Origin: Naegleria gruberi | Lineage: Eukaryota | DNA length: 64,000 bases | Assembly: GCA_000004985.1 (NCBI GenBank) | Contig: GG738861.1 | Direction: 5' to 3' (one strand) | Part shown: positions 1-64,000 of the stretch, in pieces | Position numbering within the stretch: position 1 is the first letter of the stretch | Layout of the letters: every line of letters starts with the position of its first letter | Program-made: the position numbers and the translations under genes | The notes under the pieces: generated by a model | The model's input: only the letters and a program-made list of their open reading frames with translations | Told to the model about the DNA's origin: nothing | Databases searched by the model: none

Positions 1-48
1 GCAGCTGATAGGTGTAAAGAATCTGTCTCGCCAAAGGCACAATTAACT

Positions 49-2022
49 TTGAGGAATGGAATTGTTTTGATTTATCAAATGATGAGAAATTATGTTCAAT
101 TGTATTGGGATCAAACAAAAGGAAATGTGACAAGTGATAGTACAAATGGTGAAAATTCATTATTTTCTTCATCAGATTTGAGAATACCAACCATTAGTAA
201 TGTTACAGGTGCTTTTAGCAGTGAATCATCACTCAATCCTAATATTACTGTCAATAATAATGGAAATTTAGAATTGATGCCTCCAAATTTTACAAATGAA
301 TTTTTCAAGAATATGGTCAGAATTTTATTATTATCTGGAGATGAGAGAGTTTTCAGGCCTGATGTGATTGAGAGTTCAAACTTTTTATTTGCCTTCCTTT
401 TGAATGATAAATTATATGGACCACTGTTTTTGATTTATATCAATGATTTGAGGAGTAAGTTTAAGAATGTTAAATTATAATTTCTAAATGGAATAGCTAA
501 AAACTCAACCCTAGATGCTGTATTTTTAAATCAATTGGATCGATTATTGTGTTATCAAAAGAGAGAGGAATTACACATTTGTCTTCCATCAGTTTACAGC
601 ATTCTGTGGAGTTTACTTTCCTATAACAATTTTAATAATCAAATCACTCAAGAAATGATACCACAGCGTAAGAATGAAAATAAGAACTTATCAAGTCTAT
701 TGAGTTTATTCCTTCTCCATATAAGTAAATATTCAATTCATACCACCAAGAAAGAGAATGCTCTGAAAATAATTGAAAATACTACTCTCACTAATAATAA
801 GCCACTGATCTATGAATCAATGAGTGAGCTCTTACAATGTATAAATGATCCAGAAAAGAAGGAAGAAGAAGACATGATGAAACGGTACCAATACTCAATC
901 TGTAATTACTCTCTCAAACTCTTATTCATGTTCACCTTGATGAATACTGAATTTAGAAATATTTTCTTCAGTAATCCAAAGGCAGTTCACTTGTTTTGGG
1001 ACATGCTATTGAGTAGAGTTTCACAGGATTTGAGTAAGAATGCATTTTTCAGGTCATTGGACGATCAACAATGGCTTTTGCAGAGCATGCAAATTTTGAA
1101 ACTTCTCTATTTGGCCATACAGAATAATGATATGAGATTCAAGCTATTGACTGAGTTTGTGAGTGAAAAACAAGAGAAGGATCTTTTAGAATCATTTTTA
1201 TATTCGAATGCTAATATGAAAGAGGCAATTGTGTCTGGTAGGCTCTTGTCTTTCATCAAATGGTTGACTGTTGTTTCCATCAATAATATCAAGAAGGAAA
1301 CTGTAAAATATCTAAAGAAGAGTGATGACACTGCCAGCGAAGTAGAAGGAATTGAGGTAGGACCTGTCTCACTTGTGGAACGAGATACCATGGTTTTTGT
1401 TGATAGTGATATTTCCATATTGACCATGAGAATGTTCATTACCATCATTAATAATCACAGAGGCTTATTCTTCAATGAGATGGCAACCATCAACGAGCTG
1501 AATGAGCTGTTTTTATCATGTGTAATTGTTAACATGAGAACTGTAGCCAATATGGCAGAGTATCATTGCGAGAAATTCACTCATCTTCGCTCAAGGCACG
1601 AAAATGTCATTCCATCTGAAAGATTTTCTCAGATTGTAAACTATTTTAGAGAACTTTCAAATATTGCTATTTCCATCATTACAGAAATAGTTCTAAGCAA
1701 ACCAGTTGATGAATCCCCAACAACGCAAGATGAACAGCCTAAACCAGAGGAACCAAGTAGCCCATCCCTACATACAGCTGAAAAGAACAAGCAATTGTTA
1801 ACTCTACACAGATCAATAATGAAATATGAGAAAAGTTTTAGATTTACTAAGGAAACGATGGAGAAAATTCTTAATATCAAGATGCAATTCTCTGTCTTTC
1901 AAACCATACCAACTGGATTGAGTAATTCCGAGGCCACACAATCTGATAATAATTTGATTGACAATTTGATTCAATTGGTAGCATATTGCCAATATTTCAA
2001 GAGTAGATATGGTGATAAATAA
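49..2022 (+). CDS. Hypothetical protein of about 640 aa or more. The 5' end is uncertain and may lie upstream of the window. ORF segments 49..480 and 535..2022 are in the same frame and are probably joined by a ~60-nt intron at about 455..514.
   Basis: The two ORF-track segments share a frame. A GTAAGT donor follows ...INDLR, and a ...ccctag acceptor sits 60 nt downstream, so the intron removes the TAA that ends the first segment. The product is helical and repeat-like with no diagnostic motif I recognise. The ORF-track start is a TTG. In-frame ATGs lie near 70-80. Confidence 0.4.
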
Positions 2023-2082
2023 ATCTCTTGTTGCTTTGAAATGATCCAATTATCATTACTAAAACAATTTCAATATTAAATA

Positions 2083-3069
2083 TTAATCACTCATTATAAT
2101 ATCATTCTCATTAAAATCATCATTAATAAAGCTTCCAAATGGTGCATCAAAATTATGTCTATGTGTTGGAAAGTGATTTCTCAATGACATGTAGCTCAAG
2201 AACTTTCCGTGATGATTTGAGCTTGAATGTTTTGTAAATCTACCAATCAGTGAAGGGTCATTGCTCTTATCGTAGTAAACCCATTTTCTGTGACTATCTG
2301 CCTCGTATGGTGGTGCAATATTGAGACCAAAATAGCCTATGTATTTCCTATCTGGTGGAATACATAGAGTTGCTTTTTCGTCTTGTCCAACTTTTTCATC
2401 AAACTTTAAATCAAAACCCTCCACAAAACACTTTCCTTCATAGCCCTGATAACTGGGAGGATATCCAACTTTTTTCATATTTTCTACATAGGGTGGTACC
2501 TCCTCTCCAGAATCCATATCAAGAGCATAAGCTAATCGATCACTTAATACTTCTCCAGGTTTGAAAAATAAAGGTCCAAAAGTATTGAAATAGTTCTTTG
2601 CAGTATTTGGATTTTCTAATTTTTCCTCAAAAGTATGTACTCTCATAGCAGGTAAATTTCCACTATGTCTTGTTTGTTGACGAGTATTATTATTTTCCAA
2701 AGTCCACTCTTGCGATTCTCTCAATTTATAAATTTCCTGATTTACTTTAGCACTCATCGGTTTTACCTCCTCAACAAAAGTCGAATATACATCCACCTTA
2801 ACATTATGATCATCATCGGAATGATCATTTTCCTCCTCTCCATCCATCATCTTATTCGTTGTTGTATTCACCATTGTCATCATGGAATCAAAATTATTTT
2901 CAATCATGAATTTTTGAATATGTTCAACCAAAGCATCCAACTTTTCCAAATGAATCAGCGAAAAGTTATGAGTCTCTATCGAAACATACGGTAGAAGTAT
3001 TTTATTCCTATCCTCATCATCAATAGCATTTAGAGTTTCATCTCTTCGGAATGTTTTCTCTTGTTGCAT
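2083..3069 (-). CDS. Conserved hypothetical protein of 328 aa with an acidic, Asp/Glu-rich middle region. Function not assigned.
   Basis: Single uninterrupted ORF with an ATG start (MQQEK...). It has a basic/His-rich C-terminal region (KYIGYFGLNIAPPYE...HRKWVYYDKSNDPSLIGRFTKH). It sits in a compact gene context, 60 bp from the stop of the upstream convergent gene. Confidence 0.4.
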   Translation of the reverse strand: MQQEKTFRRDETLNAIDDEDRNKILLPYVSIETHNFSLIHLEKLDALVEHIQKFMIENNFDSMMTMVNTTTNKMMDGEEENDHSDDDHNVKVDVYSTFVEEVKPMSAKVNQEIYKLRESQEWTLENNNTRQQTRHSGNLPAMRVHTFEEKLENPNTAKNYFNTFGPLFFKPGEVLSDRLAYALDMDSGEEVPPYVENMKKVGYPPSYQGYEGKCFVEGFDLKFDEKVGQDEKATLCIPPDRKYIGYFGLNIAPPYEADSHRKWVYYDKSNDPSLIGRFTKHSSSNHHGKFLSYMSLRNHFPTHRHNFDAPFGSFINDDFNENDIIMSD

Positions 3070-3270
3070 TTTTTCTAAATTTTAATGCAAAACACAAATT
3101 TCAATTTATTATTATTTTCTTAACCTGCATTCTCTAAATTATTTTCGAAAAGTAGATCGCTTTCAGATAACACAATCAAATAGCAAATTTGGTATTCAAT
3201 ATTAAATCCTCCTGTACTCCAATCAGGAAGGCACATTCTTCATATCAACTCCATCACAAAAGTGTAAAAA

Positions 3271-4216
3271 ATGAATAATAACGGTCATGCAGCCATGATG
3301 AATAATCCTCAAGCCAAAATACCCGAAATGAAGGTTGTACTGGTTGGAAGTGTGGGTGTAGGAAAAACCTCGACAGTTCTCAGATTTATACATGATACGT
3401 TTCAGGAATATATTGAAACAACAATAGGGTAGGTTTATGATTTTTTGCAAAACTTTACATGTGTGTGATTTCATTCTTATTAGAGCATCCTTCTTATCTA
3501 AAATTTTGCCAATTGATGATAAATTGATCAAATTCAATGTTTGGGATACGTAAGTTTTAAATAGTATTATTTATAGTATTTAATTGTGTGTGTGGATATG
3601 TAGTGCCGGACAAGAACAATATAGAGGTTTGTTTTTAATTCAATTTGTGGAATGTAGTACTGAACAAGAATAATATTTGATCATTATCAACATTACGATA
3701 ATTAACAACAATAATAATAACAACAAATTGGAAAATAATTATTATTATTACAACTAATTATTGACAGCCCTTGTACCATTGTATTTTAGAGGATCCAATG
3801 CAGTCATTGTTGTGTATGATATTACAAGACAAAAAACATTTGACGATGCAAAGAATTGGGTCAAGGAATTAGGAGCCCATGCACCAGAGGATGTTGTAAT
3901 TGCAGTAACAGGAAATAAATCAGATTTGGATGATTTACGTGAAATTGAACGACACCAAGGAGAAAGATATGCCAAAGAAGTTGGAGCTATTTTCAATGAA
4001 ACATCAGCAAAAAGTTCTAGTGGTGTTGCAGATGTCTTTTTGAGATTGGGACGAGCTTATTTGAAACAACAAGAACAAGACAAAGCTCCACCTTCAAATA
4101 CAGATGAAAAACCAATTAAATTGGATACTGATAGACCCCCAGAAAATAACTCAACCAATAATAATAGAAATAATAACAATAATAGTGGAGGTGGTTGTCC
4201 ATGTGGAGGAAAGTAA
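3271..4216 (+). CDS. Rab5-family small GTPase (Rab5/Ypt51/Rab22-like). Four exons, with the 3' exon at about 3768..4216.
   Basis: Exon 1 (~3271..3428) encodes the P-loop GSVGVGKTS. Exon 2 (~3484..3549) encodes KFNVWDT. A 23-nt micro-exon (~3604..3626) encodes AGQEQYR. Exon 4 encodes ALVPLYFRGSNAVIVVYDIT...KNWVKEL...GNKSDL...ETSAK and a C-terminal CPCGGK prenylation-type motif. Introns start GTAGGT, GTAAGT and GTTTGT and end in AG. Strong similarity to Rab5 switch and G-box motifs. Confidence 0.8.
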
Positions 4217-4386
4217 TTTTCTGAAAGAGTGCGAGATTGTAAACTGTGAGAAGAAACTTGTACATCACATTAGTTCAAATTCATTGTCAGAGTTTGAACA
4301 CTCCTTGATTTTGATTACTGACATACTTGTAATCAAAATCTACCATAAATTTACTGTATAATAATATCCTTTAATTTATTATTAAA

Positions 4387-6102
4387 TTATTGAACTGACT
4401 GGGAAAGAATTAATAAATGGGATTGGAGGGAACGAATGGTTTGGTCAATTACAACTCTATCGCCAGCTTCCTTCATCCAATCACCCAAAACAAATGACAA
4501 ATCAGCATTGTCCTTTGTTTCACATACCTTAACAATCTCCACTAAAGCTTCTTCTAATCTTCTATGTTTCAAATAATATTCAGCACGAGAAAGTGAAGCA
4601 TTCACAGAGTCACCTTCAGCCAAACCTTGTTCTTCAATAACAAATACAGAGGCAATCTTTGAGAAAACAAAACCAAAGAATCCAGCCTTTGGTGGTGCCA
4701 AAGATGATGTCAAGGCTCTCTTCTTAACAGTGGCAAATCTGTCACGTAACTCTTCCAATGTACAAGCACCCTTTGTTGCAGTATTATCATCAATTAAACT
4801 TAAAGTTGTTTGAACTAATTCGTCTTCCTTTGAAATTTGTCTCAATTTTTCTAATTCCTTCTTGAATCCTTGTTTCTTATTTTCAGCAGCATCCTTAAGA
4901 GAAATAATAGCTGTTGTGTATTCTTGAATCTTGAGACTGTCGTTAATATATCCAATTGAAGAATTAAATGTTTGTTCCAATTTTTGGAGATGTTCTTCAA
5001 CTTGTTTCAATTGTTGATCCTTCTTGGCAAGATGAGAAGCATAAATAGAACCAACTTCAGTTGCTTGTTCCTTCAAGGATTTGGCCATATCTTCTTGGAG
5101 TTTAATCTTTTCATCATTTAATTCTCTTTGGAGTTTTTCCTTTATCAATTCCAATTCAGTTTGTTTGGCAGATAATTGAGTCGACATCTTTTCAACTTCA
5201 AGTTTAGTTTCTTGTTCAGAGAGTGTTTGGATCTTTAAGACTTTGCTATCATAATCTTGTTGAACTTGAGTGAGAAGCTTTTCCTTTGCAGCCAATTGCA
5301 TTTCAATTTGTTGAATACGGATAACAAATTGTTCTCTTTCTTGAACACTAACTGGTCCTTCATTGGATTTCAAAGTAGAAACGTCAACTTGAGTAGAGGT
5401 GTGTTTGGCAAAATTATCAATGGATTGTAAAAGTTCCTTCTTTTCATTTTGGAGTTTTGATAATTCTTGTTGAATTGATTCTTGAGAAGTTTGAAGAGAA
5501 GAAATTTTTTGTGAGATGGTTGATTTTTCACTATGAATTGATGAAAGTTGTTCTTGGATGGTACCCAATTTGAATTCAATTTGTCTCAAATCAGTTTCCA
5601 ATTGTGATTCCAAAGCAGATGTTTCAGAAGAAGCTTTCTTATTAAAATGTTTGATCTTTTCTTCTCTATCTTTTTCAGTGTCATTTTGTTGGAAGGAGGT
5701 AGTTGATGAACCAGCTGTATATTGATTGAGTAATGATTGTTGTTCAGCAACTTGTTTTTCCAAAGTACGAAGCTTTTCAATATCATCACGAAGATACATC
5801 AAAACACCGAGAGCACCTGCGGAAATAACCATACCACCAACAAGGAATTTAAATAATAAAGATGGTCCAGATTTGCTTTCTTGTCCTCCTCTAGTATTTG
5901 AAGCAACAGATTTTAATTGTTCATTCTTGTTATATTTAACTGATTCTGGTGCTTTTGGTGGTTGATTAAGAACGCGTGAAGTTTTTGAGAAATTAACAAC
6001 AGATGTTAAAGCCTTGTTATTCACAAGATTTAAAGTACTTCTTCCACCGATAACTTGTTTCACGACGGTACGTGATGATGATGAAGAAATTGCTTGTTTC
6101 AT
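4387..6102 (-). CDS. MICOS complex subunit Mic60 / mitofilin-like protein: N-terminal presequence plus one TM helix, a long coiled coil, and a C-terminal mitofilin domain.
   Basis: N-terminal S/T/R-rich region. Predicted TM helix LLFKFLVGGMVISAGALGVLMYL. About 350 aa of heptad-rich coiled coil. Conserved C-terminal block ...LEELRDRFATVKKRALTSSL...GFFGFVFSKIASVFVIEE...AEYYLKHRRLEEALVEI... is typical of Mic60/Fcj1. Confidence 0.55.
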   Translation of the reverse strand: MKQAISSSSSRTVVKQVIGGRSTLNLVNNKALTSVVNFSKTSRVLNQPPKAPESVKYNKNEQLKSVASNTRGGQESKSGPSLLFKFLVGGMVISAGALGVLMYLRDDIEKLRTLEKQVAEQQSLLNQYTAGSSTTSFQQNDTEKDREEKIKHFNKKASSETSALESQLETDLRQIEFKLGTIQEQLSSIHSEKSTISQKISSLQTSQESIQQELSKLQNEKKELLQSIDNFAKHTSTQVDVSTLKSNEGPVSVQEREQFVIRIQQIEMQLAAKEKLLTQVQQDYDSKVLKIQTLSEQETKLEVEKMSTQLSAKQTELELIKEKLQRELNDEKIKLQEDMAKSLKEQATEVGSIYASHLAKKDQQLKQVEEHLQKLEQTFNSSIGYINDSLKIQEYTTAIISLKDAAENKKQGFKKELEKLRQISKEDELVQTTLSLIDDNTATKGACTLEELRDRFATVKKRALTSSLAPPKAGFFGFVFSKIASVFVIEEQGLAEGDSVNASLSRAEYYLKHRRLEEALVEIVKVCETKDNADLSFVLGDWMKEAGDRVVIDQTIRSLQSHLLILSQSVQ

Positions 6103-6548
6103 TTTTTAGCCTTTTTGGTGGCATCACACATTGTTATCATCAAGGAGAGTGAAGTACAGATAGCTGGTAATATTTATCAAATAATATTCCTAGTATATGA
6201 TGAGTGTTTTCTTGTTCACTCATAGTAATCCATGAAAGAGTTATTCTGTCAAGCCAAGTTATTTGATGGCTTGGGAACAAGCCTTTGCCAGAGTGTTTTG
6301 CTTTAGCATGGAAGAAAAACTATTTTTAAATTTTAAAAACAGAATCACAACATCAAAAAAATTAAGTGGATCGATCACGGAATACATTCCTTCTCATCTC
6401 ATACACTCTAAATATTTGGTCGGGTTGTTGTATTGTTATACATAGTATTTGTAAATTGAAAAACACAGCAAGACTTTATCTTTAAAGGAAGAATATACAT
6501 CAAGATTGGATCACAAGAATTTTCTGTAAATTATAAACAAATAATACA

Positions 6549-7847
6549 ATGGACGAACTAGGACTCTCCAAAAAGAAACAATCCACAGGAGGTGATAAGG
6601 ATCAAATGGATGTTGATACTGAAAGCACCCAAGTCGATTTAAAGAATACAGAAGACGAATTGAGTATTTTGCTTAAACCATTGCAAGATATTACCGAGCA
6701 AGACCTCTACAAAAAGCTTAAACACATCGAAAGTGAACTTGAATTTAATGATATCCAAGAAGAATATGTCAAATATGAACAAAAGAACCTCAAGAGAGAA
6801 TTGATGAGAGCAAAGGAAGAAGTTAAACGTATCAAATCTGTTCCTCTTGTTATTGGACAATTCTTGGAAATGATCGATCAAAATAGTGGTATCATCTCAT
6901 CAACAACAGGATCTTCAAGCCATGTCCGTATCTTGAGTACTATTGATAGAGAACTTCTTAAGCCAAATGCTTCTGTTGCTCTTCACAGACACTCCAATGC
7001 ATTGGTTGAAGTTTTACCACCAGAAGCTGATTCAAGCATACAATTGGTGTCAGCTGATGAACGTCCAGATGTTACCTATTCCGATATTGGTGGTTTGGAT
7101 ATTCAAAAGCAAGAAATCAGAGAAGCTGTCGAACTTCCACTTACACACTTTGGATTATATGAACAAATTGGTATTGACCCACCTCGAGGTGTTTTGCTTT
7201 ATGGTCCTCCTGGTACAGGTAAGACAATGTTGGCTAAGGCTGTTGCTCACCACACTACTGCTGCTTTCATCAGAGTTGTTGGTTCAGAATTTGTACAAAA
7301 GTATTTGGGTGAAGGTCCAAGAATGGTTCGTGACGTTTTCAGATTGGCTCGTGAAAATTCACCTGCCATTGTTTTCATAGATGAAGTTGACTCAATTGCT
7401 ACTAAACGTTTCGATGCTCAAACTGGTGCTGATCGTGAAGTGCAACGTATCTTACTTGAATTGCTTAATCAAATGGATGGTTTCGACCAAACCACTAACG
7501 TTAAGGTTATCATGGCTACAAACAGATGGGATACATTGGACCCTGCATTGCTTCGTCCAGGTCGTTTGGACAGAAAGATTGAATTCCCACTTCCAGATCG
7601 TAGACAAAAACGTCTTGTTTTCCAAGTTTGTACAAGCAAGATGAATTTGGGTGAAGATGTTGATTTGGAAGATTTTGTGTCTCGTCCAGACAAGATTTCA
7701 TGTGCTGAAATTACAGCCATTTGTCAAGAAGCAGGTATGCAAGCTGTGAGAAAGAACAGATATGTTGTTACTTCCAAGGACTTTGAAAAGGGTTACAAGG
7801 CTCACGTGAGAAAGACGGACGGAGAACACGAATATTTATTGAAATAA
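6549..7847 (+). CDS. RPT3: 26S proteasome regulatory subunit 6B (Rpt3 / PSMC4), an AAA ATPase. Single exon.
   Basis: Near-collinear identity to the PSMC4 family. N-terminal ...[31 protein letters not shown]...[14 protein letters not shown]...[47 protein letters not shown]. Walker A is [16 protein letters not shown]. Walker B is IVFIDEVDS. Also [18 protein letters not shown] and a C-terminal ...EHEYLLK. Confidence 0.9.
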
Positions 7848-8163
7848 ATAAACTGTACAAATACTATTCAATACAAGCATAATTTATGACACAATTGGTG
7901 TATGATTAAGGCCAGAAAACTCAATACATTCATACTTTGGTTAAAACCAAATAATCTTGAAACAAGTCCTTTAAATTGATCTCTTTCAATACAACAATGT
8001 ATTGGCTATTGAAATGATATTCATCTTTAACATTCTTAAACAGAATGTCAATAGCCAAATTCAGAATGTTGTATTCTACACACAAATCAGTAATAATCCA
8101 TTCTTCATACGAAATCTGATGAATTGTATTATTCAATATACTGAAGTATTGTAAAACACTTGA

Positions 8164-8179
8164 TGTATCGCGCGATACA
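8164..8179. promoter_or_regulatory. Perfect 16-bp palindrome TGTATCGCGCGATACA about 230 bp upstream of the secreted-protein ATG. It is a candidate transcription-factor site.
   Basis: The motif is self-complementary over all 16 nt. Its CGCGCG core is conspicuous in ~65% AT DNA. Confidence 0.3.
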
Positions 8180-8407
8180 ATGAAATCAATTCCCCTCAAA
8201 CCTCAAATCATTTCCTCTCAATCCTCTCCAATACAAAACATCAACCTCAGCAACAAGCTCTTCTTCAGCATAAATTATTTACAATACATTTTCGAATACA
8301 CTCACTCTTGTATTATTACTCAAAATATCAATAAACATCAAACGAATTTCAATAAATTTCAATCATTGGATTCTAAACTCAATCTTCTCAATTCAAAAAA
8401 AAACAAA

Positions 8408-9295
8408 ATGTTGTTGAACAACTCTAAGAACACTAGAAGAAACATTCTTCTTGGCTTGGCCTTGACTGCTGCCATTCTTGTATTGGTTTTTGTAGGTTCC
8501 ACTGAAGCTGCCGCAGCTAGAAAAGCAACTGCAAGCAGACCAACTCCAAAAAAGACAACTAGCTCCACAACAGCTGGTAGAAAGCCTGCAGCTACTGCAA
8601 CCCCAAAGAAGACAACTGCTTCAGCAACCAATTCAAGAAAGCCTGCCTCAACTGCTTCTAATAGAGCTAATACTAGAGCAGGTGCCAATTCAAGAAATGG
8701 AAATGCCAAACAACCTGCCACAACTGGTGGTCGTAGAAGAAATGGAGCTGCAGCTGCTTCCAAAGGTGCTGCCAATAGTGGTGGTGGTCTTTCAAAGTGG
8801 CTCAATACTGCTAAGAATGTCATTAGTAATAATCCAGATCTTGTCAATCAAGCTAAGGATTTTGCTCTTAATAAGATTACTGGTGCAGGAGGTGGTTCAT
8901 CTTCTAATGAAAATGGAGAAGAGCAACAACAACAACAACAATCATCTGCTTCTGAACAATCATCAAACAATGGTAATTCTCAATCCGAACAATCATCTGC
9001 TTCTGCTGAACAATCCAATGCTGCTGCTGCCTCTGAACAATCAAACAATGGTAATTCTCAATCTTCTTCATCTTCATCTTCTTCTGCAAATGGTGCTGCT
9101 GAACAATCAAATGCTGGTAATAGCAATAATAATAATAATAATAATAATGGTGGAAGTGAATCAAATTCTCAAGTTGCAGTCAGTGGAAATCAAGGTAGAG
9201 GAAAGCAATCAAGAAAGTTCAGAAATGGATCTGTCAAAGTTAGAGGTGGAAGAAATGGTGCTCCAATTATTCTCAAGCTCAAGATTTATGCTTAA
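8408..9295 (+). CDS. Secreted or membrane-anchored low-complexity protein. Signal/anchor sequence, then a basic Ala/Thr/Pro/Lys-rich block, then a Ser/Gln/Asn/Glu-rich repeat region with a poly-N run.
   Basis: The ORF-track segment is 8180..9295, but the first plausible ATG is at 8408 (MLLNNSKNTRRNILLGLALTAAILVLVFVGSTEAAAA), which looks like a signal peptide or anchor. Repeats of (K)KTT..S.T..GRKPA are followed by repeated SASEQS(N)NGNSQS units and NNNNNNNNGG. Confidence 0.5.
   Translation: MLLNNSKNTRRNILLGLALTAAILVLVFVGSTEAAAARKATASRPTPKKTTSSTTAGRKPAATATPKKTTASATNSRKPASTASNRANTRAGANSRNGNAKQPATTGGRRRNGAAAASKGAANSGGGLSKWLNTAKNVISNNPDLVNQAKDFALNKITGAGGGSSSNENGEEQQQQQQSSASEQSSNNGNSQSEQSSASAEQSNAAAASEQSNNGNSQSSSSSSSSANGAAEQSNAGNSNNNNNNNNGGSESNSQVAVSGNQGRGKQSRKFRNGSVKVRGGRNGAPIILKLKIYA
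8890..9160 (+). repeat. Coding tandem repeats (SASEQSxNGNSQS units, a CAA/CAG run, and an AAT9 run) inside the secreted-protein gene.
   Basis: Repeated ...tctgcttctgaacaatcatcaaacaatggtaattctcaatc... units. Also (caa)6 at ~8925 and (aat)9 at ~9125. Confidence 0.6.
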
Positions 9296-9552
9296 TTGTT
9301 GTAAACTTGACAGAATGTGAACATTCATGATCAAAAAAACCTTGTAAAATAAAACTTTGATCTCTCTTAATTCGCCAGATACTAGTAGAATATTGCCGAA
9401 ACTTCAAAACTATTCCAACAGAAAAAACGAAACTTTCAAAAGAGCTCACAGTTTTTATCCATCACCTCCACCATCAGTAATGAGTGCAAATACAGCATGT
9501 GGACCAATTATGTGAATCATCTCCCGCTCGATTCTTTTTTTTGTGTTATTGA

Positions 9553-9582
9553 GCGAAAATTGCTTGAGAGGCAATTTTTCGC
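9553..9582. promoter_or_regulatory. Inverted repeat or hairpin (11-bp arms, 7-nt loop) between the secreted-protein gene and MPC1.
   Basis: GCGAAAATTGC-ttgagag-GCAATTTTTCGC. The arms are complementary. It lies ~260 nt downstream of the upstream stop and ~180 nt upstream of the MPC1 ATG. Confidence 0.25.
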
Positions 9583-9763
9583 GTTTTCTTCTAAGAACTG
9601 AATCAAATTGTTGATCAAACAACGCAACAAGAGAAAGCAAGTTGCAACACTTGTTAGTTGGGGAGTTTTTTTGTTCTCTTCATTTATCGGGCAAATTAAT
9701 AGAAAAACAAACACAACATAAGCTCACTCAGTTGAGGTAAAAAATAGAGAAAAAATAAAAAAC

Positions 9764-10292
9764 ATGATTGCTAATCTCTTTCGTAGGTTGTGGGAGTCTC
9801 CTGTAGGTAGGTAGTGAAAGTTTGAGCTGTTGGAATGTTGAGGATTTGATGATTTAAAATAATATTTTGGATTATATATGATCATATTGTATGATTGGGT
9901 GATGTTACATGTAAATGATGAAAATATTTAGGATTAAAGACTACTCACTTTTGGGGACCATTCTGTAGGTATTTCTAACTCGTGTTCACAATTTCCTTAA
10001 TATATAATTTCTGCTTCGGAATGGTCTAGTTAACTGGGGAATCGTTATTGCTGGTGTTATCGATCATGATCGTCCACCAGAAAAGGTCTCTGGACCAATG
10101 ACCTTTGCCTTACTTTGTTACAGTGGTATCTTTATGAGATTTGCTTGGGTTATCATTCCAAGAAATTTACTCATGCTTTCAATGCACGTTGCTAACTCTG
10201 GTGTTCAAGGATATCACTTGACTAGAAAGATTAACTATGAATTGAATAAACCAAAGGAGGTTCCTTTGGCATCTGTACAAAAAGAAAACTAA
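9764..10292 (+). CDS. MPC1: Mitochondrial pyruvate carrier subunit MPC1. Three exons at about 9764..9806, 9932..9964 and 10030..10292.
   Basis: The spliced product is ~MIANLFRRLWESPVG-LKTTHFWGPF-FNWGIVIAGVIDHDRPPEKVSGPMTFALLCYSGIFMRFAWVIIPRNLLMLSMHVANSGVQGYHLTRKINYEL..., about 112 aa. It aligns along its whole length with human MPC1 (...[70 protein letters not shown]...). Exon 2 is a 33-nt micro-exon. Donors are GTAGGT. Confidence 0.75.
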
Positions 10293-10477
10293 CTGTATAA
10301 ATTATGTAACATTGAAATAAATTACTAAGATTCTAATTGTTCAAAAGAAATCAGTTGTGTTTTTTCTTATTGTTAAGAATTATTTCTTAATTTTGGATAA
10401 CTTCTGTTTAAGGGAATTAATAAATTAATATTTTTACTGATCTAATTTTACAACTCGAGAGTATATAACAACTGTTA

Positions 10478-11968
10478 TTAAATTTCTTCTCTCGATTCTG
10501 ATTGTTTTAAGTAAGGAGTTCCAAGAATCTTACACTTAATCTTATCATAGAGGGAGAGAATAGGTGTGGACAGTGTCTTTTTAAGCTTGTCAATGAAGAG
10601 ATTGTCCATGTGGTGTTTGTGTTCAGTTCTCCAACCGTGAGCCCACCAAAACAAGACACCAATTAAAATAGAACCACCAATAGTATTACCAATAGTTACT
10701 GGAAGCATGTTACCAATCAAAAAGTCATAGACAGTAATTGGGGAACCATACCTATGATTATTATGATTAAAAATAAATAATTATTAATTATTAAAAATAT
10801 TAATTTTTAAAATTAAATTAGTAAAAATAAATTAAATTGTTACTAAAATTAAATAAATAGAAACTTACATCATCGCTAAAGGTATAAAGAAACCATTTGC
10901 AATGGAGTGTTCAAAACCTGATGAAACGAAAGCCAAAATTGGTAAGAACAAACCAACAACCTTATCTGTAATTTTTTTAGAACCATACGTAGTATAAACA
11001 GCTAGACCTACAAGCCAATTACAAGCAATAGCCAGTACAAAATTCCCCCAAAATCCTCTAAACGCCTTCTTCTCTCCAAAGTGAATTGCATAGTCTACAT
11101 AGGCAGCTCTAGTTGATTCTTCAATATCGTGAGCTGGGGTTGGTAAATACATGAAAAAGTAGGCAACAGCCAAAGCACCAAGCAAGTTAAAAATCAAACT
11201 GGTTGTCCAATTTCTAACAAGGTCATATGGATTAATTTTACCTCTCAATAAGGCAGCCATCAAAGTCATGGTATTACCAGTATAAAGTTCTGAACCAGTC
11301 AACAAGACCAATGTCAAACCAACTGAGAAAATACCAGAGAAAAACAATTTGGTCAATCCAGGATTTTCCTTTTCAAGACCAGGCATATTACCACCAGTCT
11401 TAAGGGCAGCAATAGAACCAATACCAATGAATGCACCACCAAGAAATGAAAGGATAATCAATTGATCGAGAGTCTTACCGACCTTCTTCATACCAATCTT
11501 GGTCATGATTTTTTGACGAGAGTGAGGATTACAACGAATGAGTCTATCTTCTTCTTCCATTTCCTTTCTTTGTTGCTCTTCTTGCATTTCCTTCTCTGTT
11601 CTTTTACGTTCAAGTGCTATCTTCTTCTCTTGAGCAGTTTGAACTCTATGTCCCATTTTCACTTTATAATGATCTGCATCAACTGAGTGAGTCAACACTT
11701 CCTTTTCACTTGGTTCAAAGAAACCAGGTCCACCAATTTCATCTTCTTCTCCTTCTTCCAAAATTTCATCTTCAAATTCATTAGTTGCCTTCTTTGTTGT
11801 TTTTTGTTCTTGAATGGTAGCCATCAAAGTTAGAATAGTTTGCTCATAGAGTTGCACTTTCTGATTGAGCATTTCCAAAGTGAGAGGTTGATTAGCATTA
11901 TTAGGAGTTGTTGGTGTTGAAACAGATTGATTGCCATTGGCAACAGTGTTTAAAGCTCTATTGTTCAT
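10478..11968 (-). CDS. Formate/nitrite transporter (FNT) family channel with a ~150-aa charged, coiled-coil N-terminal extension. Two exons with an intron at about 10752..10868.
   Basis: Six-TM FNT core: ...LIILSFLGGAFIGIG..., ...FSGIFSVGLTLVLLTGSELYTGN..., ...LAIACNWLVGLAV..., ...SSGFEHSIANGFFIPLAMM. A GTAAGT donor follows ...AMM. After a tcatag acceptor the reading continues YGSPITVYDFLIGNMLPVTIGNTIGGSILIGVLFWWAHGW. The ORF-track start 11986 is a TTG. The first ATG is MNNRALNT at 11968. Confidence 0.7.
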
Positions 11969-12579
11969 ACCTATAATTGTCAACAATTAATTTCCATATA
12001 TTTTCCAAAAGAGAGCGTAATGATGTGATGATAATTGATTTGTAGAGGGGCAATAACAATAATAATCAAATTGGATGAATATTTCAGATAGTGATGAAAG
12101 ATATTTTGTGTGATGATATTGACCGGCATGCCGTTAAAAGGAAATAGAGTTTCATCAACGTTTCAAACCATGATGATGATAATAACAACTACTTACGATT
12201 ATCTAACAACTCCATATTGCTGCTGATACTGCTATATGACATGTTTGTGATGATTCAAAAATGTTCTCTACAGAGGGTGGGTAGTGAATTTTGTGTGTAG
12301 ATGATAGTGTTGGTTGGTTGGGTTTGTGGAGGAGGGTATTATTATCTTCTCTCTGTTCCAGCACAGCGCAGTTCGTTACTTGCTTGCACAGATTTTGTTT
12401 TTTATTTCAAATTTTTAATTTAAAAAATTCAAACAAAATATAACCTGCCTTCCAAATGCGCGAATCGCTACATGTTTAGGACTATGGCCATGTTAGGAAT
12501 GCTGAGATTCTTTCACTATTTTTGAGGAATTTGATGCAAGCCGAAAAGGTTGTGTTTATTATTGTGTGAGGAAACGTCT

Positions 12580-14544
12580 TTATAATTGAATTCTCTTCTT
12601 TTTGGTTTCAGGTGTTGGTACTGTTGAAAGACTTCTCTTTTGGCCACTTTCTAATAGACTATTCCAGCTCCTAATTTGACGAGTGGTTTCTTCAGAGTCA
12701 AGGGTCTTGATTATGCCCATAAAGAAGTGATCAATTGCCTTGGTAAAGTAGGAGGATGATTTCATATTTAAGCAATGAGAAAAGTGGTGAATGTCGTATG
12801 GCTTTAAATCTAGATTGGAAGGAAGTGTGTTTCTGCTCCACTCTGCGAGTGTTTCCAAAATATTAGTAGCAAGACTGACACTTTCATTTTCCAAGAAGGT
12901 GGAATAGGTTTCAGAAAATGAGCTCATCAAATCTTGTTTGAATGTTTGACTTGAAAGAGCATTAGGGTTAGCGTAGAGTTCATACACAAATTTCAAAACA
13001 GTTTGGATAACATCTGCTTTCTCAGTCGAGTACTTGTAAACTGTATCATTCCAATTCAATAAATTGTATTCATAGAGTGGTTTTAAAAGTACATTCCAAT
13101 TTTCCTTTAGGAACTTTATATCGATGAGAAATTCATTCGATATTACATCAGAAAGAAGGCATCTAGAATAGTGGAAGAGTGGTCCACATGATTTGCACTG
13201 TGTCAGGGCATTTAGGTATGGTTTTAATTCAGAATTAACCATATCATGATAGCTATCTTCAGCATAGTAAAAGAATGGATTCCTCAAGAATTTCATCTTG
13301 CAAGAATATATTGGATTTGTGTTAAAGAAGATGAAATCCAAGAGATGGTTAAACTTTGAGGGTGTATAATCCTCCTTAGAAAAACTGTCAACTCGAAAGT
13401 CAACATCATCCATAGATGATAAAGCCTCAGCATTAAATGAATCAACCAGAATATCATAATTGATCAAACTTCTCTCATTGACAGCATCAATAATGAGAAT
13501 AGTCTCAATTGATTGTAAAACTGATATTGTACTGGTATTGAATGAAACTGTTGTTTTGAGTGAGGTTACTATATCATCATCTTCTTCATCTTCACCTGCT
13601 CCGTTTACAGTTGTGTAATCCTGATTATCGTCATCATATTCAATGAAATCATCCATATCACTATCCTCTTCATCGTCATCTGGTAGTTGAATTTGTGATT
13701 CGCTTGTGTCTAATGCAGAAAGTGAAAATACTTGTGAATTAACAGGTCCACCAGCTGTATTGGAAAGTTGAGGGATTACAAAATTATTTTCAACAGTTGT
13801 GTTTGGCCAACCAATTACTAAATTCTTGATGAGTGGCTGAATATTATTAAATGTTTGATTGGCTGCTGATTTAAAAACTGCTGGGGTTGGAGGAAAGGCA
13901 TCAAAATTATCCATCAATAATCCTGATGATGGTGTTGATGGCATTATCATCTTATTAAATCCACTACTATTTCTTGTTTGTGCTAGTTTTTTAAGAACAA
14001 ATTCCATCTCTGAAATTGTTAATCCTAGTAATTCCACAGATTGAATGTGAGTATTAGGTCCAATCAAAGGATTATTGTCACACAGATTTTCCAAGAGTGC
14101 CAGAGGAAAATTAATATTCAATTCCGACTTGGATGTAGATTGATAGCTTTGTGGTGTATTTTGTGCTGTTGTGACTATAGTATCGGATTGAACATTAACT
14201 CCATTGATGATTTTCTTGTGCTTGGAAAATGTTAAAAGTGAAATTGAAGCCTTTCCTTGATAAATTTCCTCTCTAATATCCATGATCGTTTCACTCCACT
14301 CTTTACTGACCAATTTAAAGTAGAACAAGGCTGGACATATTGGAAGGAAGGATAAGATATTCTTTAAATTATTTCGTATAATACAGCTCGGATCACTAGA
14401 TTCCTCCTGGGTGATACTCGTCAAGACAAATGCTGAAATATCACTCAGACTTTGAGTATTGATTGGTGTGGAAGGAAACAGGGTTTGTCTGCTTTCCGAA
14501 GGAGTTTCAAGATCAAAGGCTGCATCCAGAGAAAATGGATTCAT
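12580..14544 (-). CDS. Hypothetical 654-aa protein with a possible N-terminal F-box-like motif and an acidic stretch.
   Basis: Single long ORF with an ATG start. LKNILSFLPICPALFYFKLVSKEWSETI resembles an F-box. An acidic DDDEEDSDMDDFIEYDDDNQD block follows. Nothing else recognisable. It shares a ~2-kb divergent intergenic region with the FNT gene. Confidence 0.35.
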   Translation of the reverse strand: MNPFSLDAAFDLETPSESRQTLFPSTPINTQSLSDISAFVLTSITQEESSDPSCIIRNNLKNILSFLPICPALFYFKLVSKEWSETIMDIREEIYQGKASISLLTFSKHKKIINGVNVQSDTIVTTAQNTPQSYQSTSKSELNINFPLALLENLCDNNPLIGPNTHIQSVELLGLTISEMEFVLKKLAQTRNSSGFNKMIMPSTPSSGLLMDNFDAFPPTPAVFKSAANQTFNNIQPLIKNLVIGWPNTTVENNFVIPQLSNTAGGPVNSQVFSLSALDTSESQIQLPDDDEEDSDMDDFIEYDDDNQDYTTVNGAGEDEEDDDIVTSLKTTVSFNTSTISVLQSIETILIIDAVNERSLINYDILVDSFNAEALSSMDDVDFRVDSFSKEDYTPSKFNHLLDFIFFNTNPIYSCKMKFLRNPFFYYAEDSYHDMVNSELKPYLNALTQCKSCGPLFHYSRCLLSDVISNEFLIDIKFLKENWNVLLKPLYEYNLLNWNDTVYKYSTEKADVIQTVLKFVYELYANPNALSSQTFKQDLMSSFSETYSTFLENESVSLATNILETLAEWSRNTLPSNLDLKPYDIHHFSHCLNMKSSSYFTKAIDHFFMGIIKTLDSEETTRQIRSWNSLLESGQKRSLSTVPTPETKKKRIQL

Positions 14545-14869
14545 TTTTTTTGAATTTAATTTTTATTTAGTTGCGTTTTTTGGCAATTTCTATTTGTTTG
14601 TGGGCGAATTGGATTGTGATGTTTCTTTGTGTTTCCAATAACCGTTTTGTTTTTTTGAAATATCTTTTGAGCAAAAGTAGAAGCAAAAACCTGCAATCAA
14701 TACTGCAAATAAATCTTGATAATCATGTCTGTTCATTCTTTTTTTTTGATTTGCTTTCTTTATTCATTCAAATCTTTCCTTAGAACAAACTGATTGGAAT
14801 TTGGTCAACTGGAATGAACAAGAAAAGAACAAGAGCTTGTATAAAAATAGAACAATGAAAAGTTTACAA

Positions 14870-16426
14870 CTATTGAGATTCTTTATTAACATCAAACGTT
14901 GGTATTTTAGCTCTGTTTTTAACTGTTTTGGATCTAAAGGCATGAGCATGATCAGAATTATCTAGTTCAATGGTTCTTGATCTAACCTTTCGGCATGCTT
15001 GAAGAAACACTTGTTCAACATCTAAAGGATTCTGACATGAGACTTCCATGAATAAGCAGTTTTCTCCCAGAGATTGTTGATATTGTTCTCCCTCATCGTA
15101 GCTTACTTGTCTTTTGTTTTCACTCACTCCACACAATGAGTATTCAAATTGGGAGTAGATGGATGGCTTTCTAGATATTGGACTAGGTCCATATATTGGT
15201 AAACTTGCAGGAAGGTCATAACTGCTACTATTCGAATGGCCAAATCCATAATAGAAACCATGCATTCCAAAAGAGCCTGGTGAATTCGATATATTGAGTT
15301 CGGATAATGACTTGACTGATGTGTCGTGGTCTTTTTTCGTTCCAACAAGCATTATAGTTGGTTGAAATGAATAGTTGAATGATGATCTCTTAGAGGAGGA
15401 TAGAAAAGCCCTTAGAGAGCTTCTATTCGAAAGAGATTCATCTTGGTCCTTAAAATATTTGATCAATTGAGATTCAATAACAAGTTGCTTAAGCTCCTCA
15501 TACCTTTGGACTACTGACTCAAAGGAGGAGTGATCTGATATAGAATAAACCAGAAAAATAATTACATTGGAAGCAAATATCGTTTCAGGATTCAAACTAA
15601 TTCGTTTGCTCTTAGGTTTTGGACTTATGTGCGAAATGATGGAATCTCTGAGACATTTTTGCATAAATTCTGAAGGGACTTGACTCGTGTTAAGGGTTGT
15701 ATTTACATTTTGGGTTGGTGGATTTTCTTCTGTTGAGATTATTCTTTCTTCATTCTCAATAGCATCCACACATTGGGCAGGAAGAGAGGAAAAGGAAGAA
15801 CTTTCGGCAGGAAAAGAGCCTGTCAATACCGTATTGAAATTCGAAACCTTTGTTTCATCATCAAGTGTTGATGTACTGTTAGTGTATTGAGAGGCGACAC
15901 TTTCATGATCATTTTCCTCCTCTTCCTTCAACAACACACTTCCTGAAGAATCTAAAATATGCAACATGTACTGTTTCCCATCGACAGTTAGTGTCTTTTT
16001 GAATTGATCTTCAATTGTTGGATGGTAAACATCAATAAATTCTCCCTTAATGAATTGAGAACTGAGAGCACTCTTTCCAACATTATTGGCTCCCAATAGC
16101 AATACCTTTACGTCCATTGGCTCTAACGAATTTGAACTATTCAAGAATAAACTCGATTGAAAATCCAAACAACCACATTGAATCTCCTCTCGTTGCTGAC
16201 GATGAGCATTCAGAGTGGGTGTACGTTGTGATTGTTGGTATTGTCTTGGGGTGGCCAACCTTTCAAACGATCCTCTATCACGATGTTCGTTTGTTGGAAT
16301 CAATTTGAAAGATTGTTTCAGGCTTGCCAATCCCTTCTTCATTGAATTTAAGGTTTTCCTACATTTTTCTTGAAAGTTATTTGCTCCCTCCGAAGAAGAT
16401 AGAGAAGGAGAGGATTTTTGATTCAT
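14870..16426 (-). CDS. Divergent Ras-superfamily GTPase-like protein. The G domain is split by a ~100-aa insertion and followed by a long C-terminal extension.
   Basis: Canonical G1 and effector region: KVLLLGANNVGKSALSSQFIKGEFIDVYHPTIEDQFKKTLTVDGKQYMLHILD. G3 is DSSGS rather than DTAGQ. G4 is LVGTKKD rather than NKxD. An insertion rich in S/T/E/N separates G3 from G4. There is no C-terminal CAAX motif. Confidence 0.6.
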   Translation of the reverse strand: MNQKSSPSLSSSEGANNFQEKCRKTLNSMKKGLASLKQSFKLIPTNEHRDRGSFERLATPRQYQQSQRTPTLNAHRQQREEIQCGCLDFQSSLFLNSSNSLEPMDVKVLLLGANNVGKSALSSQFIKGEFIDVYHPTIEDQFKKTLTVDGKQYMLHILDSSGSVLLKEEEENDHESVASQYTNSTSTLDDETKVSNFNTVLTGSFPAESSSFSSLPAQCVDAIENEERIISTEENPPTQNVNTTLNTSQVPSEFMQKCLRDSIISHISPKPKSKRISLNPETIFASNVIIFLVYSISDHSSFESVVQRYEELKQLVIESQLIKYFKDQDESLSNRSSLRAFLSSSKRSSFNYSFQPTIMLVGTKKDHDTSVKSLSELNISNSPGSFGMHGFYYGFGHSNSSSYDLPASLPIYGPSPISRKPSIYSQFEYSLCGVSENKRQVSYDEGEQYQQSLGENCLFMEVSCQNPLDVEQVFLQACRKVRSRTIELDNSDHAHAFRSKTVKNRAKIPTFDVNKESQ

Positions 16427-17090
16427 TATTATTAATCAGTTAATGAGTTTCAATGATGAGGTAATGAATCAGTTATTTTCTTTTTTTGAATGGTCAATCA
16501 ATTGCCTCCAAATTATAATTAGCCTTAGTGCTTCTCTGAACAAGTAGTAAAAACAACTCAAAGAATAAATTGGCGGTAAGAAATCTGATAAAAACTCGAG
16601 TGGCGCCAATTCAGTTACTTTTTTTTTTCATTGTTCTTTAGTGCCGTTGTTTGAAATCCAATGATGAGAGAACAACATCCATTTGGAAAGAGAATAATAA
16701 TGAACAACATCCTTCAAGTATCTCAAGTATCGTTCATACACTCCCTCCAGCAATGGCAAGAGTTTCAATCAGGCACACTTCTACCTCTGGGCATTGGTTT
16801 AAAAAAGAGCTTTTCTCAATCCCATTATAGTTCTATCCAAATGTTGCTTTATAATTGGTGCTTCATCTCTCTCATCTCACCATCATGAACATCTAAAGCT
16901 CATACTTCTCCAAAATGTACTTACATCATCCACCCAAAAGATAAAGTACTCACCATTACTCATCATCGTAATCATGCTCTCTATCTTGTTACCCATGATG
17001 ATGATGATGTATGCAAGATCATTACGATTCGGAAGGTAAAAAGGTAGCTGATGCGAATTTTATAATTTTTTTAAAATCATCACAAAAAAA

Positions 17091-18152
17091 ATGGCTCTCG
17101 CATCACTCAAATATTCACTCGGATCGTCGGCTATCAAGCAATGGGACTCTGTTCAGAAGAACTTTTATGAGAAGGTTTGGAAAAACGAAGAAAAATTCTA
17201 CACCTATGTTGGAATTTTTGTTGGAGCTTTGATTTTAATCGGATTATTTTTGATTATTGCATTTTCAGGTGCTGGATCATCTGGTGTAGTCAAGTTTGAT
17301 CCATATCAAGTGATGGGATTGGATAAGAATTGTACTGATAAAGAAGTTAAGAGTCAATTCCGTAGATTGTCAAGAACTATGTAAGTTTATAATGTTAAAT
17401 TTGACATTTTTGACATTTTAAATAGGCACCCTGACCGTAACACTCAAGATGAACCAGAAGTTGCCAAACAAAAGTATCTCCAAATCAAGGAATCACAAGA
17501 CATTTTGTTGAATCAAAAGAGACGTAAGAATTTTGATGAACATGGAGATCCTGATTGGGTTGACCTCTTTGATTATGAAACTTATCCTGATATTTTGATG
17601 AATCCTGGAAAACCATTCGTTCTTTACACTACTTTCATTGCTGTTTTGTTCGGAGCTGTTCTTCCATTATCCTTCTTTGTTTTGCACCCAGCTTTGGAAG
17701 ATCCACCAGAATGGTTGACTGAAATTATTTTTGATACTATCAAGAGAGCTGAAAATGATTTGTCAAACGAAAATCTTGATTCTTCTTTGGAAAATTTGAA
17801 ACAAGCTGATGAATTGTGGAATGCTTTAATTAAGAGCTTCCCTGCTTATAGAAAATCTGTTTGGTGTGTCTTGATTGAAATCCGTATTGCTTGTAGACGT
17901 GCTCAATGCCAACTCTTCAAGGCATCAAACCTCAAGTCAAACACTAAGGAATTCCAAGATTTGATTAAAGAAACCACCCAAATGATGAAGACTACCAAGG
18001 ATCTTAATAATACTGTCCTCAAGACTTCCCAAACCAGAAAGGAAACCTTTGCTGTCATTTCACCATACTTGAAGGATGTCAAGAATATGATTGACAATAC
18101 TGACTTGAGAGGAAATATTAGAGATTTGGAAACACTTTTGACCACTTTTTAA
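17091..18152 (+). CDS. Membrane-anchored DnaJ (J-domain) protein. Two exons with an intron at about 17381..17424.
   Basis: Exon 1 encodes a TM helix (YVGIFVGALILIGLFLIIAF) and then the J-domain start DPYQVMGLDKNCTDKEVKSQFRRLSRTM. A GTAAGT donor follows. After an aaatag acceptor the reading continues HPDRNTQDEPEVAKQKYLQIKESQDILLNQKRRKNFDEHGDPDW, with the HPD tripeptide and helices III/IV. A C-terminal ~200-aa region has hydrophobic segments. Confidence 0.7.
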
Positions 18153-18283
18153 TTTATTAAATTAATTTATTCAATACTGATTTTATCTCTATGTTCGGTC
18201 ACGAATTGCCTTCTTTTCAATTAGAAATCTCGTATTATTTGAACTAATATATTTATCAATGAATTCAAATAATTTATTCACAT

Positions 18284-21094
18284 TTATTTCCTCAAAGAAT
18301 GTCCAATAATTAGGGATCCAACAAGAATTGCTGCTGACAAAATCCAAATATTAAATCTACCATCTCTTTCCTGTTTAGCTCTTTCTTCTTTAACCCTGGT
18401 AGCTTCAATAGATGCCTGACTGACAGGAGGTTCTGCATTCTTTGGAGTGGCTAATGTTAAAGCAGGATAATTGGTAAGGCTTCCCATAGAACCAAATGAA
18501 AGTGCAAGATAGGATGGTTTATCACGCAAGAGGTGAGCCAAAACTTCAGTTTGAGGCATTGGTGGAGGAATAGCATACTTCACACCCTTTACCTTCTTCT
18601 TCAAATAATCAACAGCGAGAGCCTTTTGAATGAATAAATGTTCATCAAAGAGTGTTTCAAAACGATATTTCAATCTAAGGTTAGGAACATTTGACTGACG
18701 AATGTCGTTACGACCAAATAATCTGGTTGTACCTAACCAATACTTTTTGAACACATCTTCAAATCCTGATTGGATGACAGAATTTCTAGCAATTTCACAC
18801 AAATCAACATTTGACAAGTGGTAAACCTGAGCAGCAATAGAATATTCTTCCATTAAAGGTTCACGAGTAAAGTGGAACATGAGAGGATCATCTGTGGAGA
18901 GTGTAACATTGAGACCTCTTTGGAAAAATTGTGGGAATGGGTTCTTTTCGTAGGACAAGAAGAGTGAATTGTTGGAGAGTGGAGACATGGCCAAACCAAT
19001 TTGTGAAAGGTAGTATAAATATTGGAGAACTGGAGCCTTTCTCAATTCAATACCGTGGTTAATTTCATCAGAAAGGAGGTAGGCACTAACCAAGTGAGAA
19101 GCACTTCCAGCCTCACCAGCATGAGGTCTAATAGCAAAGGTATTCATACCCTTTGACTTTCTGTAAGCATTCAAAACTTTAAGATTGGCATAAAAGTAAT
19201 AAGAATAGTAGGCATATGGTGGATTTTCATCATTGGTCCATTCATCTGGTGAAGGTAAATCAAGATGGAATCTTGGTTCTGGCTTACTTTCATCATCAAC
19301 AGAGTCAAAACCAACAATAATACCCAAGAAGGTGCTCAATTCAGGATATTTTTCTGGTGATCTAGTTGCTTCAAAAAGTGGGTCAAAGATATTCTTTAAC
19401 ATTTGTTCAAAATTAGTAATTGACTTGAATTCCTTGTGAATATTGTAGAGACGAGGGATTTGAATAAGCCATCTAATATTATCACTGAACATTTTAAATT
19501 TACAAATCCATTTAGCAAGTGAATACCATTCGTCCTTTTGCTTACCATAGATTGACACTCTTGGTTCGGCGTGTTGATATCTAGAATCTTCCAAATCTTT
19601 GAAAATTTCCTTATTCATTTCAGCAAAGTATTTTCCTTCAATGAGATTGTCAGTCTTTAAGAAAATTTCTCTCAATCTAGATTGACCAAATGGTGAATAT
19701 TTCAAGTTAAACTTGTCAAATCTGTGCATAGTTTGAGACTTGTCAACGTGTACATCAAGTGTGTCAACTGAAAGATCGTATGGTGTCATGTTCAAACTCT
19801 TAAAGACCTCTGAAAGAGTCAATTGTTTACCATCTCTTACAATGACAACTTCATCTGGACATTGCTTGAGTTTGGTTTTGATAAATCTCAACAAGTGCTT
19901 TTGATTAGCCATGGATGACAAGTGCAAGTGACCGTCAACCTTTCTGACATTGTACCAATCTCTGTGTGGAACCATTTTTTGAGTCTTGACTTCTTCAAAT
20001 TGCTTCAACTTCTTGTATAAGGTAAATTTAAGTTCCAAAGCAGTCAATCTAGTGTAACAGAAAGATTTAGTTGGAGCATCGTACATGATATTTGAAAGGA
20101 ATCTATAATCTCTGAAATGGTCCTCAAAAGAAACAGGAGGGTAGAATTCTCTTCCAGCACCATTCTTGACATAATAGACACCCTTTCTACATTCAAAAAA
20201 TTCATTAGTCGAAGGATAACGTTTACAGGATTCTGCATCATTTGGATCGAATGGTGCATGTACAGTTGACCCAACATTTTGTTGACCTCTAGAATGCAAT
20301 AAAAGATCATCTTCATCAACATTTCCAATAAAATCATCCTTGCTGTAGAAACAATTCCAAGGACGATATTCCTTTTTTTCATCCTCAGAAAATTCTCCCA
20401 CTTGATGTTTTCTTCTCATATCCAAAACTTTGTATAAATCACGACAAACTTGAACTATTTCTTCACTAATGTATTCTTCTGCAAAACAAGCTTCCTTTGC
20501 TTTGATTTGTTCCAACATTGATGCATCATCTTCATAGTGGAGGTCTTCCAAATTAGAGGTAAAAGTGTCTTCACTGTGTGGAAGAACCTGAACAGCAGGA
20601 GTGATCGGAATTGCAATATTTACATTGGGTGTTGGTGTCATGATAACATTATCAGCAAAAGTAGGGAAGGGTGTAAGGGTGGATCCTTGTCCTGGTATTG
20701 GAGTTCCTCCTGAGATCTTCCTCTTTTGTTTTTCTTCCAATTCTTCTGCTGCTTGTTGAACTGCAACAGGATTTGGAATGAAACTATGCTCAACCATAGT
20801 TGAGAGTGGTGTTGTCAAGTTTGTATCAAAATTTGATGATGATCTAGAAACTTCCAATTTACTCTTTTTCCTACCAGCACCTCCTTCTAACAAATGTCTA
20901 GCCATATTTGCTGATGTTGGAGGTGGTTTAGCAGTTGTGATAGAAAGACTTGGTTTGCCATTAGTTGTTGTAATTGTATCTTCTGGAGAGTGAGGAGGAG
21001 AGAATGGAGAATGTGGAAGATCATAGACTTCAAATTCTTCCTCTTCTTCTTCTTCTTCGTGTTCCTCTACAATTTCAGGAATGGTAGTTTGCAT
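18284..21094 (-). CDS. AMP deaminase. Single 936-aa exon.
   Basis: Conserved AMPD catalytic core, including ...AIRPHAGEAGSASHLVSAYLLSDEINHGIELRKAPVLQYLYYLSQIGLAMSPLSNNSLFLSYEKNPFPQFFQRGLNVTLSTDDPLMFHFTREPLMEEYSIAAQVYHLSNVDLCEIARNSV... and HLHLSSMANQKHLLRFIK. The N-terminal region is low-complexity and acidic. Confidence 0.9.
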   Translation of the reverse strand: MQTTIPEIVEEHEEEEEEEEFEVYDLPHSPFSPPHSPEDTITTTNGKPSLSITTAKPPPTSANMARHLLEGGAGRKKSKLEVSRSSSNFDTNLTTPLSTMVEHSFIPNPVAVQQAAEELEEKQKRKISGGTPIPGQGSTLTPFPTFADNVIMTPTPNVNIAIPITPAVQVLPHSEDTFTSNLEDLHYEDDASMLEQIKAKEACFAEEYISEEIVQVCRDLYKVLDMRRKHQVGEFSEDEKKEYRPWNCFYSKDDFIGNVDEDDLLLHSRGQQNVGSTVHAPFDPNDAESCKRYPSTNEFFECRKGVYYVKNGAGREFYPPVSFEDHFRDYRFLSNIMYDAPTKSFCYTRLTALELKFTLYKKLKQFEEVKTQKMVPHRDWYNVRKVDGHLHLSSMANQKHLLRFIKTKLKQCPDEVVIVRDGKQLTLSEVFKSLNMTPYDLSVDTLDVHVDKSQTMHRFDKFNLKYSPFGQSRLREIFLKTDNLIEGKYFAEMNKEIFKDLEDSRYQHAEPRVSIYGKQKDEWYSLAKWICKFKMFSDNIRWLIQIPRLYNIHKEFKSITNFEQMLKNIFDPLFEATRSPEKYPELSTFLGIIVGFDSVDDESKPEPRFHLDLPSPDEWTNDENPPYAYYSYYFYANLKVLNAYRKSKGMNTFAIRPHAGEAGSASHLVSAYLLSDEINHGIELRKAPVLQYLYYLSQIGLAMSPLSNNSLFLSYEKNPFPQFFQRGLNVTLSTDDPLMFHFTREPLMEEYSIAAQVYHLSNVDLCEIARNSVIQSGFEDVFKKYWLGTTRLFGRNDIRQSNVPNLRLKYRFETLFDEHLFIQKALAVDYLKKKVKGVKYAIPPPMPQTEVLAHLLRDKPSYLALSFGSMGSLTNYPALTLATPKNAEPPVSQASIEATRVKEERAKQERDGRFNIWILSAAILVGSLIIGHSLRK

Positions 21095-21613
21095 TGTTTA
21101 TAATCAAAATTGTGTGTTTATAAATTCTTGATGTTGTTCTGCAGTAGTAATAGTGAGGAGGAGATTGCAATATGGGATTCAAAATTTTCTCTCTTCCAAA
21201 AAACTGCTAGGGTTAAAGTGTTGTTGTTTTTTTTTTAAAAAAATTGATTGAGGAGGGCACAAAGAACATTACTCAGGTTCATAAAGCTAAAAACTTTCAT
21301 CGCCAAGTTTGTGAGTCGAACAAATTAATATTGTGGGTGATGAGAAGATTGGTTGGTACAGAGTGTGGTTAGGGTTCCCAATTGAATAAGTTTATGAAAG
21401 GTTTGGTTCATGTAAATTGTTGAATGTAGTGGGTGTATTTTGATTGAATTGACAATATGCGAAATTTTAGTTTGATAAGAGAGTGATGATTACTGTAGGA
21501 CAATGCATGATTGTTCAACACACAACAATGGAAGGTGAATAAATATCTGCAAATAGGGCAAAATGCTTTTCTCATATTAGTCGCTCATTGTAATTGCTAA
21601 ACAGAATGCATTC

Positions 21614-23006
21614 TTATTGGTCTGAGGCAGTTGTTTCAACAGTTGCTGCTTGTTCAGGGTCGGAACTTTGAATATTAAGAATGTTTTGAAGCATTGCCTT
21701 GTCATACTCATCATGGAGAGTCAAAACTTCGCAACCAATTAAGCAATTTTCGGTCATTGTTTCCTTATCTGTGGCTCGTATTCTGATGGTATGTTCGAAC
21801 TGTGCATTCACACAACCATCTTTTGCAGTGATGGTCCATGAGTCAGATTTCCAAGTTTTACTCTTTGTGGAGCCAGTTAAGATAACTGGTTCAATTGTAA
21901 AGACCATGCCTGGTTTCATCTTGTCAGATCCAACAAAATCTTTTCCGTATTTGTTTTTGACCATTACAATTTGTGGCAGTCCGTGGAATTCTCGTCCAAT
22001 ACCATGTCCAACATAGTCTGGACTGGATTTGAATGAAGTGCCATGAGTTTCATTGAATTTAGACAAGTATTTGTCAATTGCACATCCAATTTCTATATTT
22101 TCATAAATATTCATTAGAAATGATTCACACAGCAGAGTATAAACTTACTGTAGAGAGGAACTCCTGGTCCACAAACTTTGATGCCTTCCCATAATGCTTC
22201 TCTCGTTGCCTGAATCAATAATTTATATTCATTCTTGATTGGTTGATCTGGTTTTTCCTCATTTTCTCCAACAATAAATGTCTTACTGGTATCACCATGA
22301 AATCCATCCAAATAAACAGTAATATCCAAATTAATTAAATCAGAATACTTCAATGCTCTAGTATTTGGAATACCGTGCACGAGAATTTCATTAATTGATG
22401 TACACAAAGATTTTGGAAATTTGTTATATCTCAAAGGTGATGGATAAGCTCCATTCTCAATCTTTTTCAAAATAATATTTTGGTCAATTACTCCAAAAAC
22501 CACACAAATAATCAAATACTCACAATATAATTAAACACCTTTTCATCAATTTCCTCCGTTGTCACTCCTTCCTTTACCAAACTTCCTGCATATCGTAAAA
22601 CCTCTCCAGCCAACTTAGTTACTCTCCTAATACTATTCACATCTTGTTCATCGTTGTGTATTTCCAATTTCATTGAATAATCCCACGACTCCTTATCAAA
22701 ATATGGAGGTACTTTAATTTTCTCTGTATCCACCTCTCGGAATGAATTAACAACTTCATAGGCTCCCTCTTCCATCCTATCGGGAGTAAAATAGGGTGAT
22801 GAAGTTTTCAAAAAATCAGATGGTGATACTTTACTAGTCGTTGATTTTTGCAAACATGATGACTTTCCAACAATGGCAGCAATAAATTGATTCTTATTTA
22901 CTTTCCGAGTAGTGGTAGCAGCTGCACGAAAAAATAAATTAGTAAATTGTGCTGCTGGCGAGCGAATCTTAACTTTGTGCATTTTTTTTAAAGTTTTTTT
23001 ATACAA
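21614..23006 (-). CDS. Methionine aminopeptidase type 1 (MetAP1) with an N-terminal presequence-like extension. Three exons at about 22524..23006, 22149..22461 and 21614..22092.
   Basis: Exon 1 ends ...TTEEIDEKVFNYI before a GTGAGT donor. Exon 2 encodes IENGAYPSPLRYNKFPKSLCTSINEILVHGIPN...DITVYLDGFHGDTSKTF.... Exon 3 encodes IGCAIDKYL...YVGHGIGREFHG...MKPGMVFTIEPVI...DSWTITAKDGCVNAQFEHTIRI. The metal ligands D, D, H, E, E are in context. The N-terminus MHKVKIRSPAAQFTNLFFRAAATTTRK looks like an organellar targeting peptide. Confidence 0.8.
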
Positions 23007-23160
23007 TTTTCAAAAGTTATTATTTTATTACTGTGTTAATAACTATTGTAAACTATTAGTATACTAGGAATGGAATTGGATTTCCAAAAAGTTGACAATT
23101 ACTATTTTGGATATGATGTCAAGTAGCTTGCCTTGTACAAAACGTAAAAAAAAATATTGA

Positions 23161-24412
23161 ATGAAGAGCTTTTCTGTTCTTTTGCTTTTTGCAATTGTCT
23201 TTGCTTTGTATTTATGCAGCGAACAAGTTGGAGCCTCCGCCTCACTCTCAGTGCATACACTTTCGTCCAAAATTCTTGCCAATGAGAAAGTAAAAGAAAA
23301 GATTATTCATCTGCCAGAATTTTCCATCTTCTCCTCCTTCCTTCCTGCTGACTATGATAATGGAAATAATGGAACACCAGGTGATGGAATAACACAATTG
23401 ACTGTCCTGGCTGGGTATATTGCAATTATCTTGTCGATTTGTCTCATTATCTTGCCAATGATTGTGAGTTGTGGAGCTTTGTGGGTTTTCGTATGTTGTT
23501 TGTATCCGTCTGCTTCCGCAATTGCTTTAGAACCTGAAGAAGAAATGGACGAAAGTAGTTTTATGAACATGCCACGAGTCACTCTTGACAGTGGTTGGTA
23601 TACAAGAATTCAGAATAGATTGTTTGATGTTAAATTTGTTGATTGTCTTATGGTTTTGTTCTGGGCCGTCACCTGGTTGTTAAGGTTTGTGTATTATTAA
23701 TTACTTTATTCTAATGGATTGAAAAATTAGAAAGTTAACTTGTGGATTCTTTGATAGTTTATTCATTTTGGTAATAACCAAATTTCATGTTAGAAGAATG
23801 GTGATTGGTAATAGAAAATTGGATATGGACAGTTCAGATGCATGTTGTACCATTCCAATTATTCACTTTTTGAATAATTTGTGTAATTTTTATACTTGTG
23901 GTTTATGGAGAGCTTTGGGTCTCACTCACAGATTCTACTTTTCCAAGATTGATAAGAGAATTTTTTGGAAACCAATAGAGGAAGACTTGGACATGGACAG
24001 AAGAGTAGTTTGGCACAACTATTCCAATAATCAACCATTCAAATGGTTTAGTATTTATTGTGGAACTAATACTGAGCTTACCTATTGGTTCTTGAAAATT
24101 GTGAATGCTTGTACCCTTTTCACCCTTGGTCCTTTCATTGAAGCTTGGTATATTAGACAAAAGGTCATGTATGCCAAGTTTGGTGGTAGAGGATCCTTTG
24201 CAGTTTACAATAATGGTAACTTGGAAGGTTTTGTTACCAATTCACCAAACGTGTTGAGATATACTAGTCAATTGGATGGATGTTCATATCTTGTAAGAGT
24301 TTGGATGTTTAGAATAGCCAATGTCCTTACTTTTGGTATCTTTGGATGTATCTTTGGAGAGTCTTTCATTCTTTCATTTATTGATGAACACTTGAACATG
24401 TTAATTGTTTAG
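23161..24412 (+). CDS. Hypothetical signal-peptide/membrane protein. ORF segments 23161..23700 and 23768..24412 are probably joined by a ~109-nt intron at about 23685..23793.
   Basis: N-terminal signal peptide MKSFSVLLLFAIVFALYLCSEQVGASA and a TM helix LAGYIAIILSICLIILPMIV. A GTTTGT donor after ...VTWLL(R) and a catgttag acceptor give phase-correct joining to RMVIGNRKLDMD.... The downstream part has several hydrophobic segments and a Cys-rich stretch. No family assigned. Confidence 0.4.
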
Positions 24413-24478
24413 AGAATTGGATTGATTCACAATCTCTCGTACCTAGATTAAAATAAATAATTGACAATATTTACATAT

Positions 24479-25906
24479 TTACAAGTCTGTTTCTTGCTCA
24501 TCGTCTGAAAGTGTTGGAATGGGCTTGAGCTTTCTCCTTTTCCTTTCCAAAAGTTTTTCTCCATTGCTATAAGTTACTTCACCCATATATTTATCTGCTT
24601 TATCCATTAGTGTATCAATTTCATGCTTTTCAAAATCCAATTTTAAAAAGTTCCAAACTGGTATATCCTTAGAAGAGGAATCGTGAGATATTGGTAGTGA
24701 AACATAGATCAGTTGAACAGAGTGCCCATACTTTGAATAGGACAAGACATATTCTCGTAGTATTTCAGAGATTTTGAAATACATCAATGGTTTGTAAAAC
24801 AAGTCAGATTTCCTCGAAAGACCCAAAGCTCCAAATCTTCCCTTAAATCGAACAACACAAACTATATGTCTGTAAACTCTCTGGGTCATTGTTGTTTGAA
24901 AAAAGACACTAAACCTGTCAACATCTTCAAAATCTTGTGTACAAAAAAGGGAGAGAAAAGTACCCTCAACGCATCTAATTGGAAGGCAATCACTGACAAC
25001 TTCCTTTGCCGTCTGAATGATACTCTTCAAGGGTCTCAATCTTGTGATATCAAAAAAGTGTTGCTCTATATAGTTATACTCGAAAGCTGATATAAAATTC
25101 TGGATTTTCAATAATTTGGTGAACATGCTTTGGTTCTTGTCAGATAAATTTGGATATTTAGGCCTAGGAACCTCTGGAAGATCGGTATATGGATGATTTT
25201 GAAAAGGGTTTACAATCAATTCCTTATGAACTGTTAAATCTTGATTCGTCTCTTTGAACAATAACTTGATTAAATTCTCCTTAGATTTTCTTGGTGAAGC
25301 TAATTGATAACAATCATCGTCCTCCTCTTCCAGCATTGAAGTATGAGTCGGAGATACCTGATGAGTATTGAGCAGTGTTGGCCTCTGTTTAACTTGTTTT
25401 GTTGTTTTCCTAGATGTTGAGCTACTTGGGGTTGGAAGTGAGGAATTCAAATTCCTTTGAGAATTAAAATTTGATCTTGATCGTCTGTGGTTGGGAGAAA
25501 TTGGTTGATTCGTAACCATTACATCCAAAAATCGATGAGAAGTCGAATGGGATCTCTTTGAAAGAGCAGTAGAAACTAATTGCTGATCCGAAGAGTCATT
25601 CTTCTTAATTCTTTTTCTCTCCGGTGAAGATCCTCCAATTTTCGGAAGTAACCCATGGCATTCCTTACTCTTCTTTAAAGGGGAAGTAGAGCTTGAATTT
25701 CCTTGCTGATGATTTGTCTGCTGCACTTGTTGCGAATGATGAGGATCAGCTTGTTTTTGTTGATTAATACAATGCTGATGAGGATGTGGTGATGCTGATG
25801 CCAAACACTGTTGTATGGCCTTAACAGTCGAAGATCCCTCCGAAGAAAATCGATTCTGTTGGTGCTGCTGATGAACCTGCGAATTGGGTCGTAAGGTCTT
25901 TTGCAT
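24479..25906 (-). CDS. Vasohibin-like protein, a candidate tubulin tyrosine carboxypeptidase of the transglutaminase-like cysteine protease family, with a low-complexity S/Q/H-rich N-terminal half.
   Basis: The C-terminal ~200 aa aligns with the vasohibin catalytic core. IRCVEGTFLSLFCTQD matches vertebrate KCCEAVILGIYLTN around the catalytic Cys. RHIVCVVRFKGRFGALGLSRKSDLFYKPLMYFKISEILREYVLSYSKYGHSVQLIYVSLPISHD matches RHIVLGVNFAGRYGALGMSRREDLMYKPPAFRTLSELV...VSHD, covering the His and Ser region. Confidence 0.65.
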   Translation of the reverse strand: MQKTLRPNSQVHQQHQQNRFSSEGSSTVKAIQQCLASASPHPHQHCINQQKQADPHHSQQVQQTNHQQGNSSSTSPLKKSKECHGLLPKIGGSSPERKRIKKNDSSDQQLVSTALSKRSHSTSHRFLDVMVTNQPISPNHRRSRSNFNSQRNLNSSLPTPSSSTSRKTTKQVKQRPTLLNTHQVSPTHTSMLEEEDDDCYQLASPRKSKENLIKLLFKETNQDLTVHKELIVNPFQNHPYTDLPEVPRPKYPNLSDKNQSMFTKLLKIQNFISAFEYNYIEQHFFDITRLRPLKSIIQTAKEVVSDCLPIRCVEGTFLSLFCTQDFEDVDRFSVFFQTTMTQRVYRHIVCVVRFKGRFGALGLSRKSDLFYKPLMYFKISEILREYVLSYSKYGHSVQLIYVSLPISHDSSSKDIPVWNFLKLDFEKHEIDTLMDKADKYMGEVTYSNGEKLLERKRRKLKPIPTLSDDEQETDL

Positions 25907-26073
25907 TAATTTTTTTTTGTGTTGTTTTTAAAAAAACCGTTAGAAAATTACGGCGTACGTTAAGCAATTAAGGAGTTGTAATGACCATTTCGAAAGGTTG
26001 GAATGTCTTTTCGTCAGGAAGCATGTTTGTGTCCATATTCAAAGTCCTGCAGAACTTTTTGGTTTTCTTTTAT

Positions 26074-28050
26074 TTATTTGGTCAACTGAAAATTGAAAGC
26101 ATTTTCACAGGTTGTCTTACTACATACTGACCTGACTTGATCCTCAAAGAATTGATCACAATCAACAATGAGTAAATTCTTATCCTTACTAATCAATGGT
26201 GATGTATTGGTACTATTCAGTGGTGCAAATTCAATGGAAAGGAAATTGAAACAATCGTCACAACTTCTCTTTTCCTCTTTTTCCTTCCTCTTGACCTTTT
26301 TAGAGCTGCACAAATTGCAGAAAATCTTTCCACAAAATCTGCAATGATGTCTTCGATTGATGAGTGTGAATTTGGTGTTGCATTTCATACAGGTTTTTGT
26401 TTCGTCATCTTTAAGGTAGGATTGTGCTGGATTCAATTTTGTAATGATAGAGATGTACTTTTCATTGGCCTTTCCTTGGATTACTTGACCTGTCACGTGT
26501 AAAGTATACAGTTCAGTAAGGAGTGGAAAATCCCACAATGTGTCAATCACTGTTTGACGATAATCTGTATGAGTTAATAATTTGGAAACAAGCTCATCAC
26601 TGTCTTGTTCTCTAAAGCATGTAATAATTGTTTGGAAGAGAATGAATTTGGCATCATCTGTTTCAAGTGAGAAGGTTTTGGTTTTTCCTTCCTTGGAGAA
26701 AAAGAAACTAATCCATTCGAATAATAATTGATAGCGAGGAGTTGAGGGAGAATTATTCATTGCCACCTCTGCCAAGGTTAAACTTGTAGTCATGTGACTG
26801 TCTTCAGCAAGAGCTCCAAATCTAATGGCATGAACAAAGAATAATGAGCTCTTCATAGAGTAAAGAGAGCTGGATTTTGGATTATTTTCAATTAAATGAT
26901 CTATCTCTGCAATCAATTCATTCATTTCCTTATTACTCTTATCCAAATTGAGTTCATTATCAAGAATCCACTTTCTAAAATGACATTCCAGTTTTCTCTC
27001 CAAATAATGAATGTTATTTCTCGATATATTTGCTGCTTGAGTGAAATAATGCAAAGCACATGCTAATAATGTTGCCTCACCTGGATAGTGCAACTTGTAG
27101 AAGGATTGTCTGTACAATTCGTAATAAATTTCTCCAGTCAAGAATGAAACTATTGGGTGCGAGTCTGAATATTCCTTCTTAATATCCAAAATGGCTGCGA
27201 GCGCTTTTTCGTATTGTTTCTGTTCAAATAGTTTTTGACTTTCAATCCAAATATCAACAACAGTTCTATTGTGAATATTGGAACTAAGTGAACTCAACAA
27301 GGACCAATACTGATGAGAATCCAAATTGACCATTTGAAAGAGGAATAAAGTAAGAATTTCGTATAAATCTGGTTTTTCCACATTAATCAAACTCTTCAAA
27401 GTTGGTACAATTGAGTGAATAAGCAATTCATTCGATCCAAGAGGTAGATTTTCTATTGTATCCATTACTTGTCTTACCTCATCAAAGTGTTGAGGAATAT
27501 TTGGTAAATCCAAATAAATTGCCACCAGCTCCAATAATAACATGATCAATCTTTCGGCAACTTTCGAATCATTTCCAATAGATACAGGAAACACTCTCAA
27601 ATTCACCACTCCATCATCCATCCTTTCAATAATCATCGTTTCCCTACCCACAAGTCCTGAATTCTTTGAAAATAAATAAATCAACTGCCAACACAATGTC
27701 ATGACATCCTTCTCATTCAATAATTTGGCAAATTTCCATTCGGTTGATGAAAATGATTCTCCCTGAATTTGTTCTATGAAATTCACATAAGTTTTGAATG
27801 AATTCTTCAGTTTGCTATAATAATAATATTCATTCTCTTGTTCATTGTGTAAACATTCGTCCACTTTCAAAATTAAATCACCTTCTGGGAAGGAAACTAA
27901 TCGGGTGTTGGATTTTACAACGAAATACGATTCTCCGTCACTTGATTTACACAAGAAGAGTTTGGTATTTGGTGTGGTGTGAAGATTTTCAGTTGTGAAA
28001 AAATCGCAACCAATACTCCTTTCCACAGCTGCCAGTAAATCTTCTGACAT
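26074..28050 (-). CDS. FYVE zinc-finger protein of 658 aa: a large N-terminal helical domain plus a C-terminal FYVE finger.
   Basis: C-terminal ...CMKCNTKFTLINRRHHCRFCGKIFCNLCSS... carries the R(R/K)HHCR and (R)CG FYVE signatures. The upstream ~550 aa are helical and repeat-like. Confidence 0.7.
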   Translation of the reverse strand: MSEDLLAAVERSIGCDFFTTENLHTTPNTKLFLCKSSDGESYFVVKSNTRLVSFPEGDLILKVDECLHNEQENEYYYYSKLKNSFKTYVNFIEQIQGESFSSTEWKFAKLLNEKDVMTLCWQLIYLFSKNSGLVGRETMIIERMDDGVVNLRVFPVSIGNDSKVAERLIMLLLELVAIYLDLPNIPQHFDEVRQVMDTIENLPLGSNELLIHSIVPTLKSLINVEKPDLYEILTLFLFQMVNLDSHQYWSLLSSLSSNIHNRTVVDIWIESQKLFEQKQYEKALAAILDIKKEYSDSHPIVSFLTGEIYYELYRQSFYKLHYPGEATLLACALHYFTQAANISRNNIHYLERKLECHFRKWILDNELNLDKSNKEMNELIAEIDHLIENNPKSSSLYSMKSSLFFVHAIRFGALAEDSHMTTSLTLAEVAMNNSPSTPRYQLLFEWISFFFSKEGKTKTFSLETDDAKFILFQTIITCFREQDSDELVSKLLTHTDYRQTVIDTLWDFPLLTELYTLHVTGQVIQGKANEKYISIITKLNPAQSYLKDDETKTCMKCNTKFTLINRRHHCRFCGKIFCNLCSSKKVKRKEKEEKRSCDDCFNFLSIEFAPLNSTNTSPLISKDKNLLIVDCDQFFEDQVRSVCSKTTCENAFNFQLTK

Positions 28051-28285
28051 TTTTTTTGATTATTGACAGTTACAAGTGTTCAATCCTTTTTCAACATGAT
28101 TTAATGATGTAACACTAATTAATATCATTACAATTGTCCGTCAATACAATAAACGTTTGGTACCTTAATTATAACTTCCTTTCATCAAACACTTGACAAT
28201 GCTTTTAATATTTAATTTATTGTAAACTATTTAAATCCTTTGTAAACCAATTTCTTGTTTGTAATTCCTCCGAGTCAAAAAAAAA

Positions 28286-29488
28286 ATGGAATCACAACCA
28301 AAGAAGAGGAAATTCAACAACTCTGAAAATGACTCTGTAAAAATAATACTCTCAGACAATGATCCTCCCAATGAAATGCACCTACCAATGATGAATCATC
28401 TCTTATCGGGATTGAAAAAACAATTACGAGGAAGTAAGGTAAAGAAATTTGTTACTGATTTCCTTCCGACCAATTCCATTCTCATTAGCGATCCAAATTT
28501 TAATTTTAATTATTGGAGTGTGATGATGATTGTTTATTGTTGTTCAATGGGGCAGCTATTTGTTGGAAAGGATGATTGTATTTATGTATTTAATTTGCAA
28601 AGTGGGTTGATGGAGAGGACTATTAGTTTAAATAGAGAAGATTTTGAAGAGTTTCGTTCGTTTCAGGTGGATGACGAAGGGGAGCATATTTATTTATTTC
28701 GTAAACATTTATTGACAAAGAAGAAACTTGACGATTCATTGACTCTGGTGTGGAATGTTGATATTGTAAGCCCCAATTCAAAATTAAGACATGAATATGA
28801 TATGTATTATTATAGATCAAAGAATGAAATTTACATGTACAGGCAAGATTTCAGGAATAATAGAATGGATATTCGAGTAATTAATGCCAAAGATGGATCG
28901 ATTAAGAGAAATATGACAATAGAATTCGATTCACGATTGTATTTTGTAGATGTAGCATCTAAATCCACAAAGATGTTTTGTGATGAAAAAGAAGAGCAAT
29001 TATATTTCGTTGTTAGAGTGGGACTTTTTGATAACGACGAAGTATCAGATGAGCACTGGATCGCTATCTGGGACGAAAAATCAAACAAAGTAAGCCTCAT
29101 TGAGATCGATTATGAAATTGATTTTATTGCAACTCCAGCTGATGCCACCTATTTCGTGTGTTATAGTGATATGATAGGATATGTCTATGACAAGAAAACG
29201 AACTCTTTACTAATTTCATTCCCTCCAATTTCAGATCCTATTTTGCATTTTGAAAACTGTTCTCAGACATTTTTTCTTTCAGATACGTCATCAGTACCTA
29301 ACTCAATTAGAGTAGAGAAATTGGAAATATCAACAAGTATTATCGATACTCCATTGAAGAATGAAACATGTAAGGAAATTGAGCGATTGGGTAAATTGCC
29401 ATTAATTATCCACCAAAATAAGAATGGAGAATTGCCAGATTGTGTGATCTATTTAACAAGTATTGAATTTGTAGATTGTAAATTATAG
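28286..29488 (+). CDS. Hypothetical 400-aa protein. It is in the same frame as the next ORF and separated from it only by a TAG codon.
   Basis: ATG start. No recognisable motif. The sequence is rich in aromatic and beta-strand-like segments. Confidence 0.35.
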   Translation: MESQPKKRKFNNSENDSVKIILSDNDPPNEMHLPMMNHLLSGLKKQLRGSKVKKFVTDFLPTNSILISDPNFNFNYWSVMMIVYCCSMGQLFVGKDDCIYVFNLQSGLMERTISLNREDFEEFRSFQVDDEGEHIYLFRKHLLTKKKLDDSLTLVWNVDIVSPNSKLRHEYDMYYYRSKNEIYMYRQDFRNNRMDIRVINAKDGSIKRNMTIEFDSRLYFVDVASKSTKMFCDEKEEQLYFVVRVGLFDNDEVSDEHWIAIWDEKSNKVSLIEIDYEIDFIATPADATYFVCYSDMIGYVYDKKTNSLLISFPPISDPILHFENCSQTFFLSDTSSVPNSIRVEKLEISTSIIDTPLKNETCKEIERLGKLPLIIHQNKNGELPDCVIYLTSIEFVDCKL

Positions 29489-29548
29489 TATACAGACAGT
29501 TCAACACCCAAGTATTTTTCTTTTGAAACACATGACACTGAGGAGGGG

Positions 29549-30106
29549 ATGATAGAAAAGTGGGTTGGTGAAAATGACATTATTGTGATTGGAGGTTTTG
29601 CTGGTCCTGAGCTTGATTATAACTGTTTTGCAGCATGTCTCTATGTAAAGAAATCAGAGGTATTCAGTGTGTCGGATGGAGATTTTCAAGTCCATCTTTG
29701 TGGTTCGCTTATTAAGGATAATAGCACCAAAGTTACAACCAAGACATTTACGCTCTCTGAATTATTATCGAAAGTGAAAGTAGTGGAATATGTTGAATTT
29801 GATGATGGAAATTTAATTTATTTGATTGATTTCGAACAGATTTATTTCGATTTGTTGCAAAACCAAATTATTAATCGAGAAACAAGAGAAATTGATCAGA
29901 AAATACTTGCAGAATCATATAGGGGGATTTATTGTGGATTTAATAAGAAATATGAACGTTTGGGAAAATATTTTAAATATTGGACGATTAAATTCGACAA
30001 TACCTGTTACAAAATGATAGATCTAATTGTATTGTCAGATTATTGCTCAAGGTATTGCTTTGTACATATTGACATTGAAGAGTGTGTGGAGAGTTATTAT
30101 ACTTAG
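29549..30106 (+). CDS. Hypothetical 185-aa protein. It may be the C-terminal part of the preceding gene.
   Basis: ATG at 29549. The 60 nt between the TAG at 29486-29488 and this ATG are open in the same frame as ORF 28286..29488. No domain recognised. Confidence 0.3.
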   Translation: MIEKWVGENDIIVIGGFAGPELDYNCFAACLYVKKSEVFSVSDGDFQVHLCGSLIKDNSTKVTTKTFTLSELLSKVKVVEYVEFDDGNLIYLIDFEQIYFDLLQNQIINRETREIDQKILAESYRGIYCGFNKKYERLGKYFKYWTIKFDNTCYKMIDLIVLSDYCSRYCFVHIDIEECVESYYT

Positions 30107-30328
30107 TGTTGAATAGTTGTAAAACCAAATGAATGAAACAATTAGATATGGACAAATTGACCAATTGCAGAAGGAAGTTTAACTTGCCTTAATATCCAGG
30201 TTTATCAATAGACAATTCTTGTTGTGTCAAGTCAACTCCATTTTGGAAAGTCAATTAATTGTTAGAAGTACTAAGAATCTAAATTTAACTTCGAAAAGGA
30301 AAAAGGAAATTAAAGAAACATTAAAAAA

Positions 30329-33300
30329 ATGCAACCATTCGAGCAATGTAAAATATTGGAGGTTTTTCTTCCTGATCCGATCAATCAATTCCTCACAAAG
30401 GAGAAGAAGAATAGTGATCGGGATGAAAAATTTGAATTATTACACGATCATGAATTATTACAAATAATTGAATATTATTTTGTAGTGAGTTTAAAGAGGG
30501 AGGATATTAAAAATCAATTGGAAACCAGTTTATTATCGACAATGATTTCATCTTTATCGGGTGGATCAGAAAATCAAACACAAAATATGGTGAAAATTTT
30601 GGAGAGTTTTGCTGCTGTCTCTCAATTCTTTTTGGAGATTATTAAGAAACAATATGATGGATATGCAGGTGTGGATACATCAGATATGTTACCTGAGGAG
30701 ATTCCACGTTTGATCAGATTGGCAAAATATCTTGAATTGAAAGATTGTAAAGAGTTTATTGCATTTTCATATATCTTTACTTGTCAATCAAGCAATTTAT
30801 TGGCAGAAGTGGTTTTGTCTAGATCATCGAAAAATAATTCTGGAATGAGTAATATAATGACTATTGCTACCATGTCTATAATTGCAGAGATGAGTACTCT
30901 TGAAACTTTGAGTTTTCTGAGTCCTAATAGAGAACACATCCAACAGGGAATTATTATCATTGACTCTGGTTTTAGAGATAGTCTTTCAGTTAATATTCTC
31001 AAAATGCCAAGAGAATGTATCAATGCACTGGTGAAGTGTCCATTAACTCCAGAGGAATTTCTCAAAATTGACAAGACTAAATTGGCAGATGTATTGCTTG
31101 AGGAAAGTACATTTGAATTACCAGGTATAAAATCAGTCACAAAACAAAAAGGTTTGGAGAGTAGTGAAGATGGGAATGAGGAAGATCTGGAGGATATTGA
31201 AATTGACGATGATGAAATTGAAAGAGAATTAGCTCTATTAGAAAATGGAAAGGAGGGTACAACAGATAATAATTTCAATGTTTATGAATTCATTCAAAAA
31301 GACAAATCAGATCCAAAGGCAATAGTTCCACCAAAGAAGCCTCTAACCTCAAATATTGAAGTCTCAAATTCTGAGGACTTTCTATCTCCTTACAAAAATG
31401 ATATAGAATATCTGGACGATAGATTTAAATATCTTTGCCAAAAAATCAGACTTAGAAATGTAGAACTAGATAAAATGTCTGAAGAAAATGAGGATGCAGG
31501 ATTTAAAATTACAAGAGATAGAAGTCATGAAAGTATTATAAGAGAATTGAAAGGAAAATGTCGTCTTCTCTTAAATAAGATTGAGAAGAGATCAGAACAA
31601 ACCAAGAATAACTTTATTCCAAGATTAGAAAAGTTGGCAGCCATTAGAGGACTGGATGAATTTGAAAAATGGATTTTGACAATGTCTGCAGCCACAATCA
31701 TATGTCTTGAGGTGACAATGGCAGCAAATGCCACCAATCACAGAGCAAACTTTTCAAGAGGATTTACTGTTGGCTATCTCCTTTGGATTTTATGTGATGA
31801 TTTGGAACAGAGAATGGCATGTCGTTCCTATTTCTACAAGAAGTCCAAATTGATTTTGGATGGTATGATTAGATTGAGTGACAAAATGAGTGATGATCTG
31901 ATGGAATGTTATGTAGATATGGACAGAAGAATGTTAGATTATTTATGCAATATGGACTTTGAATTTTCACAGGTTGTGGAAGGTTCTCATCTCTTCTTCC
32001 CCAAAGTGAAATTAGAAAATGTTGTTTTACCTGACTCTCAAAAATCATTAATTGTTGACACTGTTGCCAATTATGAAAGATTCAAAAAAGCCAGATTACA
32101 ATTAGGTTTTGAAGATATCATTTCGTACGGTAATTCAATTGTCATAATGTTCTACGGAGAATCTGGAACAGGAAAGACAATGATGGCAAATGCCTTAGCA
32201 AATCATCTCAACCAAAAACTGCTGCTTGTTAATTTTTCCAACATGACTGAACAGAAGGGAGAAGTTATGAAATACGTATTTAGAGAATCAAAGATTAATA
32301 ATGCCCTTCTCTTCTTTGATGAGTGTGAATCCTTTTTCGAATCTAGAAAACGATCAAACTCTGACGTTACAGCTCTACTCACAGAGATTGAAAAATTTGA
32401 TGGCTTGATTATATTGGCCACCAACAAACAATATGAATTGGATGAAGCCATGCATAGGAGAATCACATTGGCCATTGAGTTTAAAGCTCCTGATCCATTG
32501 TTGAGAAGGCAAATTTGGGAGAAGCACATACCTCCTCAAGCCAATTTCGCAAATGTAGATTGGGAAAGTCTTTCTCAAGATTTTGAACTCACTGGTGGCT
32601 TGATTAAGAATGCAATTTTGAGTGCTCTCACTTTTGCCATTTCAAGAGACTCTGAAAATCCTGTCATTACTCATAATGACCTCGTAAAAGCATGTCAATT
32701 ACAACTAAAGGGTCATCTCAAAATGGGAGAATTCGAAAAGAAGATTATTCCAAAAAGAGGACTACCAGATCTCATTCTTTCAGAGAGCTTGAAAAATCAA
32801 GTTAAGGAAGTTATTCAATTTGAAAAGTCTAGGAAAATTTTGTTCAATTTATGGGGATTTGACTCTTCTCTGTTTAAAAAGCAGGGTACAACTTGTTTAA
32901 TTGTTGGACATGGAACAGGAATTGGAAAATCACTTTGTGCTGAGGTTATTTCTTATGAAATTGGAAAGGCCATGAAAGTTGTTGATATTAATGAATTATT
33001 GACCAAATACAGCTTCCACACAACCAAGAATGTTGAAGCCCTCTTTAAAGAATGTAAAGAGCTCGATGCAATTCTTGTATTGGAAATGAGCACAGATGAT
33101 TCCTCAGGCAATCAATTTGACAAGTCAATCAAAATTTTATTGAATCACTTGGAACACTACGAAGGTGCTGTCATTGTCATTACATCCTCACTTACTTGCC
33201 TCGATAGTTCATTAATAAGAAGATTTAAATTTGTCTTGAACTTACCTTCGCCATCCCTCACTGAGAGAAAACAAATGTGGCAAAGACTCATTCCAGAAAA

Positions 33301-33526
33301 AGTGCCAAAGAACATTACCATGGAAGAATATGATGAATTGGCAGAACACTACTCTGAATTTTCTGGTGGAAATATTGAAAATTGCATCTTTAGGGCTTGT
33401 TCTAGAACTGCATTTTCCTCAAATCCAAATCTTTCTTTTAAATTGTTGAGAGAAAGTGCTGAGGAAGAATTGAAAAATTGTGGCTTGTTTATTAGTCAAG
33501 CAGCTAAATCATCTCTGTATTTTTAA
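30329..33526 (+). CDS. Tandem AAA+ ATPase of 1065 aa. It has a ~550-aa N-terminal region of unknown function, a canonical AAA module, and a second AAA-like module with a degenerate P-loop.
   Basis: AAA1 has Walker A IVIMFYGESGTGKTMMANALANHL and Walker B LLFFDECESFF. Sensor-1/SRH is ILATNKQYELDEAMHRRITLAIEF. AAA2 has TCLIVGHGTGIGKSLCAEVIS (GxxGxGKS with His in the GPP position) and ILVLEMSTDD. The C-terminus has ...LIRRFKFVLNLPSPSL.... An acidic EDGNEEDLEDIEIDDDEIERE tract lies in the N-terminal region. Confidence 0.75.
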   Translation: MQPFEQCKILEVFLPDPINQFLTKEKKNSDRDEKFELLHDHELLQIIEYYFVVSLKREDIKNQLETSLLSTMISSLSGGSENQTQNMVKILESFAAVSQFFLEIIKKQYDGYAGVDTSDMLPEEIPRLIRLAKYLELKDCKEFIAFSYIFTCQSSNLLAEVVLSRSSKNNSGMSNIMTIATMSIIAEMSTLETLSFLSPNREHIQQGIIIIDSGFRDSLSVNILKMPRECINALVKCPLTPEEFLKIDKTKLADVLLEESTFELPGIKSVTKQKGLESSEDGNEEDLEDIEIDDDEIERELALLENGKEGTTDNNFNVYEFIQKDKSDPKAIVPPKKPLTSNIEVSNSEDFLSPYKNDIEYLDDRFKYLCQKIRLRNVELDKMSEENEDAGFKITRDRSHESIIRELKGKCRLLLNKIEKRSEQTKNNFIPRLEKLAAIRGLDEFEKWILTMSAATIICLEVTMAANATNHRANFSRGFTVGYLLWILCDDLEQRMACRSYFYKKSKLILDGMIRLSDKMSDDLMECYVDMDRRMLDYLCNMDFEFSQVVEGSHLFFPKVKLENVVLPDSQKSLIVDTVANYERFKKARLQLGFEDIISYGNSIVIMFYGESGTGKTMMANALANHLNQKLLLVNFSNMTEQKGEVMKYVFRESKINNALLFFDECESFFESRKRSNSDVTALLTEIEKFDGLIILATNKQYELDEAMHRRITLAIEFKAPDPLLRRQIWEKHIPPQANFANVDWESLSQDFELTGGLIKNAILSALTFAISRDSENPVITHNDLVKACQLQLKGHLKMGEFEKKIIPKRGLPDLILSESLKNQVKEVIQFEKSRKILFNLWGFDSSLFKKQGTTCLIVGHGTGIGKSLCAEVISYEIGKAMKVVDINELLTKYSFHTTKNVEALFKECKELDAILVLEMSTDDSSGNQFDKSIKILLNHLEHYEGAVIVITSSLTCLDSSLIRRFKFVLNLPSPSLTERKQMWQRLIPEKVPKNITMEEYDELAEHYSEFSGGNIENCIFRACSRTAFSSNPNLSFKLLRESAEEELKNCGLFISQAAKSSLYF

Positions 33527-33949
33527 ATGTAGATAATACATATTGGTAAATGCAAGATATTTATTGATTCAGTTTTTTGTAAAGCTCAATACAACGATTC
33601 TTAGAAAGATTCTTTTTTGCATTGGATTTACTAGAATGTAGAGTATTAATCAGAACTTTTAAGAGACCTCTCAGCAATTTTTGCTGTTAGTTTCCAATTC
33701 TCCATTCTTGGACCTTCTTTTGGAAGGATTCTTGATTTTGCAAAGTTTCGGATACAAGTTTTGTGTTGAAGAGAAATATCCACACGAAACAATAGAAAAA
33801 AACTTCTCACATTCTTCTACCATTCTCTAGGTATTTGTCACTTCTTTCAATTTTATCGAGTAGAAAGAGTTGCACACTAAACTTGTAATCCAATTTCCAA
33901 TTTTGAACCCGAGTAAGAAGTTTCACACAATTTTATTCGAAACAAGAAA

Positions 33950-36113
33950 ATGATGACCAATCACACCAGCAAGAAGGATGAATCATCCATTGTGTTTAGT
34001 GGATTCCTTCAACAGAAAGAGGGAAGTTTATTTAATCGATGGAAAAAGTAAGTAATAGCATTGCATTGTTTTTAACATTGTTGACGAATTGATTGGACGA
34101 AATGTGTAATATAGATATTGGTTTGTGTTGACAAAAGATGGAAAATTATTCAAATTTAAAAAACAAACAGAAAAGTTTACTCTCAATTGGAATGATAGTT
34201 CTCATCAACCAATTCAAGAATACATTCTCTCTCCGAATGATGATGTGGAAAATCAAAAATGTGAAATTCAAAGTGCAAAGAATATTTGTGGAAAGAATTA
34301 TAGTATGGCATTGACACTCTTCAATGGCAAGACCAATAATTCAATTCTATTAATGTTAATTGCTGAAAATCAATTGGAATATGAAGAGTGGTTTAATGTA
34401 TTTTACAAAATGATTCATTCTTCGGAAAATTCAAATTCAAATTCTCAACAAGTTAATCAAGTTGATAAGGAATATGAACAAATGAATGGGTTATTGAATG
34501 CAATTTTGGATGCTGCTGTCATTTCTGATACTTTGGGAACTATGTTAGCTGTCAATGAATCCATGACAAGTGTTTTTGGATATACGAAAGAGGAAATGAT
34601 TGGACAAAATGTTAAAATACTAATGCCATCTCATTTGGCAAGAATACACGATGAATATTTGCAAAGATATCTGAGGAGAAGAGATAAGAGATTAATTGGA
34701 AAATCTAGAAATGTTTTGGGAAAGAAATCTAATGGTGTGACATTTCCAGTTGAGATTTCACTTGGAGAAATGTCAAATACCTCAATGGAATCTATGAAAC
34801 CAGCTTATATTGCTGTGTTTAGAAGCAAGACATTCGAATCTTCTTTGGAAGAAAAGGAGCCAACCATGCACAAGTCATGGACAGTAGCTGCATTCCAAGA
34901 TGAAGATGAAAAGTCAACCGATTCAGAATCCAGTCAATCCAGTCAATCAAATTCATCTTGTTCCAATATTGCAGATGATCATACCTATTTGGATTATGAC
35001 GATCCAGATGTGCCCTATCAGCATCATGTCCAACAAGATTCTTGGCTTAATCATAGAACTTCTCTCAACTTGCAATTCGGCCACTTGATGAATCAACATC
35101 CTCAACAGCAGCAGCAGCATTGGTATCATGCAGAGAATCATTCACCACTCTCTAGTAGCCCCTCTTCTAATACTTCCTCAACCAGTTCAGTAACAAGCAA
35201 TGAAGATGTCTCTGATCCATTCCACGTATCTGGCATGGCTAGTAGTAATATGATATTGAAGAATTTACAATTTTCTGACTTTTCCAATTATGAATTGCAA
35301 CAAAATTTGACTAGAATAAGACTGAATAAGAAGAGGATGAAACAACAGGGAGATCATTTGAAGAGTTTGATGGATGAAATTCTCAATAGTGAATTTTCCT
35401 CTCTTCGAGTGAAGCTCATGCTCATGAAACATCAAGTCCAAGTGTTGGAAGAGGAAAATCAAGTTTTACAAAAACAAATGGACAATCAATATGAAACTTT
35501 ATTGATGAAAGAGCTAGAGTCGGGAATTTTAGAGAATGGTAATCCAGACAGCTATTTTTGGAAGAAACTAATCAAGGATAAGAATGTGTTTGAAGAATTG
35601 AAACGAATTGCGAAAGAGGAAAGACAATTGAGTCTGATTCAATTCCTGAGCAGAAGCATCAAATATGAAGAAGTATTCTCCGTTCAAAATTCCTCCAAAG
35701 AAGAACAGAAAAGTGTTCAAAGATTTATGAGAAATGAAGCAGAGGCCATTTGTGAAAAATTCTTTGGTATAAAGCCAGTTATAGACAATCAAGAGGCAGA
35801 TCAACACCACTCAATGATGCACTCTCAGTCCATGTCCACCATTGATGAATCTGAAAATGGTGGCCACAACAGTGGTAATAACAAATCTCATTCATCACGC
35901 AAACAAAGCATCATTCCAATTGCTCGCATCATGCTCTCCTCCAAGTGTGAAGACATTCTCAAATCCCACCTCCTATTCCCAACTCCCCAAATGTTCGATA
36001 TGGCTAACAGGGAAATTACTGAGCGATTGAAAAAAAAGACCTTTCAACAATATCTCATCACGGCCAAACAGGACCAACTCCAGATGGACAATCTCATTGA
36101 TACAATCCTCTGA
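33950..36113 (+). CDS. PH-domain + PAS-domain protein with a C-terminal coiled coil. Two exons with an intron at about 34048..34114.
   Basis: Exon 1 encodes MMTNHTSKKDESSIVFSGFLQQKEGSLFNRWKK before a GTAAGT donor. Exon 2 continues YWFVLTKDGKLFKFKKQ...ENQLEYEEWFNVFYKMI, a PH fold. Then a PAS-like block follows: LNAILDAAVISDTLGTMLAVNESMTSVFGYTKEEMIGQNVKILMP...FPVEISL. After that come a poly-Q/His-rich linker, coiled coil, and a C-terminal conserved region. Confidence 0.65.
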
Positions 36114-36218
36114 GGGAGTCAAGAGCCATGAATCACTCAAACTCACACATTTCTGAACGTTACTGCTTGCTCTCTCTCATACACACATGACAAAGACCAA
36201 CGTTGTCTGCATTTACTG

Positions 36219-36234
36219 CACACACACACACACA
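36219..36234. repeat. (CA)n dinucleotide microsatellite of about 8 units, in the 5' region of the PH-domain gene.
   Basis: ...ctgcacacacacacacacagaag... read directly from the sequence. Confidence 0.7.
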
Positions 36235-36285
36235 GAAGAAGTAGTTGCAGTTGTTCGTAAGGAATTTTTTCATCTTTTGAAAAAA

Positions 36286-37380
36286 ATGAGTGTCTTTTCC
36301 TCAACACCACCCTTAATGGGGGCGACCTCAACAGTTGAGAAACCTCAAGAAGAGTTATCACTGATAGAGTTTATAGAGTCGGATGAGAGTTTGGATGCAG
36401 ATTTGGGAGAGATGGATCCATTGCTAGTAATTGATTTTCTTGTGGAACAAAATAAAAAGCTTTGGAATGAAAAGATAAAGTTTGAGAATGTAAGTCTTTT
36501 TAAATGTTATTGATGATGTATTGATTATTTATGTAATGAATTCGATAATTTCGGATCACAATAGTATGCCCTCTCTTTGAATCACTCTTTGGAGACTTCC
36601 GAACAAAAGTTGAAAAAGTTAGGAAGATACAAGAAGGCTCTCCTTCAAGAACAAGAAGAAAAGGAAAAGTACAAGAACAAATGTGAGGACCTCGAGAAGG
36701 ATTTGAAAAAGAATTCCTCAATGAGAGAAGCCTCAACAAATTCACTCTCCCTATCAGTGGAACAATTGCAAAGTACCGTTGCTCAATTACAATTAAAAGC
36801 ACAGCAGTCGGAGAGTGAACGAAGGAAGATTTCATTGTTTGCTGCTAAAGCAAAAACAAAAATTAAGGAAGTCAAGCTTGATCATAAGAATTTGAAAACT
36901 GATGTTAAAATGGTTACTAATCGATTCCTTGATGATTTCCAATCTCTTTCGACTCAATTACAAAAGCAAGTTAGTACACATTGCGAACTTGCTGAGGATC
37001 AATACTATAAGTTGGAACAAAAGTTCAGTAACTTTATGAAAGACAGCGAAGATCAAGTTAGAGAAACTGCTGGTTACCTCTTGAAGGTTGGTAAGACTGT
37101 TAAATCTTGGAAGAGAAGATGGTTTGTCTTTAGAAGAGATTTAACATTTAGTTATTTCAAAACTGTAGAAGATGTTAAACCATTAGACACTGTTGATGTA
37201 TCTATGGAAGATTCATTGGATGTTTCTGCTGATATTTCTCAAGGAAAACCATTTGCATTCAAGCTTGTAACCACAAATCGAACATATTTCCTCTGTGCCA
37301 CTAATGAGGACGAAAAGAGAAGGTGGATCTCAGTATTAAGGAGATGGTTCGAAGTTAATAAGTCTTACTTGGACAAATAA
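36286..37380 (+). CDS. Coiled-coil protein with a C-terminal PH domain. Two exons with an intron at about 36490..36564.
   Basis: Exon 1 encodes MSVFSSTPPLMGATSTVEKPQEE...KLWNEKIKFEN before a GTAAGT donor. After a cacaatag acceptor the reading continues YALSLNHSLETSEQKLKKLGRYKKALLQEQEEKEKYK..., which is coiled coil. The C-terminal GYLLKVGKTVKSWKRRWFVFRRDLTFSYFK...FAFKLVTTNRTYFLCATNEDEKRRWISVL is a PH domain. Confidence 0.6.
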
Positions 37381-38129
37381 GAAAATTGTAGCTATTTCAA
37401 TAATATTCTCAACGCACTCCACATTTTGTAAATAAATCCATTATTACTTCACTGCGATTCATAGCTTCGGTTGCTGAAGAATCAATTGTTTAAAAGCTAT
37501 TTCTATTATTGTTCCTGATCCATTTCTACTGTTTTTAATGGCTATTCTATGGTCATTGCTGTTTAGTTTGATTTGAGAATCCATCATGGAGAATGCAAGT
37601 AGTTCAGCAGGTACGGAAATTGATACGCACATTCAATTGACTGAATATAAAACTGCTCGCAAATCTCTTTAAAAAATCCTTACTAACATAGTCATACACA
37701 TTCAACGATCCTTTTCAACAACAACGTTTCATCTCAAATTCTGAAAAACGCCAAATAACATCAATTTGAACTGTTTATCATCATCAGAATAAGACCACGG
37801 TGATCATCCTTCTTTTCTAACACTAAAAAAAAGAATCATCTTGGCTGTTTGATATTCATTTCCGTCCATCGCAACTTCCAAAAAAAGTTTCATAGACTAA
37901 AAAACCATTCAGCACACAGGACTCCATCATCATCACAACAACAAACCATCATCCTGTGTTTTGTCAAACAACGAGCGATATTGCATCGAAAGTTTATTCT
38001 TTAGAATATTTAAACCTCCTCTCTCTCAAATACAAAAGAGATTGCAAAAAACGACATTATAGACAAGTGTGTTATATTGTCCTACTCTATCAGTAGATAA
38101 TAATAATACAATTTAGATAAGATATCATC

Positions 38130-40496
38130 ATGATGAATAGTACAACATCAACAACAACAACAAGCTCTCTGGGTGAATATTCGGAGCAAAAATCCACTAC
38201 TACTAACCATCATCATCACTCCATTCCCTTCTCAATGCCAAATATTGTGAATAATACCTTCCATACTAATTTTGAAGCTTCTCTGTTACCTTTTACTTTT
38301 GCTCCTCCCCCAAGTAGATTCTTCTCTTTGCTTCATCATGATTCTGATGATGATCGTCGTCACCATCCCTATGAAGATAATCAGTATAACCAAAAACCAT
38401 CAAAAGTAATTATAACCAATAATAATGCAAGTGTTCATCAACAACAGACAATTGCAAACAACAATACTACTACTACTACTAATAGTGGTTGTTCAAATTG
38501 TTCCTCCTCATCCTCACATTCATGTTCTAACAATTTGCAGCAACAACAACAACAGCAATTATCATCATCAGTTAGTAACAATGTTTTTGTTCCTAACCAA
38601 TGCTCTTCCTCCTATAATTATAATTCATCGACATGTAACAATAATTCGGATAGTATTAGTAGTCAAAGAAAACGATCATCATCCTCAGCCAGTAATAAGA
38701 CTAATACCTCCTCTACCACAACAAAATCCCAACAAGAACAAATTGTAAATAAGAATCAGGAATTACTCGACGCTCCTGCTAGTGTACTCTTGTTGGAGCC
38801 TCCTTCATTATCTACCATTATTGACGATCATCACCCAACCATTCCAACCTCTGCCTATTACTTGAAGAAACAAGAAGAAGAAGAATATGGACCAAATAAT
38901 AATCCATCACTGCTGACTACTTCTCCAAAACATGCTCTTGATTTCAAGAAGAGAAGTTTCTCGCATGAAGCTGAAGAAATTAGTGTTGAAAATTGTGATG
39001 AGAGTGTTTGTTTAACGTGTGGATGCGAAGAGGATAAGGTTGAAGCCGAATTGAGATTACAAGATAAATTGGAGAGAAAAAGTCACAAGAGACGTATGGA
39101 AGGAAGTGATGAGGATGAACAAATGTCAGACGATAATACTTCTTCAACCACTGATAATTCTACCAAGAAGAGAAAAATGTTGTCAAAAGTGGAAAATTTG
39201 GAAGCACTGTCAAGTGTTTTACATCAACTAGAGCCAGATTGTGTTTTACATATTTTCGAATTTTTGAGTTTTTCTGGTAAGGACTATTGGTTTACTGATA
39301 TCAGAAATATGTATGGTAGATTTAGGTATAATAACCAAATTCTGCCATTATTCAAATTTGTTACAATTGAGCAACATAGTCCTTTAACTCTAGATGAAAC
39401 TAATAACCATGGAGCAATTAATTGCAACATCCAAAGCCTTACAATAGAAAGAAGAACAAACCAACCATTGGAATGTGAAACTGGTTATCTGAAAAAGCTT
39501 GGAAATGCTCTTAAAACATTTATTTATTACAACAGAAGTACTAATTTATCTAAAAATGTCTCTAATCTTGCCATCTCAATGATGTCTGACGAACAGAATG
39601 GAAAACCTAATCAAACTGATGTAATGGGTTATCTGTCCTCGGAAGATGAAGTTGATTTATCAAGCTTTGAGCTTATCGAAGACGAGAATAGTCACGTTAT
39701 TGGTTTGAAGAGAAGAGCTCGATCTGAGGGATCTTGCTTTTTGAGAGAAGTTTATAGAAATTGTAGAGTTTTGGAAAAACTGAAGATTGTCGATATTAAG
39801 GGATACGTTCCTTTCAAAGTATCCATGAGACCTGGAACTAATAGACCAGTCGATTGTTTAGCATTCACCAATACTCTTACGAAGATAAGATTGTATAATT
39901 GTATGCTTCCTAATCACACTTTGCAAGCTATATCTAAAATGGTCAATTTGAAGAGTTTGCACTTTGAAAAGATATTTGTGAGTGATCCAAATCAATATGA
40001 TGTACTATTGAAATTGCGTAATTTGGAAGTTTTGAAGATTGAAGTCTCTGAACTCCCACTAACAGTATTGAGAAACCTTCCTACTAGTTTGTCCAAGTTA
40101 ACAAAACTCTATATTAATGTCCTTTCTAATGGTAGCTTCGATGAGAATCTCAGAGTTGATCAGTTAAAGGAACTCAGATACCTGGCGTTGGTGAGCCACT
40201 TTAAAGTTGACTTATTGTCAATAATGAGAAATTGTCAAAAGTTGAAACATTTACATTTAGGATTTGATGTTTGCTTTAATCACATATTCCCTAATGAAAG
40301 ACTTGCTAGCTGTATTTTGAGAAATGTCTTCATTTCTCCAGACAGATCCAAAGTACTCATCCAAAACAACACCCTAGTCAACTTACAACTTTCCCCAGCA
40401 AGTATCAGAGCCGCACAAAAAGAGCTTACCTTTATCAAACAACAACGACAAGCCCTTGGTAAACCAACTCTTTCCATAACAGAGTTTTCACAGTAA
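38130..40496 (+). CDS. Low-complexity S/T/N/Q-rich protein with a C-terminal leucine-rich-repeat region and a possible F-box-like segment.
   Basis: The N-terminal ~300 aa are homopolymeric: TTTT, HHHH, QQQQQQ and Ser runs. The middle has LEPDCVLHIFEFLSFSGKDYWFTDI, which is F-box-like. The C-terminus has leucine-rich repeats (LKSLHFEKIFVSDPNQYDVLLKLRNLEVLKIEVSELPLTVLRNLPTSLSKLTKLYINVL...). Confidence 0.45.
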   Translation: MMNSTTSTTTTSSLGEYSEQKSTTTNHHHHSIPFSMPNIVNNTFHTNFEASLLPFTFAPPPSRFFSLLHHDSDDDRRHHPYEDNQYNQKPSKVIITNNNASVHQQQTIANNNTTTTTNSGCSNCSSSSSHSCSNNLQQQQQQQLSSSVSNNVFVPNQCSSSYNYNSSTCNNNSDSISSQRKRSSSSASNKTNTSSTTTKSQQEQIVNKNQELLDAPASVLLLEPPSLSTIIDDHHPTIPTSAYYLKKQEEEEYGPNNNPSLLTTSPKHALDFKKRSFSHEAEEISVENCDESVCLTCGCEEDKVEAELRLQDKLERKSHKRRMEGSDEDEQMSDDNTSSTTDNSTKKRKMLSKVENLEALSSVLHQLEPDCVLHIFEFLSFSGKDYWFTDIRNMYGRFRYNNQILPLFKFVTIEQHSPLTLDETNNHGAINCNIQSLTIERRTNQPLECETGYLKKLGNALKTFIYYNRSTNLSKNVSNLAISMMSDEQNGKPNQTDVMGYLSSEDEVDLSSFELIEDENSHVIGLKRRARSEGSCFLREVYRNCRVLEKLKIVDIKGYVPFKVSMRPGTNRPVDCLAFTNTLTKIRLYNCMLPNHTLQAISKMVNLKSLHFEKIFVSDPNQYDVLLKLRNLEVLKIEVSELPLTVLRNLPTSLSKLTKLYINVLSNGSFDENLRVDQLKELRYLALVSHFKVDLLSIMRNCQKLKHLHLGFDVCFNHIFPNERLASCILRNVFISPDRSKVLIQNNTLVNLQLSPASIRAAQKELTFIKQQRQALGKPTLSITEFSQ

Positions 40497-40606
40497 TAAA
40501 CCATAAGCTTCTTATGAATCTAAATTGAACTATACTGTTTTCGAATTGAATAGTATTCACTTCACCTTCAATTACAATAAGAAAAAAATTCTGCAACTCC
40601 ACAAGC

Positions 40607-42184
40607 ATGAAGAGAGTCTATCCATTTGGCGACGAAGAAATTACTCGAACACAACAGCAAAGAAATCTTCAACAGCAGGAAAAATCAACTGCCAATGATT
40701 CAGGTTGTTGTTGTGTTGAGAATCAAACTGTGAAACGACAAAAACAATCGGCCTTCTTTCCAATCACTCAAAACTTTGTGAACATTCCCGATGATGTGCT
40801 AACACATGTATTCTTGCATTTCTTTGATATTTATTGGTTGTTTTCTGTGGGAAGATTGATATGTAAGGAGTGGAATGAACTGATCACCAAACAGATGGAT
40901 CGACTCGAGTTGGATTTGTGTTTCTCTGGTGATGAAATTTCAGAATCATTTGTTGATTGTGTGAAGAGTGGATCATTCTCTTGTTGTGTCTCTGATTTGA
41001 CCTTGTTACAAATTGAGGAGCCAGTCTATGTGATTAATCATCGTAATAGAAAAGCTAAGGATTTCAAGGATGTGATGAGGGGAGAAATTAATAGACAAAC
41101 AAAAAAGATTTCAACTGTTGCCTTGGTCTATTATTTCAATAATGTGGAATATTTGAATTTGAGATCGAATAGGATTGGAGTGGATGGAGCTTCAATGATG
41201 GGAAGTTTTACTTTGAAAAAATTGCAGGTTTTGGATTTGAGTGGTTCACACGAAGCTCCAAATATTGGAAAGGAAGGTTTTTTACAATTGACTAGTAACA
41301 TGGATTGGTCAAATTTTCCCAATTTGACAAGATTATCATTAGCTCAGAATAGATTGGATGCAGAAAGTATGATTTCATTGATTGCGTGTGAGACATTCCC
41401 ACGACTGAAAGCTCTGGATCTATTTGGAAACAAACTCGACAATGATGCAATCGAATGGTTGGTGGCTTCAGAAAGAGTTTTATCAAATTTGACCGAATTG
41501 AATATTGGTTACAATGAATATTTTGAGGAGGCAACCCATTTTATTGCCAACTGCCCATTCCTTAAAAATCTTGTCATTTTAAATATGGCAGGGAAGGTTT
41601 CATATCGTCATGGAGCTAAAAGTATTGGTGATAATGGTGTGAATACACTATTCAATTCAGATTATTTGGAAAATTTGACAAGTATTAATTTGAGTAATAA
41701 CAATGTGAGTGATGAGGGAGCAAAGAATATCTACAAATCAAACAAACTCAAGAATTTAACAAAGATCAATTTGAATAGTAATGTATTAACCTCAAGAGGA
41801 GCATCCTATTTGGCTCAGTCAAAATGCTTGGAAAAATTGAATTTTCTATTCCTTTCGTTTAATATGATTGAATCTTATGGGTGTAAGGTCATTTGTCAAC
41901 ATTTGAAGAATTTGAAAGAACTTTATTTAAGAGGGAATAGAATTCACAATTTGGGAGCTAAAGAAATATCTGAGAGTGTAAACTTGAAAAATATTGAAAT
42001 TCTTGATATTTCACTTAATAGATTTGGAGTTGAGGGTCTTCTACATCTTTCAACAAGCAAAATCTTGCCATCTGAAATTAAAACAGAATTTCAAGATCGT
42101 CTTTCCTTAATCTCTGGCGAATTTGTGGAAGACATTTACTCGGTAGAAGAAGAAAACCCCTCCATCATTGAAATTGAACATTAG
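40607..42184 (+). CDS. F-box protein with RNI-type leucine-rich repeats.
   Basis: F-box IPDDVLTHVFLHFFDIYWLFSVGRLICKEWNELI. About ten RNI/LRR_RI-like repeats follow: NLTELNIGYNE..., NLTSINLSNNNVSDEGAKNI..., LTKINLNSNVLTSRGASYLA..., LKELYLRGNRIHNLGAKEI.... Confidence 0.65.
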   Translation: MKRVYPFGDEEITRTQQQRNLQQQEKSTANDSGCCCVENQTVKRQKQSAFFPITQNFVNIPDDVLTHVFLHFFDIYWLFSVGRLICKEWNELITKQMDRLELDLCFSGDEISESFVDCVKSGSFSCCVSDLTLLQIEEPVYVINHRNRKAKDFKDVMRGEINRQTKKISTVALVYYFNNVEYLNLRSNRIGVDGASMMGSFTLKKLQVLDLSGSHEAPNIGKEGFLQLTSNMDWSNFPNLTRLSLAQNRLDAESMISLIACETFPRLKALDLFGNKLDNDAIEWLVASERVLSNLTELNIGYNEYFEEATHFIANCPFLKNLVILNMAGKVSYRHGAKSIGDNGVNTLFNSDYLENLTSINLSNNNVSDEGAKNIYKSNKLKNLTKINLNSNVLTSRGASYLAQSKCLEKLNFLFLSFNMIESYGCKVICQHLKNLKELYLRGNRIHNLGAKEISESVNLKNIEILDISLNRFGVEGLLHLSTSKILPSEIKTEFQDRLSLISGEFVEDIYSVEEENPSIIEIEH

Positions 42185-42275
42185 AAAGAGAAACATTACT
42201 TTTCTGTGCCTGATTCATTTGTACGAAATGTTAACTTCGGATTGAGAAGTTGCGGCCATTCACCATACTCAAAAA

Positions 42276-44889
42276 TTACTTTTCTGTGGCCATATAGACT
42301 CCTGTCCAATTTTCAGGAGGCATTGGTAATTCACCACTCATATACATGCAACATCTTGACATCATTTCTTGAGATGGTCCATCATCTGGATACTCTTCAA
42401 GGAATATCTCAAATTCTTTTAGGGCTGTTTTAAAATCTCTCTTCCAATAATGGGTTTCTAGAATGGTTGCATAACGATCACACATTCTTTGTACTTCATC
42501 TCCAATTTCTAATCTTTGACCGACTGGAGAATAGATTCTTCTTCCAATTGCTTTTCCTTTAACAGCAACGCAGTCAATCAGTCTGCAAACAACTAATGTC
42601 TTTACCTTTTCATAACAAGTATCAGAGATAAGCATATTGGTTGAATAGAGCTTGTTAATTCCTTCTAATCTTGCAGCCAAATTCACAGTATCTCCAATGC
42701 AAGTGTATGAATATCTATAACTAGATCCAATATTTCCCACAAGGCAATCACCTAATTACATTTTGAAAGATTAGAACCACTAAATACTTACCAACACTTA
42801 TTCCAATTCTTGTATATAATTGAGGCAAGTTATGCTTGATAAATCTCTTGTTGAGAAGATTTAGCATTTTCTGAATATCAAGAGCTGACTTAACTGCCAA
42901 ATATTCATACTTTTCAATAGTATCTGGAGCATTGAATAGAACCATCAACGCATCACCTATTTTCAAATTATATTTAAATTATAGTATCTTAATAAACATA
43001 CCAATAAATTTGTCCAAAACTCCCTTATTTTTGTAAATGATGGTACAAGTCTTTTCAAAATAAATATTCAACATTTTGATAAGCACACCTGGTTCCAATT
43101 GTTCTGAAATAGTTGTAAATCCCTTAATATCACTGAAAAATATAGCCATTTTCTTGCTCCTTACACCTAGCTCAAAACTTGATTGATCCCCTTTCATAAA
43201 TGTGCTGACAATTTCCACTGGTACATATTTCATAAATCCCTTCATTACAGAGCTCATTCTTGAAAAGTGGTCCTGCAAAACAAAAACTTCATAAAATATA
43301 GAGTTTCTTCCTTGATCCTCAACCTTTTCCAAGTCCATATCTTGTTCTTGATCATTTCTATCAGATTCTGAAGCTCTAGAAGTAACTTCACTAATCAAAT
43401 CAGCGGTATCAATTTGAATATTTTGCAATTCCTCCATTTTCTTTCCCAGTTGTGTTAATGGACTGGTTACAAAATAAGAAATTATAATTCCCACCACCAA
43501 AGAAATAACTACCACCAAAGAATCTACTATTAACACAACATCTCTCAATGTATACACATTTCCCATGTAGTCGTCTATTGCAATGAAAATCATACACTTC
43601 CAATCCAAACCGTACTTGTCTTTAATGTCTACCACCTCTAATCTGTACTCTGCTCCATTGACGTAGAATTTTGTTAATGGAATTGAGACATTTACCAAAG
43701 AAGTTCCATATGTGTGAATCAATTCAGATCCAATCTTGGCAACAGTTGGGATACTACTTTCATTCAATCTCTTTTTTTGAATAAACCCTTCTGCCTCCAA
43801 ATCAAATATAAAAATTGTATCGTTCAATTTGGAAGTGGCAACAATAACCATATCCTTGCTTTGGACAACATAGATAAACGAGTTCTTACTAATTTCTAAA
43901 TTTTGATACAAAAATATAGAAACACTTGCAAGATCCATATCCACTGATATCAATACATTCATTTCAGGCTCCAGTGTTTTGGTGTACTTGTTTAAAACAA
44001 TATTACTTTCATTCTTGATTGGAAAATAGGAACTGACCCAATAAAAACCATCCTTATCACAATAGGCATCCCCCCATGTTATTTTACCTAGTATGTTTCC
44101 CTGCTTCCACCAATACAAATCGTCCAAGTGGTTCACATAATAATTGTCACAATAATCAACTGGATCAGGAACGACATCAGTCCTTGCATCAATACTAGTC
44201 ACCTCATAGGTTCCATTAACCCAACAACCATCTCGATAAACATCTATAGCTGGTAGCCCTCTATCAGACCAAAACAAGCCAATATAAAGGTCATCCTTTC
44301 TAGTATATGACACATATGAGACGTTATTCACCACAAATTGAGCAAAAAGTGTTGAATAAATCTTACTGTACTCGAACGGTACAATTTCCTCATTGTACAA
44401 ACTTCTTCCCACGCTCTCTGTAATTCTGAAAGGAGCTGCCATAAAATTGGAAATAAATTCTGATGCTGAAAATTTTAAATTAGAACCCATCACTTTGGTA
44501 AATTCCTCAATAGACTGTTGTTGTACAGAAAGTGTGATGGCAAAGATGGTGAGTGTTGAAATTAATGATAGCAAAACAATACTAAGGGAAAAGCAGCATT
44601 TGATGGAGAGAATCTTTTTCAAAGATTTTGCTACATCCCTATGATTATCATGAAGCTCCACTTTTACCTCTTCCTTATCAATCTTGGAATCGGCTGTTTT
44701 CAACACTTGATTTTTACTAGTAAATATTTCCTCAACAGAATCCCGCATATTCACTCCATGAGCCAAATGCCCTTGTGAATCCTCTTGACGAGTTCTCTGC
44801 CAGGAGGATCTTGAATTCGTTAAATTTTCCTTCCTTACAACTTCTAGAGATTCATTGGAGGGAGAGGGTGTAATTTTACTCATTCCCAT
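42276..44889 (-). CDS. Receptor-type class III adenylyl/guanylyl cyclase: TM helix, ~330-aa extracytoplasmic domain, TM helix, cyclase homology domain. Three exons at about 43002..44889, 42792..42956 and 42276..42751.
   Basis: TM1 is CCFSLSIVLLSLISTLTIFAITL. TM2 is VVLIVDSLVVVISLVVGIIISYFV. The cyclase domain is ...MAIFFSDIKGFTTISEQLEPGVLIKMLNIYFEKTCTIIYKNKGVLDKFIG then an intron, DALMVLFNAPD...YTRIGISVG then an intron, DCLVGNIGSSYRYSYTCIGDTVNLAARLEGINK.... The metal-binding D...D residues and the transition-state N/R are in context. Both introns run GTATGT or GTAAGT to AG and keep the conserved motifs contiguous. Confidence 0.8.
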
Positions 44890-45363
44890 ACTATGTGGTT
44901 ATAATGTTGCCAATTTTTTTGAACTTGTCGCATCTCTCTGCTGCAGACAAGACTCAATCCATGTAATCAATAAGGAGGGCAAAGCTTAATAAAATATTGC
45001 GCTCTTAATTTACGGTGTAGAAAGCAGTTAATCATTGATTCTTTTGTAAACATATAACCACTAAAGTACTATTCATTGTAAAAATGATATTATTAATGTA
45101 TTTTCACTTAATACAAATGAACACTGTTGCCAATTGCATCTGAACGGATCATAAAATTTCTTCTGGGATTGTTATGCGTTATTGAACAAAACACTGCTGT
45201 AAAGTGGACTGATTTGGCGCCAAAATTTAAAACTTTTAAAAAGAAAAATGCAAAACTCTTACTAGAACATTATTCATCATCTCTTCAAAGTTATCGTCAT
45301 CAAATTGTAATCAAAATATTATTCTCTTTCTTTGAAATATATAATTGTATAAGAACATATTAT

Positions 45364-48300
45364 ATGAATCAAACTAAAAGGCCAGCTAGTGCTGGAGTGA
45401 CCAGAAAGACTTTTGCTCCGGAACCTGTGTTGTTCTATCCTAACTTTAAATCAACTACAGAAATACCTAAAGAACTATCCGATGAGGCAGTTATTAAATA
45501 TAATAGCAGACCAGCATCTGCTAGTTGTGTAAATAGAATTTTCAAAAAGGATAGTATGAAACAGTCCAAAGAAATTGATAAAACTAAGTGCTTCCTAAGA
45601 ATTTCAACATCTCCACTACCCTATGCAAGATCACCCTCTCCCTCACCATCAAGTAAAATTGTGGCAAGTAATAAGAATATAACTAATTCTAGGCCTACAT
45701 CAGCCTCTAGGTCAGCAGTTTCAATAGCCAAGAGCAGCAGTACTTTCAAAATAGGGCTATCAAATGAAAATTTTAGAGAAATAATTGAAAAAAACATGTT
45801 GGAACAAAAGAAAGGGAGACCCCCTTTTCAAAAAACATTTACAACACAACTAGGACAGGAATCAGATGATGAAAATGAAGATAACAAATCTAGACAAGAA
45901 TATAGCGGAGATTTGAAACATAAAAATCCTAGACCAAGATCGGCAGTAGTACAAAGTGCAAGGCCATGGTCTTCATCTACTTCCTCATCAATGCGATATT
46001 CAAAAAAAAGTAGAGTTACTGAAACACCAAGATTTGCTGGAAGTCTACAGAATGAGAAATCAGAGAAACCCATTGTATCTGCATCCCAACCTAAATTTAG
46101 TAGAGTTTCTGAGCTGACCTCCCCTCATGGCCTTTCTCGCACCTCGCTTCCCACATCGGAAAGTATTGAAAAGAAGGTCGCCAATACTCCCAGAAAGTAT
46201 AGTAATCTCAAACCTACACAACAGTACAGCTCCTCATCATCGTTTGATAGTTCTGCTAGTATGAAAAAGTCTACATCTACATCCTCTGTAAAAAATCCCT
46301 CTCAATCCAATACTGCAAGTAATAGAACCACCCCTTGTATTGAAGAAGCTAGCGACTCTGATTCTGAAGAATTGGATATTAAACCATATGAAGTAGACTT
46401 GAGTGAATTGAAAATTGATACTACCAAAAAGAAAGCTGAAGAAAAGAAACCAACCCTATCACGAACAGGAAGCTTTGTTTCCAGTAGAAGCAGTACCCCA
46501 TCGAGTACCCCAACAAACTTTAATGCTACAACGAGTCAATTGAATATAACTGTAGCCCTCAATGAAAAATCCCAACCTAGCTCCAAAACAACGACACCTC
46601 AAAACAAACAAACTCCATCTTCATCCAGTAATAGAAGACAGAGTGTTTTTAAATCATCTGCACAATTCTCATCGGAAACATTCGGCTTAGGGGAGGAGTT
46701 TGAGTCAGCCCTAATGGACTCTACTGCTGTCCTTAAAACCCACATTCTCGCCCTTCCTAAAACTAAAAATCAGTTACAGAGAAGTCCTTCTAGCAAAAAG
46801 ATGGGAATTCATTCCTCACCACAGATTAGAAATGACTTTTTATTGTCTCGAAACAAGTTTAACACAACCAGTTTTGCAAAAGCAGCAGAAAGGCAAAACA
46901 AGGCGTTTACCAATCTGATCAAATCAGATAAGCAGAAAAATAACCAACTTGAGGTGGAAGAAATTCAAGAAACGGTAACCTCCATAAATCTGATGGAAAA
47001 GGAAATTGTCTACTCAACGATAGATATTCCTATCACATTCCATGAAGATGAAAATATACGAATAGATCTTAACATTCCAATAATTGACACTAAGGGAGGC
47101 TCTGATCAAAAACCAAAAGAAAAATTAACAGATTCTAAAACCTTCCAATTCAGTAATATCACAAAATCCATCAATCAAGTTATGGACAGTTGGGGTAATA
47201 ATATTCAAACTAGTCAAGAGAAACAAATATATGATTCAGTTATCAATGATGCTCAGGCCATTGAAAAAATGGCTGATTTAAAACAATCAGTCGAACTCAT
47301 TAGTGGCTACGGATCTAAGGCTGCAATGAAAACTGCAAAGAAAAACAGTGAAGAAATTTCAAGATATATTATAGAACAAAATCCATCGTTTTTTGGTTTC
47401 GAAGTTAGTAAAACTTTTTTGGAAGATTTTACTCAAAAAAAGCAGGTTGAAACAGAAGATGATATCATCAATATAATTAAGAATTTTAAGCAAGATATTA
47501 CACAGACTAAGAATGATACCAAATCTAGTGATTCTGAAGAGGAAGCTCATTTTTCTAAAAAAGCTGCTGAGCACAGACCACTTACACTAGGAAAGGAAAA
47601 GAGACGAAAAATCAACCAAAAGATTCTTGATGAAAGGATTGCAGAAATTAAAAAATACTCTTGGAAGTATACAGAGCTAGAGAATAGAGTAAAGGAAATT
47701 AAGAAGGAGATGAAGGAAAAGGAAAAGAAACTAAATATCCAAGATCATATCAAGTTAAATACTGCCAGGCAATCATTCGAGTCAATACAATCAAAGAAGG
47801 ACTGTGTAAAAGATAAATTCGCAGACAGAAGAGAAAGAGCCCTGGTCACTTTTCAAGAACAAGAGAAGAAACGGTTTGAAATACTTGAAACCAAATTTGA
47901 AGAAAAGGAAAAAAGGAGACAAAATGCAACAAGTGAGAAAATGTCCAAACTTTACAAACAGAAAATGTGGAAACTGCAAAAGACTTGGTTTCCTATTATC
48001 AAATTCTCTCTATTTATTACCCAGCTAAGCGAACCAATGCTCAAAGCAAGACAAGTCAGAAAACACAATGCAGACGTGGAATGGGCCCACTGCATTATGA
48101 AAAAGAGACTCTTGCCTTACATTCTTAAAAGAAGGGAGCAGAGACAAAAAGCTGCTCTCGAAGTTATTCGTAAAAATTGGCTTATCTATGTCATTAACTT
48201 TAGGGTTAGACGGAGGAAACGTGCTGCCAACCTTATTGAAAGATTTATTAATGACATCAACAAGACGAGTAGAATTGTTAGAGCTGTATCCAGATTCGTT

Positions 48301-49395
48301 ACAGCAGTCAAGAGAGTTCAAAGATTTATTAAGCACTTTTTGTTTAAGAGAAGAATACATTTGTACATTCTTAATGAACAGTACAAGCGATGTGAGAGAG
48401 ACCTTATTAAGAGCATAGCTAAGGAAGATTTCCAAGAAGTGAGATTTAAAATTGTTGATGTCTTGAAAAAGATGAAGGAAACAGCATTCTTTGAAGAACC
48501 AGTAAATGCCACAGAAACCAGAGCTATTCAAAGAAAACAAAATGCCTCTCCCACACATAATGCCAACAGTGGATTTTCAGATGATACAAGTGGCGTAAGG
48601 AGAACCAAATTAGCCATTACAGAAGCAAAGAAGAATCTCAAAGCTGTTCAAAAGTTTGTAATGGATGAATTGAGAGACTCCTCTACTTCAAAATCCGAAA
48701 CAAAGAGTAATTCCCCTCGAGGAAGAAAATTCTCATTCCTCTCAACTGTAGATTCCGTCCTCAAAGGAAGTGATAAATGGAACAAGGGATTGGATGATTT
48801 CCCATATTTAATACATATCATAGAACAAGGATCACTGAAAAGTGATATAATTTTAAAAGTTGGTAGAATGTTAAGAATAACTCCAAGAAAGAGAGCAACA
48901 AAGACTAAAGATGAAATTAGAATGAAGATTGTTAGAGAAGATCTTGCACGTAGAATGAATCAAATCCAAGTTGAAGAAAAAGAAAATGAAAAAAGACAAG
49001 AAAGAAATGTTATTGCTCTTAATGAACAAAATAAGAAATTTACAGAAATTCACAAAAGATCTGTACTTAATGCAGACATAACCAACCAAATCATTGCCAA
49101 ACAAATAGACATCATTGAGGAAGAGGAAGAAATTGAAAGAGCAAAAATAGAGCTCCAAAAGAAAAAATCTGTTACTTTCATTCCTGCTTTTTATATGGAA
49201 AATCTAGTTAGAAAAGGTCTTGAACTGACACTTCGAGAAGACAGTGGAAATCCACTAATAGAAACATCCTCAAGATCTCCAAAAAAGAAATCCACTAAGG
49301 TACGATCAAGAAGATCATCTATTAAAGACTCACTCGCAGAAGAAAGAGAGAATGATTTCCTTGAATATGAAAAACTTTTACAAGACCTTCAATAA
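45364..49395 (+). CDS. Large protein of ~1340 aa. The Ser/Thr/Pro-rich N-terminal half is low-complexity. The C-terminal half is coiled coil with IQ-like basic helices.
   Basis: The ORF-track segment 45127..49395 starts at a TTG. The first in-frame ATG is MNQTKRPASAGVT at about 45364. The N-terminal half is SSSTSS/TPSS-rich. The C-terminal half is K/E/R-rich coiled coil with IQ-like motifs (...IRKNWLIYVINFRVRRRKRAANLIERFINDINK...VQRFIKHFLFKRRIHL...). Confidence 0.45.
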   Translation: MNQTKRPASAGVTRKTFAPEPVLFYPNFKSTTEIPKELSDEAVIKYNSRPASASCVNRIFKKDSMKQSKEIDKTKCFLRISTSPLPYARSPSPSPSSKIVASNKNITNSRPTSASRSAVSIAKSSSTFKIGLSNENFREIIEKNMLEQKKGRPPFQKTFTTQLGQESDDENEDNKSRQEYSGDLKHKNPRPRSAVVQSARPWSSSTSSSMRYSKKSRVTETPRFAGSLQNEKSEKPIVSASQPKFSRVSELTSPHGLSRTSLPTSESIEKKVANTPRKYSNLKPTQQYSSSSSFDSSASMKKSTSTSSVKNPSQSNTASNRTTPCIEEASDSDSEELDIKPYEVDLSELKIDTTKKKAEEKKPTLSRTGSFVSSRSSTPSSTPTNFNATTSQLNITVALNEKSQPSSKTTTPQNKQTPSSSSNRRQSVFKSSAQFSSETFGLGEEFESALMDSTAVLKTHILALPKTKNQLQRSPSSKKMGIHSSPQIRNDFLLSRNKFNTTSFAKAAERQNKAFTNLIKSDKQKNNQLEVEEIQETVTSINLMEKEIVYSTIDIPITFHEDENIRIDLNIPIIDTKGGSDQKPKEKLTDSKTFQFSNITKSINQVMDSWGNNIQTSQEKQIYDSVINDAQAIEKMADLKQSVELISGYGSKAAMKTAKKNSEEISRYIIEQNPSFFGFEVSKTFLEDFTQKKQVETEDDIINIIKNFKQDITQTKNDTKSSDSEEEAHFSKKAAEHRPLTLGKEKRRKINQKILDERIAEIKKYSWKYTELENRVKEIKKEMKEKEKKLNIQDHIKLNTARQSFESIQSKKDCVKDKFADRRERALVTFQEQEKKRFEILETKFEEKEKRRQNATSEKMSKLYKQKMWKLQKTWFPIIKFSLFITQLSEPMLKARQVRKHNADVEWAHCIMKKRLLPYILKRREQRQKAALEVIRKNWLIYVINFRVRRRKRAANLIERFINDINKTSRIVRAVSRFVTAVKRVQRFIKHFLFKRRIHLYILNEQYKRCERDLIKSIAKEDFQEVRFKIVDVLKKMKETAFFEEPVNATETRAIQRKQNASPTHNANSGFSDDTSGVRRTKLAITEAKKNLKAVQKFVMDELRDSSTSKSETKSNSPRGRKFSFLSTVDSVLKGSDKWNKGLDDFPYLIHIIEQGSLKSDIILKVGRMLRITPRKRATKTKDEIRMKIVREDLARRMNQIQVEEKENEKRQERNVIALNEQNKKFTEIHKRSVLNADITNQIIAKQIDIIEEEEEIERAKIELQKKKSVTFIPAFYMENLVRKGLELTLREDSGNPLIETSSRSPKKKSTKVRSRRSSIKDSLAEERENDFLEYEKLLQDLQ

Positions 49396-49707
49396 AGAAC
49401 TACCAGTTTTCAAAAAGATTCTCGACTTGATATTTTCCACAAAATGTCAACTGAGTCAGAAATGAGTTTTAGATTGTTCTCAGTTGAAGATTCCCTCATC
49501 TCATAGTCTCTATTATTTAAACTTTACAATTTAATATTACGTTTCAACCACACAATATAGGAATGTAAAGTTTTTGTGGATAATGCTTAAATGTCAACAG
49601 ACATGTGAACTCGTCACCCACAAAACTTTGGAAAATATTATTTAAAAAAATCTCAAATTTCTTCGTGCCATTTCTTCCCCACCAATTAACAATACAACCA
49701 CATCATC

Positions 49708-51778
49708 ATGAAGAAGGTTCGTTTATTTTCATAATCCACAACAATGATGTATTCTGGAAATTATAGTTTTTCAGCTCTCGTGCCTCCAAATCAGTAAATA
49801 TTGAAGATGTACCATTAAAGAATTGGACTAGCGATAACTTTAAACAATGGCTCACCGATGAAGGCTATGAAAAGAAGAATGTTGTTACACGTATGTTTTT
49901 ATCTATTTTACATTGTCTCTAAATCATAAATGGACACTTTGAATCATCATGTGGTGATGAATAACTTACCGATCATCAATTTGTGTGATGATGTTTGATG
50001 AATAATAACAACAACATAATGAAATACAAATGTCGTGATATTAACAATTAACAATTAACAACAACAACAACATTTGAAAAAACAATTTTATTATTATTAT
50101 TATATTATTTAATATATATTTACATACGCTTGGTTTATTATTATTATTATTATACAATTAAAACAGCACTGGCCAAACAACAATTTGATGGTGCTGCACT
50201 GATGCACATCAAAGTGGAAGATTTTACTGATAGTGGTATTCCTAAAGGAAGTGCACTCTCAATCTTTAACAAAATTGAAGAGTTAAAGATCAAACAAATT
50301 CAAACAGGACTTCTCCAAGATTCCGTTGTACAATTACCATCCATGGCTACCACATCAACAACTGGCCAACCACAAACAAATAGACCACTCCCAACAACTC
50401 CAACCACAAATGCTCCTTCTTCAAAACCACCATCCTATGATGATGATGAAGTTGGAGATTCTCCAGTCGATCCAAATAGCAAATATAATGAAATTCTTTC
50501 TAAACCAAATCAAAAGACAGATGAAGAAGAGGAAGATGATAAAGAACTTGCACGTGATTTGGAAGATCGTCCAACAACAGGTATCAATATGGGTACTACA
50601 TCAGGAGCAAGTAATTTTGGAAGTAAGAGTGCTTCAACTGGTATTCAATCATTTAATCAAGTACCTGAAGCACCATTGTGGAGTATTAACGAATTTTCTG
50701 CTAATCAAAAGACAAGTAAGTTTCAAAATTGAAATATTATTGGTTGACTAGTGACGTAGACTTTGAATTCTGTCTCACCAAGTTGGATAATCTGAAAGCA
50801 CAATATGATACTAACATTATTAGTACTATTTGTCAAAATTTGACCTTCCCAGAAAGATTCCGTTACAAGTATCTTAATCCACAACGTTTGCCAATCTATG
50901 CAAATCAAAGAGCAAAGGATCAACCATTTATGAAGGTTAAGATGGTTGTCACTGAAATGGGTGACGGTGCTGCTCACCGTTTCGTCAGAAGATTCGGCTC
51001 TTTATTCAAGCACTCAACAATTCAACAAATGGAATACGGAATGTTCCACACTGCTTTAATTATTGGACCTTGGTATTTGGAATGGGGTGATTCATCTATT
51101 GCCGTTGTTAGAAGTAAATCTAGTTCCAAGGCTGTTTTTGCAGTTGATGTTGCTAAGGTTATGGGATTGGAAAATGTTGCTAAATCTATTGATAAGATTG
51201 CTTCTATTTGTGCTCACTGGAATGCTCACAAGACTTATGATAACAAGGCCTGTAACTGTCAACACTTTGTCAGTGCTGTTCTTGAATATCTTGGCCTCAG
51301 AGCTGAATTTGAAAAGAATATTAAGGGTCCATTGCGTGTATACATGGATCGTCTGAAGAATGATGGTGTCTGTGATATGAGATATCATCTCGAACCAACT
51401 ATTCAAGATGCCATTATTAACAGCGATTGTAGTGAAGAATTGAAAAAGTTCGTGGCAGGTAAATCAGTTACTTTCAAGACTCACAAAATGTTGGACGAAT
51501 TTGTACATACTATTCAAAAGTGCAAACCACTCTACTTTGATGCCAATGGTAAATATGATTACATGTTACTCAAGTCATTCGATAGAGCTTTCTGGTTGCG
51601 TGCTCAATCATCGAAGGAGGCCGAAAATCCAGATGTTAAACCTTGGACTGCTGATAATGGTGATTGTTTGTGTCCTTTCAATGGAAGTGTTGATACAGAA
51701 ATTAATAACAGTATTGTTGGTAAGGATTACGAAGTCGAAGATGTAAGAATTCCACTCCCAGTCTTTAGAAAGAAATAA
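49708..51778 (+). CDS. Predicted fusion of a SAM domain with a DeSI/PPPDE-like (DUF862) cysteine peptidase domain. About four exons at ~49708..49716, ~49774..49890, ~50167..50715 and ~50853..51778. If exons 3 and 4 are not joined, these are two genes (49708..50732 and about 50930..51778).
   Basis: Exons 2 and 3 encode a SAM domain: WTSDNFKQWLTDEGYEKKNVVT, then an intron, then LAKQQFDGAALMHIKVEDFTDSGIPKGSALSIFNKIEELK. A Pro/Thr-rich linker follows. A GTAAGT donor at ~50716 pairs with a ...tttgaccttcccag acceptor at ~50852. There is a gatactaacat branch-point-like sequence about 37 nt upstream. This joins frame 0 to the frame-2 ORF exactly: ...NQKT-K-RFRYKYLNPQRL.... The downstream domain has MEYGMFHTALIIGPWYLEWGDSSIAVV (His region) and YDNKACNCQHFVSAVLEYLGL (NCxHF Cys region), typical of the PPPDE/DeSI permuted papain fold. 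Confidence 0.5.
50059..50152. repeat. Cluster of simple repeats, (AAC)n and two (TTA)n tracts, inside the long second intron of the SAM-domain gene.
   Basis: ...caacaacaacaacat... and ...ttttattattattattat...ggtttattattattattattatac... read directly from the sequence. Confidence 0.65.
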
Positions 51779-51786
51779 ATTATTTA

Positions 51787-54489
51787 TTATGTCATGATAA
51801 TTTGTACATTGAGGATTGATGTGATGGAGAGATTGAGGCCAACAATCTTTAAAACTCTATCAGAATAATCGAAAGTGAAAGTATTGATGGCAGCTCCATT
51901 AACAATAACAGAATTGACACTATTTCCATTATTCAAACCATACATGATCACTTGGTCGAGAATTAATTGTTTGGCGTTATTGTATCCCAAATTGGTTGGA
52001 ATACCTTTAAAGGAGTAAGTCTTTGAATTGCTTGAAACTGAATATTGAATTGTAGTGTAGAGTTGATCTTCCAAGGTATCTAATGTTTCACCGTCATCCA
52101 AGTACAACATTCCACTTGCAGTTTGATTTGCATCGAGAGCAACAATCAATTGGTATGGATTCAACAATTGTTGGACAGTATTCATACCTGGTGTTTGAGT
52201 TGGAACAATACTTCCTCCCTTAATTGAAATAGGCATTGTGTGAAGATCAGCAGGTAATTGAATAGTCACTCCACCAGTATTGGTTTGTAACTTTCCATTA
52301 AAGAAATCATACCAAACTGCTTTTGGGAAGTAGGCTGTGACAACTGTTTGTGAGTAGTAAAGAGCTGGTGAAACAAGCAAAGCTTCACCATACATGAATT
52401 GCTCCTCAATGGTGTATGTACTTTTTTCATTAGGGAATGAGAAGAAGAGTGGGCGAGCTGCTAAACCTCCATTCATACTGACTTGAGCCATTGTGGTGTA
52501 GAGGTATGGCAATAATCTATATCTGTTGGTAATGAATTTTCTAGAAATGTCAGTTGTTTCCTGATCGAAAGCAAATGGTTCTTGAGGACGATTTCCAATA
52601 GCATTATGGTTTCTTGAGAATGGATACATGGATCCAACTTGCATCCATCTAATTAAAAGCTCCTTTGTTGTGTTTTGATTGAAACCTCCAATATCAGAGC
52701 CAACATGTGCAAAACCAAACATACCATTCAAGATGATGGATGGAATTGAACTTCTAAGACTTTCAAATGTAGAATCATTATCACCTGTCCAGTGAGAAAC
52801 ATAGGCTCCACTACCAGCATAACTACTTCTAGACAAGACAAATGATCTTTTTCCATAGTAAGATTGCAAAGCTTCAGCTGTAGCAATTGACTCTAAAAAT
52901 CCGTATAAATTGTGAGCATTGTAATGTGTACTGGCACTCATTTGGGAGTCAAGGTCAATACTCTTGTGATAGAGAGGTTCGTTATCTCCACCTGGGACAA
53001 ATGGAGGGAAATTCAATGAATTTTGAGCAGGAACGAAAAAGTCCAATGTTGCTGGTTCGTTCATATCAGTCCACAATCCATCAAGATTAATTGTACTCAA
53101 AAAACCATGAATTACTGGTTTCCAATATTGATTCTTGAACTTTGGATGAGTCATATCAGGGAAATAGCAGTTTCCAGGCCAAACAACATGATTCACATAA
53201 TTGGAGCTATTGGCACCCTTAACAAAAATATCCAAAGAAAGACCCAACTCTAATGGTTCATAAGTTTCCTTATTCAAATCAAGGATTGGAATACCAGGAT
53301 CTACAATAACAACATATTTACGACCCTTGTTGTGCAACTCATTGGTAACGAATTGTCTAACATCATTGATTGGGTAACGATCTGGATCAAATGTAAAGTC
53401 CCAATACTTGTACATGTAGTCAATATCAGTCCACATGACTTCGAGTGGCAATTGGTTGGCATCGTATCCAGCAACAACTTTTTGCACTTCATCAAGAGTT
53501 CTATAACCCCACCTGCATTGATGGAACCCCATTGACCAGAGAGGAGGCAAATATGGCTTTCCAATAATTGAGTGGTATTGTTGAATAACTTGTTCAGCAG
53601 TTGGACCAAGGAAGAAGTAGAAATCCAAAATACCTCCAATAGTTTGATATTGAATATATTTTGCATTATTGTTGAATTCAATTCTAACACTCATAGCATT
53701 GGTATTGAGCAAGAAGGCACCATGAGCATTTGAATAAGTACCAGCTTGTAAGTAGAATGGATGAGATCCATAGAGATTCATCTTTTCTTGATTACCATTA
53801 TCATTATTCCACATGACGTATTCATTATTTGTGATATTCAAACTCATTCTGTCGATTCTCTCACCAAAACCATAAATATTTGGAGCATCACCTGTTTGAG
53901 TGGAGAACAAAGTGGTACCAATTGAAATATATTGATCACTAAACACAAATGGCAAACCCTTTGTCGTAAATACAGGAATACTTGATCCAACTCTATTGAT
54001 TGTAAAATAAAACGATTGACCAGTTTGGGCAACTTCAATTGCATACTTTTTGGATTGTTTGGCAGAAATCCTCCTCGACAAGACTTCCTTCTTTAACACA
54101 TATTGTTCTGCTTGCCATCTCTTTCCTTCCAAATCAGTAATTTTTACACGAAGAATTGAATCCGAAACATAGGTAATATTAAACTTTAAATTTTGAATAT
54201 CCTTCCCATAAGGACCTCCAGTCCCATCCAATAATCTTAAATTTCCACTCACACCACTAGCAGTCTCTGACACTGATTGAACAATATATTGAGAAGTGGC
54301 AATCTTGTACGGATCCGCCATACGATTCGTTCCGATCTTGAATTTTCTCTGTTCTTGTTGTTTCTGATTGATAGTCAATTGCACTCCATTCACGATCGGT
54401 GCCATTTGAAACCCAACAAGAAGCACAACCATCAACAGTGCCATCAGCACATGACCATCTCTCGGAACTAATATACAATTCATCATCAT
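51787..54489 (-). CDS. Glycoside hydrolase family 31 alpha-glucosidase, secreted. 900 aa, single exon.
   Basis: Signal peptide, then GH31 signatures: ...GLWTDMNEPA... (catalytic nucleophile region), ...VVWPGNCYFPDMTHPK..., ...HNLYGF.... The catalytic acid region is ...SRSSYAGSGAYVSHWTGDNDSTFESL.... Its 3' end lies about 8 nt from the stop of the convergent + strand gene. Confidence 0.85.
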   Translation of the reverse strand: MMMNCILVPRDGHVLMALLMVVLLVGFQMAPIVNGVQLTINQKQQEQRKFKIGTNRMADPYKIATSQYIVQSVSETASGVSGNLRLLDGTGGPYGKDIQNLKFNITYVSDSILRVKITDLEGKRWQAEQYVLKKEVLSRRISAKQSKKYAIEVAQTGQSFYFTINRVGSSIPVFTTKGLPFVFSDQYISIGTTLFSTQTGDAPNIYGFGERIDRMSLNITNNEYVMWNNDNGNQEKMNLYGSHPFYLQAGTYSNAHGAFLLNTNAMSVRIEFNNNAKYIQYQTIGGILDFYFFLGPTAEQVIQQYHSIIGKPYLPPLWSMGFHQCRWGYRTLDEVQKVVAGYDANQLPLEVMWTDIDYMYKYWDFTFDPDRYPINDVRQFVTNELHNKGRKYVVIVDPGIPILDLNKETYEPLELGLSLDIFVKGANSSNYVNHVVWPGNCYFPDMTHPKFKNQYWKPVIHGFLSTINLDGLWTDMNEPATLDFFVPAQNSLNFPPFVPGGDNEPLYHKSIDLDSQMSASTHYNAHNLYGFLESIATAEALQSYYGKRSFVLSRSSYAGSGAYVSHWTGDNDSTFESLRSSIPSIILNGMFGFAHVGSDIGGFNQNTTKELLIRWMQVGSMYPFSRNHNAIGNRPQEPFAFDQETTDISRKFITNRYRLLPYLYTTMAQVSMNGGLAARPLFFSFPNEKSTYTIEEQFMYGEALLVSPALYYSQTVVTAYFPKAVWYDFFNGKLQTNTGGVTIQLPADLHTMPISIKGGSIVPTQTPGMNTVQQLLNPYQLIVALDANQTASGMLYLDDGETLDTLEDQLYTTIQYSVSSNSKTYSFKGIPTNLGYNNAKQLILDQVIMYGLNNGNSVNSVIVNGAAINTFTFDYSDRVLKIVGLNLSITSILNVQIIMT

Positions 54490-54652
54490 TTGAAGCAGTT
54501 TTTCGACTCAAACAACAAAATCAAAGCCTCCTTAGATTTGAACAAAAAAAAATTGGAAAAAATCTTTCGGAGTCAAAAGAGGAGTCTCAATCACAATTTT
54601 TTTAATTTTTTAATTTTAAAAATTTATAATATTAAATATCATCATAAAAAAT

Positions 54653-57600
54653 ATGCCAGCAAGTTTTGCTCCATCGACTGCGAATCCTTTCGGGAGTGCT
54701 GCAAACTCATCGTATCTGTATGATGAATTTATCGAGACGGCCGATCTTACTCCACAAGAACAACATCATGAAAATTTTAAAACTTTTTTAAATGAGTTTC
54801 AATTGTTATCATCAAATATGCAAGATAGTTTTCATGATGATGTTGTTACACAATTGTTGGAGTCTCATGATCAATATCAAATTGGTTCGGCATCGGGTAT
54901 GCCTGCTGTGGGGAGTATTGGTATGTTTGTAATTTATTTGATGATGATTGTGGAAATTAACATTGTGGAAAATTAATAGGAAGTTCACAACCTTTGATTC
55001 GTTTCAGTTTTGCACCAAATGAAAATCTTAGATTTGATGAATTGTTACAAATTTCAACAGAAAATCAAATACTTCGTAAAGTTCTTTTAGTCTTTGCTCA
55101 CTTGTGTGAAGAAATGTCCTTCCTTTCTACATTTGCCAAACAACACTTCTTCCCTGCACTTTCACTTTTCGGAGTTACTGTTCAAGATCAAGATGAATTA
55201 GATGGTGAAAAACAATTACAATTTGGACGTGCCATTCCACTTCTTATGGATTTGTGGAATTTCTGTGCCAGATCTAACTATGTCGTCAAATCAACAATAC
55301 AACAACTGGCAAGCTTATTTTGTGATACTAATGTAAATGACAAAAACTTGGCCACTTACTTGGGAGGTCCTGGTGGTTCACAAAGTCAATATTCACATTT
55401 TGAAAGAGTATATGAAACATTGGGTGAATTATTAGGAGTTTTGATAACTTTGGATGAAATTATTCTTCAAAACAGTGCCTTCTCTCATCAGCTCACTCTT
55501 TACAAGAGAATGATCAGTAAGGGTATGTATCTAATTGTTGTTAATTAATTTGAGACTGATCATTATTTTCTCACATTATAGTTATGACTGAACCTGAGAG
55601 ATACGGTACCACAAAGCAAAATGTAGGAAAGGTTTATTATTTATTAGAAAAAGTTGAAGGAGATGTTCTTGATGATTCAATCTTCAAATCATGTATTAAC
55701 CAAGCTTTTGAAGATGTTGTAACATATACCCAATTAGTTCAATCTGAAAGTGGAGAAACACAAGAAAAATATGAATCACTTAATATTGCTATTCAAAAGA
55801 ATAAGATTCTTAAAATGGAATTTGAACATCATTTGAAATTACAATTCGAGGAAATTTTGAAAACTGTCCTTCCTCAACCAACAACAACATTTAATATTCA
55901 ATCTTCAGGAACTGCTTCTCTCTCAGGAAATAACGCTAATAACGCCACATTCTTGGAATCGATACTTGAAAAGAGATTTGATTTTGTTGGATTTTGTGGT
56001 CTTTACATTTTATACTTTAATTTGTGGATGGATAATCAAACCTTGAAAAAGCTCTTCAAGCAAGTCTGGGAATTCCACAAAAAATGTCCAATTATTCACT
56101 TGTATGGTAATACTGCTTGGTCTTCTGCTGAATTTTTCCTTGCCAAGGTACCAGATATGGTCAGACTTTCAGGTGTCAAGAATCCAAAGAAAGAAATTGA
56201 AGTCGACAGAAGTAAATATATGGACGGTTTAATTAAGAGCTTGTTCCCTAACATGGTCAATCAACTCAATTTGAAGATGAACATTTGGCAAAGTAGATTT
56301 GAGTCCAACTTTGATGTGTTGGCCTCTGCTGGTAGAGACGTACTTGCTGTTGAAGGCTCACTGTTATTGCAAGGTTTGGAACTTGCTCAACAAATCAATA
56401 CTCTTGTTAAGAATGGTATTTATTTGCACATTCTTGCTGCAAAGAGTTTGTCCATGTCACAAGTTTTACAATTATGTAGCATGGTAGAAATGGTAAAGAG
56501 TATTCAAAACAGTTTTTACAGAAAATCTCCTCAACTTGCCAAGCACATCAGTTACATTACTGAATTCTTAACTTTCAAGATTCAAAGATTCTTGGTTGTT
56601 CTCAGAAATAGACTTCAAACAAAGAAAAAGCAAAGTAATGCTGATGCTGATCAATTGAGTGCTGTACTCTTAGCTTTGCACTTGCTTGATTCTGGACACC
56701 CAAGTAAGAAGAGATTGGTCTTGCTTAGTCTCACATTATCTGTAGCTTTCTCACGTGCTTCTGGTTTGTTCAAGGAGTCTGAATATGAGGAAGTTAAGGT
56801 TTTGATGAAGAGATTGGAAGTTTTGGCTCATTTTGATGTCTTGTTGGGAGAATACTGCGACTGTTCTTACTTGTACTGGAATAGAAATGTAATCCCAGCC
56901 TTCTTTGATAAGGTTTATGAGAATCCATCTCGTGCTCCTCAACTTCACCTCATGATGTCTGCTCTGCAAGATCCTCTTTACAATGTACTCTTGTCAAGTA
57001 AGGATGGTATTACACCAGTTGCTGTTCACTTGGAAGATGGCGGCAAGGCACTTGTAGATGATTATGTTGATGAAATTATGAGCTATTTCAATGCTCATAT
57101 CGTTGATCCATTGTGTCAAGAAATTGAAACTGATCTCAGATTGCACATCCACAATACAAATGTGTTCAAGAAGAAGGCCATTGCCTCTCAAACAAAGGAC
57201 TTGTCTCCATTCTTCAAGACTTTGGGTCCAATCAGATTCCATAACAAGCTCATTGAAATTAAGAGACTTGTTGAAAAATACTTGGACAAGACATTCTACG
57301 ATTTTACTATTATTGCTCTCCACGATTGGAAGACATATGAAGAAATGCGTAATTTGGCCTTTGAAAAGTACGGACTCAACTTGATTAATGTTTATTTGCC
57401 AGGTCAAACTTTGGAACAAGGTCTTGATGTTCTTGAAATTACCAGAAATATTCATGTTTTTGTTTCAAAATTCTCCTACAATTTGAATCAGAACATGTTC
57501 ATTGAACAATGTGCCAAATCCGAAGCCAAGAGTCTCAATGTTTTGCACATTAAACATATTGCCAACTCGATCAGAACTCACGGTACTGGTATTATGAATA

Positions 57601-58670
57601 CTACCATCAACTTTGTGTATAGATTTTTGGGTAAGAAACTCTACATTTTCTCCCAATTCTTGTTTGATGATCACATTAAGAGCAGACTCCTCAAGGACAT
57701 TAGATTCTACAAGGATGAAGCTCTCAAGAGTTTAGACAACAAATTCCCTCTCAAGAGTGCCAAGAAATTCATTAAGGATATCAAAAAGTTGGGTCTTTCA
57801 TCTCAAAGTGGACTTTCTTATCTTGATCAATTCAGAGTTCTCATTACTGAAATTGGTAATGCTTTGGGTTATGTAAGAATGGTTCGTGCTGGTGGTTTGC
57901 GTTATATTAACGATGCTATTCAATTCGTTCCAATGAATTGTTTCCCAGATGTTCAAGAAGATGAAGAAGAAAAGAAGATTGAAACACCAGATGCTGCCAC
58001 AACTGATGGTTCAGTTCCACCAACTACTGCAACCGAAGAAAAGAAGGAAGACGATGCCAACAATATGAGTGTATTGTGTAAGGATGTCTTCTCACAAGAA
58101 ACTATTGAAGCTGCCAATAATTTACACAATGTCGTTTTGAATATGGCAAAGATTTCACAATCTCAAAGAAGTGACTACTTTAAGACATTGGAAACTGTAT
58201 TCAAGAATGAATTGTTGAAGGAACAAAACAACCACTTGAGAAACTTTTATATTATCATTCCAGCTCTTACTCTGAGCTTTGTTGAAACAATGCTCATTTC
58301 TAAGGATAAGATGTTACGTTCAGGGAAGGAAGCTTCCTTTACCGATGATGGTTTTGCTTTAGGTGTTGCTTTTATTTTGAAGGTTTTGTGTCAAAATGAA
58401 AAATTCGACAGTTTGCATTGGTTTGAAAGTGTGGCTATGACTTTCAAGCAAGAATATGAAGATACTAAACGTGTAATGGCTGAACTTAGTCAAAAGAAGA
58501 ATGAAGGCAATAAGAAGAAGATGTCTGAAAAGGAAAGAGAAAAGATGATACAAAATGATGACGAGCTTCAAACCATGAACCTTACCCTTAACAGAATTTT
58601 GAGTTATAAGAGAGAATTCGAATTGTTATTCTTCTCATTCTCTGGAGCTAGAGTATTCTTTAGAGATTAA
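54653..58670 (+). CDS. WASHC4: WASH complex subunit 4 (SWIP / KIAA1033 homolog). About 1300 aa in three exons at ~54653..54920, ~54980..55522 and ~55582..58670.
   Basis: Long collinear similarity to metazoan WASHC4. RVYETLGELLGVLITLDEIILQNSAFSHQLTLYKRMISK matches [90 protein letters not shown] matches [67 protein letters not shown]...FTDDGFALGVAFILKVL...FDSLHWFESV...LQTMNLTLNRILSYKREFELLFFSFSGARVFFRD matches the SWIP C-terminus. Introns run GTATGT to AG and are phase-consistent. Confidence 0.8.
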
Positions 58671-58941
58671 ATTTGTAAAACTTGTAAAAATCATATATAC
58701 TAGAAATTTATTGTTAGTGTTGTTATTCTGTTGGTTTGAAGGAGTTAAAGATCATACGAAACATAAAAATAGAAAAAACTATTAAATTGGTATTACCACC
58801 TCATCAGAACAATATTGTAAAAGTTTTAACGAGGACGTTAATTATCAATCAATTTGCGTTAATTTTAGAAAATCAGGGAATTTCAGAATCCTTTTCAATA
58901 AAGTCATCAAATTACACAACTGAAAGTAAATTTCAAAAAAA

Positions 58942-59862
58942 ATGTCATCAAACAATAATCAAACTGTTACAGGAATAGATTTGTATTCAAGATTTGCCTT
59001 GTCAGGAGCCATTTCATGTGGTGTAACCCATGGAGCTGTCACACCTGTTGACGTTGTCAAAACTCTCAAACAATTATATCCTCAACAGTACAATAAGGGA
59101 ATGATTTCAACTTTTAGACAAGTTGTCAATGAGAAAGGTGCTTCTGCTTTATTGACTGGAATTGGTCCAACTTTTATTGGATATTTCATGCAGGGAGCTT
59201 TCAAATTTGGTGGATATGAAGTGTTTAAGGAGAAATTTGTAAATTATTTGGGAATGGAACGTGCTAGAGAGAATAAGAATTCAATTTATGTTGCATCCTC
59301 TGCTATGGCTGAGTTTATTGCCGATATTTTCTTGTGTCCTCTGGAGGCAACTAGGATTCGTCTAGTTTCTCAACCTAGTTTTGCAAATGGATTAGTTGGA
59401 GGATTTGCAAGATTATATAGAGAGGAAGGTGTCTTGAAGGGTTTCTATTCTGGTTTCTTCCCAATTCTATTGAAACAAATTCCATACAATATTACCAAAT
59501 TTGCCACTTATGAAATTGCCTTGGCAAATATTTTGGCAATTATTGGAAAGCAAAAGAGTGAACTCTCCTCAACAAATGAAACCCTTGTTGATTTGGGAAG
59601 TGGTTTAACAGCTGGTATCTGTGCTGCAATTATTTCTCAACCTGCAGATACCTTACTGAGTATGATGAATAAGCAAAATGCAAGTGACCAATCCATTTCG
59701 TCTAGATTGGTGTTGCTCGTCAAGGAATTAGGTCCAAGTGGATTATTCCGTGGCTTGGGACCCAGAATTGTTATGGTTGGAGCTATAACAGCTGGTCAAT
59801 TTGCTATTTATGGAAGAATTAAGGCAGCTTTGGGTGCCAAACCAAATGTTGAAATTCATTAG
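58942..59862 (+). CDS. Mitochondrial phosphate carrier (SLC25A3 / Mir1 type) of the mitochondrial carrier family. Single exon.
   Basis: Three mitochondrial-carrier repeats. The N-terminal ...[27 protein letters not shown]... matches the PiC signature (...CG.TH....PLD.VK.R.Q). [13 protein letters not shown] and [20 protein letters not shown] are also present. Confidence 0.85.
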
Positions 59863-59954
59863 TGTGTGTTATTATTGGTATATTGAAATTTTGATAACTC
59901 GAATTATTAGAGGTATTTGTACGCAATATCGAGTTGTGTGGAGCTAGCATAAAT

Positions 59955-62051
59955 TTAAAGTTTTTTAATTGTTTCCAATCTCTTCTTACTCTTTTCATGA
60001 TTTGGATCTAATTTGAGGGCATAGACAACATATTTCTCTGCTAAGTGTTTGTTATTCAATCGAATAGCCATCTCTGCAATATTACTTGCTATTATCACCC
60101 TTTCCGATCTAATTGTTTCAGGGGTTGGGTAGTTTTCTTCCAGGATATCACTAAGAATTACAAATGTGTTCTTGTATCCAATAATTGCTTGGTTGTAATC
60201 CCTTAATTGAACATCAAAATCATTAATACTTCTTTTAGAACCAATGAATGACACATAATACCTAATATAAAATTGTCCATCGTCATTGATTTTTCCATTC
60301 AACTCTGGTACTGCTTGAAGAATATTTCCCAATATTATGTATGATGAGGCGAATCTTGGAATGGTGATGTGAAACACTTTTCCATAATCATCAACAATAC
60401 ACACTACGTTTGATCGATTAGTGATTTCTGAATCGTATCCCCTCATGTTAGTATTGTCACTCTTTTGTTTTTCAATAACTGTTGAGTTGATCAACATATC
60501 AATAAGAATACCATTTTCAAAATTAGCTATTTTGGAAGCCAATATTGGGTTGTGTGAAAGCCAGGATAACACATAGACCAAAGACGTCTCTTCTGCAATA
60601 ATATTTTGCAAAGCTGTTGATAACCTATCCTCAAGCCCTCTATCATTCTTTTCACACTCAGTCATTAATTTCTTAATATTTGAAATAGAATAGAATAGGT
60701 CAAAATCAATTCTGGTCAGCATCTTACAGAATCTTTCAATTGGGAAAGTTGTGAGTTCTTCTAATAATTGATAATCAACTTCGAATGGCTGTTCTATATT
60801 TCCGTCTTGGTCCAACTTCTCCTCGTCATAGAGGAAGAGTGAGAACAAGTTAATCAAAAAGGTTCTAACAGAACTAAATAGAGTCATAAAATTGTCAACA
60901 TGTGGGAAATTGTCGATCAAGTCCAACAATTCAAACAGCATTGCTTGTGTGAACATTCTTTTTCTTAATCCCTTTCTCTTTGCTGTCAATGTAAGAGTAA
61001 GCATGGTTTTGGAAGCTTTTTTCAATGAAGATATTAACCATCTTCTAGCATTATTTGCGCCATCCTCATTATACTCGGCATCCATACTAGGGAAAATATC
61101 ACTTTGATAAAATCCTTCCTCATTAAATTCATTCCACATTTTTTCAGGATTTTGATAGTCCTTGATGAATTGTAATATTGCCTCATTGAGTGGATATGTT
61201 TCATTGAGTAGGATGAAATTAGGAATATCAAGACCTAACGTTGCACATCTGTCAATAATTGTTCTAATAATTCCTGTGACCAAATCACGTTGAGTGACCA
61301 CACCATATTTCAAAACCTTGTACAAGACACCAACACCGTTCATAACTACATGTCTTCCATCATTAATCATTTTAGAGCTATTTGGTCCATTCTGTTCTTC
61401 TGTGAAATATCTTTCAATAATAGCCTTGAAAGTTTTTTCATCTGAGGTGAGTAAAATAAAATTCAAAAGCTCAGCCGAATACACAGGATAATGTGCATGT
61501 TCATCTAAGAAATCCTTCTTTTCATACATGAAACAATCCACATTCTCAGGAGCAACTGGTAAATTCAAATGTTTAAACTTCTTCTTTTCATACAAGTATC
61601 TGTAGGAATGAGTCATGAACATGAGCAAGTGATTGACAAATCCCAACTCAACCATCATTTGAAAATTCTCATCCAATCCTCTTGGTGCAAAGCCCATCAT
61701 CGCATATCTTCTCATTGTCATTCTCAAAGAACTTGTCCAAGTTGTGGGAGCCTCATTATGTTGGAACAATGGACGAGTTTGCTTTGTTTTACTTCCGTGT
61801 AAAATAACTTTGAATCTGTGTCTTCTCCTGCTCAAATCACGTTCATGATTGATAATATCCAACAAATCCGAATAGTAAAATGCATGATCTTCGTTCAATG
61901 TTCCATAAGGTGATGAGAAGGGATTCATTTGTAATTGGTATTCTTTTCTTTTGAAGGAGGCAAAGAGAGACTCCTCCGATTGGTGATAACCATCATCATT
62001 GGTGAGTTTGGATAAATCTGATGATGTTTCAAAGCCTTTGAGTGGATACAT
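59955..62051 (-). CDS. Hypothetical 698-aa protein with a possible divergent RasGEF (Cdc25-like) region and a C-terminal TPR-like helix pair.
   Basis: ...FPIERFCKMLTRIDFDLFYSISNIKKLM...TALQNIIAEETSLVYVLSWLS...KIANFENGILID... resembles the start and core helices of the Cdc25-homology domain (LT.ID..LF..I...EL ... L..W). Canonical downstream RasGEF motifs are weak. The C-terminus is ...AIRLNNKHLAEKYVVYALKLDPNHEKSKKRLETIKKL. Confidence 0.35.
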   Translation of the reverse strand: MYPLKGFETSSDLSKLTNDDGYHQSEESLFASFKRKEYQLQMNPFSSPYGTLNEDHAFYYSDLLDIINHERDLSRRRHRFKVILHGSKTKQTRPLFQHNEAPTTWTSSLRMTMRRYAMMGFAPRGLDENFQMMVELGFVNHLLMFMTHSYRYLYEKKKFKHLNLPVAPENVDCFMYEKKDFLDEHAHYPVYSAELLNFILLTSDEKTFKAIIERYFTEEQNGPNSSKMINDGRHVVMNGVGVLYKVLKYGVVTQRDLVTGIIRTIIDRCATLGLDIPNFILLNETYPLNEAILQFIKDYQNPEKMWNEFNEEGFYQSDIFPSMDAEYNEDGANNARRWLISSLKKASKTMLTLTLTAKRKGLRKRMFTQAMLFELLDLIDNFPHVDNFMTLFSSVRTFLINLFSLFLYDEEKLDQDGNIEQPFEVDYQLLEELTTFPIERFCKMLTRIDFDLFYSISNIKKLMTECEKNDRGLEDRLSTALQNIIAEETSLVYVLSWLSHNPILASKIANFENGILIDMLINSTVIEKQKSDNTNMRGYDSEITNRSNVVCIVDDYGKVFHITIPRFASSYIILGNILQAVPELNGKINDDGQFYIRYYVSFIGSKRSINDFDVQLRDYNQAIIGYKNTFVILSDILEENYPTPETIRSERVIIASNIAEMAIRLNNKHLAEKYVVYALKLDPNHEKSKKRLETIKKL

Positions 62052-62339
62052 TTTTTTTCTTGTGCTTAAAACTTGAAGCCTTTGCTTTTACAATGCTGTT
62101 TTTCTCATATTGTGAATACAACAATAGAATGTTTCAAAGAATGAGATTTTACTTGAATTTTTTGGTGTTAATGAGGTGAGTAATGGAAAGGTCCTTACTT
62201 TTTCCACTCAAGATAAAGTGAAAACTGCAAAATTGGAAACTAAGAGCATTACACCAACTATTCTGAATACTTATTCTGATAGGATATTGTTTAGATTGTT
62301 TTCAACTTTTGATCTTGTATCAATATAATTAGTACATAT

Positions 62340-63974
62340 TTATTCATCCAAATCACTAGAATTTCCAGATTCAACACGAGCATCATCTCCATTGCCAGAT
62401 TCAACCATTGAAACTTGACTTAAATCTTCAATACCTGATGTATTCAAAGAGTCTTTTTGAGCTGCTTCAACTTCTTTGGTGGATCTTTCAGGTGAAATCT
62501 CTACTTTTTGTTTCTTTTGTGATTGATTTGCGATGGAAACTGATCTTTCTGAAACTTTAGAACTTTCTGGTGCTTGCTTTCTCTTCAAATCAACCTTCTC
62601 CTTAGATTGAGATTTTGGTGATGCAGAGGAAACCTGTTGTTGTTGTTTAACTTTAGCCTTCTGTGGAGTCTGTAAGGTCATATTAGTATCCAAAGTTTGT
62701 AGAGAAGATCCATCTTGTTGAGAAATATTAGAACCGTTAGATGCAGGTGTTATTCCCTTTTGTTCATTTCCATTATTGGTTGTTGTTACAGTCTTAATAA
62801 TTGGTAAACCACAGATATGTCTCAAACAATTTCTAATATCATTATAAAATACTTCTGCAAACTTTCTTACACCTGTCATGTATTTAGCACATCTCAATAA
62901 ATCGTCATAATTTGAAAGGTTAAATGTTTCAAAGGATTGCATTATGTACACTGGTTCAACACTTTCAGATTTCTTTGAAACTTCTTCACCATAATTTTCA
63001 ACAAGTGTATAAAATCTTCTCATTACATAACAAGTTACTAGAGGACCAACACATGTAATACCTGTAACAAATCTCTTTCTTGGTTTGGCACCACTTTGTT
63101 GGAAAAAGTTATATTGAGCTTCAAGGAAAGCTTTCAACATTATTGCCAATTCATTTTCTGCTTGAAATTGATTACCATTAATATCGTTACATTCTCTAGA
63201 ACAGAAGAATGGAAGGAATGTACCATTAAGGAAATGTTGTTCAATTTGAAGTGGATTAGGTTGTTGCATTGGTTTTGGACTTGTAATTTGAGAAACTCTT
63301 CTTGTCAATTCACGAATTTCCTTATTTCTTTGATGATTAAGTCCAATGAAGAAAGATCCATCAAATTTTGTCTTTTCCATTTGATTTGTTAATTGAAAAT
63401 CTCTATTCTCATCAAATAAATGTTCAAAGTCACGTGTAATAAATCTGTAAAGATTTGAAAAGATGGAACCTCTCCAGAAACTATCATGTTTACCACTGTA
63501 TTTTAACATTGTTTGAGGTAATTTAAACATTTGACCCCATAAATCAGTCAAGTATGAAAATTCATTCTTACTAACACCTAACTCTTCACTTGGTTTATCA
63601 AGTACTGAAATACTCTTACTAACTTTGATGAAGGAAGTAACTTCTTTTCTAGCATGTTGATGAGAAATCAAAGCAATGGATGAACGTGGAAGAACAAAAT
63701 TTTGCATTAAAAGCCTATTCTTACAATCTTGATATTCTTGATCTAAAAAGCATGTCATTCCATCCACAGAAGCAACTAAATTATCAGAAGAAGAGGTGTC
63801 ATCGGATGATGGCAAGGACAATAATATTGGCATAGAAGCAAAGTGTCCAATATGAATATGTTGACTTCCTTCCACTACACTCGATCTATAGAGGCTTGGA
63901 TCTAGATAGCTGTTATTGTTTGAAGAGCCTAGCAGCACACTATTAGTAGAAGATCCATCCGAGTTGTGCATCAT
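62340..63974 (-). CDS. Hypothetical 544-aa protein. The N-terminus lies near the window edge. The C-terminal ~120 aa are Ser/Gln/Lys-rich and low-complexity.
   Basis: Long ORF with an ATG at 63974 (MMHNSDGSS...). No recognisable domain. The C-terminal tail is acidic and Ser-rich. Confidence 0.35.
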   Translation of the reverse strand: MMHNSDGSSTNSVLLGSSNNNSYLDPSLYRSSVVEGSQHIHIGHFASMPILLSLPSSDDTSSSDNLVASVDGMTCFLDQEYQDCKNRLLMQNFVLPRSSIALISHQHARKEVTSFIKVSKSISVLDKPSEELGVSKNEFSYLTDLWGQMFKLPQTMLKYSGKHDSFWRGSIFSNLYRFITRDFEHLFDENRDFQLTNQMEKTKFDGSFFIGLNHQRNKEIRELTRRVSQITSPKPMQQPNPLQIEQHFLNGTFLPFFCSRECNDINGNQFQAENELAIMLKAFLEAQYNFFQQSGAKPRKRFVTGITCVGPLVTCYVMRRFYTLVENYGEEVSKKSESVEPVYIMQSFETFNLSNYDDLLRCAKYMTGVRKFAEVFYNDIRNCLRHICGLPIIKTVTTTNNGNEQKGITPASNGSNISQQDGSSLQTLDTNMTLQTPQKAKVKQQQQVSSASPKSQSKEKVDLKRKQAPESSKVSERSVSIANQSQKKQKVEISPERSTKEVEAAQKDSLNTSGIEDLSQVSMVESGNGDDARVESGNSSDLDE

Positions 63975-64000
63975 ATTGTTGGTAGGAATAAAAATTGTAG

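Follow-up and report, generated by a model that had tools for sequence, protein, structure and literature searches.

An intact vasohibin-type protease gene in Naegleria gruberi, with beta-tubulin as its candidate substrate

The window analysed here is a stretch of 64,000 nucleotides of Naegleria gruberi DNA (contig GG738861.1), and the features of interest are collected in Table 1. The ATG of the vasohibin open reading frame (ORF), at 25904-25906, has an A-rich context upstream and stands 8 codons after an in-frame stop. With the DNA at 34.5% GC, the probability that about 240 codons upstream of the vasohibin domain stay open by chance is ~1.6e-8. Judged from its sequence, the locus at 24479-25906 is an intact vasohibin-type protease gene of N. 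gruberi, and it is otherwise ordinary within a known, pan-eukaryotic family. The neighbours in the window encode a FYVE protein, AMP deaminase, AAA ATPases, a GH31 protein, a WASH-complex subunit, a formate/nitrite transporter, mitofilin, a mitochondrial carrier and a PAS/cyclase protein. No RNA genes or tRNAs were found across the window. Genomic context was rejected as a clue to function since there is no tubulin-related neighbour and the context, being eukaryotic, is uninformative here. Synteny was also not conserved, with a FERM/LRR gene upstream in N. lovaniensis and Willaertia where N. gruberi has the FYVE gene.

Table 1. Positions of the vasohibin gene, its parts and the adjoining FYVE gene in the window
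Feature	Position	Strand	Remarks
Vasohibin ORF, complete	24479..25906	minus	475 codons and TAA stop at 24479-24481; intron unnecessary
N-terminal extension, aa 1-206	25289..25906	minus	Basic, Ser/Gln/His/Thr-rich, predicted disordered
Pre-domain segment, aa 207-238 (KSKENLIKLLFKETNQDLTVHKELIVNPFQNH)	25193..25288	minus	Conserved in Heterolobosea
Vasohibin catalytic domain, aa 241-441	24584..25186	minus	Pfam PF14822, PDB matches, fold model
Tyr277	25076..25078	minus	VASH1 Y134; hydrogen-bond network of the active site
Predicted catalytic nucleophile Cys312	24971..24973	minus	VASH1 C169; Arg311 (VASH1 K168) directly before
Predicted catalytic His347	24866..24868	minus	VASH1 H204; family-wide invariant
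Ser364-Arg365-Lys366-Ser-Asp-Leu369	24800..24817	minus	VASH1 S221, R222, R223, L226
C-terminal helix and tail, aa 442-475	24482..24583	minus	Basic cluster RKRRK (aa 455-459)
FYVE zinc-finger ORF, 658 aa	26074..28050	minus	FYVE domain aa 547-603; upstream, same strand
251-nt 'intron' of XP_002678649.1	25877..26127	minus	GTATGT...TTCGCAG; joins FYVE ORF aa 1-641 to the vasohibin ORF at Val11

A Pfam search of the 475-aa product returned the Vasohibin family (PF14822) alone, with no second family matched. The hit scored 171.8 bits (E=2e-50), above the cut-off of 24, and covered profile positions 42-241 of 245 with aa 241-441. When the PDB was searched with phmmer, all chains found were those of VASH1 (E=1.5e-36) or VASH2 (E=3e-33), collinear over aa 240-440, as expected from the sequence-only reading, which had recognized a vasohibin protease core with good collinearity in the C-terminal half. 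An AlphaFold (AF2) model of the domain had a pLDDT of 87.8 and a pTM of 0.82. With this predicted model as the Foldseek query, PDB ranks 1-23 were all VASH1/2 (E=3e-22, TM(target) 0.76-0.85), and the superposition on VASH1/2 gave an rmsd of 1.2-2.2 A over ~210 residues. The next fold family was the CPR-C4 protease, which was ~17 orders of magnitude weaker. The CPR-C4 and LapG transglutaminase-like proteases and the bacterial/algal 'vasohibin-like' family (PMC4866520) share the Cys-His core and a distant common fold, but the CPR-C4/LapG-type match was far weaker (Foldseek E=7e-5, TM 0.4-0.5) than the VASH match (TM 0.8). When a better match to a different transglutaminase-like family was looked for, VASH1/2 came out best by both sequence and fold. 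By its predicted fold, the N. gruberi protein is a true vasohibin that lies outside the CPR-C4, LapG and 'vasohibin-like' families.

Active-site residues were mapped with a numbered alignment to human VASH1 and VASH2, the sequences of which were confirmed to be identical to the PDB chains. Invariance was counted in an alignment of 101 sequences. The protein carries the motifs LPIRC(312)VEG and YRH(347)IVCVVRFKGRFGALGLS(364)R(365)KSDL(369)FYKPLMYF. The motif block noted earlier was nearly exact, except that its GRYGALG is actually GRFGALG. Loss of the catalytic Cys or His in a careful alignment had been named as a possible refutation; both C312 and H347 were present and aligned to human VASH1/2, and S364, together with L369, completed the Cys-His-Ser triad positions. 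The Cys at position 312 was invariant in 100/100 aligned family members, as were His347, Ser364, Arg365 and Leu369 in the same set. By equivalence to VASH1, the Ser364-Leu369 stretch provides the third triad element and the carboxylate/tyrosine binding. The VASH1 residues Y134, K146, R148, K168, C169 and H204 correspond to Y277, R289, R291, R311, C312 and H347, and S221, R222, R223, L226 and K229 correspond to S364, R365, K366, L369 and K372. The residues for Tyr/carboxylate recognition and the proximal basic groove are kept, with K<->R exchanges as the only changes. VASH1 K145 is replaced by T288. The R223K exchange (Lys366) is typical of Heterolobosea, and the lineage-specific groove swaps are K146R, K168R, R223K and M227F/Y. 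These swaps conserve charge in the aligned sequences and do not prove a subsite shift. Mutating the mapped residues in VASH abolishes activity (PMC6642083; PMC6937246). The sequence and the fold model predict with high confidence that the N. gruberi protein is an active VASH-type protease.

The vasohibin domain is preceded by a long extension, which the sequence-only reading had described as 250 aa of Q/H/S-rich low-complexity sequence. The disordered part proved to be shorter, with ~205 aa that are followed by a short conserved motif at aa 207-238. Over aa 1-204 the extension contains 17% Ser, 13% Gln and 7% each of His, Thr and Lys, and aa 1-190 hold 26 K+R versus 7 D+E (pI 11.2). AlphaFold gave no secondary structure for it (pLDDT 31-50). 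An LPKIG motif is located at aa 87-91 and is followed by an RKRIKK cluster at aa 97-102. The heterolobosean homologs have similar basic extensions (pI 9.9-10.8), with weak sequence similarity except for LPKI[GD]. Of ten long family members (633-951 aa), none carried a second domain, and long domain-less extensions are common in non-vertebrate vasohibins, including those of protists. The segment at aa 207-238 lines up, at low confidence, with alpha1/alpha2, the VASH1 helices that bind SVBP, and the hydrophobic contacts of alpha2 are lost in this alignment. A helix at aa 207-216 was predicted, also with low confidence.

The vasohibin family is pan-eukaryotic, with 867 sequence clusters, and members were found in green algae, oomycetes, haptophytes, jakobids, chytrids and animals (see also PMC4866520). 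The earlier view that vasohibins are patchy outside metazoa could not be upheld given this wide spread, and the gene contributes little to placing the organism, for which it had been thought helpful; other proteins encoded in the window match those of N. gruberi exactly. The closest relatives were those of N. lovaniensis and Willaertia, and orthologs at 54-73% identity were present in these two and in two more heterolobosean assemblies. Horizontal transfer was considered and rejected: in a neighbour-joining tree without support values, the heteroloboseans formed one distinct clade and the other branches followed organismal groups, with animals, chytrids, green algae and oomycetes grouping separately. 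The orthologs N. lovaniensis C9374_006540 (529 aa) and Willaertia magna ABK040_002932 (325 aa) are both annotated as 'hypothetical protein', and their domains are 55-71% identical to that of the N. gruberi protein. They share the pre-domain motif LF(K/R)..DLTVHK(E/D)L(I/L)(V/I)NPF, the groove substitutions, a basic disordered N-terminus and an intronless ORF, but their extensions differ from that of N. gruberi in both length and sequence. One alternative is that the ORF has lost its function, either by decay (a pseudogene) or by loss of catalysis (a pseudoenzyme). This is exceedingly improbable, and we regard it as effectively refuted. Nothing specific speaks for it, its sole support being the absence of the canonical substrate, which is considered below. 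Against it stand the 475 uninterrupted codons in AT-rich DNA, of which the extension alone has the chance probability given above, the intact state of every catalytic residue, and the identity to orthologs of at least four other heteroloboseans, with invariant active-site columns.

The public annotation describes a different gene model. XP_002678649.1 (D2VBG6), a 1106-aa 'predicted protein', consists of aa 1-641 of the FYVE ORF and aa 11-475 of the vasohibin ORF, joined across the 251-nt intron in Table 1. If this is correct, the protease would be connected through a disordered Ser/Gln-rich stretch to a FYVE zinc finger, which binds PI3P, and to an N-terminal region, and it would be tethered to endosomal or other PI3P membranes. 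The donor is a perfect GTATGT, the same as in two verified introns of the window, the reading frame is preserved by the splice, and the acceptor ends in CAG. GTATGT is also scarce on the sense strand inside ORFs (5 in 46.3 kb versus ~15 expected), and the probability that one falls by chance within the final 60 nt of any particular ORF is ~1-2%. That the public model joins both ORFs is not independent evidence because the model was itself predicted by computation from these signals.

Several observations argue against this fusion. The putative intron, at 251 nt and 34% GC, is unlike the verified introns, which in this window number three and have 40-59 nt, 13-25% GC and, in two, a GTATGT donor. 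It contains the last 17 codons of the FYVE ORF, a stop codon overlapped by AATAAA, a 167-nt spacer and the vasohibin ATG; the segment resembles an ordinary spacer, and 167 nt is typical of the same-strand spacers in the window (110-325 nt). A nearer acceptor (TTTCAATTTTCAG), only 42 nt away, is also available to this donor; the distance is a typical intron size here, and after such a splice the FYVE product would end in ...VRS-LTK, terminated by the gene's own stop codon. The AATAAA at the FYVE stop and the vasohibin ORF's own ATG, preceded by an in-frame stop, also speak for separate genes. In Willaertia, N. lovaniensis and the two other assemblies the vasohibin gene stands alone, with FERM/LRR upstream, plain stops and no donor signal; none of these four relatives has a FYVE domain. 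The lack of a second domain in the ten long family members is a further point against the fusion. A search for orthologs of the FYVE protein, in which conservation of its C-terminus might be seen, returned only its own record. From the sequence evidence, we consider it quite likely that these are two genes and that vasohibin is a stand-alone 475-aa product, and a single 1106-aa protein is unlikely. The public record XP_002678649.1 probably merges two genes, which calls for caution in phylogeny and in domain-architecture statistics.

The sequence-only reading implied a canonical, animal-like alpha-tubulin detyrosinase that works with SVBP. The strong similarity to VASH1/2 and the intact active site agree with this, but the remaining evidence does not. 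When the alpha1/alpha2 contacts with SVBP (W74, W78, V81, V91, I95) were compared in the low-confidence alignment, three of the five were polar (V81->D223, V91->N233, I95->N237); in the set of SVBP-binding residues that also takes in L101, I213, F217 and L243 were still hydrophobic. No SVBP-like ORF was found within the 64-kb window, which is weak evidence, and neither tubulin genes nor a tubulin tyrosine ligase (TTL) were found within it. Most of the residues with which VASH1 docks onto the alpha-tubulin lattice are changed in N. gruberi (K145->T288, H268->S411, V270->K413, R234->F377, R299->G442, L303->Y446), with R148 kept as R291 and K439 as the equivalent of R296, but these positions are variable family-wide. 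The published N. gruberi alpha-tubulin tails are -GGDQ, -ETEQ, -ETLN and -GEEL, with -GGDQ on the flagellar alpha-tubulin, and no terminal Tyr or Phe was found on alpha-tubulin among the published N. gruberi, N. fowleri and Acrasis sequences. The lack of a terminal Tyr on N. gruberi alpha-tubulin is consistent with Lai 1988. YL1/2, an antibody to tyrosinated alpha-tubulin, stains neither flagellates nor spindles (Velle et al. 2022). The canonical alpha reading is very improbable and, going by the published tubulin sequences, already contradicted.

A terminal tyrosine is found on the other subunit. The flagellar beta-tubulin of N. gruberi (JGI 83350) ends in ...EGEEQPADY, that of N. fowleri has an identical ending, and that of Acrasis ends in -PQY. 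The presence of a terminal Tyr on beta- instead of alpha-tubulin in Naegleria has been known since 1988-1994, and among heterolobosean tubulins only the flagellar beta-tubulin has one (Velle et al. 2022). The same study notes CAP-Gly proteins without an -EEY partner, finds that the Naegleria homologs of EB1, another class of -EEY proteins, are without a terminal Tyr, and does not mention vasohibin or TTL. Since the canonical alpha substrate is absent, beta-tubulin is the most likely target. Trypanosomatid VASH removes Tyr from beta- as well as alpha-tubulin and does not need SVBP (PMC11761321). The known VASH substrates all carry a third-last Glu, which is regarded as required for recognition by VASH (-EEY, -EQY, -EAY; PMC11761321), and in the heterolobosean beta tails this residue is Ala (-ADY) or Pro (-PQY), not Glu; a modified subsite preference would therefore be needed. 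The earlier suggestion of tubulin detyrosination is thus supported as regards the protease, but the canonical reaction on alpha-tubulin is contradicted by the published tails, and beta-tubulin alone has the Tyr. From the sequences and the trypanosomatid analogy, tubulin is likely to be the substrate. That the substrate is specifically the terminal Tyr of beta-tubulin seems about an even call on the same grounds.

Another possible explanation is that the enzyme is active on something other than the terminal Tyr of tubulin, either another C-terminal residue or a non-tubulin protein. It might trim the -DQ end of flagellar alpha-tubulin or act on a non-tubulin protein with a terminal aromatic residue. 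The absence of a canonical alpha -EEY, beta tails without the third-last Glu on which human VASH1 depends to an important degree, the diverged lattice-docking residues and the lineage-specific groove substitutions would all fit such a substrate. However, the whole aromatic/carboxylate pocket (Y277, R311, Y345, H347, S364, R365) matches that of the Tyr-specific VASH1/2 through identical residues or conservative substitutions, and a Tyr-ending tubulin does exist and is conserved across Heterolobosea. The Naegleria EB1 homologs offer no terminal Tyr either, and beta-tubulin is already accepted by the VASH of another member of Discoba, the supergroup to which both Heterolobosea and trypanosomatids belong. 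We consider another substrate quite unlikely, including the two options named.

The best explanation of the evidence as a whole, and one that sequence and model make moderately probable, is a catalytically competent, stand-alone cysteine carboxypeptidase of the vasohibin family with beta-tubulin as its substrate. Cys312, activated by His347, would attack the last peptide bond of the acidic tubulin tail, with the Leu369 backbone and Ser364 orienting His347. The aromatic residue at the end of the tail would be held, together with its carboxylate, by Tyr277, Arg311, Ser364 and Arg365, and release of the tyrosine would follow. The substrate would most likely be flagellar beta-tubulin (...EEQPADY), and the enzyme would act at basal bodies, axonemes and cytoskeletal microtubules in the flagellate stage only. 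The basic disordered N-terminal extension would aid binding to the acidic microtubule surface. By analogy with trypanosomatid VASH, a metazoan-type SVBP chaperone is probably not required.

Naegleria is the origin of the multi-tubulin hypothesis, and on becoming flagellate it assembles its entire set of cytoplasmic microtubules de novo. A more far-reaching proposal, which we put forward tentatively and consider rather doubtful, is that Heterolobosea have a tyrosination code on beta-tubulin only. The vasohibin would be beta-specific and SVBP-independent, would have an altered subsite (-ADY/-PQY, not -E-x-Y) and would act exclusively on the de novo microtubules of the flagellate stage; it would also control how the differentiation-induced CAP-Gly proteins and motors bind. 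Under such a code, the N. gruberi vasohibin might also be expressed as a FYVE-tethered fusion. The intact, conserved vasohibin gene provides a concrete candidate enzyme for cycling of the Naegleria beta-tubulin Tyr. If beta-tubulin is indeed clipped, Naegleria would be the first system with beta-confined detyrosination, and the chemistry of the modification would be separable from subunit identity.

MATCAP/TMCP1 likewise detyrosinates tubulin, but it is a zinc metallo-carboxypeptidase with an unrelated fold and mechanism and is not homologous. Human VASH1/VASH2-SVBP (PDB 6OCF, 6J8F, 6J4S) belongs to the same Pfam family, has the transglutaminase-like fold and is ~30% identical. It has in common with the N. 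gruberi protein the Cys-His-Leu/Ser set, the pocket residues Y134, K/R168, S221 and R222, and the groove residues K/R146, R148, K/R223 and K229. Unlike the human system, Naegleria is without an alpha-tubulin -EEY and the alpha2 SVBP contacts and lattice residues are not kept; the N. gruberi protein also has a ~205-aa basic disordered N-terminal extension in contrast to the short vertebrate N-terminus. VASH of Trypanosoma brucei and Leishmania mexicana, also members of Discoba, was compared by description and not by alignment (van der Laan 2019; PMC11761321; PMC12714142). There is a single VASH and no recognizable SVBP; the enzyme targets a Tyr-ending beta-tubulin, has long non-conserved extensions and functions in the flagellum and the cytoskeleton. 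Trypanosomatids also have an alpha-tubulin -EEY, and their VASH acts on both subunits, whereas Naegleria would be beta-only; the third-last beta residue is Glu in trypanosomatids (-EQY, -EAY) and Ala in Naegleria (-ADY). Knockout of Chlamydomonas VashL (Cre05.g241751) abolishes axonemal detyrosination and disturbs intraflagellar transport (PMC11770126), and this phenotype supports a flagellar role of non-animal VASH. VashL is likewise a protist gene of the vasohibin family, but it acts on alpha-tubulin -EEY, and it is only distantly related to the N. gruberi protein since the green-algal matches are 30-40% identical.

The open reading frame that a sequence-only reading had put forward as a vasohibin homolog was recovered at exactly the same coordinates and is open throughout. 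Vasohibin (PF14822) was its sole Pfam match (171.8 bits, cut-off 24; E=2e-50), spanning aa 241-441 and profile positions 42-241 of 245, and a sequence search of the PDB returned chains of human VASH1 (best E=1.5e-36) and VASH2 (E=3e-33) only, collinear over aa 240-440. The core motifs noted in that reading were found as LPIRC312VEG and YRH347IVCVVRFKGRFGALGLS364R365KSDL369FYKPLMYF. With human references 100% identical to the full-length PDB chains 6K81_A (VASH1) and 6J4S_A (VASH2), residue equivalences (VASH1=Naegleria) were read from a 14-sequence alignment: Y134=Y277, K146=R289, R148=R291, K168=R311, C169=C312, F202=Y345, H204=H347, S221=S364, R222=R365, R223=K366, L226=L369 and K229=K372. 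The compared positions are those known to be essential from mutants: changing C158, H193, S210, K135, K157, R211, R212 or K218 abolishes VASH2 activity (PMC6642083), as does mutation of K168, S221, R222/R223 or K145/K146/R148 for VASH1 (PMC6937246). The catalytic and pocket Cys, His, Ser, Arg and Leu are invariant in a family alignment of 101 sequences. An AlphaFold2 model of aa 196-475 (pLDDT 87.8, pTM 0.82) had VASH1 or VASH2 as all of its best 23 PDB fold matches (E down to 3e-22, TM 0.76-0.85; rmsd 1.2-2.2 A across ~210 columns), while the next fold family, the CPR-C4 protease, was far weaker (E=7e-5, TM 0.4-0.5). Since C312 and H347 are kept in the alignment to human VASH1 and VASH2 and no other family competes, alignment and model together identify the Naegleria protein as a true vasohibin whose active site is intact.

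Coordinates of the vasohibin locus, of introns in the window and of heterolobosean loci
Feature	Coordinates	Strand	Details
Vasohibin ORF	24479..25906	-	ATG start, TAA stop, no interruption, 475 aa
Groove swaps	24791-25042; aa 289, 311, 366, 370	-	Beside catalytic Cys and Ser in substrate groove
FYVE ORF	26074..28050	-	Upstream of vasohibin ORF
Implied fusion intron	26127..25877, 251 nt	-	GTATGT...TTCGCAG, frame kept
Two introns, membrane adenylate/guanylate cyclase gene	42752-43001	-	45 nt GTATGT...AATAG; 40 nt GTAAGT...ATTAG
Intron, WASH-complex subunit 4 (SWIP-like) gene	55523-55581, 59 nt	+	Canonical GTATGT...TTATAG
FERM/LRR-vasohibin loci of other heteroloboseans	L005 3316-6978; L001 4839-9590; L002 6543-9266	Same strand for both genes	Spacers 15, 218, 160 bp

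The family had been described as patchy outside metazoa. Published work finds it widely in eukaryotes, fungi excepted (Sanchez-Pulido and Ponting, PMC4866520). A profile search identified members in Klebsormidium, Trebouxia, Volvox, Pythium, Aphanomyces, Diacronema and the jakobid Andalucia, as well as in cnidarians, vertebrates, and several chytrids and blastoclads, and when 1.84 billion cluster representatives were searched exhaustively, 867 vasohibin clusters passed E<=1e-3 (531 at E<=1e-10). With carriers among green algae, oomycetes, a haptophyte, a jakobid and chytrids, the description as patchy does not hold. Because the spread is so wide, the Naegleria gene is a further member of a known family: a genuine, conserved addition to a well-known pan-eukaryotic one. 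Heteroloboseans provide its nearest relatives, at 54-73% identity: C9374_006540 of N. lovaniensis, ABK040_002932 of Willaertia magna, and homologs in two environmental/SRA assemblies. In a neighbour-joining tree of 211 core columns, built without support values, the heterolobosean vasohibins formed one clade, with a separate cluster for each of animals, chytrids, green algae and oomycetes, a pattern consistent with vertical inheritance. One homolog in this tree, P0027 from the EukProt 'Colp12' colponemid transcriptome, shows two motifs of animal type, TWSRMW for SVBP binding and GYQIRV at the C-terminus, and groups with the cnidarians Nematostella and Actinostola within the animal part. This could be contamination or truly deep conservation of the SVBP interface.

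The proposal that the gene signifies tubulin detyrosination stood as far as the enzyme and its pocket are concerned, but not for the canonical substrate. Flagellar alpha-tubulin of Naegleria is two residues above the usual length and ends in Gln, not Tyr (Lai et al. 1988); the terminal Tyr sits on beta-tubulin, and the four divergent mitotic tubulins all lack one (Fulton 2022). The EY motif is missing from every Naegleria alpha-tubulin, whose N. gruberi tails read ...GEEGEDGGDQ, ...EEKEETEQ, ...LDEGETLN and ...LDEGEEL, and YL1/2, an antibody to tyrosinated alpha-tubulin, stained neither flagellates nor spindles (Velle et al. 2022). The only Tyr-ending tubulins in heteroloboseans are flagellar beta-tubulins, with tails ...EGEEQPADY in N. 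gruberi and N. fowleri and ...EEPQY in Acrasis (Velle et al. 2022). Naegleria thus lacks the canonical substrate, which makes the standard reaction, detyrosination of alpha-tubulin, impossible there. The divergent mitotic beta-tubulin JGI 55900 of N. gruberi ends ...EGETEPQYE with Tyr penultimate (Velle et al. 2022, Data S6); loss of its last Glu would bare a -PQY end, as in Acrasis flagellar beta-tubulin. Velle et al. (2022) mention neither vasohibin nor TTL, and our literature search found no paper tying vasohibin functionally to Naegleria.

Yet the enzyme and the entire aromatic/carboxylate pocket are conserved, by alignment, in at least five heteroloboseans. Given this retention and precedents in other organisms, the simplest reading is that the predicted detyrosinase would take Tyr off flagellar beta-tubulin. 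One such precedent is trypanosomatid VASH, which takes Tyr off beta- as well as alpha-tubulin and needs no SVBP; the other is Chlamydomonas VashL, whose loss abolishes axonemal detyrosination and disturbs IFT (PMC11770126). This reading carries two caveats. The third-last residue is Glu in the known VASH substrates (-EEY, -EQY, -EAY; PMC11761321), whereas the heterolobosean -ADY and -PQY tails do not have it. In addition, the residues with which VASH1 docks on the alpha-tubulin lattice (PMC7449697) are mostly changed in Naegleria, at positions that also vary family-wide. All heterolobosean vasohibins share the groove swaps K146R, K168R, R223K and M227F/Y, a charge-conserving signature. Each is a minority state among the other 96 aligned members, with Arg at K146 in 6, Arg at K168 in 15, Lys at R223 in 14 and Tyr at M227 in 5, Phe being absent from the six commonest states there. 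These swaps are compatible with a shifted subsite preference but do not establish one. In an organism with no canonical substrate, the gene would point to a directly testable, beta-tubulin-only tyrosine code.

VASH1 contacts SVBP through W74, W78, V81, V91, I95 and L101 on helices alpha1/alpha2, and through loop contacts. The aligned Naegleria residues are I213, F217, D223, N233, N237 and L243, so the alpha1 hydrophobics are kept but those of alpha2 are gone, in a segment modelled at low confidence. Heteroloboseans instead have the motif LF(K/R)E..DLTVHK(E/D)L(I/L)(V/I)NPF in this region. No SVBP-like ORF was found by tblastn with human SVBP in the 64-kb window of the ~41-Mb genome. We infer that the Naegleria enzyme probably functions without a metazoan-type SVBP.

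The Q/H/S-rich N-terminal extension was borne out by the composition of aa 1-204 (17% Ser, 13% Gln, and 7% each of His, Thr and Lys). No secondary structure was predicted for aa 1-206 (pLDDT 31-50). The extension is strongly basic, with 26 K+R against 7 D+E (pI 11.2), and those of heterolobosean homologs are likewise basic (pI 9.9-10.8) while sharing little more than an LPKI[GD] motif. Long domain-less flanks are normal for non-vertebrate vasohibins, since ten other long members (633-951 aa) likewise have only the vasohibin domain. In human VASH, lattice binding is reported to be mediated by disordered flanks (quoted in PMC11770126); by analogy, a reasonable role for the basic Naegleria extension would be to bind acidic tubulin tails.

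The exhaustive search also returned a 1106-aa protein, 100% identical across the domain, that is the public model for this locus (XP_002678649.1 / EFC45905.1 / D2VBG6_NAEGR; NAEGRDRAFT_48196). Labelled 'predicted protein' and matching the FYVE and Vasohibin Pfam families, it splices aa 1-641 of the FYVE ORF onto Val11 of the vasohibin ORF. A true FYVE-vasohibin fusion would explain why GTATGT, ~3-fold depleted on the sense strand of ORFs (5 in 46.3 kb) and the donor of two verified window introns, lies 54 nt ahead of the FYVE stop codon, which is unlikely by chance. However, the same donor can also pair in frame with a TTTCAATTTTCAG acceptor 42 nt away (26127..26086), a splice that would keep the FYVE gene separate and end its protein ...VRS-LTK* at its own stop codon, which AATAAA overlaps. 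The three verified introns are also far shorter (59, 45 and 40 nt; GC 13-25%) than the fusion intron, which at 34% GC resembles the ordinary same-strand spacers of the window. An in-frame stop lies 8 codons ahead of the vasohibin ORF's own ATG, and the FERM/LRR gene found upstream in N. lovaniensis, Willaertia and the species with homolog P0004 has a plain stop and no donor. We consider a fusion unlikely and a stand-alone 475-aa gene probable; the public model is uncharacterised and probably merges two genes.

Vasohibin lies directly downstream of this FERM/LRR gene (TMOD-LMOD-type LRR) in three other heterolobosean assemblies, two of them being Willaertia and N. lovaniensis, with a remarkably short spacer of 15 bp in Willaertia; in N. 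gruberi the FYVE gene takes its place. FERM and FYVE are both phosphoinositide-binding modules, which may be coincidence here. Among the verified introns, the 59-nt one splits the WASH-complex gene into ORFs 54994-55548 and 55584-58670. The cyclase gene (ORF 42979-44889, -) extends downstream across both of its short introns, removal of which reconstitutes the class III cyclase motif KFIG|DALMVLFNAP.

The window is 34.5% GC, with densely packed, mostly intron-poor genes, and a tRNA and Rfam scan gave no matches in it. Naegleria gruberi is a heterolobosean amoeboflagellate. Using vasohibin to help place the organism proved superfluous: three neighbouring ORFs are exact N. gruberi proteins (XP_002678645, XP_002678541, XP_002678652), all mapping to one 507-kb scaffold. 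Five large ORFs of 544-1422 aa had no Pfam domain at E<=1e-3 (45127-49395, +; 38130-40496, +; 59955-62051, -; 12580-14544, -; 62340-63974, -), three of them exact N. gruberi 'predicted proteins'. The neighbouring ORFs 50130-50732 (+) and 50729-51778 (+), with a 4-nt overlap and no Pfam match, may be a single gene broken by an intron or frameshift.

Follow-up and report, generated by a model that had tools for sequence, protein, structure and literature searches.

Introduction

Two kinds of described system bear comparison with the locus considered here. In Fusarium graminearum, restorative A-to-I editing of mRNA converts UAG to UGG, and its signature is a UAG that coincides with a conserved Trp while the frame beyond it stays intact; the corrected genes include AMD1 and PUK1 (PMC5496914, PMC10776026, PMC11156358). 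In editing of this fungal type the edited A is situated within a hairpin loop (PMC11156358). The second kind comprises young or unitary pseudogenes and null alleles, in which a single premature in-frame stop replaces a codon read as sense by every homolog, the rest of the ORF being undamaged.

The locus lies in a stretch of 64,000 nucleotides of Naegleria gruberi nuclear DNA (contig GG738861.1, assembly GCA_000004985.1), which we refer to as the window. Like the edited Fusarium genes, it has a genomic TAG at a conserved Trp and an intact downstream frame, and like the pseudogenes and null alleles it has one premature stop where all homologs have sense. It differs from young and unitary pseudogenes in having no secondary lesions. 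It differs from the edited genes in that its UAG is predicted to pair within a stem and not to sit in a hairpin loop.

Results

An earlier sequence-only reading of the window had reported two ORFs in one frame parted by a single TAG, and a recheck confirmed its coordinates. All features are on the + strand. The 400-aa ORF supplies codons 1-400 (28286..29485) and is followed by the TAG (29486..29488), and the 185-aa ORF occupies 29549..30106. The 60 nt between them (29489..29548) were likewise confirmed to be without any stop. The ORF of a tandem-AAA ATPase does lie downstream on the same strand (30329..33526), as that reading had it, but at a distance of 222 bp and not 220 bp. The 60-bp gap is the smallest between large same-strand ORFs in the window, the next being 110 and 167 bp. 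Taken by itself, the geometry of the ORF pair is compatible with chance (random codons are stops in 7.3% of cases, so that a run of 20 without one has P = 0.22, and the two ORFs would share a frame with P = 1/3), and it is homology that gives the observation its meaning. The downstream ORF is real coding sequence, because a frame of 205 codons would be open by chance with P = 1.7e-7.

An exhaustive HMMER search (phmmer) returned six homologs (E 9e-59 to 2e-11), all of them N. gruberi paralogs and all uncharacterised "predicted proteins": NAEGRDRAFT_74123 (P0002, 565 aa), 72515 (P0003, 587 aa), 74118, 74124, 74125, and 67571. P0002 aligned in one stretch over query residues 5-594 (E 9e-59), as did P0003 over query residues 13-594 (E 2e-42). 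A paralog HMM built without the query sequence scored the whole gene at 315 bits over columns 15-499. The 400-aa ORF corresponds to columns 15-316, the match running to its last residue, and the frame after the TAG corresponds to columns 318-499, beginning with the first codon past the stop; the halves are collinear and score ~152 bits each (E 4e-49 and 1e-48). Within the second half, the "spacer" between the ORFs contributes 20 coding codons (YTDSSTPKYFSFETHDTEEG) that align to columns 318-338, and the 185-aa ORF, which encodes the rest of the C-terminal domain, aligns to columns 339-499 (E 3e-46). The single-gene option of the earlier reading is thus borne out, as the full-length paralogs carry both ORFs in one polypeptide and the two halves are collinear on one profile.

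The paralogs are collinear with the window gene over their full length at 29-38% identity and share its basic N-terminal motif, propeller region, C-terminal end, and a common core, PLNxExCxxLEKLGGKLP...PECLQYL...KFWYxDKEIxKxFSF. At the N-terminus, MESQPKKRK resembles MEPLRKKKK and MESPLKKKK of the paralogs. No stop interrupts the full-length paralogs, whereas the window copy has the TAG inside the KFWY block, at a residue that is Trp in the family (Leu in one member). The alignment is gap-free for ~20 residues on either side of the TAG, and these flanks are the best-conserved block of the family. The GC content of the "spacer" is 0.40, as compared to 0.08-0.30 for 11 introns of the window and 0.25-0.28 for the flanking intergenic DNA. 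Judged by homology, 28286..30106 is a single, intronless gene of this paralog family, a complete ancestral coding region of 606 codons plus a natural terminator (TAG, 30104-06) that is broken at codon 401, and the "spacer" at 29489..29548 is coding sequence, neither intergenic DNA nor an intron. That the ORFs are instead two independent genes 60 bp apart, or that both belong with the AAA ATPase to a functional module of three genes, is highly improbable. The ORFs and the AAA gene are indeed tightly spaced on a common strand, but full-length paralogs carry the two parts fused, homology extends through the 60-nt spacer as coding sequence, and the ATG at 29549 is an internal Met whose context (GGAGGGGATG) differs from the A-rich contexts typical of other starts.

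At the stop itself (alignment A1), the query reads '...SIEFVDCKL*YTDSSTPKYFSF' against '...SVKFENSKFWYIDENIAKYFSF' in P0002. The paralogs read sense here in all six cases, five with W and one with L, and HMM column 317, the only column skipped between the two halves, is Trp. TGG is the sole Trp codon, so that a single G>A transition at 29487 accounts for the stop. We infer that codon 401 was ancestrally Trp, from paralogs that are only 29-38% identical and of which one has Leu. As a terminator TAG is in the minority (TAA is found at 19 of 25 ORF ends in the window), as expected if the stop is a mutated TGG. Two of the four options of the sequence-only reading, a nonsense mutation and an assembly error, survive, and both amount to one gene.

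The 400-aa ORF is an exact match to P0001, NAEGRDRAFT_48197 (EFC45793), "predicted protein [Naegleria gruberi]", and this reference model spans codons 1-400 only. The 185-aa ORF has no gene model in the reference proteome, and its exact sequence was absent from a collection of 15 billion proteins. EFC45793 and the accession of the AAA protein, EFC45794, are consecutive, with no model between them for the 185-aa ORF. The gene caller would have halted at the TAG and thus left the 3' part unmodelled.

A short spliceosomal intron would remove the TAG, and very short in-frame introns do occur in N. gruberi; for instance, two ORFs of the DnaJ gene in the window lie in one frame, and the only stop between them is created by the GTAAGT donor of a 45-nt intron (17381..17425). 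The TAG is spanned by several GT..AG pairs whose lengths are multiples of three (29460..29555, which was the candidate of the sequence-only reading, 29460..29495, 29471..29512, 29478..29555, and 29370..29495). However, each of these would remove conserved residues within 362-424 that are gap-free in the six paralogs, and the query carries no extra residues around the TAG compared with the paralogs. The 11 definable introns of the window all have G at +5 (GTAAG, GTATG, or GTGAG) and a GC content of 0.08-0.30, whereas the candidate donors GTATTG, GTAGAT, and GTAAAT lack a G at +5 and most candidates have a GC content of 0.28-0.36. The sole good donor (GTAAGG, 29370) would cost 42 conserved codons. 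The intron proposed earlier, from GTATTG at 29460 to the AG at 29555, is refuted on both counts: it would excise residues 392-424, where family conservation is highest, and its donor is unlike those of all 11 window introns. We regard an intron at this site as having next to no likelihood.

Structure prediction, which the sequence-only reading had called for, gave a propeller for the 400-aa part, and residues 336-606 were modelled as one unit across the TAG. In these models the protein is predicted to consist of a basic N-terminus, a WD40-like beta-propeller, and an alpha/beta C-terminal domain of ~270 residues. The 400-aa part comprises the KKRK basic motif, the propeller (~residues 50-340), and the beginning of the C-terminal domain (~65 residues). 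The AlphaFold2 model, from a seven-sequence alignment, is all-beta over residues 51-356 with pLDDT of 70-90, i.e., with only moderate confidence. A Foldseek search of this model against the PDB gave 929 matches at E<=1e-3, the top ones being WD40 proteins (E ~1e-11, target TM 0.5-0.58). Residues ~50-340 thus have the predicted fold of seven-bladed WD40 propellers such as PLRG1, WDR5, and RACK1, but at a sequence identity of only 8-12%, and Pfam returned no WD40 hit and no significant family, the best being the EMC1 propeller (E 0.038). The C-terminal model has a pTM of 0.72, and the TAG falls at its residue 66 of 271.

The downstream AAA gene is NAEGRDRAFT_48198 (EFC45794), with Pfam matches to the WHD family PF22977 (2.4e-58) and to PF00004 in two stretches. 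Its reference model begins at M72, and P0012 (994 aa) corresponds to residues 72-1065. The N. fowleri ortholog FDP41_011776 aligned over residues 1-1065 at 61% identity, which supports the whole 1065-aa ORF. With PF22977 and two AAA stretches it resembles WHD(PF22977)+AAA ATPases of the classical AAA clade (Cdc48/p97-like), and its best PDB matches are Cdc48, AFG2, and p97, although the relationship to these is distant (E 7e-16 over 150 residues). The Walker motifs of the first AAA stretch (D1) are GESGTGKT (A) and LLFFDE (B); D2 differs from the Cdc48/p97-like proteins in that its Walker B motif (LVLE) lacks the Asp. Among NCBIfam models the top hit, the anti-phage ATPase IteA (NF042959), was rejected as an identity for this gene, at 116.7 bits against a cutoff of 510.

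The sequence-only reading had further proposed that the two ORFs and the AAA gene form a novel three-ORF module. The genes number two rather than three. No family member was found beside the AAA homologs of N. fowleri (L001) and three other organisms (L002, L003/L004, and L005), in which 4-23 kb of neighborhood were recovered (HMM E >= 0.07, no tblastn hit); the homologs in the three other organisms are more distant than the N. fowleri ortholog. Within N. gruberi the search returned one WHD-AAA protein, as compared to seven loci of the family. As adjacency to the AAA gene is not conserved, the module reading is unsupported, and a false lead, a three-gene module with an AAA ATPase, is removed. 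By these comparisons, the AAA ATPase is a predicted independent gene, conserved in the genus and outside the interrupted unit, and the 222 bp that separate the two would be ordinary spacing in a compact genome.

Discussion

No further decay (extra stops, frameshifts, or lost invariant residues) was found in the 606 codons, and the HMM score after the TAG is 0.78 bits per residue, as compared to 0.47 before it. Of the single substitutions possible in the 615 nt after the TAG, 6.3% would create a stop; the chance of having escaped any such stop drops below 5% at ~0.08 substitutions per site, and the frame is unbroken. That the 205 codons past the TAG are wholly intact points to a lesion that is young or allelic, or to a sequencing error. 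The intact, well-scoring 3' part suits a wrong base or a recoded gene equally as well as it suits a mutation, and with no secondary lesions a young pseudogene and a sequencing error look alike. Metagenome scans and lookups bearing on the presence of the stop or on a full-length product returned nothing.

We favor, as the probable explanation, a very recent and real nonsense mutation in one gene of strain NEG-M, which would make the locus a young pseudogene or null allele. Translation would end at the TAG to produce a 400-aa protein that keeps the propeller, but whose C-terminal domain is stripped of ~205 of its ~270 residues. The 205 downstream codons would go untranslated, because the first ATG among them is internal and in a poor context.

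It is less likely, but a possibility to be taken seriously, that the draft assembly shows an A at 29487 through a base-calling error, in which case the codon at 29486-88 would be TGG and the gene intact. One base only separates the TAG from the conserved Trp codon, the 606 codons hold no other lesion, conservation after the TAG is as good as before it, and the downstream residues that are invariant in the family (V454, K456, D466, F467, and L471) are all kept. Weighing against an error of this kind, the site is neither a homopolymer nor a repeat, and a multi-fold Sanger consensus rarely contains substitution errors. In addition, P0004, P0005, and P0007 are also truncated or odd models, which fits a family that is genuinely losing copies.

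The TAG could also be genuine and a full-length protein still be produced, by readthrough or by A-to-I editing of the mRNA from UAG to UGG. The UAG coincides exactly with a conserved Trp, the frame beyond it is unbroken, and the 205 intact codons suggest continued selection. The option of readthrough or recoding found no positive support in the 3' context, the 3' fold, or the predicted position of the UAG, and we consider it improbable. The context here, UAG-UAU-ACA, matches neither of the readthrough motifs CARYYA and CUAG. No stimulatory 3' RNA structure was predicted, the 120 nt after the stop folding worse than shuffled sequences (z = +1.67), and the UAG falls within a stem, not a hairpin loop, in both the MFE and the centroid structure, the local fold itself being not significant (z = -1.21). 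Nor is the stop conserved, as all six paralogs carry a sense codon, and the window shows no second case of an in-frame stop replacing a conserved sense codon. Two further ORF pairs share a frame and are divided by one stop; a short canonical intron accounts for one of these pairs and probably for the other. To our knowledge, restorative A-to-I editing systems are confined to filamentous ascomycetes; we know of nothing comparable, and of no nuclear A-to-I mRNA editing, in Heterolobosea. It is very doubtful that the TAG is corrected, by editing or efficient readthrough, to yield a 606-aa protein in some condition such as differentiation or encystment. If this were true, heteroloboseans would have their first case of nuclear recoding that corrects a stop, and only then would the locus have wider importance.

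The immediate value of these findings is for annotation. NAEGRDRAFT_48197 is a shortened model of a 606-codon gene, to be flagged as stop-interrupted or corrected, and the 615 nt past the TAG (29489-30103) are homologous coding sequence that lacks a model. From the sequences compared, the family so far appears to be small, with at least seven loci that each code for a propeller and a C-terminal domain, and specific to N. gruberi; four of the seven loci are clustered on another scaffold of 261 kb. It appears to be a family that gains and loses copies, and under the nonsense mutation that we favor the stop in the window would be a recent lesion, in a young pseudogene or in the null allele of one haplotype, within a multi-copy and fast-evolving family.

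Layout and Annotation of the Split Gene

The sequence-only reading had placed two ORFs in the same frame on the plus strand, 28286..29488 (400 aa, ending in a TAG at 29486-29488) and 29549..30106 (185 aa), with no stop in the 60 nt between them, and these coordinates were correct. The geometry of the pair is by itself unremarkable: at this DNA composition 20 open codons have a probability of 0.22 and a shared frame a probability of 1/3. The open frame of 205 codons that follows the TAG has a probability of 1.7e-7, and the downstream ORF must therefore be coding. The window is compact (GC ~34%), and its same-strand gaps between large ORFs range from 110 bp upward, so that 60 bp would fall below all of them. 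A 'predicted protein [Naegleria gruberi]' (NAEGRDRAFT_48197, EFC45793) has exactly the sequence of the 400-aa ORF, and the AAA ATPase ORF downstream corresponds to NAEGRDRAFT_48198, whose accession, EFC45794, directly follows. The 185-aa product was not found in a collection of 15 billion proteins and hence has no gene model.

Homology Across the Stop Codon

The read-through translation, its TAG position entered as X, was compared exhaustively by phmmer with 1.84 billion representative proteins and returned six homologs (E 9e-59 to 2e-11). Each is an N. gruberi paralog: NAEGRDRAFT_74118 and 74123-74125, four loci that share one 261-kb scaffold, and 72515 and 67571. No homolog was found outside N. 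gruberi at E 1e-3. The paralogs were identified by exhaustive HMMER searching alone; word-indexed protein searches, including one with the family profile, found only the self match of the 400-aa ORF. Neither half of the gene had a significant family in Pfam or NCBIfam, and no publication turned up when the literature was searched for the locus tags and UniProt accessions.

Two of the paralogs, P0002 and P0003 (NAEGRDRAFT_74123 and 72515; 565 and 587 aa), align with query residues 5-594 and 13-594, each in one stretch, so that in full-length members of the family one protein spans both ORFs. In a multiple alignment with the six paralogs the TAG falls, free of gaps, inside the best-conserved block of the family (query LPDCVIYLTSIEFVDCKL before the stop and YTDSSTPKYFSF after it, vs IPECLQYLLSVKFENSKFWYIDENIAKYFSF in P0002), in a column that holds tryptophan in five paralogs and leucine in the sixth. 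As tryptophan has only one codon, TGG, the TAG can be explained by one G>A transition at 29487. To avoid circularity, an HMM was also built from the paralogs with the query left out. The first ORF matched columns 15-316 of this model, up to its last residue, and the frame after the TAG matched columns 318-499 from its first residue on (~152 bits and E ~1e-48 for each half), the only column skipped being 317, the tryptophan. Because the match is contiguous on both sides of the TAG, the 60-nt "spacer" represents 20 homologous codons; its GC content of 0.40 is coding-like, against 0.08-0.30 in introns and 0.25-0.28 in intergenic DNA. The gap-free homology likewise refutes a reading as two genes, in which the ATG at 29549, an internal methionine codon, would be a start; its context, GGAGGGGATG, differs from the A-rich contexts of other starts in the window. 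Judged by its paralogs, the locus is a single gene, disrupted at a tryptophan codon by one base.

Introns

The sequence-only reading had also offered an unconventional intron at 29460..29555, which we refute on the basis of its atypical donor (GTATTG), its removal of paralog-aligned residues and the lack of any insertion in the query at that position. Candidates at 29460..29495, 29471..29512 and 29478..29555 were rejected along with it (donors GTATTG, GTAGAT or GTAAAT), as was GTAAGG at 29370, the one good donor, since its use with the acceptor at 29495 would remove 42 conserved codons. Every candidate spanning the TAG deletes paralog-aligned residues, at a site where the query has no extra sequence. 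An intron across the TAG is thus refuted by the alignment.

Very short introns that keep the frame do occur in N. gruberi. A DnaJ-domain gene of the window (17052..18152, plus strand) consists of two same-frame ORFs parted by a single TAA, which belongs to the donor (GTAAGT) of an in-frame, 45-nt intron at 17381..17425. This intron is flanked by Pfam DnaJ columns 1-26 and 26-63, and its removal joins SRTM to HPDRN, restoring the HPD motif; it is a genuine instance of the pattern that had been suspected at 29486. Eleven introns were defined from the DnaJ, M24-peptidase, WASH-4 and other split genes of the window, with continuity of the Pfam profile checked for the three named genes only. They are 40-117 nt long and very AT-rich (GC 0.08-0.30), all 11 have G at +5 of a near-invariant donor (GTAAGT, GTATGT or GTGAGT), and their acceptors are mostly ATAG. 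Introns lie at 10752..10868, 22093..22148, 22462..22523, 42752..42791 and 42957..43001 on the minus strand and at 36490..36564, 50716..50759, 54921..54979 and 55517..55581 on the plus strand. A further same-frame pair parted by one stop (1..480 and 481..2022, plus strand) has a 42-nt candidate intron, 455..496 (GTAAGTTT...GGAATAG), that spans the stop.

Decoding of the TAG

The 25 large ORFs of the window strongly prefer TAA as terminator (19 TAA, 5 TAG including the premature one, and 1 TGA). TAG nevertheless ends four other large ORFs, the natural 3' end of the split gene among them, and an alternative genetic code is therefore excluded. Recoding of the TAG, by readthrough or editing, we regard as very improbable. 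To our knowledge its 3' context, UAG-UAU-ACA, matches no known readthrough motif, and no readthrough structure was found in the 120 nt 3' of the stop, which fold worse than shuffled sequences (z = +1.67). Scanning the window for Rfam families and tRNAs gave no matches. In its favor, the TAG-for-tryptophan pattern resembles fungal restorative A-to-I editing, which converts UAG to UGG at conserved tryptophan positions, preferably in hairpin loops (PMC11156358, PMC10776026, PMC5496914). The likeness ends there: in the fold of ±35 nt, which lacks significance (z = -1.2), the UAG lies within a stem, so no editing structure was found. Correction of the stop at the RNA level is the only exotic reading left, and its chances are slight indeed.

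Age and Status of the Premature Stop

The 615 nt 3' of the TAG contain no further stop and no frameshift and retain all family-invariant residues. Of the possible single substitutions in this stretch 6.3% would create a stop, and under neutrality the probability of no new stop falls below 5% at ~0.08 substitutions per site. Accordingly, the lesion either arose very recently, or affects one allele only, or is a miscalled base. We give the greatest weight to a real mutation at 29487, which we consider reasonably probable, because substitution errors seldom occur at non-repetitive sites and other models in the family are truncated or odd. Both points count against a sequencing error at this base, which is an appreciably weaker candidate although the intact downstream frame would fit it. 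Metagenome scans with the protein and with a 24-nt DNA pattern (N at the variable base) gave no matches to the site. For a 788-aa gene of the window (38130..40496, plus strand; NAEGRDRAFT_79315), proteins at least 90% identical occur in Logan (787 aa) and ENA (786 aa) assemblies, so public run data hold sequence of close N. gruberi relatives; the split gene was not found covered in those data.

Predicted Protein

The AF2 model from a seven-sequence alignment has a mean pLDDT of 61. Residues ~50-340 form a predicted all-beta domain (pLDDT 70-90) that matches WD40 propellers in Foldseek (E ~1e-11), its modelled fold resembling those of PLRG1, WDR5 and RACK1. Residues 336-606 modelled alone gave a pLDDT of 73 and a pTM of 0.72; as the TAG is residue 66 of these 271, most of the C-terminal domain would be lost from a truncated product. 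The N-termini of the family share a basic KKRK/KKKK motif that may be a nuclear targeting signal.

The Neighboring AAA ATPase Gene

The 1065-aa ORF downstream (30329..33526) is, as proposed, a same-strand tandem-AAA protein, with PF22977 and two AAA stretches; it begins 222 bp from the ORF pair rather than the 220 bp first given. Its N. fowleri ortholog, FDP41_011776 (61% identical), aligns from residue 1, showing that the 1065-aa ORF is right and that the 994-aa reference model, which starts at Met72, is short at the N-terminus. The first 71 codons (30329..30541, plus strand), missing from the model, are thus probably coding. AAA domain D2 (32870..33080, plus strand) looks degenerate: in N. 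gruberi as in N. fowleri its Walker B is LVLE, without the aspartate, and the P-loop of N. gruberi (GHGTGIGKS) is one inserted residue longer than its N. fowleri counterpart (GPAGVGKS). Such a domain may bind nucleotide without hydrolyzing it.

The two split ORFs and the AAA gene had been suggested to form a three-ORF module. Other organisms have more distant WHD+AAA homologs, and we compared the loci around four of them: 23 kb of N. fowleri (L001), a Logan contig of 28% GC (L002), two ENA contigs of 60% GC (L003, L004) and a JGI contig (L005). A search of these loci with the family HMM and tblastn identified no family member (best E 0.07), leaving the module unsupported, and 222 bp is a normal gap in the window. 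The search returned one N. gruberi WHD-AAA protein, vs seven loci of the family. Across the loci compared, the adjacency of the two genes is not conserved.

Implications for the Family

Other members of the family are also odd. P0004 runs after ~450 aa into an aberrant, non-homologous tail, ~120 N-terminal residues are missing from P0005, and P0007 is a 164-aa fragment, its at least 90% identical counterpart P0008 (Logan/ENA) having 477 aa. These models suggest more damaged copies or more annotation errors in the family. The broken gene itself is ordinary biology or ordinary error, and besides a broken gene it is an annotation gap, its residues 402-606 including the peptide segments YTDSSTPK, WVGENDIIVIGGFAGPELDYNCFAACLYVK and TFTLSELLSK.

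What the first reader, a model, noticed from the sequence alone, without database searches (positions are those of the whole stretch)
30329..33526. Tandem AAA+ ATPase with a degenerate second P-loop and a large uncharacterised N-terminal domain
The first AAA module is canonical: GESGTGKT, DECE, and an SRH with two Arg. The second has GHGTGIGKS and EMSTDD. That suggests a nucleotide-binding but possibly hydrolysis-impaired D2, as seen in some type II AAA proteins. The ~550-aa N-terminal region, with its acidic tract, has no motif I can assign. The architecture does not obviously match the common eukaryotic AAA families (Cdc48, NSF, Pex1/6, katanin, proteasome Rpt). This could be a lineage-specific remodelling ATPase.
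Basis: partly seen in the sequence, partly recalled or inferred. Interest (0 to 1): 0.5.

Follow-up and report, generated by a model that had tools for sequence, protein, structure and literature searches.

The report
Protist relative of bacterial injection-system ATPase
This Naegleria gruberi gene encodes a two-ring AAA+ ATPase from an uncharacterised family found across many protist groups; its nearest characterised relatives are the bacterial ATPases (Afp15/Pvc15) that load cargo into phage-tail-like injection systems, so it is neither a lineage-specific oddity nor one of the textbook eukaryotic AAA families.

Summary
The organism is Naegleria gruberi.

The "unassignable" 550-aa N-terminus is two copies of Pfam PF22977 (variant winged-helix domain, WHD) joined by a disordered acidic linker. 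The architecture is WHD-WHD-D1-D2.

An exhaustive profile search finds about 90 full-length relatives. These include Willaertia, Euglena, diplonemids, kinetoplastids, Anaeramoeba, Phytophthora, Cercozoa, Foraminifera, Amoebozoa, Chlorokybus, Chlamydomonas and Thecamonas, at 31-51% identity over 900-1000 aa. The protein is therefore not lineage-specific.

Shorter bacterial relatives (WHD-D1-D2, about 700 aa) sit in contractile-injection-system (eCIS) operons. Serratia Afp15 itself carries PF22977 and aligns co-linearly with the Naegleria protein.

Ring polarity is inverted relative to Pvc15. D1 keeps all ATPase motifs in 88/88 family members, while D2 is degenerate in about two thirds. The one-residue insertion in the D2 P-loop (GHGTGIGKS) occurs only in N. 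gruberi (1/88).

The most likely function is a hexameric protein remodeller driven by D1, with a catalytically dead D2 ring and WHD client-binding modules. The client is unknown. I found no characterised eukaryotic member.

The parts
30329..33526 (+). Complete intron-less coding sequence, 1065 aa plus TAA stop
   Evidence: It is 100% identical to N. gruberi P0001 and 61% identical to N. fowleri P0002 over the full length.
30365..30394 (+). Conserved N-terminal motif FLPDPINQFL (aa 13-22), upstream of the start of the deposited gene model
   Evidence: Shared with N. fowleri (FLPKQISDFL), P0039 and P0040.
30434..31114 (+). WHD-a (aa 36-262): a diverged first copy of the PF22977 module, made of a long helical hairpin plus a winged helix
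   Evidence: hhalign of aa 36-245 against aa 354-550 gives probability 95.3% and E=2.1e-8. Orthologs P0004 and P0040 pass the Pfam threshold in this region (30.3 and 36.9 bits; cutoff 27). The predicted secondary-structure elements follow the same order as in WHD-b. pI is 4.9.
31115..31375 (+). Acidic, disordered linker (aa 263-349)
   Evidence: pLDDT is below 50 across 267-349 in both models. pI is 4.2.
31274..31294 (+). Short conserved motif FNVYEFI (aa 316-322) inside the linker, predicted to be helical
   Evidence: The pattern F[DN][VL][YF]x[FY][ILM] is conserved in N. fowleri, Willaertia, P0003, P0006, P0208, P0056 and P0045. A helix is predicted at 318-325.
31376..31987 (+). WHD-b (aa 350-553): Pfam PF22977, variant winged-helix domain
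31988..32734 (+). AAA+ module D1 (aa 554-802), the predicted active ATPase. Walker A is at 32156-32179, Walker B DE at 32306-32329, sensor 1 at 32411-32425 and the Arg fingers at 32447-32467. The aligned pore-loop-1 segment (32240-32266) has no aromatic residue.
   Evidence: Across 88 family members the counts are Walker A 88, DE 88, sensor 1 87, RR 86 and canonical aromatic pore loop 0.
32735..33523 (+). AAA+ module D2 (aa 803-1065), degenerate. The P-loop GHGTGIGKS with a one-residue insertion is at 32906-32932. The retained Tyr pore loop TKYSF is at 33002-33016. Walker B LVLEMS, with no catalytic Glu, is at 33071-33100. Sensor 1 is lost (ITSS, 33170-33190). The RR is retained (33209-33232).
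   Evidence: D2 aligns co-linearly with the active D2 of Afp15.

Best explanation
**Shown**
- The gene encodes a tandem classical AAA+ ATPase with the architecture WHD-WHD-D1-D2.
- It belongs to an unnamed family spread across many protist lineages.
- It is homologous and co-linear with the bacterial Afp15/Pvc15 ATPases of extracellular contractile injection systems (eCIS).

**Inferred mechanism**
- It assembles as a double-ring hexamer.
- D1 is the only hydrolytic ring. All its ATPase motifs are invariant across the family, yet it lacks a canonical aromatic pore loop.
- D2 is catalytically dead: the Walker B Glu is replaced by Met, sensor 1 is lost, and in N. gruberi the P-loop is also distorted by an insertion.
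- D2 keeps a Tyr pore loop and an Arg pair. It probably serves as a scaffold and substrate-contacting ring.
- The two acidic winged-helix modules, and a conserved short motif in the acidic linker, recruit a client or adaptor.
- D1 hydrolysis then remodels or unfolds that client.
- The client is unknown. Naegleria has no injection-system genes next to this gene.
For: **Domain calls**
- PF22977 E=2e-58, and AAA with two stretches.
- the second WHD copy.

**Family breadth**
- 946 cluster representatives at E<=1e-3 and 180 at E<=1e-30.
- named eukaryotic members, many on contigs of 0.1-2.3 Mb.
- 31-51% identity over 900-1000 aa.
- a GT..AG intron inside the D1 Walker A codons of one ortholog.
- in an NJ tree, Heterolobosea group with Euglenozoa, and Acanthamoeba groups with Flabellula. 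This follows the species phylogeny.

**Link to eCIS ATPases**
- short-form relatives P0014, P0007, P0013 and P0212 lie in operons with sheath, gp19 tube, eCIS_core, gp25, Baseplate_J and Pvc16_N genes.
-:
  - Serratia entomophila Afp15 lies between the tape-measure gene and a DUF4255 gene.
  - It carries PF22977 (72 bits).
  - It aligns with Ng 605-1052 co-linearly (E=1e-33).
  - Ng D1 is 36% identical to Afp15 D2.
- both Ng AAA modules score higher against eCIS D2 (95-134 bits) than against Cdc48 modules (0-66 bits).

**Ring roles**
- the motif census.
- PMC11495950: Pvc15 has a winged-helix-like N domain, a degenerate D1, and D2 as its sole active ATPase. It loads and stabilises signal-peptide-tagged cargo.

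**Fold**
- the tandem-AAA fold matches p97 and Rix7.
- the N-region matches winged-helix domains.
Against: - No biochemical, localisation or expression data exist for any eukaryotic member that I could find.
- Hexamer formation, nucleotide binding by D2 and substrate threading are inferred from motifs only.
- D1 lacks the aromatic pore loop usually needed for threading, so a non-threading mode such as disassembly or a conformational switch is equally possible.
- The eCIS analogy may not carry over. No eCIS genes lie in the window, and at least one bacterial short form lies outside any eCIS operon.
- The NJ tree has no support values.
Confidence: 0.6

Rival explanations
1. It is a divergent ortholog of a known eukaryotic type II AAA protein: Cdc48/p97, NSF, Pex1/6, Rix7/NVL, Afg2/SPATA5, or an ATAD or Yta family member.
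For: The best PDB sequence and fold matches are Cdc48, Afg2, p97 and Rix7.
Against: - The matches cover only the AAA cores, at E about 1e-16 and about 19% identity.
- The NCBIfam CDC48 model scores 49.8 bits against a cutoff of 802.
- The N-terminus is two winged-helix modules, not a Cdc48-type N domain.
- Both AAA modules are closer to eCIS and IetA-type modules than to Cdc48.
Confidence: 0.03
2. It is a recent bacterial transfer or a contaminant: a genuine eCIS ATPase working with an injection system.
For: It is homologous to Afp15-type proteins.
Against: - GC content is 32-34%, like the rest of the window.
- The flanking genes are ordinary eukaryotic ones: AMP deaminase, vasohibin, FYVE, PAS, PH and LRR proteins.
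- Orthologs lie on large N. fowleri and Willaertia contigs.
- The tree groups Heterolobosea with Euglenozoa.
- The architecture differs from Afp15: an extra WHD and inverted ring polarity.
Confidence: 0.03
3. It is a nucleic-acid-directed remodeller. The winged-helix modules bind DNA or RNA, and the ATPase acts on nucleoprotein complexes.
Against: - Both WHDs are acidic, with pI 4.9 and 5.9.
- The characterised relative, Pvc15, acts on protein cargo.
Confidence: 0.12
4. It is the unfoldase half of a proteolytic or defence-type module, analogous to IetA-IetS or FtsH/Lon, and feeds clients to a partner protease.
For: - The best NCBIfam and PADLOC matches for the AAA modules are IteA/IetA (117 and 130 bits).
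- One family member, P0127, carries C-terminal Met-zincin domains DUF5117 and DUF4953.
Against: - The IetA scores are far below the family cutoff (510) and cover only the AAA core.
- The protease fusion is seen once and could be a gene-model artefact.
- No protease gene lies next to the Naegleria gene.
Confidence: 0.1

Closest known systems
Afp15 / Pvc15, the AAA+ ATPases of extracellular contractile injection systems (Serratia Afp, Photorhabdus PVC)
   Same: - Both have an N-terminal PF22977 winged-helix domain followed by two classical AAA modules, in the same order.
- Family members with an intact D2 share the D2 signature: SKW/YVGET pore loop, FDEAD, DRYAN.
   Different: - The Naegleria protein has a second WHD and an acidic linker.
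- D1 is the conserved active ring and D2 the degenerate one, the reverse of Pvc15 (PMC11495950).
- It is not encoded in an injection-system operon.
- It is eukaryotic and about 370 aa longer.
Eukaryotic type II AAA proteins with one inactive ring (NSF; Pex1/Pex6; p97/Cdc48)
   Same: - The tandem AAA fold.
- The division of labour between an active ring and a structural ring. For NSF and p97 this is as summarised in PMC11495950; for Pex1/Pex6 it rests on my own general knowledge.
   Different: - No orthology.
- A different N domain.
- The active ring here lacks the aromatic pore loop that those motors use.
IetA (IteA), the ATPase of the IetAS anti-phage system
   Same: It is the best-scoring curated model for the AAA modules.
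   Different: - IetA is a single-AAA protein of about 370 aa.
- The score is 117 bits against a cutoff of 510.
- I found no evidence of a PF22977 domain in IetA.
- Its context is bacterial defence.

Membership tests
Afp15/Pvc15-type eCIS ATPase | N-terminal PF22977 winged-helix domain | tested here: met
   The Ng protein scores 197.8 bits. Serratia Afp15 scores 72.1 bits. The cutoff is 27.
Afp15/Pvc15-type eCIS ATPase | Two co-linear classical AAA modules after the WHD | tested here: met
   Ng 605-1052 aligns with Afp15 244-692 at E=1e-33.
Afp15/Pvc15-type eCIS ATPase | D1 degenerate and D2 the sole active ATPase (PMC11495950) | tested here: not met
   The polarity is reversed. D1 has GESGTGKT, DE, ATN and RR. 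D2 has LVLEM, no sensor 1 and a P-loop insertion.
Afp15/Pvc15-type eCIS ATPase | Encoded within an operon with sheath, tube, baseplate and Pvc16 genes | tested here: not met
   The neighbours are AMP deaminase, vasohibin, FYVE, PAS, PH and LRR genes. Only this 64-kb window was examined, not the whole genome.
Afp15/Pvc15-type eCIS ATPase | Loads or stabilises cargo tagged with an N-terminal signal peptide | not testable with these tools
   This needs biochemistry.
Unnamed protist WHD-WHD-AAA-AAA family | Two PF22977-type modules separated by an acidic linker | tested here: met
Unnamed protist WHD-WHD-AAA-AAA family | Invariant D1 signature (GxxGxGKT, FFDE, ATN, RRI) without an aromatic pore loop | tested here: met
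   Found in 86 to 88 of 88 members, including Ng.
Unnamed protist WHD-WHD-AAA-AAA family | Full-length co-linear similarity to members from other eukaryotic supergroups | tested here: met
   31-51% identity over 900-1000 aa to Willaertia, Euglena, Flabellula, Nonionella, Trypanosoma, Phytophthora and others.
Cdc48/NSF/Pex1-6/Rix7/Afg2 type II AAA | Family-specific N domain (double-psi barrel type) and orthology-level sequence score | tested here: not met
   There is no Pfam N-domain hit. The CDC48 model scores 49.8 bits against a cutoff of 802. The N-region fold is winged helix.
IetA/IteA anti-phage ATPase | NCBIfam NF042959 score above the curated cutoff | tested here: not met
   116.7 bits against a cutoff of 510.

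The most novel reading that the evidence does not exclude
This gene represents an overlooked, ancient (possibly LECA-age) family of eukaryotic type II AAA+ proteins. The family shares ancestry with the cargo-loading ATPase of bacterial contractile injection systems. It has been lost from animals, fungi and land plants. It still works as a signal-directed unfoldase or loader for some as yet unidentified eukaryotic assembly, with ring polarity inverted relative to its bacterial cousins.
Probability: 0.3. Interest if true: 0.6.

Novelty: new variant of a known kind. Interest (0 to 1): 0.45.

Why it matters
- **A gap in the eukaryotic AAA+ catalogue.** Classical AAA+ families in eukaryotes are generally treated as fully catalogued. 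A further tandem-AAA family appears here in Discoba, Metamonada, SAR, Amoebozoa, green algae and apusomonads, including the pathogens Naegleria fowleri, trypanosomatids and Phytophthora. It was not seen in animals, fungi or land plants among the sequences I could name. That makes it an unstudied piece of protist cell biology.
- **A handle on function.** Homology to Afp15/Pvc15 gives a concrete, testable starting hypothesis: recognition of a client tag by the WHDs, followed by remodelling. It also offers eCIS researchers a natural experiment in which the active and inactive rings are swapped.
- **Limit.** For this single gene, nothing points to a new mechanism class.

Tried and rejected
- **Word-indexed protein searches** returned only 8-19 relatives and suggested a tiny family. 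The exhaustive HMM search showed that was a sensitivity artefact.
- **GTDB genome scan** with two peptide patterns.
  - It found only two short-form bacterial loci and no long form.
  - It cannot settle whether long forms exist in prokaryotes.
- **Origin of metagenome contigs** carrying P0004, P0005 and P0050. Neighbour genes gave no decisive bacterial or eukaryotic signal. The small genes downstream of P0004 and P0005 are unrelated to each other.
- **AFDB Foldseek library** was unavailable.
- **Literature searches** for PF22977, locus tags, accessions and the assembly GCA_037189345 found nothing. No Pvc15 structure paper turned up.
- **Rejected readings:** Cdc48/NSF/Pex orthology, contamination, and DNA binding by the acidic WHDs. 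See the rival explanations.
Full report
**What is there**

The window has about 34% GC. It holds one uninterrupted ORF at 30329..33526 on the + strand, encoding 1065 aa. The protein is 100% identical to a Naegleria gruberi 'predicted protein' on a 507-kb scaffold. It is 61% identical, end to end, to an N. fowleri protein.

The deposited N. gruberi model begins at Met72 of this ORF. The upstream 71 codons are conserved in N. fowleri and in P0039, including the motif FLPxxIxxFL. The ORF start is therefore the better one.

Neighbouring genes are ordinary eukaryotic ones: AMP deaminase, vasohibin, FYVE, PAS, PH and LRR proteins, and a cyclase fragment.

**Anatomy**

Pfam assigns aa 347-553 to PF22977, 'winged helix domain, variant' (E=2.4e-58). 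It assigns two stretches to PF00004 AAA.

Three results support this:
- Profile-profile alignment of aa 36-245 against aa 354-550 gives 95% probability and E=2e-8 over 188 columns.
- The equivalent region of orthologs P0004 and P0040 passes the Pfam threshold for PF22977.
- The AlphaFold models give both halves the same order of elements: a long helical hairpin, then a helical bundle with a beta-hairpin wing.

The two copies are joined by an acidic linker of 87 residues. It has pI 4.2 and pLDDT below 50. It contains a short conserved motif, FNVYEFI.

The C-terminal half folds as a tandem AAA unit. It matches p97 and Rix7 at about 19% identity.

**Relatives**

Word-indexed searches suggested a tiny family. 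An exhaustive profile search with the N-terminal region found 946 cluster representatives at E<=1e-3 and 180 at E<=1e-30. About 87 of the listed hits are at least 900 aa long and have two P-loops about 250 residues apart.

Named members come from the following taxa:
- Heterolobosea: Willaertia
- Euglenozoa: Euglena longa, Lacrimia, Bodo, Trypanosoma theileri, Phytomonas
- Metamonada: Anaeramoeba
- SAR: Phytophthora, a cercozoan MAG, Nonionella
- Amoebozoa: Flabellula, Acanthamoeba
- Green lineage: Chlorokybus, Chlamydomonas incerta
- Others: Thecamonas, and an EukProt entry labelled 'Opistho-2'

Many of these lie on contigs of 0.1-2.3 Mb. One ortholog has a GT..AG intron inside the D1 Walker A codons. 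Another sits beside a histone gene.

The Naegleria protein aligns with these at 31-51% identity over 900-1000 residues.

In an NJ tree of WHD-b+D1, Heterolobosea group with Euglenozoa, and Acanthamoeba groups with Flabellula. This is what vertical descent would predict (no support values). The protein is therefore not lineage-specific.

**Bacterial cousins**

Proteins of about 700 aa carrying PF22977 plus AAA are the more distant hits. Four that I examined lie in operons with sheath, gp19 tube, eCIS_core, gp25, Baseplate_J and Pvc16_N genes. One of them is itself fused to Pvc16_N.

On a Serratia entomophila plasmid, the AAA ATPase gene lies between the tape-measure gene and a DUF4255 gene. That position corresponds to Afp15 in the Afp gene order tabulated in PMC6899500. 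This protein scores 72 bits on PF22977 and aligns co-linearly with Ng 605-1052 at E=1e-33.

Both Naegleria AAA modules score higher against eCIS D2 modules (95-134 bits) than against Cdc48 modules (0-66 bits).

One planctomycete short form lies outside any injection-system operon. The bacterial family is therefore not exclusively eCIS-linked.

Afp15 is a core eCIS component (PMC6899500). Pvc15 has a winged-helix-like N domain, a degenerate D1 and an active D2, and it loads and stabilises signal-peptide-tagged cargo (PMC11495950).

**The two rings**

The table gives motif counts across 88 aligned long forms.

| Motif | D1 | D2 |
|---|---|---|
| Walker A | 88 | 73 |
| Walker B DE | 88 | 35 |
| Sensor 1 | 87 | 30 |
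| RR (Arg pair) | 86 | 41 |
| Canonical aromatic pore loop | 0 | 32 |
| All five intact | not counted | 23 |

In Naegleria and Willaertia, the D2 Walker B is LVLE followed by Met or Cys. Sensor 1 is lost, but the Tyr pore loop (TKYSF) and the RR pair remain.

The N. gruberi D2 P-loop, GHGTGIGKS, carries a one-residue insertion found in no other member (1/88). N. fowleri has GPAGVGKS and Willaertia has GPSGSGKS.

The family thus has the opposite ring polarity to Pvc15.

**Most likely mechanism (inferred)**

- The protein forms a double-ring hexamer in which D1 supplies all ATP hydrolysis.
- D2 is a non-hydrolysing ring that stabilises the assembly and may contact the client through Tyr894.
- The acidic WHDs and the linker motif recruit the client or an adaptor.
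- The outcome is remodelling or unfolding of a protein client.
- Because D1 lacks an aromatic pore loop, a non-threading mode of action cannot be excluded.
- The client and the cellular role are unknown. I found no publication on any eukaryotic member.

**Verdict**

The protein is not one of the textbook eukaryotic AAA families, but it is neither unassignable nor lineage-specific. It belongs to an uncharacterised, widely distributed protist family that is a structural variant of the Afp15/Pvc15 type. Interest is moderate.

Noticed in passing
window 30329-30541: The deposited N. gruberi gene model (P0001, 994 aa) starts at Met72 of the ORF. The 71 upstream codons are conserved in N. fowleri and P0039, so the public model looks N-terminally truncated. 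The N. lovaniensis model (P0020, 354 aa) is a fragment.
   Followed up: partly
window 31274-31294: A short motif, F[DN][VL][YF]x[FY][ILM], is embedded in the disordered acidic linker. It is conserved in the heterolobosean-type subgroup and in the MMETSP sequence P0045. It may be a docking motif.
   Followed up: partly
P0127, P0209 and P0131 (family members): Domain fusions in relatives:
- P0127 (1892 aa) has C-terminal Met-zincin domains DUF5117 and DUF4953.
- The Acanthamoeba member has an N-terminal SAM domain.
- The Thecamonas member is 2531 aa, with about 1600 unassigned N-terminal residues.
   Followed up: partly
L007 5230-5370: The ortholog in assembly GCA_037189345.1 has a spliceosomal-type GT..AG intron interrupting the D1 Walker A codons. 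Prokaryote-style gene calling split it into two proteins of 728 and 438 aa.
   Followed up: partly
L009 9080-11038: A Planctomycetota MAG encodes a short-form PF22977+AAA protein (652 aa) outside any injection-system operon. It lies next to a 1270-aa Ser/Thr kinase, two DUF3352-like proteins, a GT4 glycosyltransferase and GAPDH.
   Followed up: no
window 24479-25906 (-): A 475-aa ORF has a strong vasohibin domain (PF14822, E=2e-50).
   Followed up: no
window 28286-30106 (+): Two ORFs immediately upstream of the AAA gene (400 aa and 185 aa) have no Pfam match at E<=0.001.
   Followed up: no
window 34125-36113 and 42979-44889: The downstream genes include a PAS-domain protein with long low-complexity tracts. 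There is also an ORF ending in the start of an adenylate/guanylate cyclase domain, which is probably an exon of a larger intron-containing gene.
   Followed up: no

What the first reader, a model, noticed from the sequence alone, without database searches (positions are those of the whole stretch)
42276..44889. Receptor-type class III nucleotidyl cyclase with a large extracytoplasmic sensor domain
The architecture is TM, ~330-aa extracellular domain, TM, then a single cyclase homology domain. That is the layout of trypanosomatid and some protist or early-fungal receptor adenylyl cyclases. It is not the 12-TM metazoan or soluble fungal Cyr1 types. The extracytoplasmic domain is Cys- and Tyr/Trp-rich (...DGCWVNGTYEVTS...YCDNYYVNHLDDLYWWKQG...) and could be a ligand-binding sensor of unknown specificity. 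The two introns fall exactly inside the conserved catalytic motifs. Catalysis would need homodimerisation.
Basis: partly seen in the sequence, partly recalled or inferred. Interest (0 to 1): 0.5.

Follow-up and report, generated by a model that had tools for sequence, protein, structure and literature searches.

The report
Naegleria double-Cache sensor adenylate cyclase
This is a correctly read three-exon Naegleria gruberi gene for a membrane adenylate cyclase; its "unknown" outer sensor is a divergent double-Cache (dCache_1) domain, a bacterial-type receptor design already reported for Naegleria, so it is an unannotated member of a known kind.

Summary
The gene is real, on the minus strand at 42276-44889, with three exons and two GT-AG introns of 45 and 40 nt. 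My splice model gives an 842-aa protein that is 100% identical to N. gruberi XP_002678650.1 / D2VBH3, annotated "predicted protein". The layout is a cytosolic N-terminus, TM1, a 328-aa outer domain, TM2, a HAMP-like linker, a class III cyclase domain and a 90-aa helical tail.

All six canonical catalytic residues are present (D587, D631, K627, T701, N708, R712). The Lys/Thr pair and the best structural match, P. aeruginosa CyaB, predict an active class IIIb adenylate cyclase that works as a homodimer.

The outer domain gets no direct Pfam hit, but three lines of evidence identify it as dCache_1:
- Exhaustive HMMER hits are mostly Pfam-positive dCache_1 proteins.
- hhalign gives probability 99.9%, E 1.6e-36.
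- An AlphaFold model (pLDDT 90) matches only double-Cache chemoreceptor domains in the PDB.

The trypanosomatid comparison is wrong, because those enzymes have one TM helix and Venus-flytrap domains. The domain is also not Cys-rich (4 Cys).

The ligand is unknown. The amino-acid motif lacks its carboxylate-binding Arg (Leu258) but keeps the amino-group contacts Tyr276 and Asp317. Bacterial-type dCache_1 cyclases in Naegleria were already described in 2016 and 2019.

The parts
42276..44889 (-). Whole CDS (842 codons plus stop) of N. gruberi NAEGRDRAFT_66217 / XP_002678650.1 / D2VBH3
   Evidence: Splice model. It is 100% identical to P0001; accessions.
43002..44889 (-). Exon 1 (aa 1-629 plus the first base of Gly630)
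42957..43001 (-). Intron 1: 45 nt, GT..AG, phase 1, inside KFIG|DALM just before metal-binding Asp631
   Evidence: An in-frame stop follows if the intron is retained.
42792..42956 (-). Exon 2 (aa 630-684 plus the first base of Gly685)
42752..42791 (-). Intron 2: 40 nt, GT..AG, phase 1, inside ISVG|DCLVGNIG
42276..42751 (-). Exon 3 (aa 685-842 plus the TAA stop at 42278-42276)
44599..44889 (-). N-terminal cytosolic region, aa 1-97, with no recognised domain. It is Lys/Arg-rich just before TM1, which fits the positive-inside rule.
44524..44598 (-). TM1, about aa 98-122
   Evidence: Kyte-Doolittle 19-residue windows above 1.6.
43540..44523 (-). Extracytoplasmic divergent dCache_1 (double Cache / tandem PDC) sensor domain, aa 123-450
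   Evidence: 36 of the 46 scanned proteins (45 phmmer hits plus the query) carry Pfam dCache_1. hhalign probability 99.9%, E 1.6e-36. AF2 pLDDT 90.2. The Foldseek top 50 are almost all dCache ligand-binding domains.
43939..44139 (-). Predicted membrane-distal ligand pocket. Equivalents of the PctA residues: Y251 (Y121), L258 (R126), W260 (W128), W261 (Y129), Y276 (Y144), D317 (D173).
   Evidence: Motif definition from PMC8915833. Mapped through the PctA chain 5ltx_A and the columns of alignment A4.
43468..43539 (-). TM2, about aa 451-474
43246..43467 (-). HAMP-like linker, aa 475-548: AS1 is PLTQLGKKMEELQNI and AS2 is FYEVFVLQDHFSRMSSVM. The connector holds a ~36-aa acidic insertion, aa 494-529.
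   Evidence: hhalign against Pfam-HAMP-positive bacterial segments: probability 85.9%, E 5e-6. No direct Pfam HAMP hit. Low AF2 confidence as a monomer.
43159..43245 (-). Helical segment directly before the catalytic domain, aa 549-577 (GFMKYVPVEIVSTFMKG...). It is conserved in bacterial homologues and is the inferred cyclase-transducer-element position.
   Evidence: Alignment A5. The assignment to the transducer element rests on general knowledge, not on a test here.
42552..43158 (-). Class III (IIIb) cyclase catalytic domain, aa 578-751, interrupted by both introns. Residues: D587, D631 (metal); K627, T701 (adenine); N708, R712 (transition state).
   Evidence: Pfam PF00211, E 2.3e-20. PDB CyaB 3r5g, E 3.3e-34. 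Foldseek TM 0.88, 37% identity. Residue conservation in A5; positions.
42279..42551 (-). C-terminal ~90-aa three-helix tail, aa 752-842, ending ...RC..(P)PP..W.GV....K. It is shared with bacterial dCache- and CHASE2-coupled cyclases.
   Evidence: BLASTP of the tail against the C-termini of P0002 (E 6e-8) and P0007 (E 1e-6). Alignment A5. AF2 helices with pLDDT above 90.

Best explanation
The gene encodes a bacterial-type transmembrane receptor adenylate cyclase of Naegleria gruberi. From N- to C-terminus it has a cytosolic N-terminus, TM1, an extracellular double-Cache (dCache_1) sensor, TM2, a HAMP-like linker, a short transducer helix, a class IIIb catalytic domain and a conserved helical tail.

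Shown here: the gene structure, the topology signals, the dCache_1 identity of the sensor, the presence of all six catalytic residues with the Lys/Thr adenine-specifying pair, and the shared tail.

Inferred from how these families are known to work:
- The protein is a homodimer.
- A small molecule binds the membrane-distal module of the dCache_1 domain.
- The resulting movement passes through TM2 and the HAMP-like bundle to the helices before the catalytic domains.
- This changes how the two catalytic domains pack. Two symmetric ATP sites sit at their interface, so cAMP synthesis changes.

The ligand is unknown. The pocket keeps the Tyr/Asp pair that contacts an amino group in amino-acid and amine sensors (Y276, D317) and the aromatic W260. 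The Arg that binds the carboxylate is replaced by Leu258. A canonical amino-acid ligand is therefore unlikely.
For: Gene model:
- The model equals the annotated 842-aa protein.
- Neighbouring genes are eukaryotic (WASH7, AMP deaminase, GH31, FYVE, LRR), and the gene has spliceosomal introns, so it is not bacterial contamination.

Sensor domain:
- phmmer with the ectodomain alone against 1.84 billion representatives gave 45 hits. Of the 46 proteins then scanned (the 45 hits plus the query), 36 carry Pfam dCache_1 and 34 carry MCP-like_PDC_1.
- A pairwise alignment to a Pfam-positive dCache_1 histidine kinase gave E 2e-8.
- hhalign of the eukaryote-clade ectodomains against 11 Pfam-positive dCache_1 domains gave probability 99.9%, E 1.6e-36, over 297 columns end to end.
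- The AF2 model has pLDDT 90.2 and pTM 0.88, with a long N-terminal helix followed by two alpha/beta modules.
- The Foldseek PDB top 50 are almost all double-Cache ligand-binding domains (PctA, PctB, PctC, TlpQ, TlpC, Mlp24/37, Tlp3, mmHK1S-Z3), at E about 1e-9 and target TM about 0.7.

Catalytic domain:
- PF00211 at E 2.3e-20.
- The best PDB sequence and fold match is P. aeruginosa CyaB, followed by Cya2, CyaC, bPAC and OaPAC.
- K627, D631, T701, N708 and R712 are invariant in 14 homologues. D587 is present in 12 of 14.

Linker and tail:
- The linker matches HAMP at hhalign probability 86%.
- The tail is shared with bacterial cyclases.

Literature:
- A 'bacterial-type adenylate cyclase' with a Cache domain is described in Naegleria (PMC4822843).
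- A eukaryotic NCIII subfamily with TM, HAMP and Cache1, related to N. gruberi genes, is described (PMC6366073).
Against: - Pfam's own dCache_1 and HAMP models do not hit this protein even at E up to 10. Family membership therefore rests on transitive, profile-profile and fold evidence.
- The bacterial sequences used in the hhalign test and in the AF2 alignment were chosen because they matched the query. This favours the result somewhat.
- The AF2 alignment was dominated by bacterial dCache_1 sequences.
- The HAMP-like connector carries a ~36-aa insertion and folds with low confidence as a monomer.
- There is no expression, activity, localisation or ligand data.
- Adenylate versus guanylate specificity, and signalling through TM2 and HAMP, are inferred from residues and from family precedent only.
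Confidence: 0.82

Rival explanations
1. One reading: a trypanosomatid or protist-style receptor adenylate cyclase whose ectodomain is a new sensor of no known family.
For: It has a single catalytic domain behind a membrane anchor. There is no direct Pfam, NCBIfam-equivalog or PDB sequence hit for the ectodomain.
Against: Trypanosomatid cyclases have one TM helix and a ~90 kDa ectodomain with two Venus-flytrap domains (PMC6027212). Here the sensor lies between two TM helices and is dCache_1 by three independent routes. The closest cyclase domains and the C-terminal tail are of the bacterial IIIb kind.
Confidence: 0.03
2. The sensor is a canonical amino-acid receptor (dCache_1AA), like PctA or the calcium-channel alpha2delta subunit.
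For: The top fold matches are amino-acid chemoreceptors. Y121, W128, Y144 and D173 equivalents are present. dCache_1AA proteins are reported in Heterolobosea (PMC8915833).
Against: The R126 equivalent is Leu258. It is L/M/I/M/Q in all five eukaryote-clade sequences and never Arg. R126A lowers PctA affinity 61-fold (PMC8915833). Y129 is replaced by Trp.
Confidence: 0.07
3. The sensor binds an amine or another cationic small molecule (dCache_1AM-like). The amino-group contacts are kept and the carboxylate contact is lost.
For: In amine sensors the D173, W128 and Y144 equivalents are kept and the R126 position is not conserved (PMC10589655). This is the pattern seen here.
Against: The full AM_motif, including extra aromatic and charged positions, could not be checked because the motif figure is not held. 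Loss of Arg is also common among dCache_1 domains with quite different ligands: about half of the bacterial rows in A4 lack it.
Confidence: 0.15
4. The ectodomain does not bind a specific ligand. It reports a physical cue such as osmolarity, pH or membrane state, as proposed for yeast Sln1.
For: A dCache_1 domain is found in the osmosensor Sln1 (PMC4822843).
Against: The distal-pocket residues W260, Y276 and D317 are invariant across the eukaryote clade at 26-47% overall identity. This argues that the pocket is retained.
Confidence: 0.1
5. It is a guanylate cyclase, or a catalytically dead pseudo-cyclase.
For: One close structural neighbour, Cya2, is a guanylate cyclase.
Against: The specificity positions are Lys627 and Thr701, not Glu/Cys or Glu/Gly. 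Both metal Asp residues and the Asn/Arg pair are present and conserved.
Confidence: 0.05

Closest known systems
N. gruberi dCache_1-Guanylate_cyc proteins D2VLR9 (894 aa) and D2V3A4 (745 aa), the 'bacterial-type adenylate cyclase' of Naegleria in Upadhyay et al. 2016 (PMC4822843)
   Same: Same organism and the same Pfam domain pair (dCache_1 and Guanylate_cyc).
   Different: D2VBH3, this gene, was not found in the held (truncated) supplement. The current Pfam dCache_1 model does not reach it. I could not fetch the two paralogues, so their degree of relatedness was not measured.
Pan-eukaryotic nucleotidylcyclase III subfamily with TM, HAMP and Cache1 domains (Ebenezer et al. 2019, Euglena genome, PMC6366073)
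   Same: The same architecture class, stated to be closely related to N. gruberi NCIII genes.
   Different: That paper gives only a domain-level description. It does not analyse this protein, its pocket or its tail.
Bacterial dCache_1-coupled class IIIb adenylate cyclases, such as metagenomic P0002 (dCache_1 + Guanylate_cyc, 27% identity over 90% of the query) and the L. pneumophila dCache_1AA cyclase tested in PMC8915833
   Same: TM, dCache_1, TM, HAMP-like linker, IIIb catalytic domain and the same C-terminal ...RC..PP..W.GV....K tail.
   Different: The Naegleria gene has spliceosomal introns, a long cytosolic N-terminus, an acidic insertion in the linker, N-glycosylation sequons and a more divergent sensor without the carboxylate-binding Arg. 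P0002 additionally carries an N-terminal SDF transporter domain.
P. aeruginosa CyaB catalytic domain (PDB 3r5g)
   Same: Best sequence match (E 3.3e-34) and best fold match (TM 0.88, 37% identity). It has the same Lys/Thr class IIIb signature.
   Different: The solved CyaB chain (198 aa) aligns only to the catalytic domain (query 45-237 of the aa 532-842 segment) and does not cover the C-terminal tail. The rest of CyaB was not compared.
PctA, PctB, PctC, Tlp3 and Mlp37 double-Cache chemoreceptor ligand-binding domains
   Same: Same fold and the same placement between two TM helices. They share the Y, W, Y and D pocket positions.
   Different: Only 10-14% sequence identity. The output is a cyclase rather than an MCP signalling domain. 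Arg126 is Leu here. There is an extra ~30-residue loop (aa ~217-257) of lower model confidence.
Trypanosomatid receptor-type adenylate cyclases (e.g. ESAG4, GRESAG4)
   Same: Eukaryotic, with a single class III catalytic domain that must dimerise and a large ectodomain.
   Different: They have one TM helix, a ~90 kDa ectodomain with two Venus-flytrap domains and their own C-terminal region (PMC6027212).

Membership tests
Class III nucleotidyl cyclase (Pfam PF00211) | Match to the catalytic-domain model above the gathering score | tested here: met
   73.4 bits against a cutoff of 21.9, E 2.3e-20, aa 578-751. 48 PDB cyclase chains at E<=1e-3.
Class III nucleotidyl cyclase (Pfam PF00211) | Two metal-binding Asp residues plus the transition-state Asn and Arg | tested here: met
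   D587 (FFSD), D631 (KFIGD), N708 and R712 (VNLAARLE). They align with CyaB and are conserved in A5.
Class IIIb adenylate cyclase | Lys plus Thr/Ser (instead of Asp) at the two substrate-specifying positions. The definition comes from established knowledge of class III subclasses. | tested here: met
   K627 and T701 are invariant in 14 homologues. The closest structures are CyaB, CyaC, bPAC and OaPAC, which I take to be class IIIb enzymes.
Class IIIb adenylate cyclase | Measured ATP to cAMP activity | not testable with these tools
   Needs an enzyme assay.
dCache_1 (Pfam PF02743) | Direct match to the Pfam model at the gathering score | tested here: not met
   No hit even at E<=10 for the whole protein or the isolated ectodomain. 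Two clade members, P0069 and P0073, reach only E about 1e-3 and 19 bits against a cutoff of 45.
dCache_1 (Pfam PF02743) | Homology to bona fide members by sensitive sequence comparison | tested here: met
   36 of the 46 scanned proteins (45 phmmer hits plus the query) are Pfam dCache_1. hhalign probability 99.9%, E 1.6e-36, 297 columns. BLASTP E 2e-8 to P0013.
dCache_1 (Pfam PF02743) | Long N-terminal helix followed by two PDC (alpha/beta) modules | tested here: met
   AF2 pLDDT 90.2 with the expected secondary-structure order. The Foldseek top 50 are almost all double-Cache domains.
dCache_1 (Pfam PF02743) | Extracytoplasmic location between two TM helices, with the C-terminal TM leading to the output module | tested here: met
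   TM1 at 98-122 and TM2 at 451-474; 6 sequons in between. Actual membrane topology was not tested experimentally.
dCache_1AA (amino-acid sensor; Gumerov et al. 2022) | AA_motif: Y121, R126, W128, Y129, Y144, D173 (PctA numbering) | tested here: not met
   The residues are Y251, L258, W260, W261, Y276 and D317. The Arg is missing here and in all five eukaryote-clade sequences.
dCache_1AM (amine sensor; Cerna-Vargas et al. 2023) | Full AM_motif | tested here: inconclusive
   The shared positions (D173, W128 and Y144 equivalents) are present and the R126 position is not Arg, as in amine sensors. The remaining motif positions are defined in a figure that is not held.
HAMP domain (Pfam PF00672) | Two amphipathic helices (AS1, AS2) joined by a connector, directly after TM2 | tested here: inconclusive
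   No Pfam hit. hhalign probability 85.9%, E 5e-6, over 44 columns against HAMP-positive segments. The P-L-x2-L-x3-M and E-V-x2-L-x3-F-x2-M patterns are present, but there is a ~36-aa insertion and low AF2 confidence.
Trypanosomatid receptor-type adenylate cyclase | Single TM helix, with an N-terminal ectodomain containing Venus-flytrap (PBP-like) domains | tested here: not met
   There are two TM helices and the ectodomain fold is dCache, not VFT. The family definition is from PMC6027212.
CHASE / CHASE2-coupled cyclases | CHASE-family ectodomain | tested here: not met
   No CHASE or CHASE2 Pfam hit. The CHASE2 cyclases P0003-P0007 align only over the catalytic domain and tail, 34-37% of the query.

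The most novel reading that the evidence does not exclude
This protein may belong to a eukaryote-specific, strongly diverged clade of uninterrupted dCache_1-cyclase receptors. Members are N. gruberi, N. fowleri, Willaertia magna and unidentified eukaryotes in metagenomes. In this clade the pocket has consistently swapped the carboxylate-binding Arg for a hydrophobic residue while keeping the amino-group contacts. That would make it an amine or other non-amino-acid chemoreceptor that couples an external cue directly to cAMP in an amoeba. It would also be a counter-example to the published statement that all eukaryotic dCache_1 proteins carry a VWA insertion (PMC8915833).
Probability: 0.12. Interest if true: 0.45.

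Novelty: new member of a known kind. Interest (0 to 1): 0.2.

Why it matters
The practical gain is an annotation. A "predicted protein" becomes a dCache_1 / HAMP-like / class IIIb adenylate cyclase with named catalytic and pocket residues. The case also shows that the Pfam dCache_1 model misses a diverged eukaryotic clade.

Biologically, it adds one concrete, testable receptor to the large and almost uncharacterised cyclase repertoire of Naegleria. The ectodomain (aa 123-450) can be screened for ligands. The L258/D317 pocket gives a specific hypothesis that the ligand is not an amino acid and may be an amine.

It does not overturn anything. The architecture, and its presence in Naegleria, were published in 2016 and 2019.

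Tried and rejected
- Direct Pfam and NCBIfam scans of the ectodomain found nothing useful. The only results were a 12.7-bit Reg_prop hit and a 26.8-bit partial GepA match against a cutoff of 1200.
- phmmer of the ectodomain against PDB sequences gave only chance-level hits. A 5-sequence clade profile reached a 'Cache domain protein' (9hvj) only at E 0.029.
- The word-indexed protein search with the ectodomain alone returned nothing, not even the query's own database entry. I treat this as a limit of the index, not as evidence.
- The afdb50 fold library was unavailable. The taxonomic spread of the fold among eukaryotes could therefore not be surveyed.
- I looked for this accession (D2VBH3, XP_002678650, NAEGRDRAFT_66217) in the literature and in the held supplements of PMC4822843 and found nothing. 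Attempts to find the third NAEGR entry in that supplement failed.
- Bacterial contamination or a recent un-intronised transfer was considered and rejected. The gene has two spliceosomal introns, its neighbours are eukaryotic, and there are homologues in Willaertia and N. fowleri.
- A second cyclase gene or tandem paralogue in the window was sought by tblastn and none was found.
Full report

Yes. On the minus strand an ORF starts at the ATG at 44889 and runs to 42979. Two further ORFs continue the same protein down to 42276.

The breaks are two short GT..AG introns: 43001-42957 (45 nt) and 42791-42752 (40 nt). Removing them restores two of the most conserved motifs of class III cyclases, KFIG|DALM and ISVG|DCLVGNIG. 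Both introns are phase 1 and split a Gly codon. If intron 1 is retained, a stop follows after nine codons.

The spliced CDS is 2529 nt and encodes 842 aa. It is 100% identical over its full length to NCBI XP_002678650.1 / EFC45906.1 / UniProt D2VBH3 (NAEGRDRAFT_66217), a 'predicted protein' of Naegleria gruberi on a 507-kb scaffold. The window has 34.5% G+C.

The neighbouring ORFs encode typical eukaryotic proteins: an LRR protein, WASH complex subunit 7, a GH31 glycosidase, AMP deaminase, a FYVE protein and an AAA ATPase. The gene is therefore a genuine nuclear gene and not contamination. No second cyclase gene lies in the window.

**2. Anatomy**

Hydropathy gives two TM segments, about aa 98-122 and 451-474.
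- The N-terminal 97 residues have no recognised domain. They end in a Lys/Arg-rich stretch, which fits a cytosolic location.
- The 328 residues between the TM helices carry six N-x-S/T sequons.
- That segment has 24 Tyr and 7 Trp but only 4 Cys.

After TM2 come three further parts.

(i) A segment with the HAMP pattern. AS1 is P477-L-T-Q-L-G-K-K-M-E-E-L and AS2 is E534-V-F-V-L-Q-D-H-F-S-R-M.
- In N. gruberi the connector holds a ~36-aa acidic insertion (aa 494-529) that short homologues lack.
- Pfam HAMP does not hit.
- A profile of this segment from seven clade members matches Pfam-HAMP-positive bacterial segments with hhalign probability 85.9%, E 5e-6.
- I call it HAMP-like and leave membership open.

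(ii) A conserved helix, GFMKYVPVEIVSTF, directly before the catalytic domain.

(iii) The catalytic domain, aa 578-751 (Pfam PF00211, 73.4 bits, E 2.3e-20).

(iv) A ~90-aa tail.
- AlphaFold predicts three confident helices.
- It aligns end to end with the C-termini of bacterial cyclases: P0002 at E 6e-8 and P0007 at E 1e-6.
- It shares the terminal ...RC..(P)PP..W.GV....K signature with them.

**3. Catalytic competence and specificity**

Against PDB sequences the best match is P. aeruginosa CyaB (3r5g, E 3.3e-34). Next come Cya2, OaPAC and bPAC, and Spirulina CyaC. The predicted structure superposes on CyaB with TM 0.88, rmsd 2.7 A and 37% identity.

The six canonical residues are all present, with positions:
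- D587 (FFSD) and D631 (KFIGD) for the metals.
- K627 and T701 at the two base-specifying positions.
- N708 and R712 (VNLAARLE) for the transition state.

K627, D631, T701, N708 and R712 are invariant in an alignment of 14 homologues. D587 is present in 12 of them.

By established knowledge of class III cyclases, Lys plus Thr (instead of Asp) marks subclass IIIb adenylate cyclases. Guanylate cyclases have Glu plus Cys or Gly. The prediction is an active adenylate cyclase. With a single catalytic domain it must form a head-to-tail homodimer with two symmetric sites. It is not a pseudo-cyclase.

**4. The ectodomain is a divergent dCache_1 domain**

Direct scans fail. Pfam finds nothing at E<=10, NCBIfam gives only a partial 26.8-bit match to GepA, and PDB phmmer gives only noise. 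More sensitive evidence agrees on dCache_1.

(a) The only full-length relative in the first search, P0002 (27% identity over 90% of the query), carries Pfam dCache_1, MCP-like_PDC_1 and Guanylate_cyc. A cyanobacterial dCache_1 histidine kinase, P0013, aligns to ectodomain residues 67-323 at E 2e-8. The alignment includes the motif KD(K/Q)YGLDW just before TM2.

(b) An exhaustive phmmer search with the ectodomain alone against 1.84 billion representatives gave 45 hits at E<=1e-3. Of the 46 proteins then scanned (the 45 hits plus the query), 36 carry Pfam dCache_1, 34 carry MCP-like_PDC_1 and 28 carry HAMP. Their outputs are the usual bacterial ones: histidine kinase, GGDEF/EAL, MCP, SpoIIE and cyclase.

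(c) hhalign of the five closest ectodomains against 11 Pfam-positive dCache_1 domains gave probability 99.9%, E 1.6e-36, over 297 aligned columns covering both domains end to end.

(d) An AlphaFold2 model of aa 118-452 (29-sequence alignment) has mean pLDDT 90.2 and pTM 0.88. It shows a long N-terminal helix followed by two alpha/beta modules. Nearly all of its 50 best Foldseek matches in the PDB are double-Cache ligand-binding domains: PctA, PctB, PctC, PctD, TlpQ, TlpC, Mlp24, Mlp37, Tlp3, CtaA, PscC and the Methanosarcina mmHK1S-Z2/Z3 kinases. They match at E about 1e-9 to 1e-7 and target-normalised TM about 0.6-0.7.

Caveats:
- The bacterial sequences in (c) and in the AF2 alignment were picked because they matched the query, so these tests are not fully independent.
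- The Pfam model itself does not reach the protein.

Even so, the end-to-end profile match and the fold leave little room for another reading.

**5. Relatives**

The closest ectodomains belong to the following:
- An unnamed metagenomic protein (P0066, 47% identity) on a contig with a Kelch gene.
- Willaertia magna proteins (P0067 at 41%, P0068 at 30%).
- A truncated N. fowleri model (P0070).
- Two metagenomic 'adenylate cyclases', P0069 and P0073. Their contigs carry EF-hand, RING, GST and ICAT genes and so look eukaryotic.

All have the same post-TM2 linker, catalytic domain and tail. Pfam dCache_1 reaches at most 19 bits in this clade. By contrast, P0002 sits on a tightly packed contig that looks bacterial. 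So this is a diverged eukaryotic clade of a bacterial-type design. Whether it arose by transfer or is old in eukaryotes was not resolved here.

**6. What might it sense?**

Gumerov et al. 2022 (PMC8915833) define the amino-acid-binding motif of dCache_1 in PctA numbering. Y121, R126 and W128 (plus Y129) contact the carboxylate. Y144 and D173 contact the amino group. R126A lowers affinity 61-fold and D173A abolishes binding.

I checked the register on the PctA chain itself and read the same columns in my alignment:
- The Naegleria protein has Y251, L258, W260, W261, Y276 and D317.
- In all five eukaryote-clade sequences the R126 position is L, M, I, M or Q.
- In those five sequences the W128, Y144 and D173 equivalents are invariant.

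The protein therefore fails the amino-acid-sensor motif at its key Arg.

Cerna-Vargas et al. 2023 (PMC10589655) report that amine-binding dCache_1 domains keep the D173, W128 and Y144 equivalents and do not conserve R126. The pattern here is compatible with that. I could not check the rest of the amine motif, and loss of the Arg is common among dCache_1 domains generally. I give an amine or cationic ligand about 15%, a canonical amino acid about 7%, and leave the rest to other small molecules or physical cues.

**7. Mechanism**

Shown:
- A two-TM topology signal with a dCache_1 domain outside.
- A HAMP-like linker.
- A complete IIIb catalytic centre.

Inferred from the known behaviour of dCache_1 receptors and HAMP-coupled class III cyclases:
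- A homodimer forms.
- A ligand binds the membrane-distal module.
- TM2 is displaced and the HAMP-like bundle and the pre-catalytic helices rearrange.
- The register of the two catalytic domains changes, and so does cAMP output.

The role of the conserved tail is unknown.

**8. Comparison with what is known**

The trypanosomatid comparison does not hold. Those enzymes have one TM helix and a ~90 kDa ectodomain with two Venus-flytrap domains (PMC6027212).

The correct comparison is with bacterial dCache_1-coupled cyclases, and the kind has already been reported in this organism:
- Upadhyay et al. 2016 state that in Naegleria the Cache domain occurs in 'a bacterial-type adenylate cyclase'. Their data list D2VLR9 and D2V3A4 as dCache_1 + Guanylate_cyc (PMC4822843).
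- Ebenezer et al. 2019 describe a eukaryotic cyclase subfamily with TM, HAMP and Cache1 domains, closely related to N. gruberi genes (PMC6366073).
- D2VBH3 itself was not found in the held part of those data, nor anywhere in the searchable literature.

It is therefore a new, more divergent member of a known kind.

One small point of friction with the literature remains. Gumerov et al. write that all eukaryotic dCache_1 proteins have a VWA insertion. This ectodomain is uninterrupted.

**9. Verdict**

The finding is ordinary in kind, with useful annotation value. Interest 0.2.

Noticed in passing
window 43303-43410 (aa 494-529): A ~36-residue acidic, low-complexity insertion (DTADLISEVTSRASESDRNDQEQDMDLEKVEDQGRN) sits in the connector of the HAMP-like linker. 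Homologues from Willaertia (P0068) and N. fowleri (P0070) lack it, while P0066 and P0067 have unrelated insertions of similar or greater length. Whether a HAMP bundle tolerates this is unknown.
   Followed up: partly
window 42279-42551 (aa 752-842): A conserved three-helix C-terminal tail ends ...RC..(P)PP..W.GV....K. It is shared between the eukaryote clade and bacterial dCache- and CHASE2-coupled cyclases (P0002, P0003-P0007). It has no Pfam family and no function known to me.
   Followed up: partly
window 44119-44241 (aa ~217-257): An extra loop in the membrane-distal module, relative to bacterial dCache_1, has lower model confidence (pLDDT 63-77). It contains Cys222 and Cys247, which could form a disulfide. 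Both Cys are kept in P0066 but not in the Willaertia homologues.
   Followed up: no
L004 1496-3859; L001 161-2359; L003 2171-4156: The closest homologues on metagenomic contigs that look eukaryotic are called as single uninterrupted ORFs (787, 732 and 661 aa). The N. gruberi gene has two introns in the catalytic domain. The introns are therefore not shared across the clade.
   Followed up: partly
window 34125-36113 (+): A 662-aa ORF has a PAS domain (aa ~119-232; PAS_9 E 3e-9) and long Ser/Gln-rich regions. No output domain was recognised.
   Followed up: no
window 40607-42184 (+) and 42276 (-): A 525-aa LRR protein (LRR_6, LRR_4, LRR_8) converges on the cyclase gene. The two stop codons are only about 90 bp apart, so the 3' UTRs must be very short or overlap.
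   Followed up: no
literature (PMC8915833 section 12; PMC4822843 section 11 and supplement file 12): Two published statements sit uneasily with the data. [quoted passage not shown] Second, Cache in Naegleria is said to be 'in a single protein', but the same paper's table lists at least D2VLR9 and D2V3A4.
   Followed up: partly
tool behaviour: The word-indexed protein search with the 328-aa ectodomain returned no hit at E<=10. Even the query's own database entry (P0001), which the full-length query found, was missed. A negative from that tool with a short divergent query is not informative.
   Followed up: no
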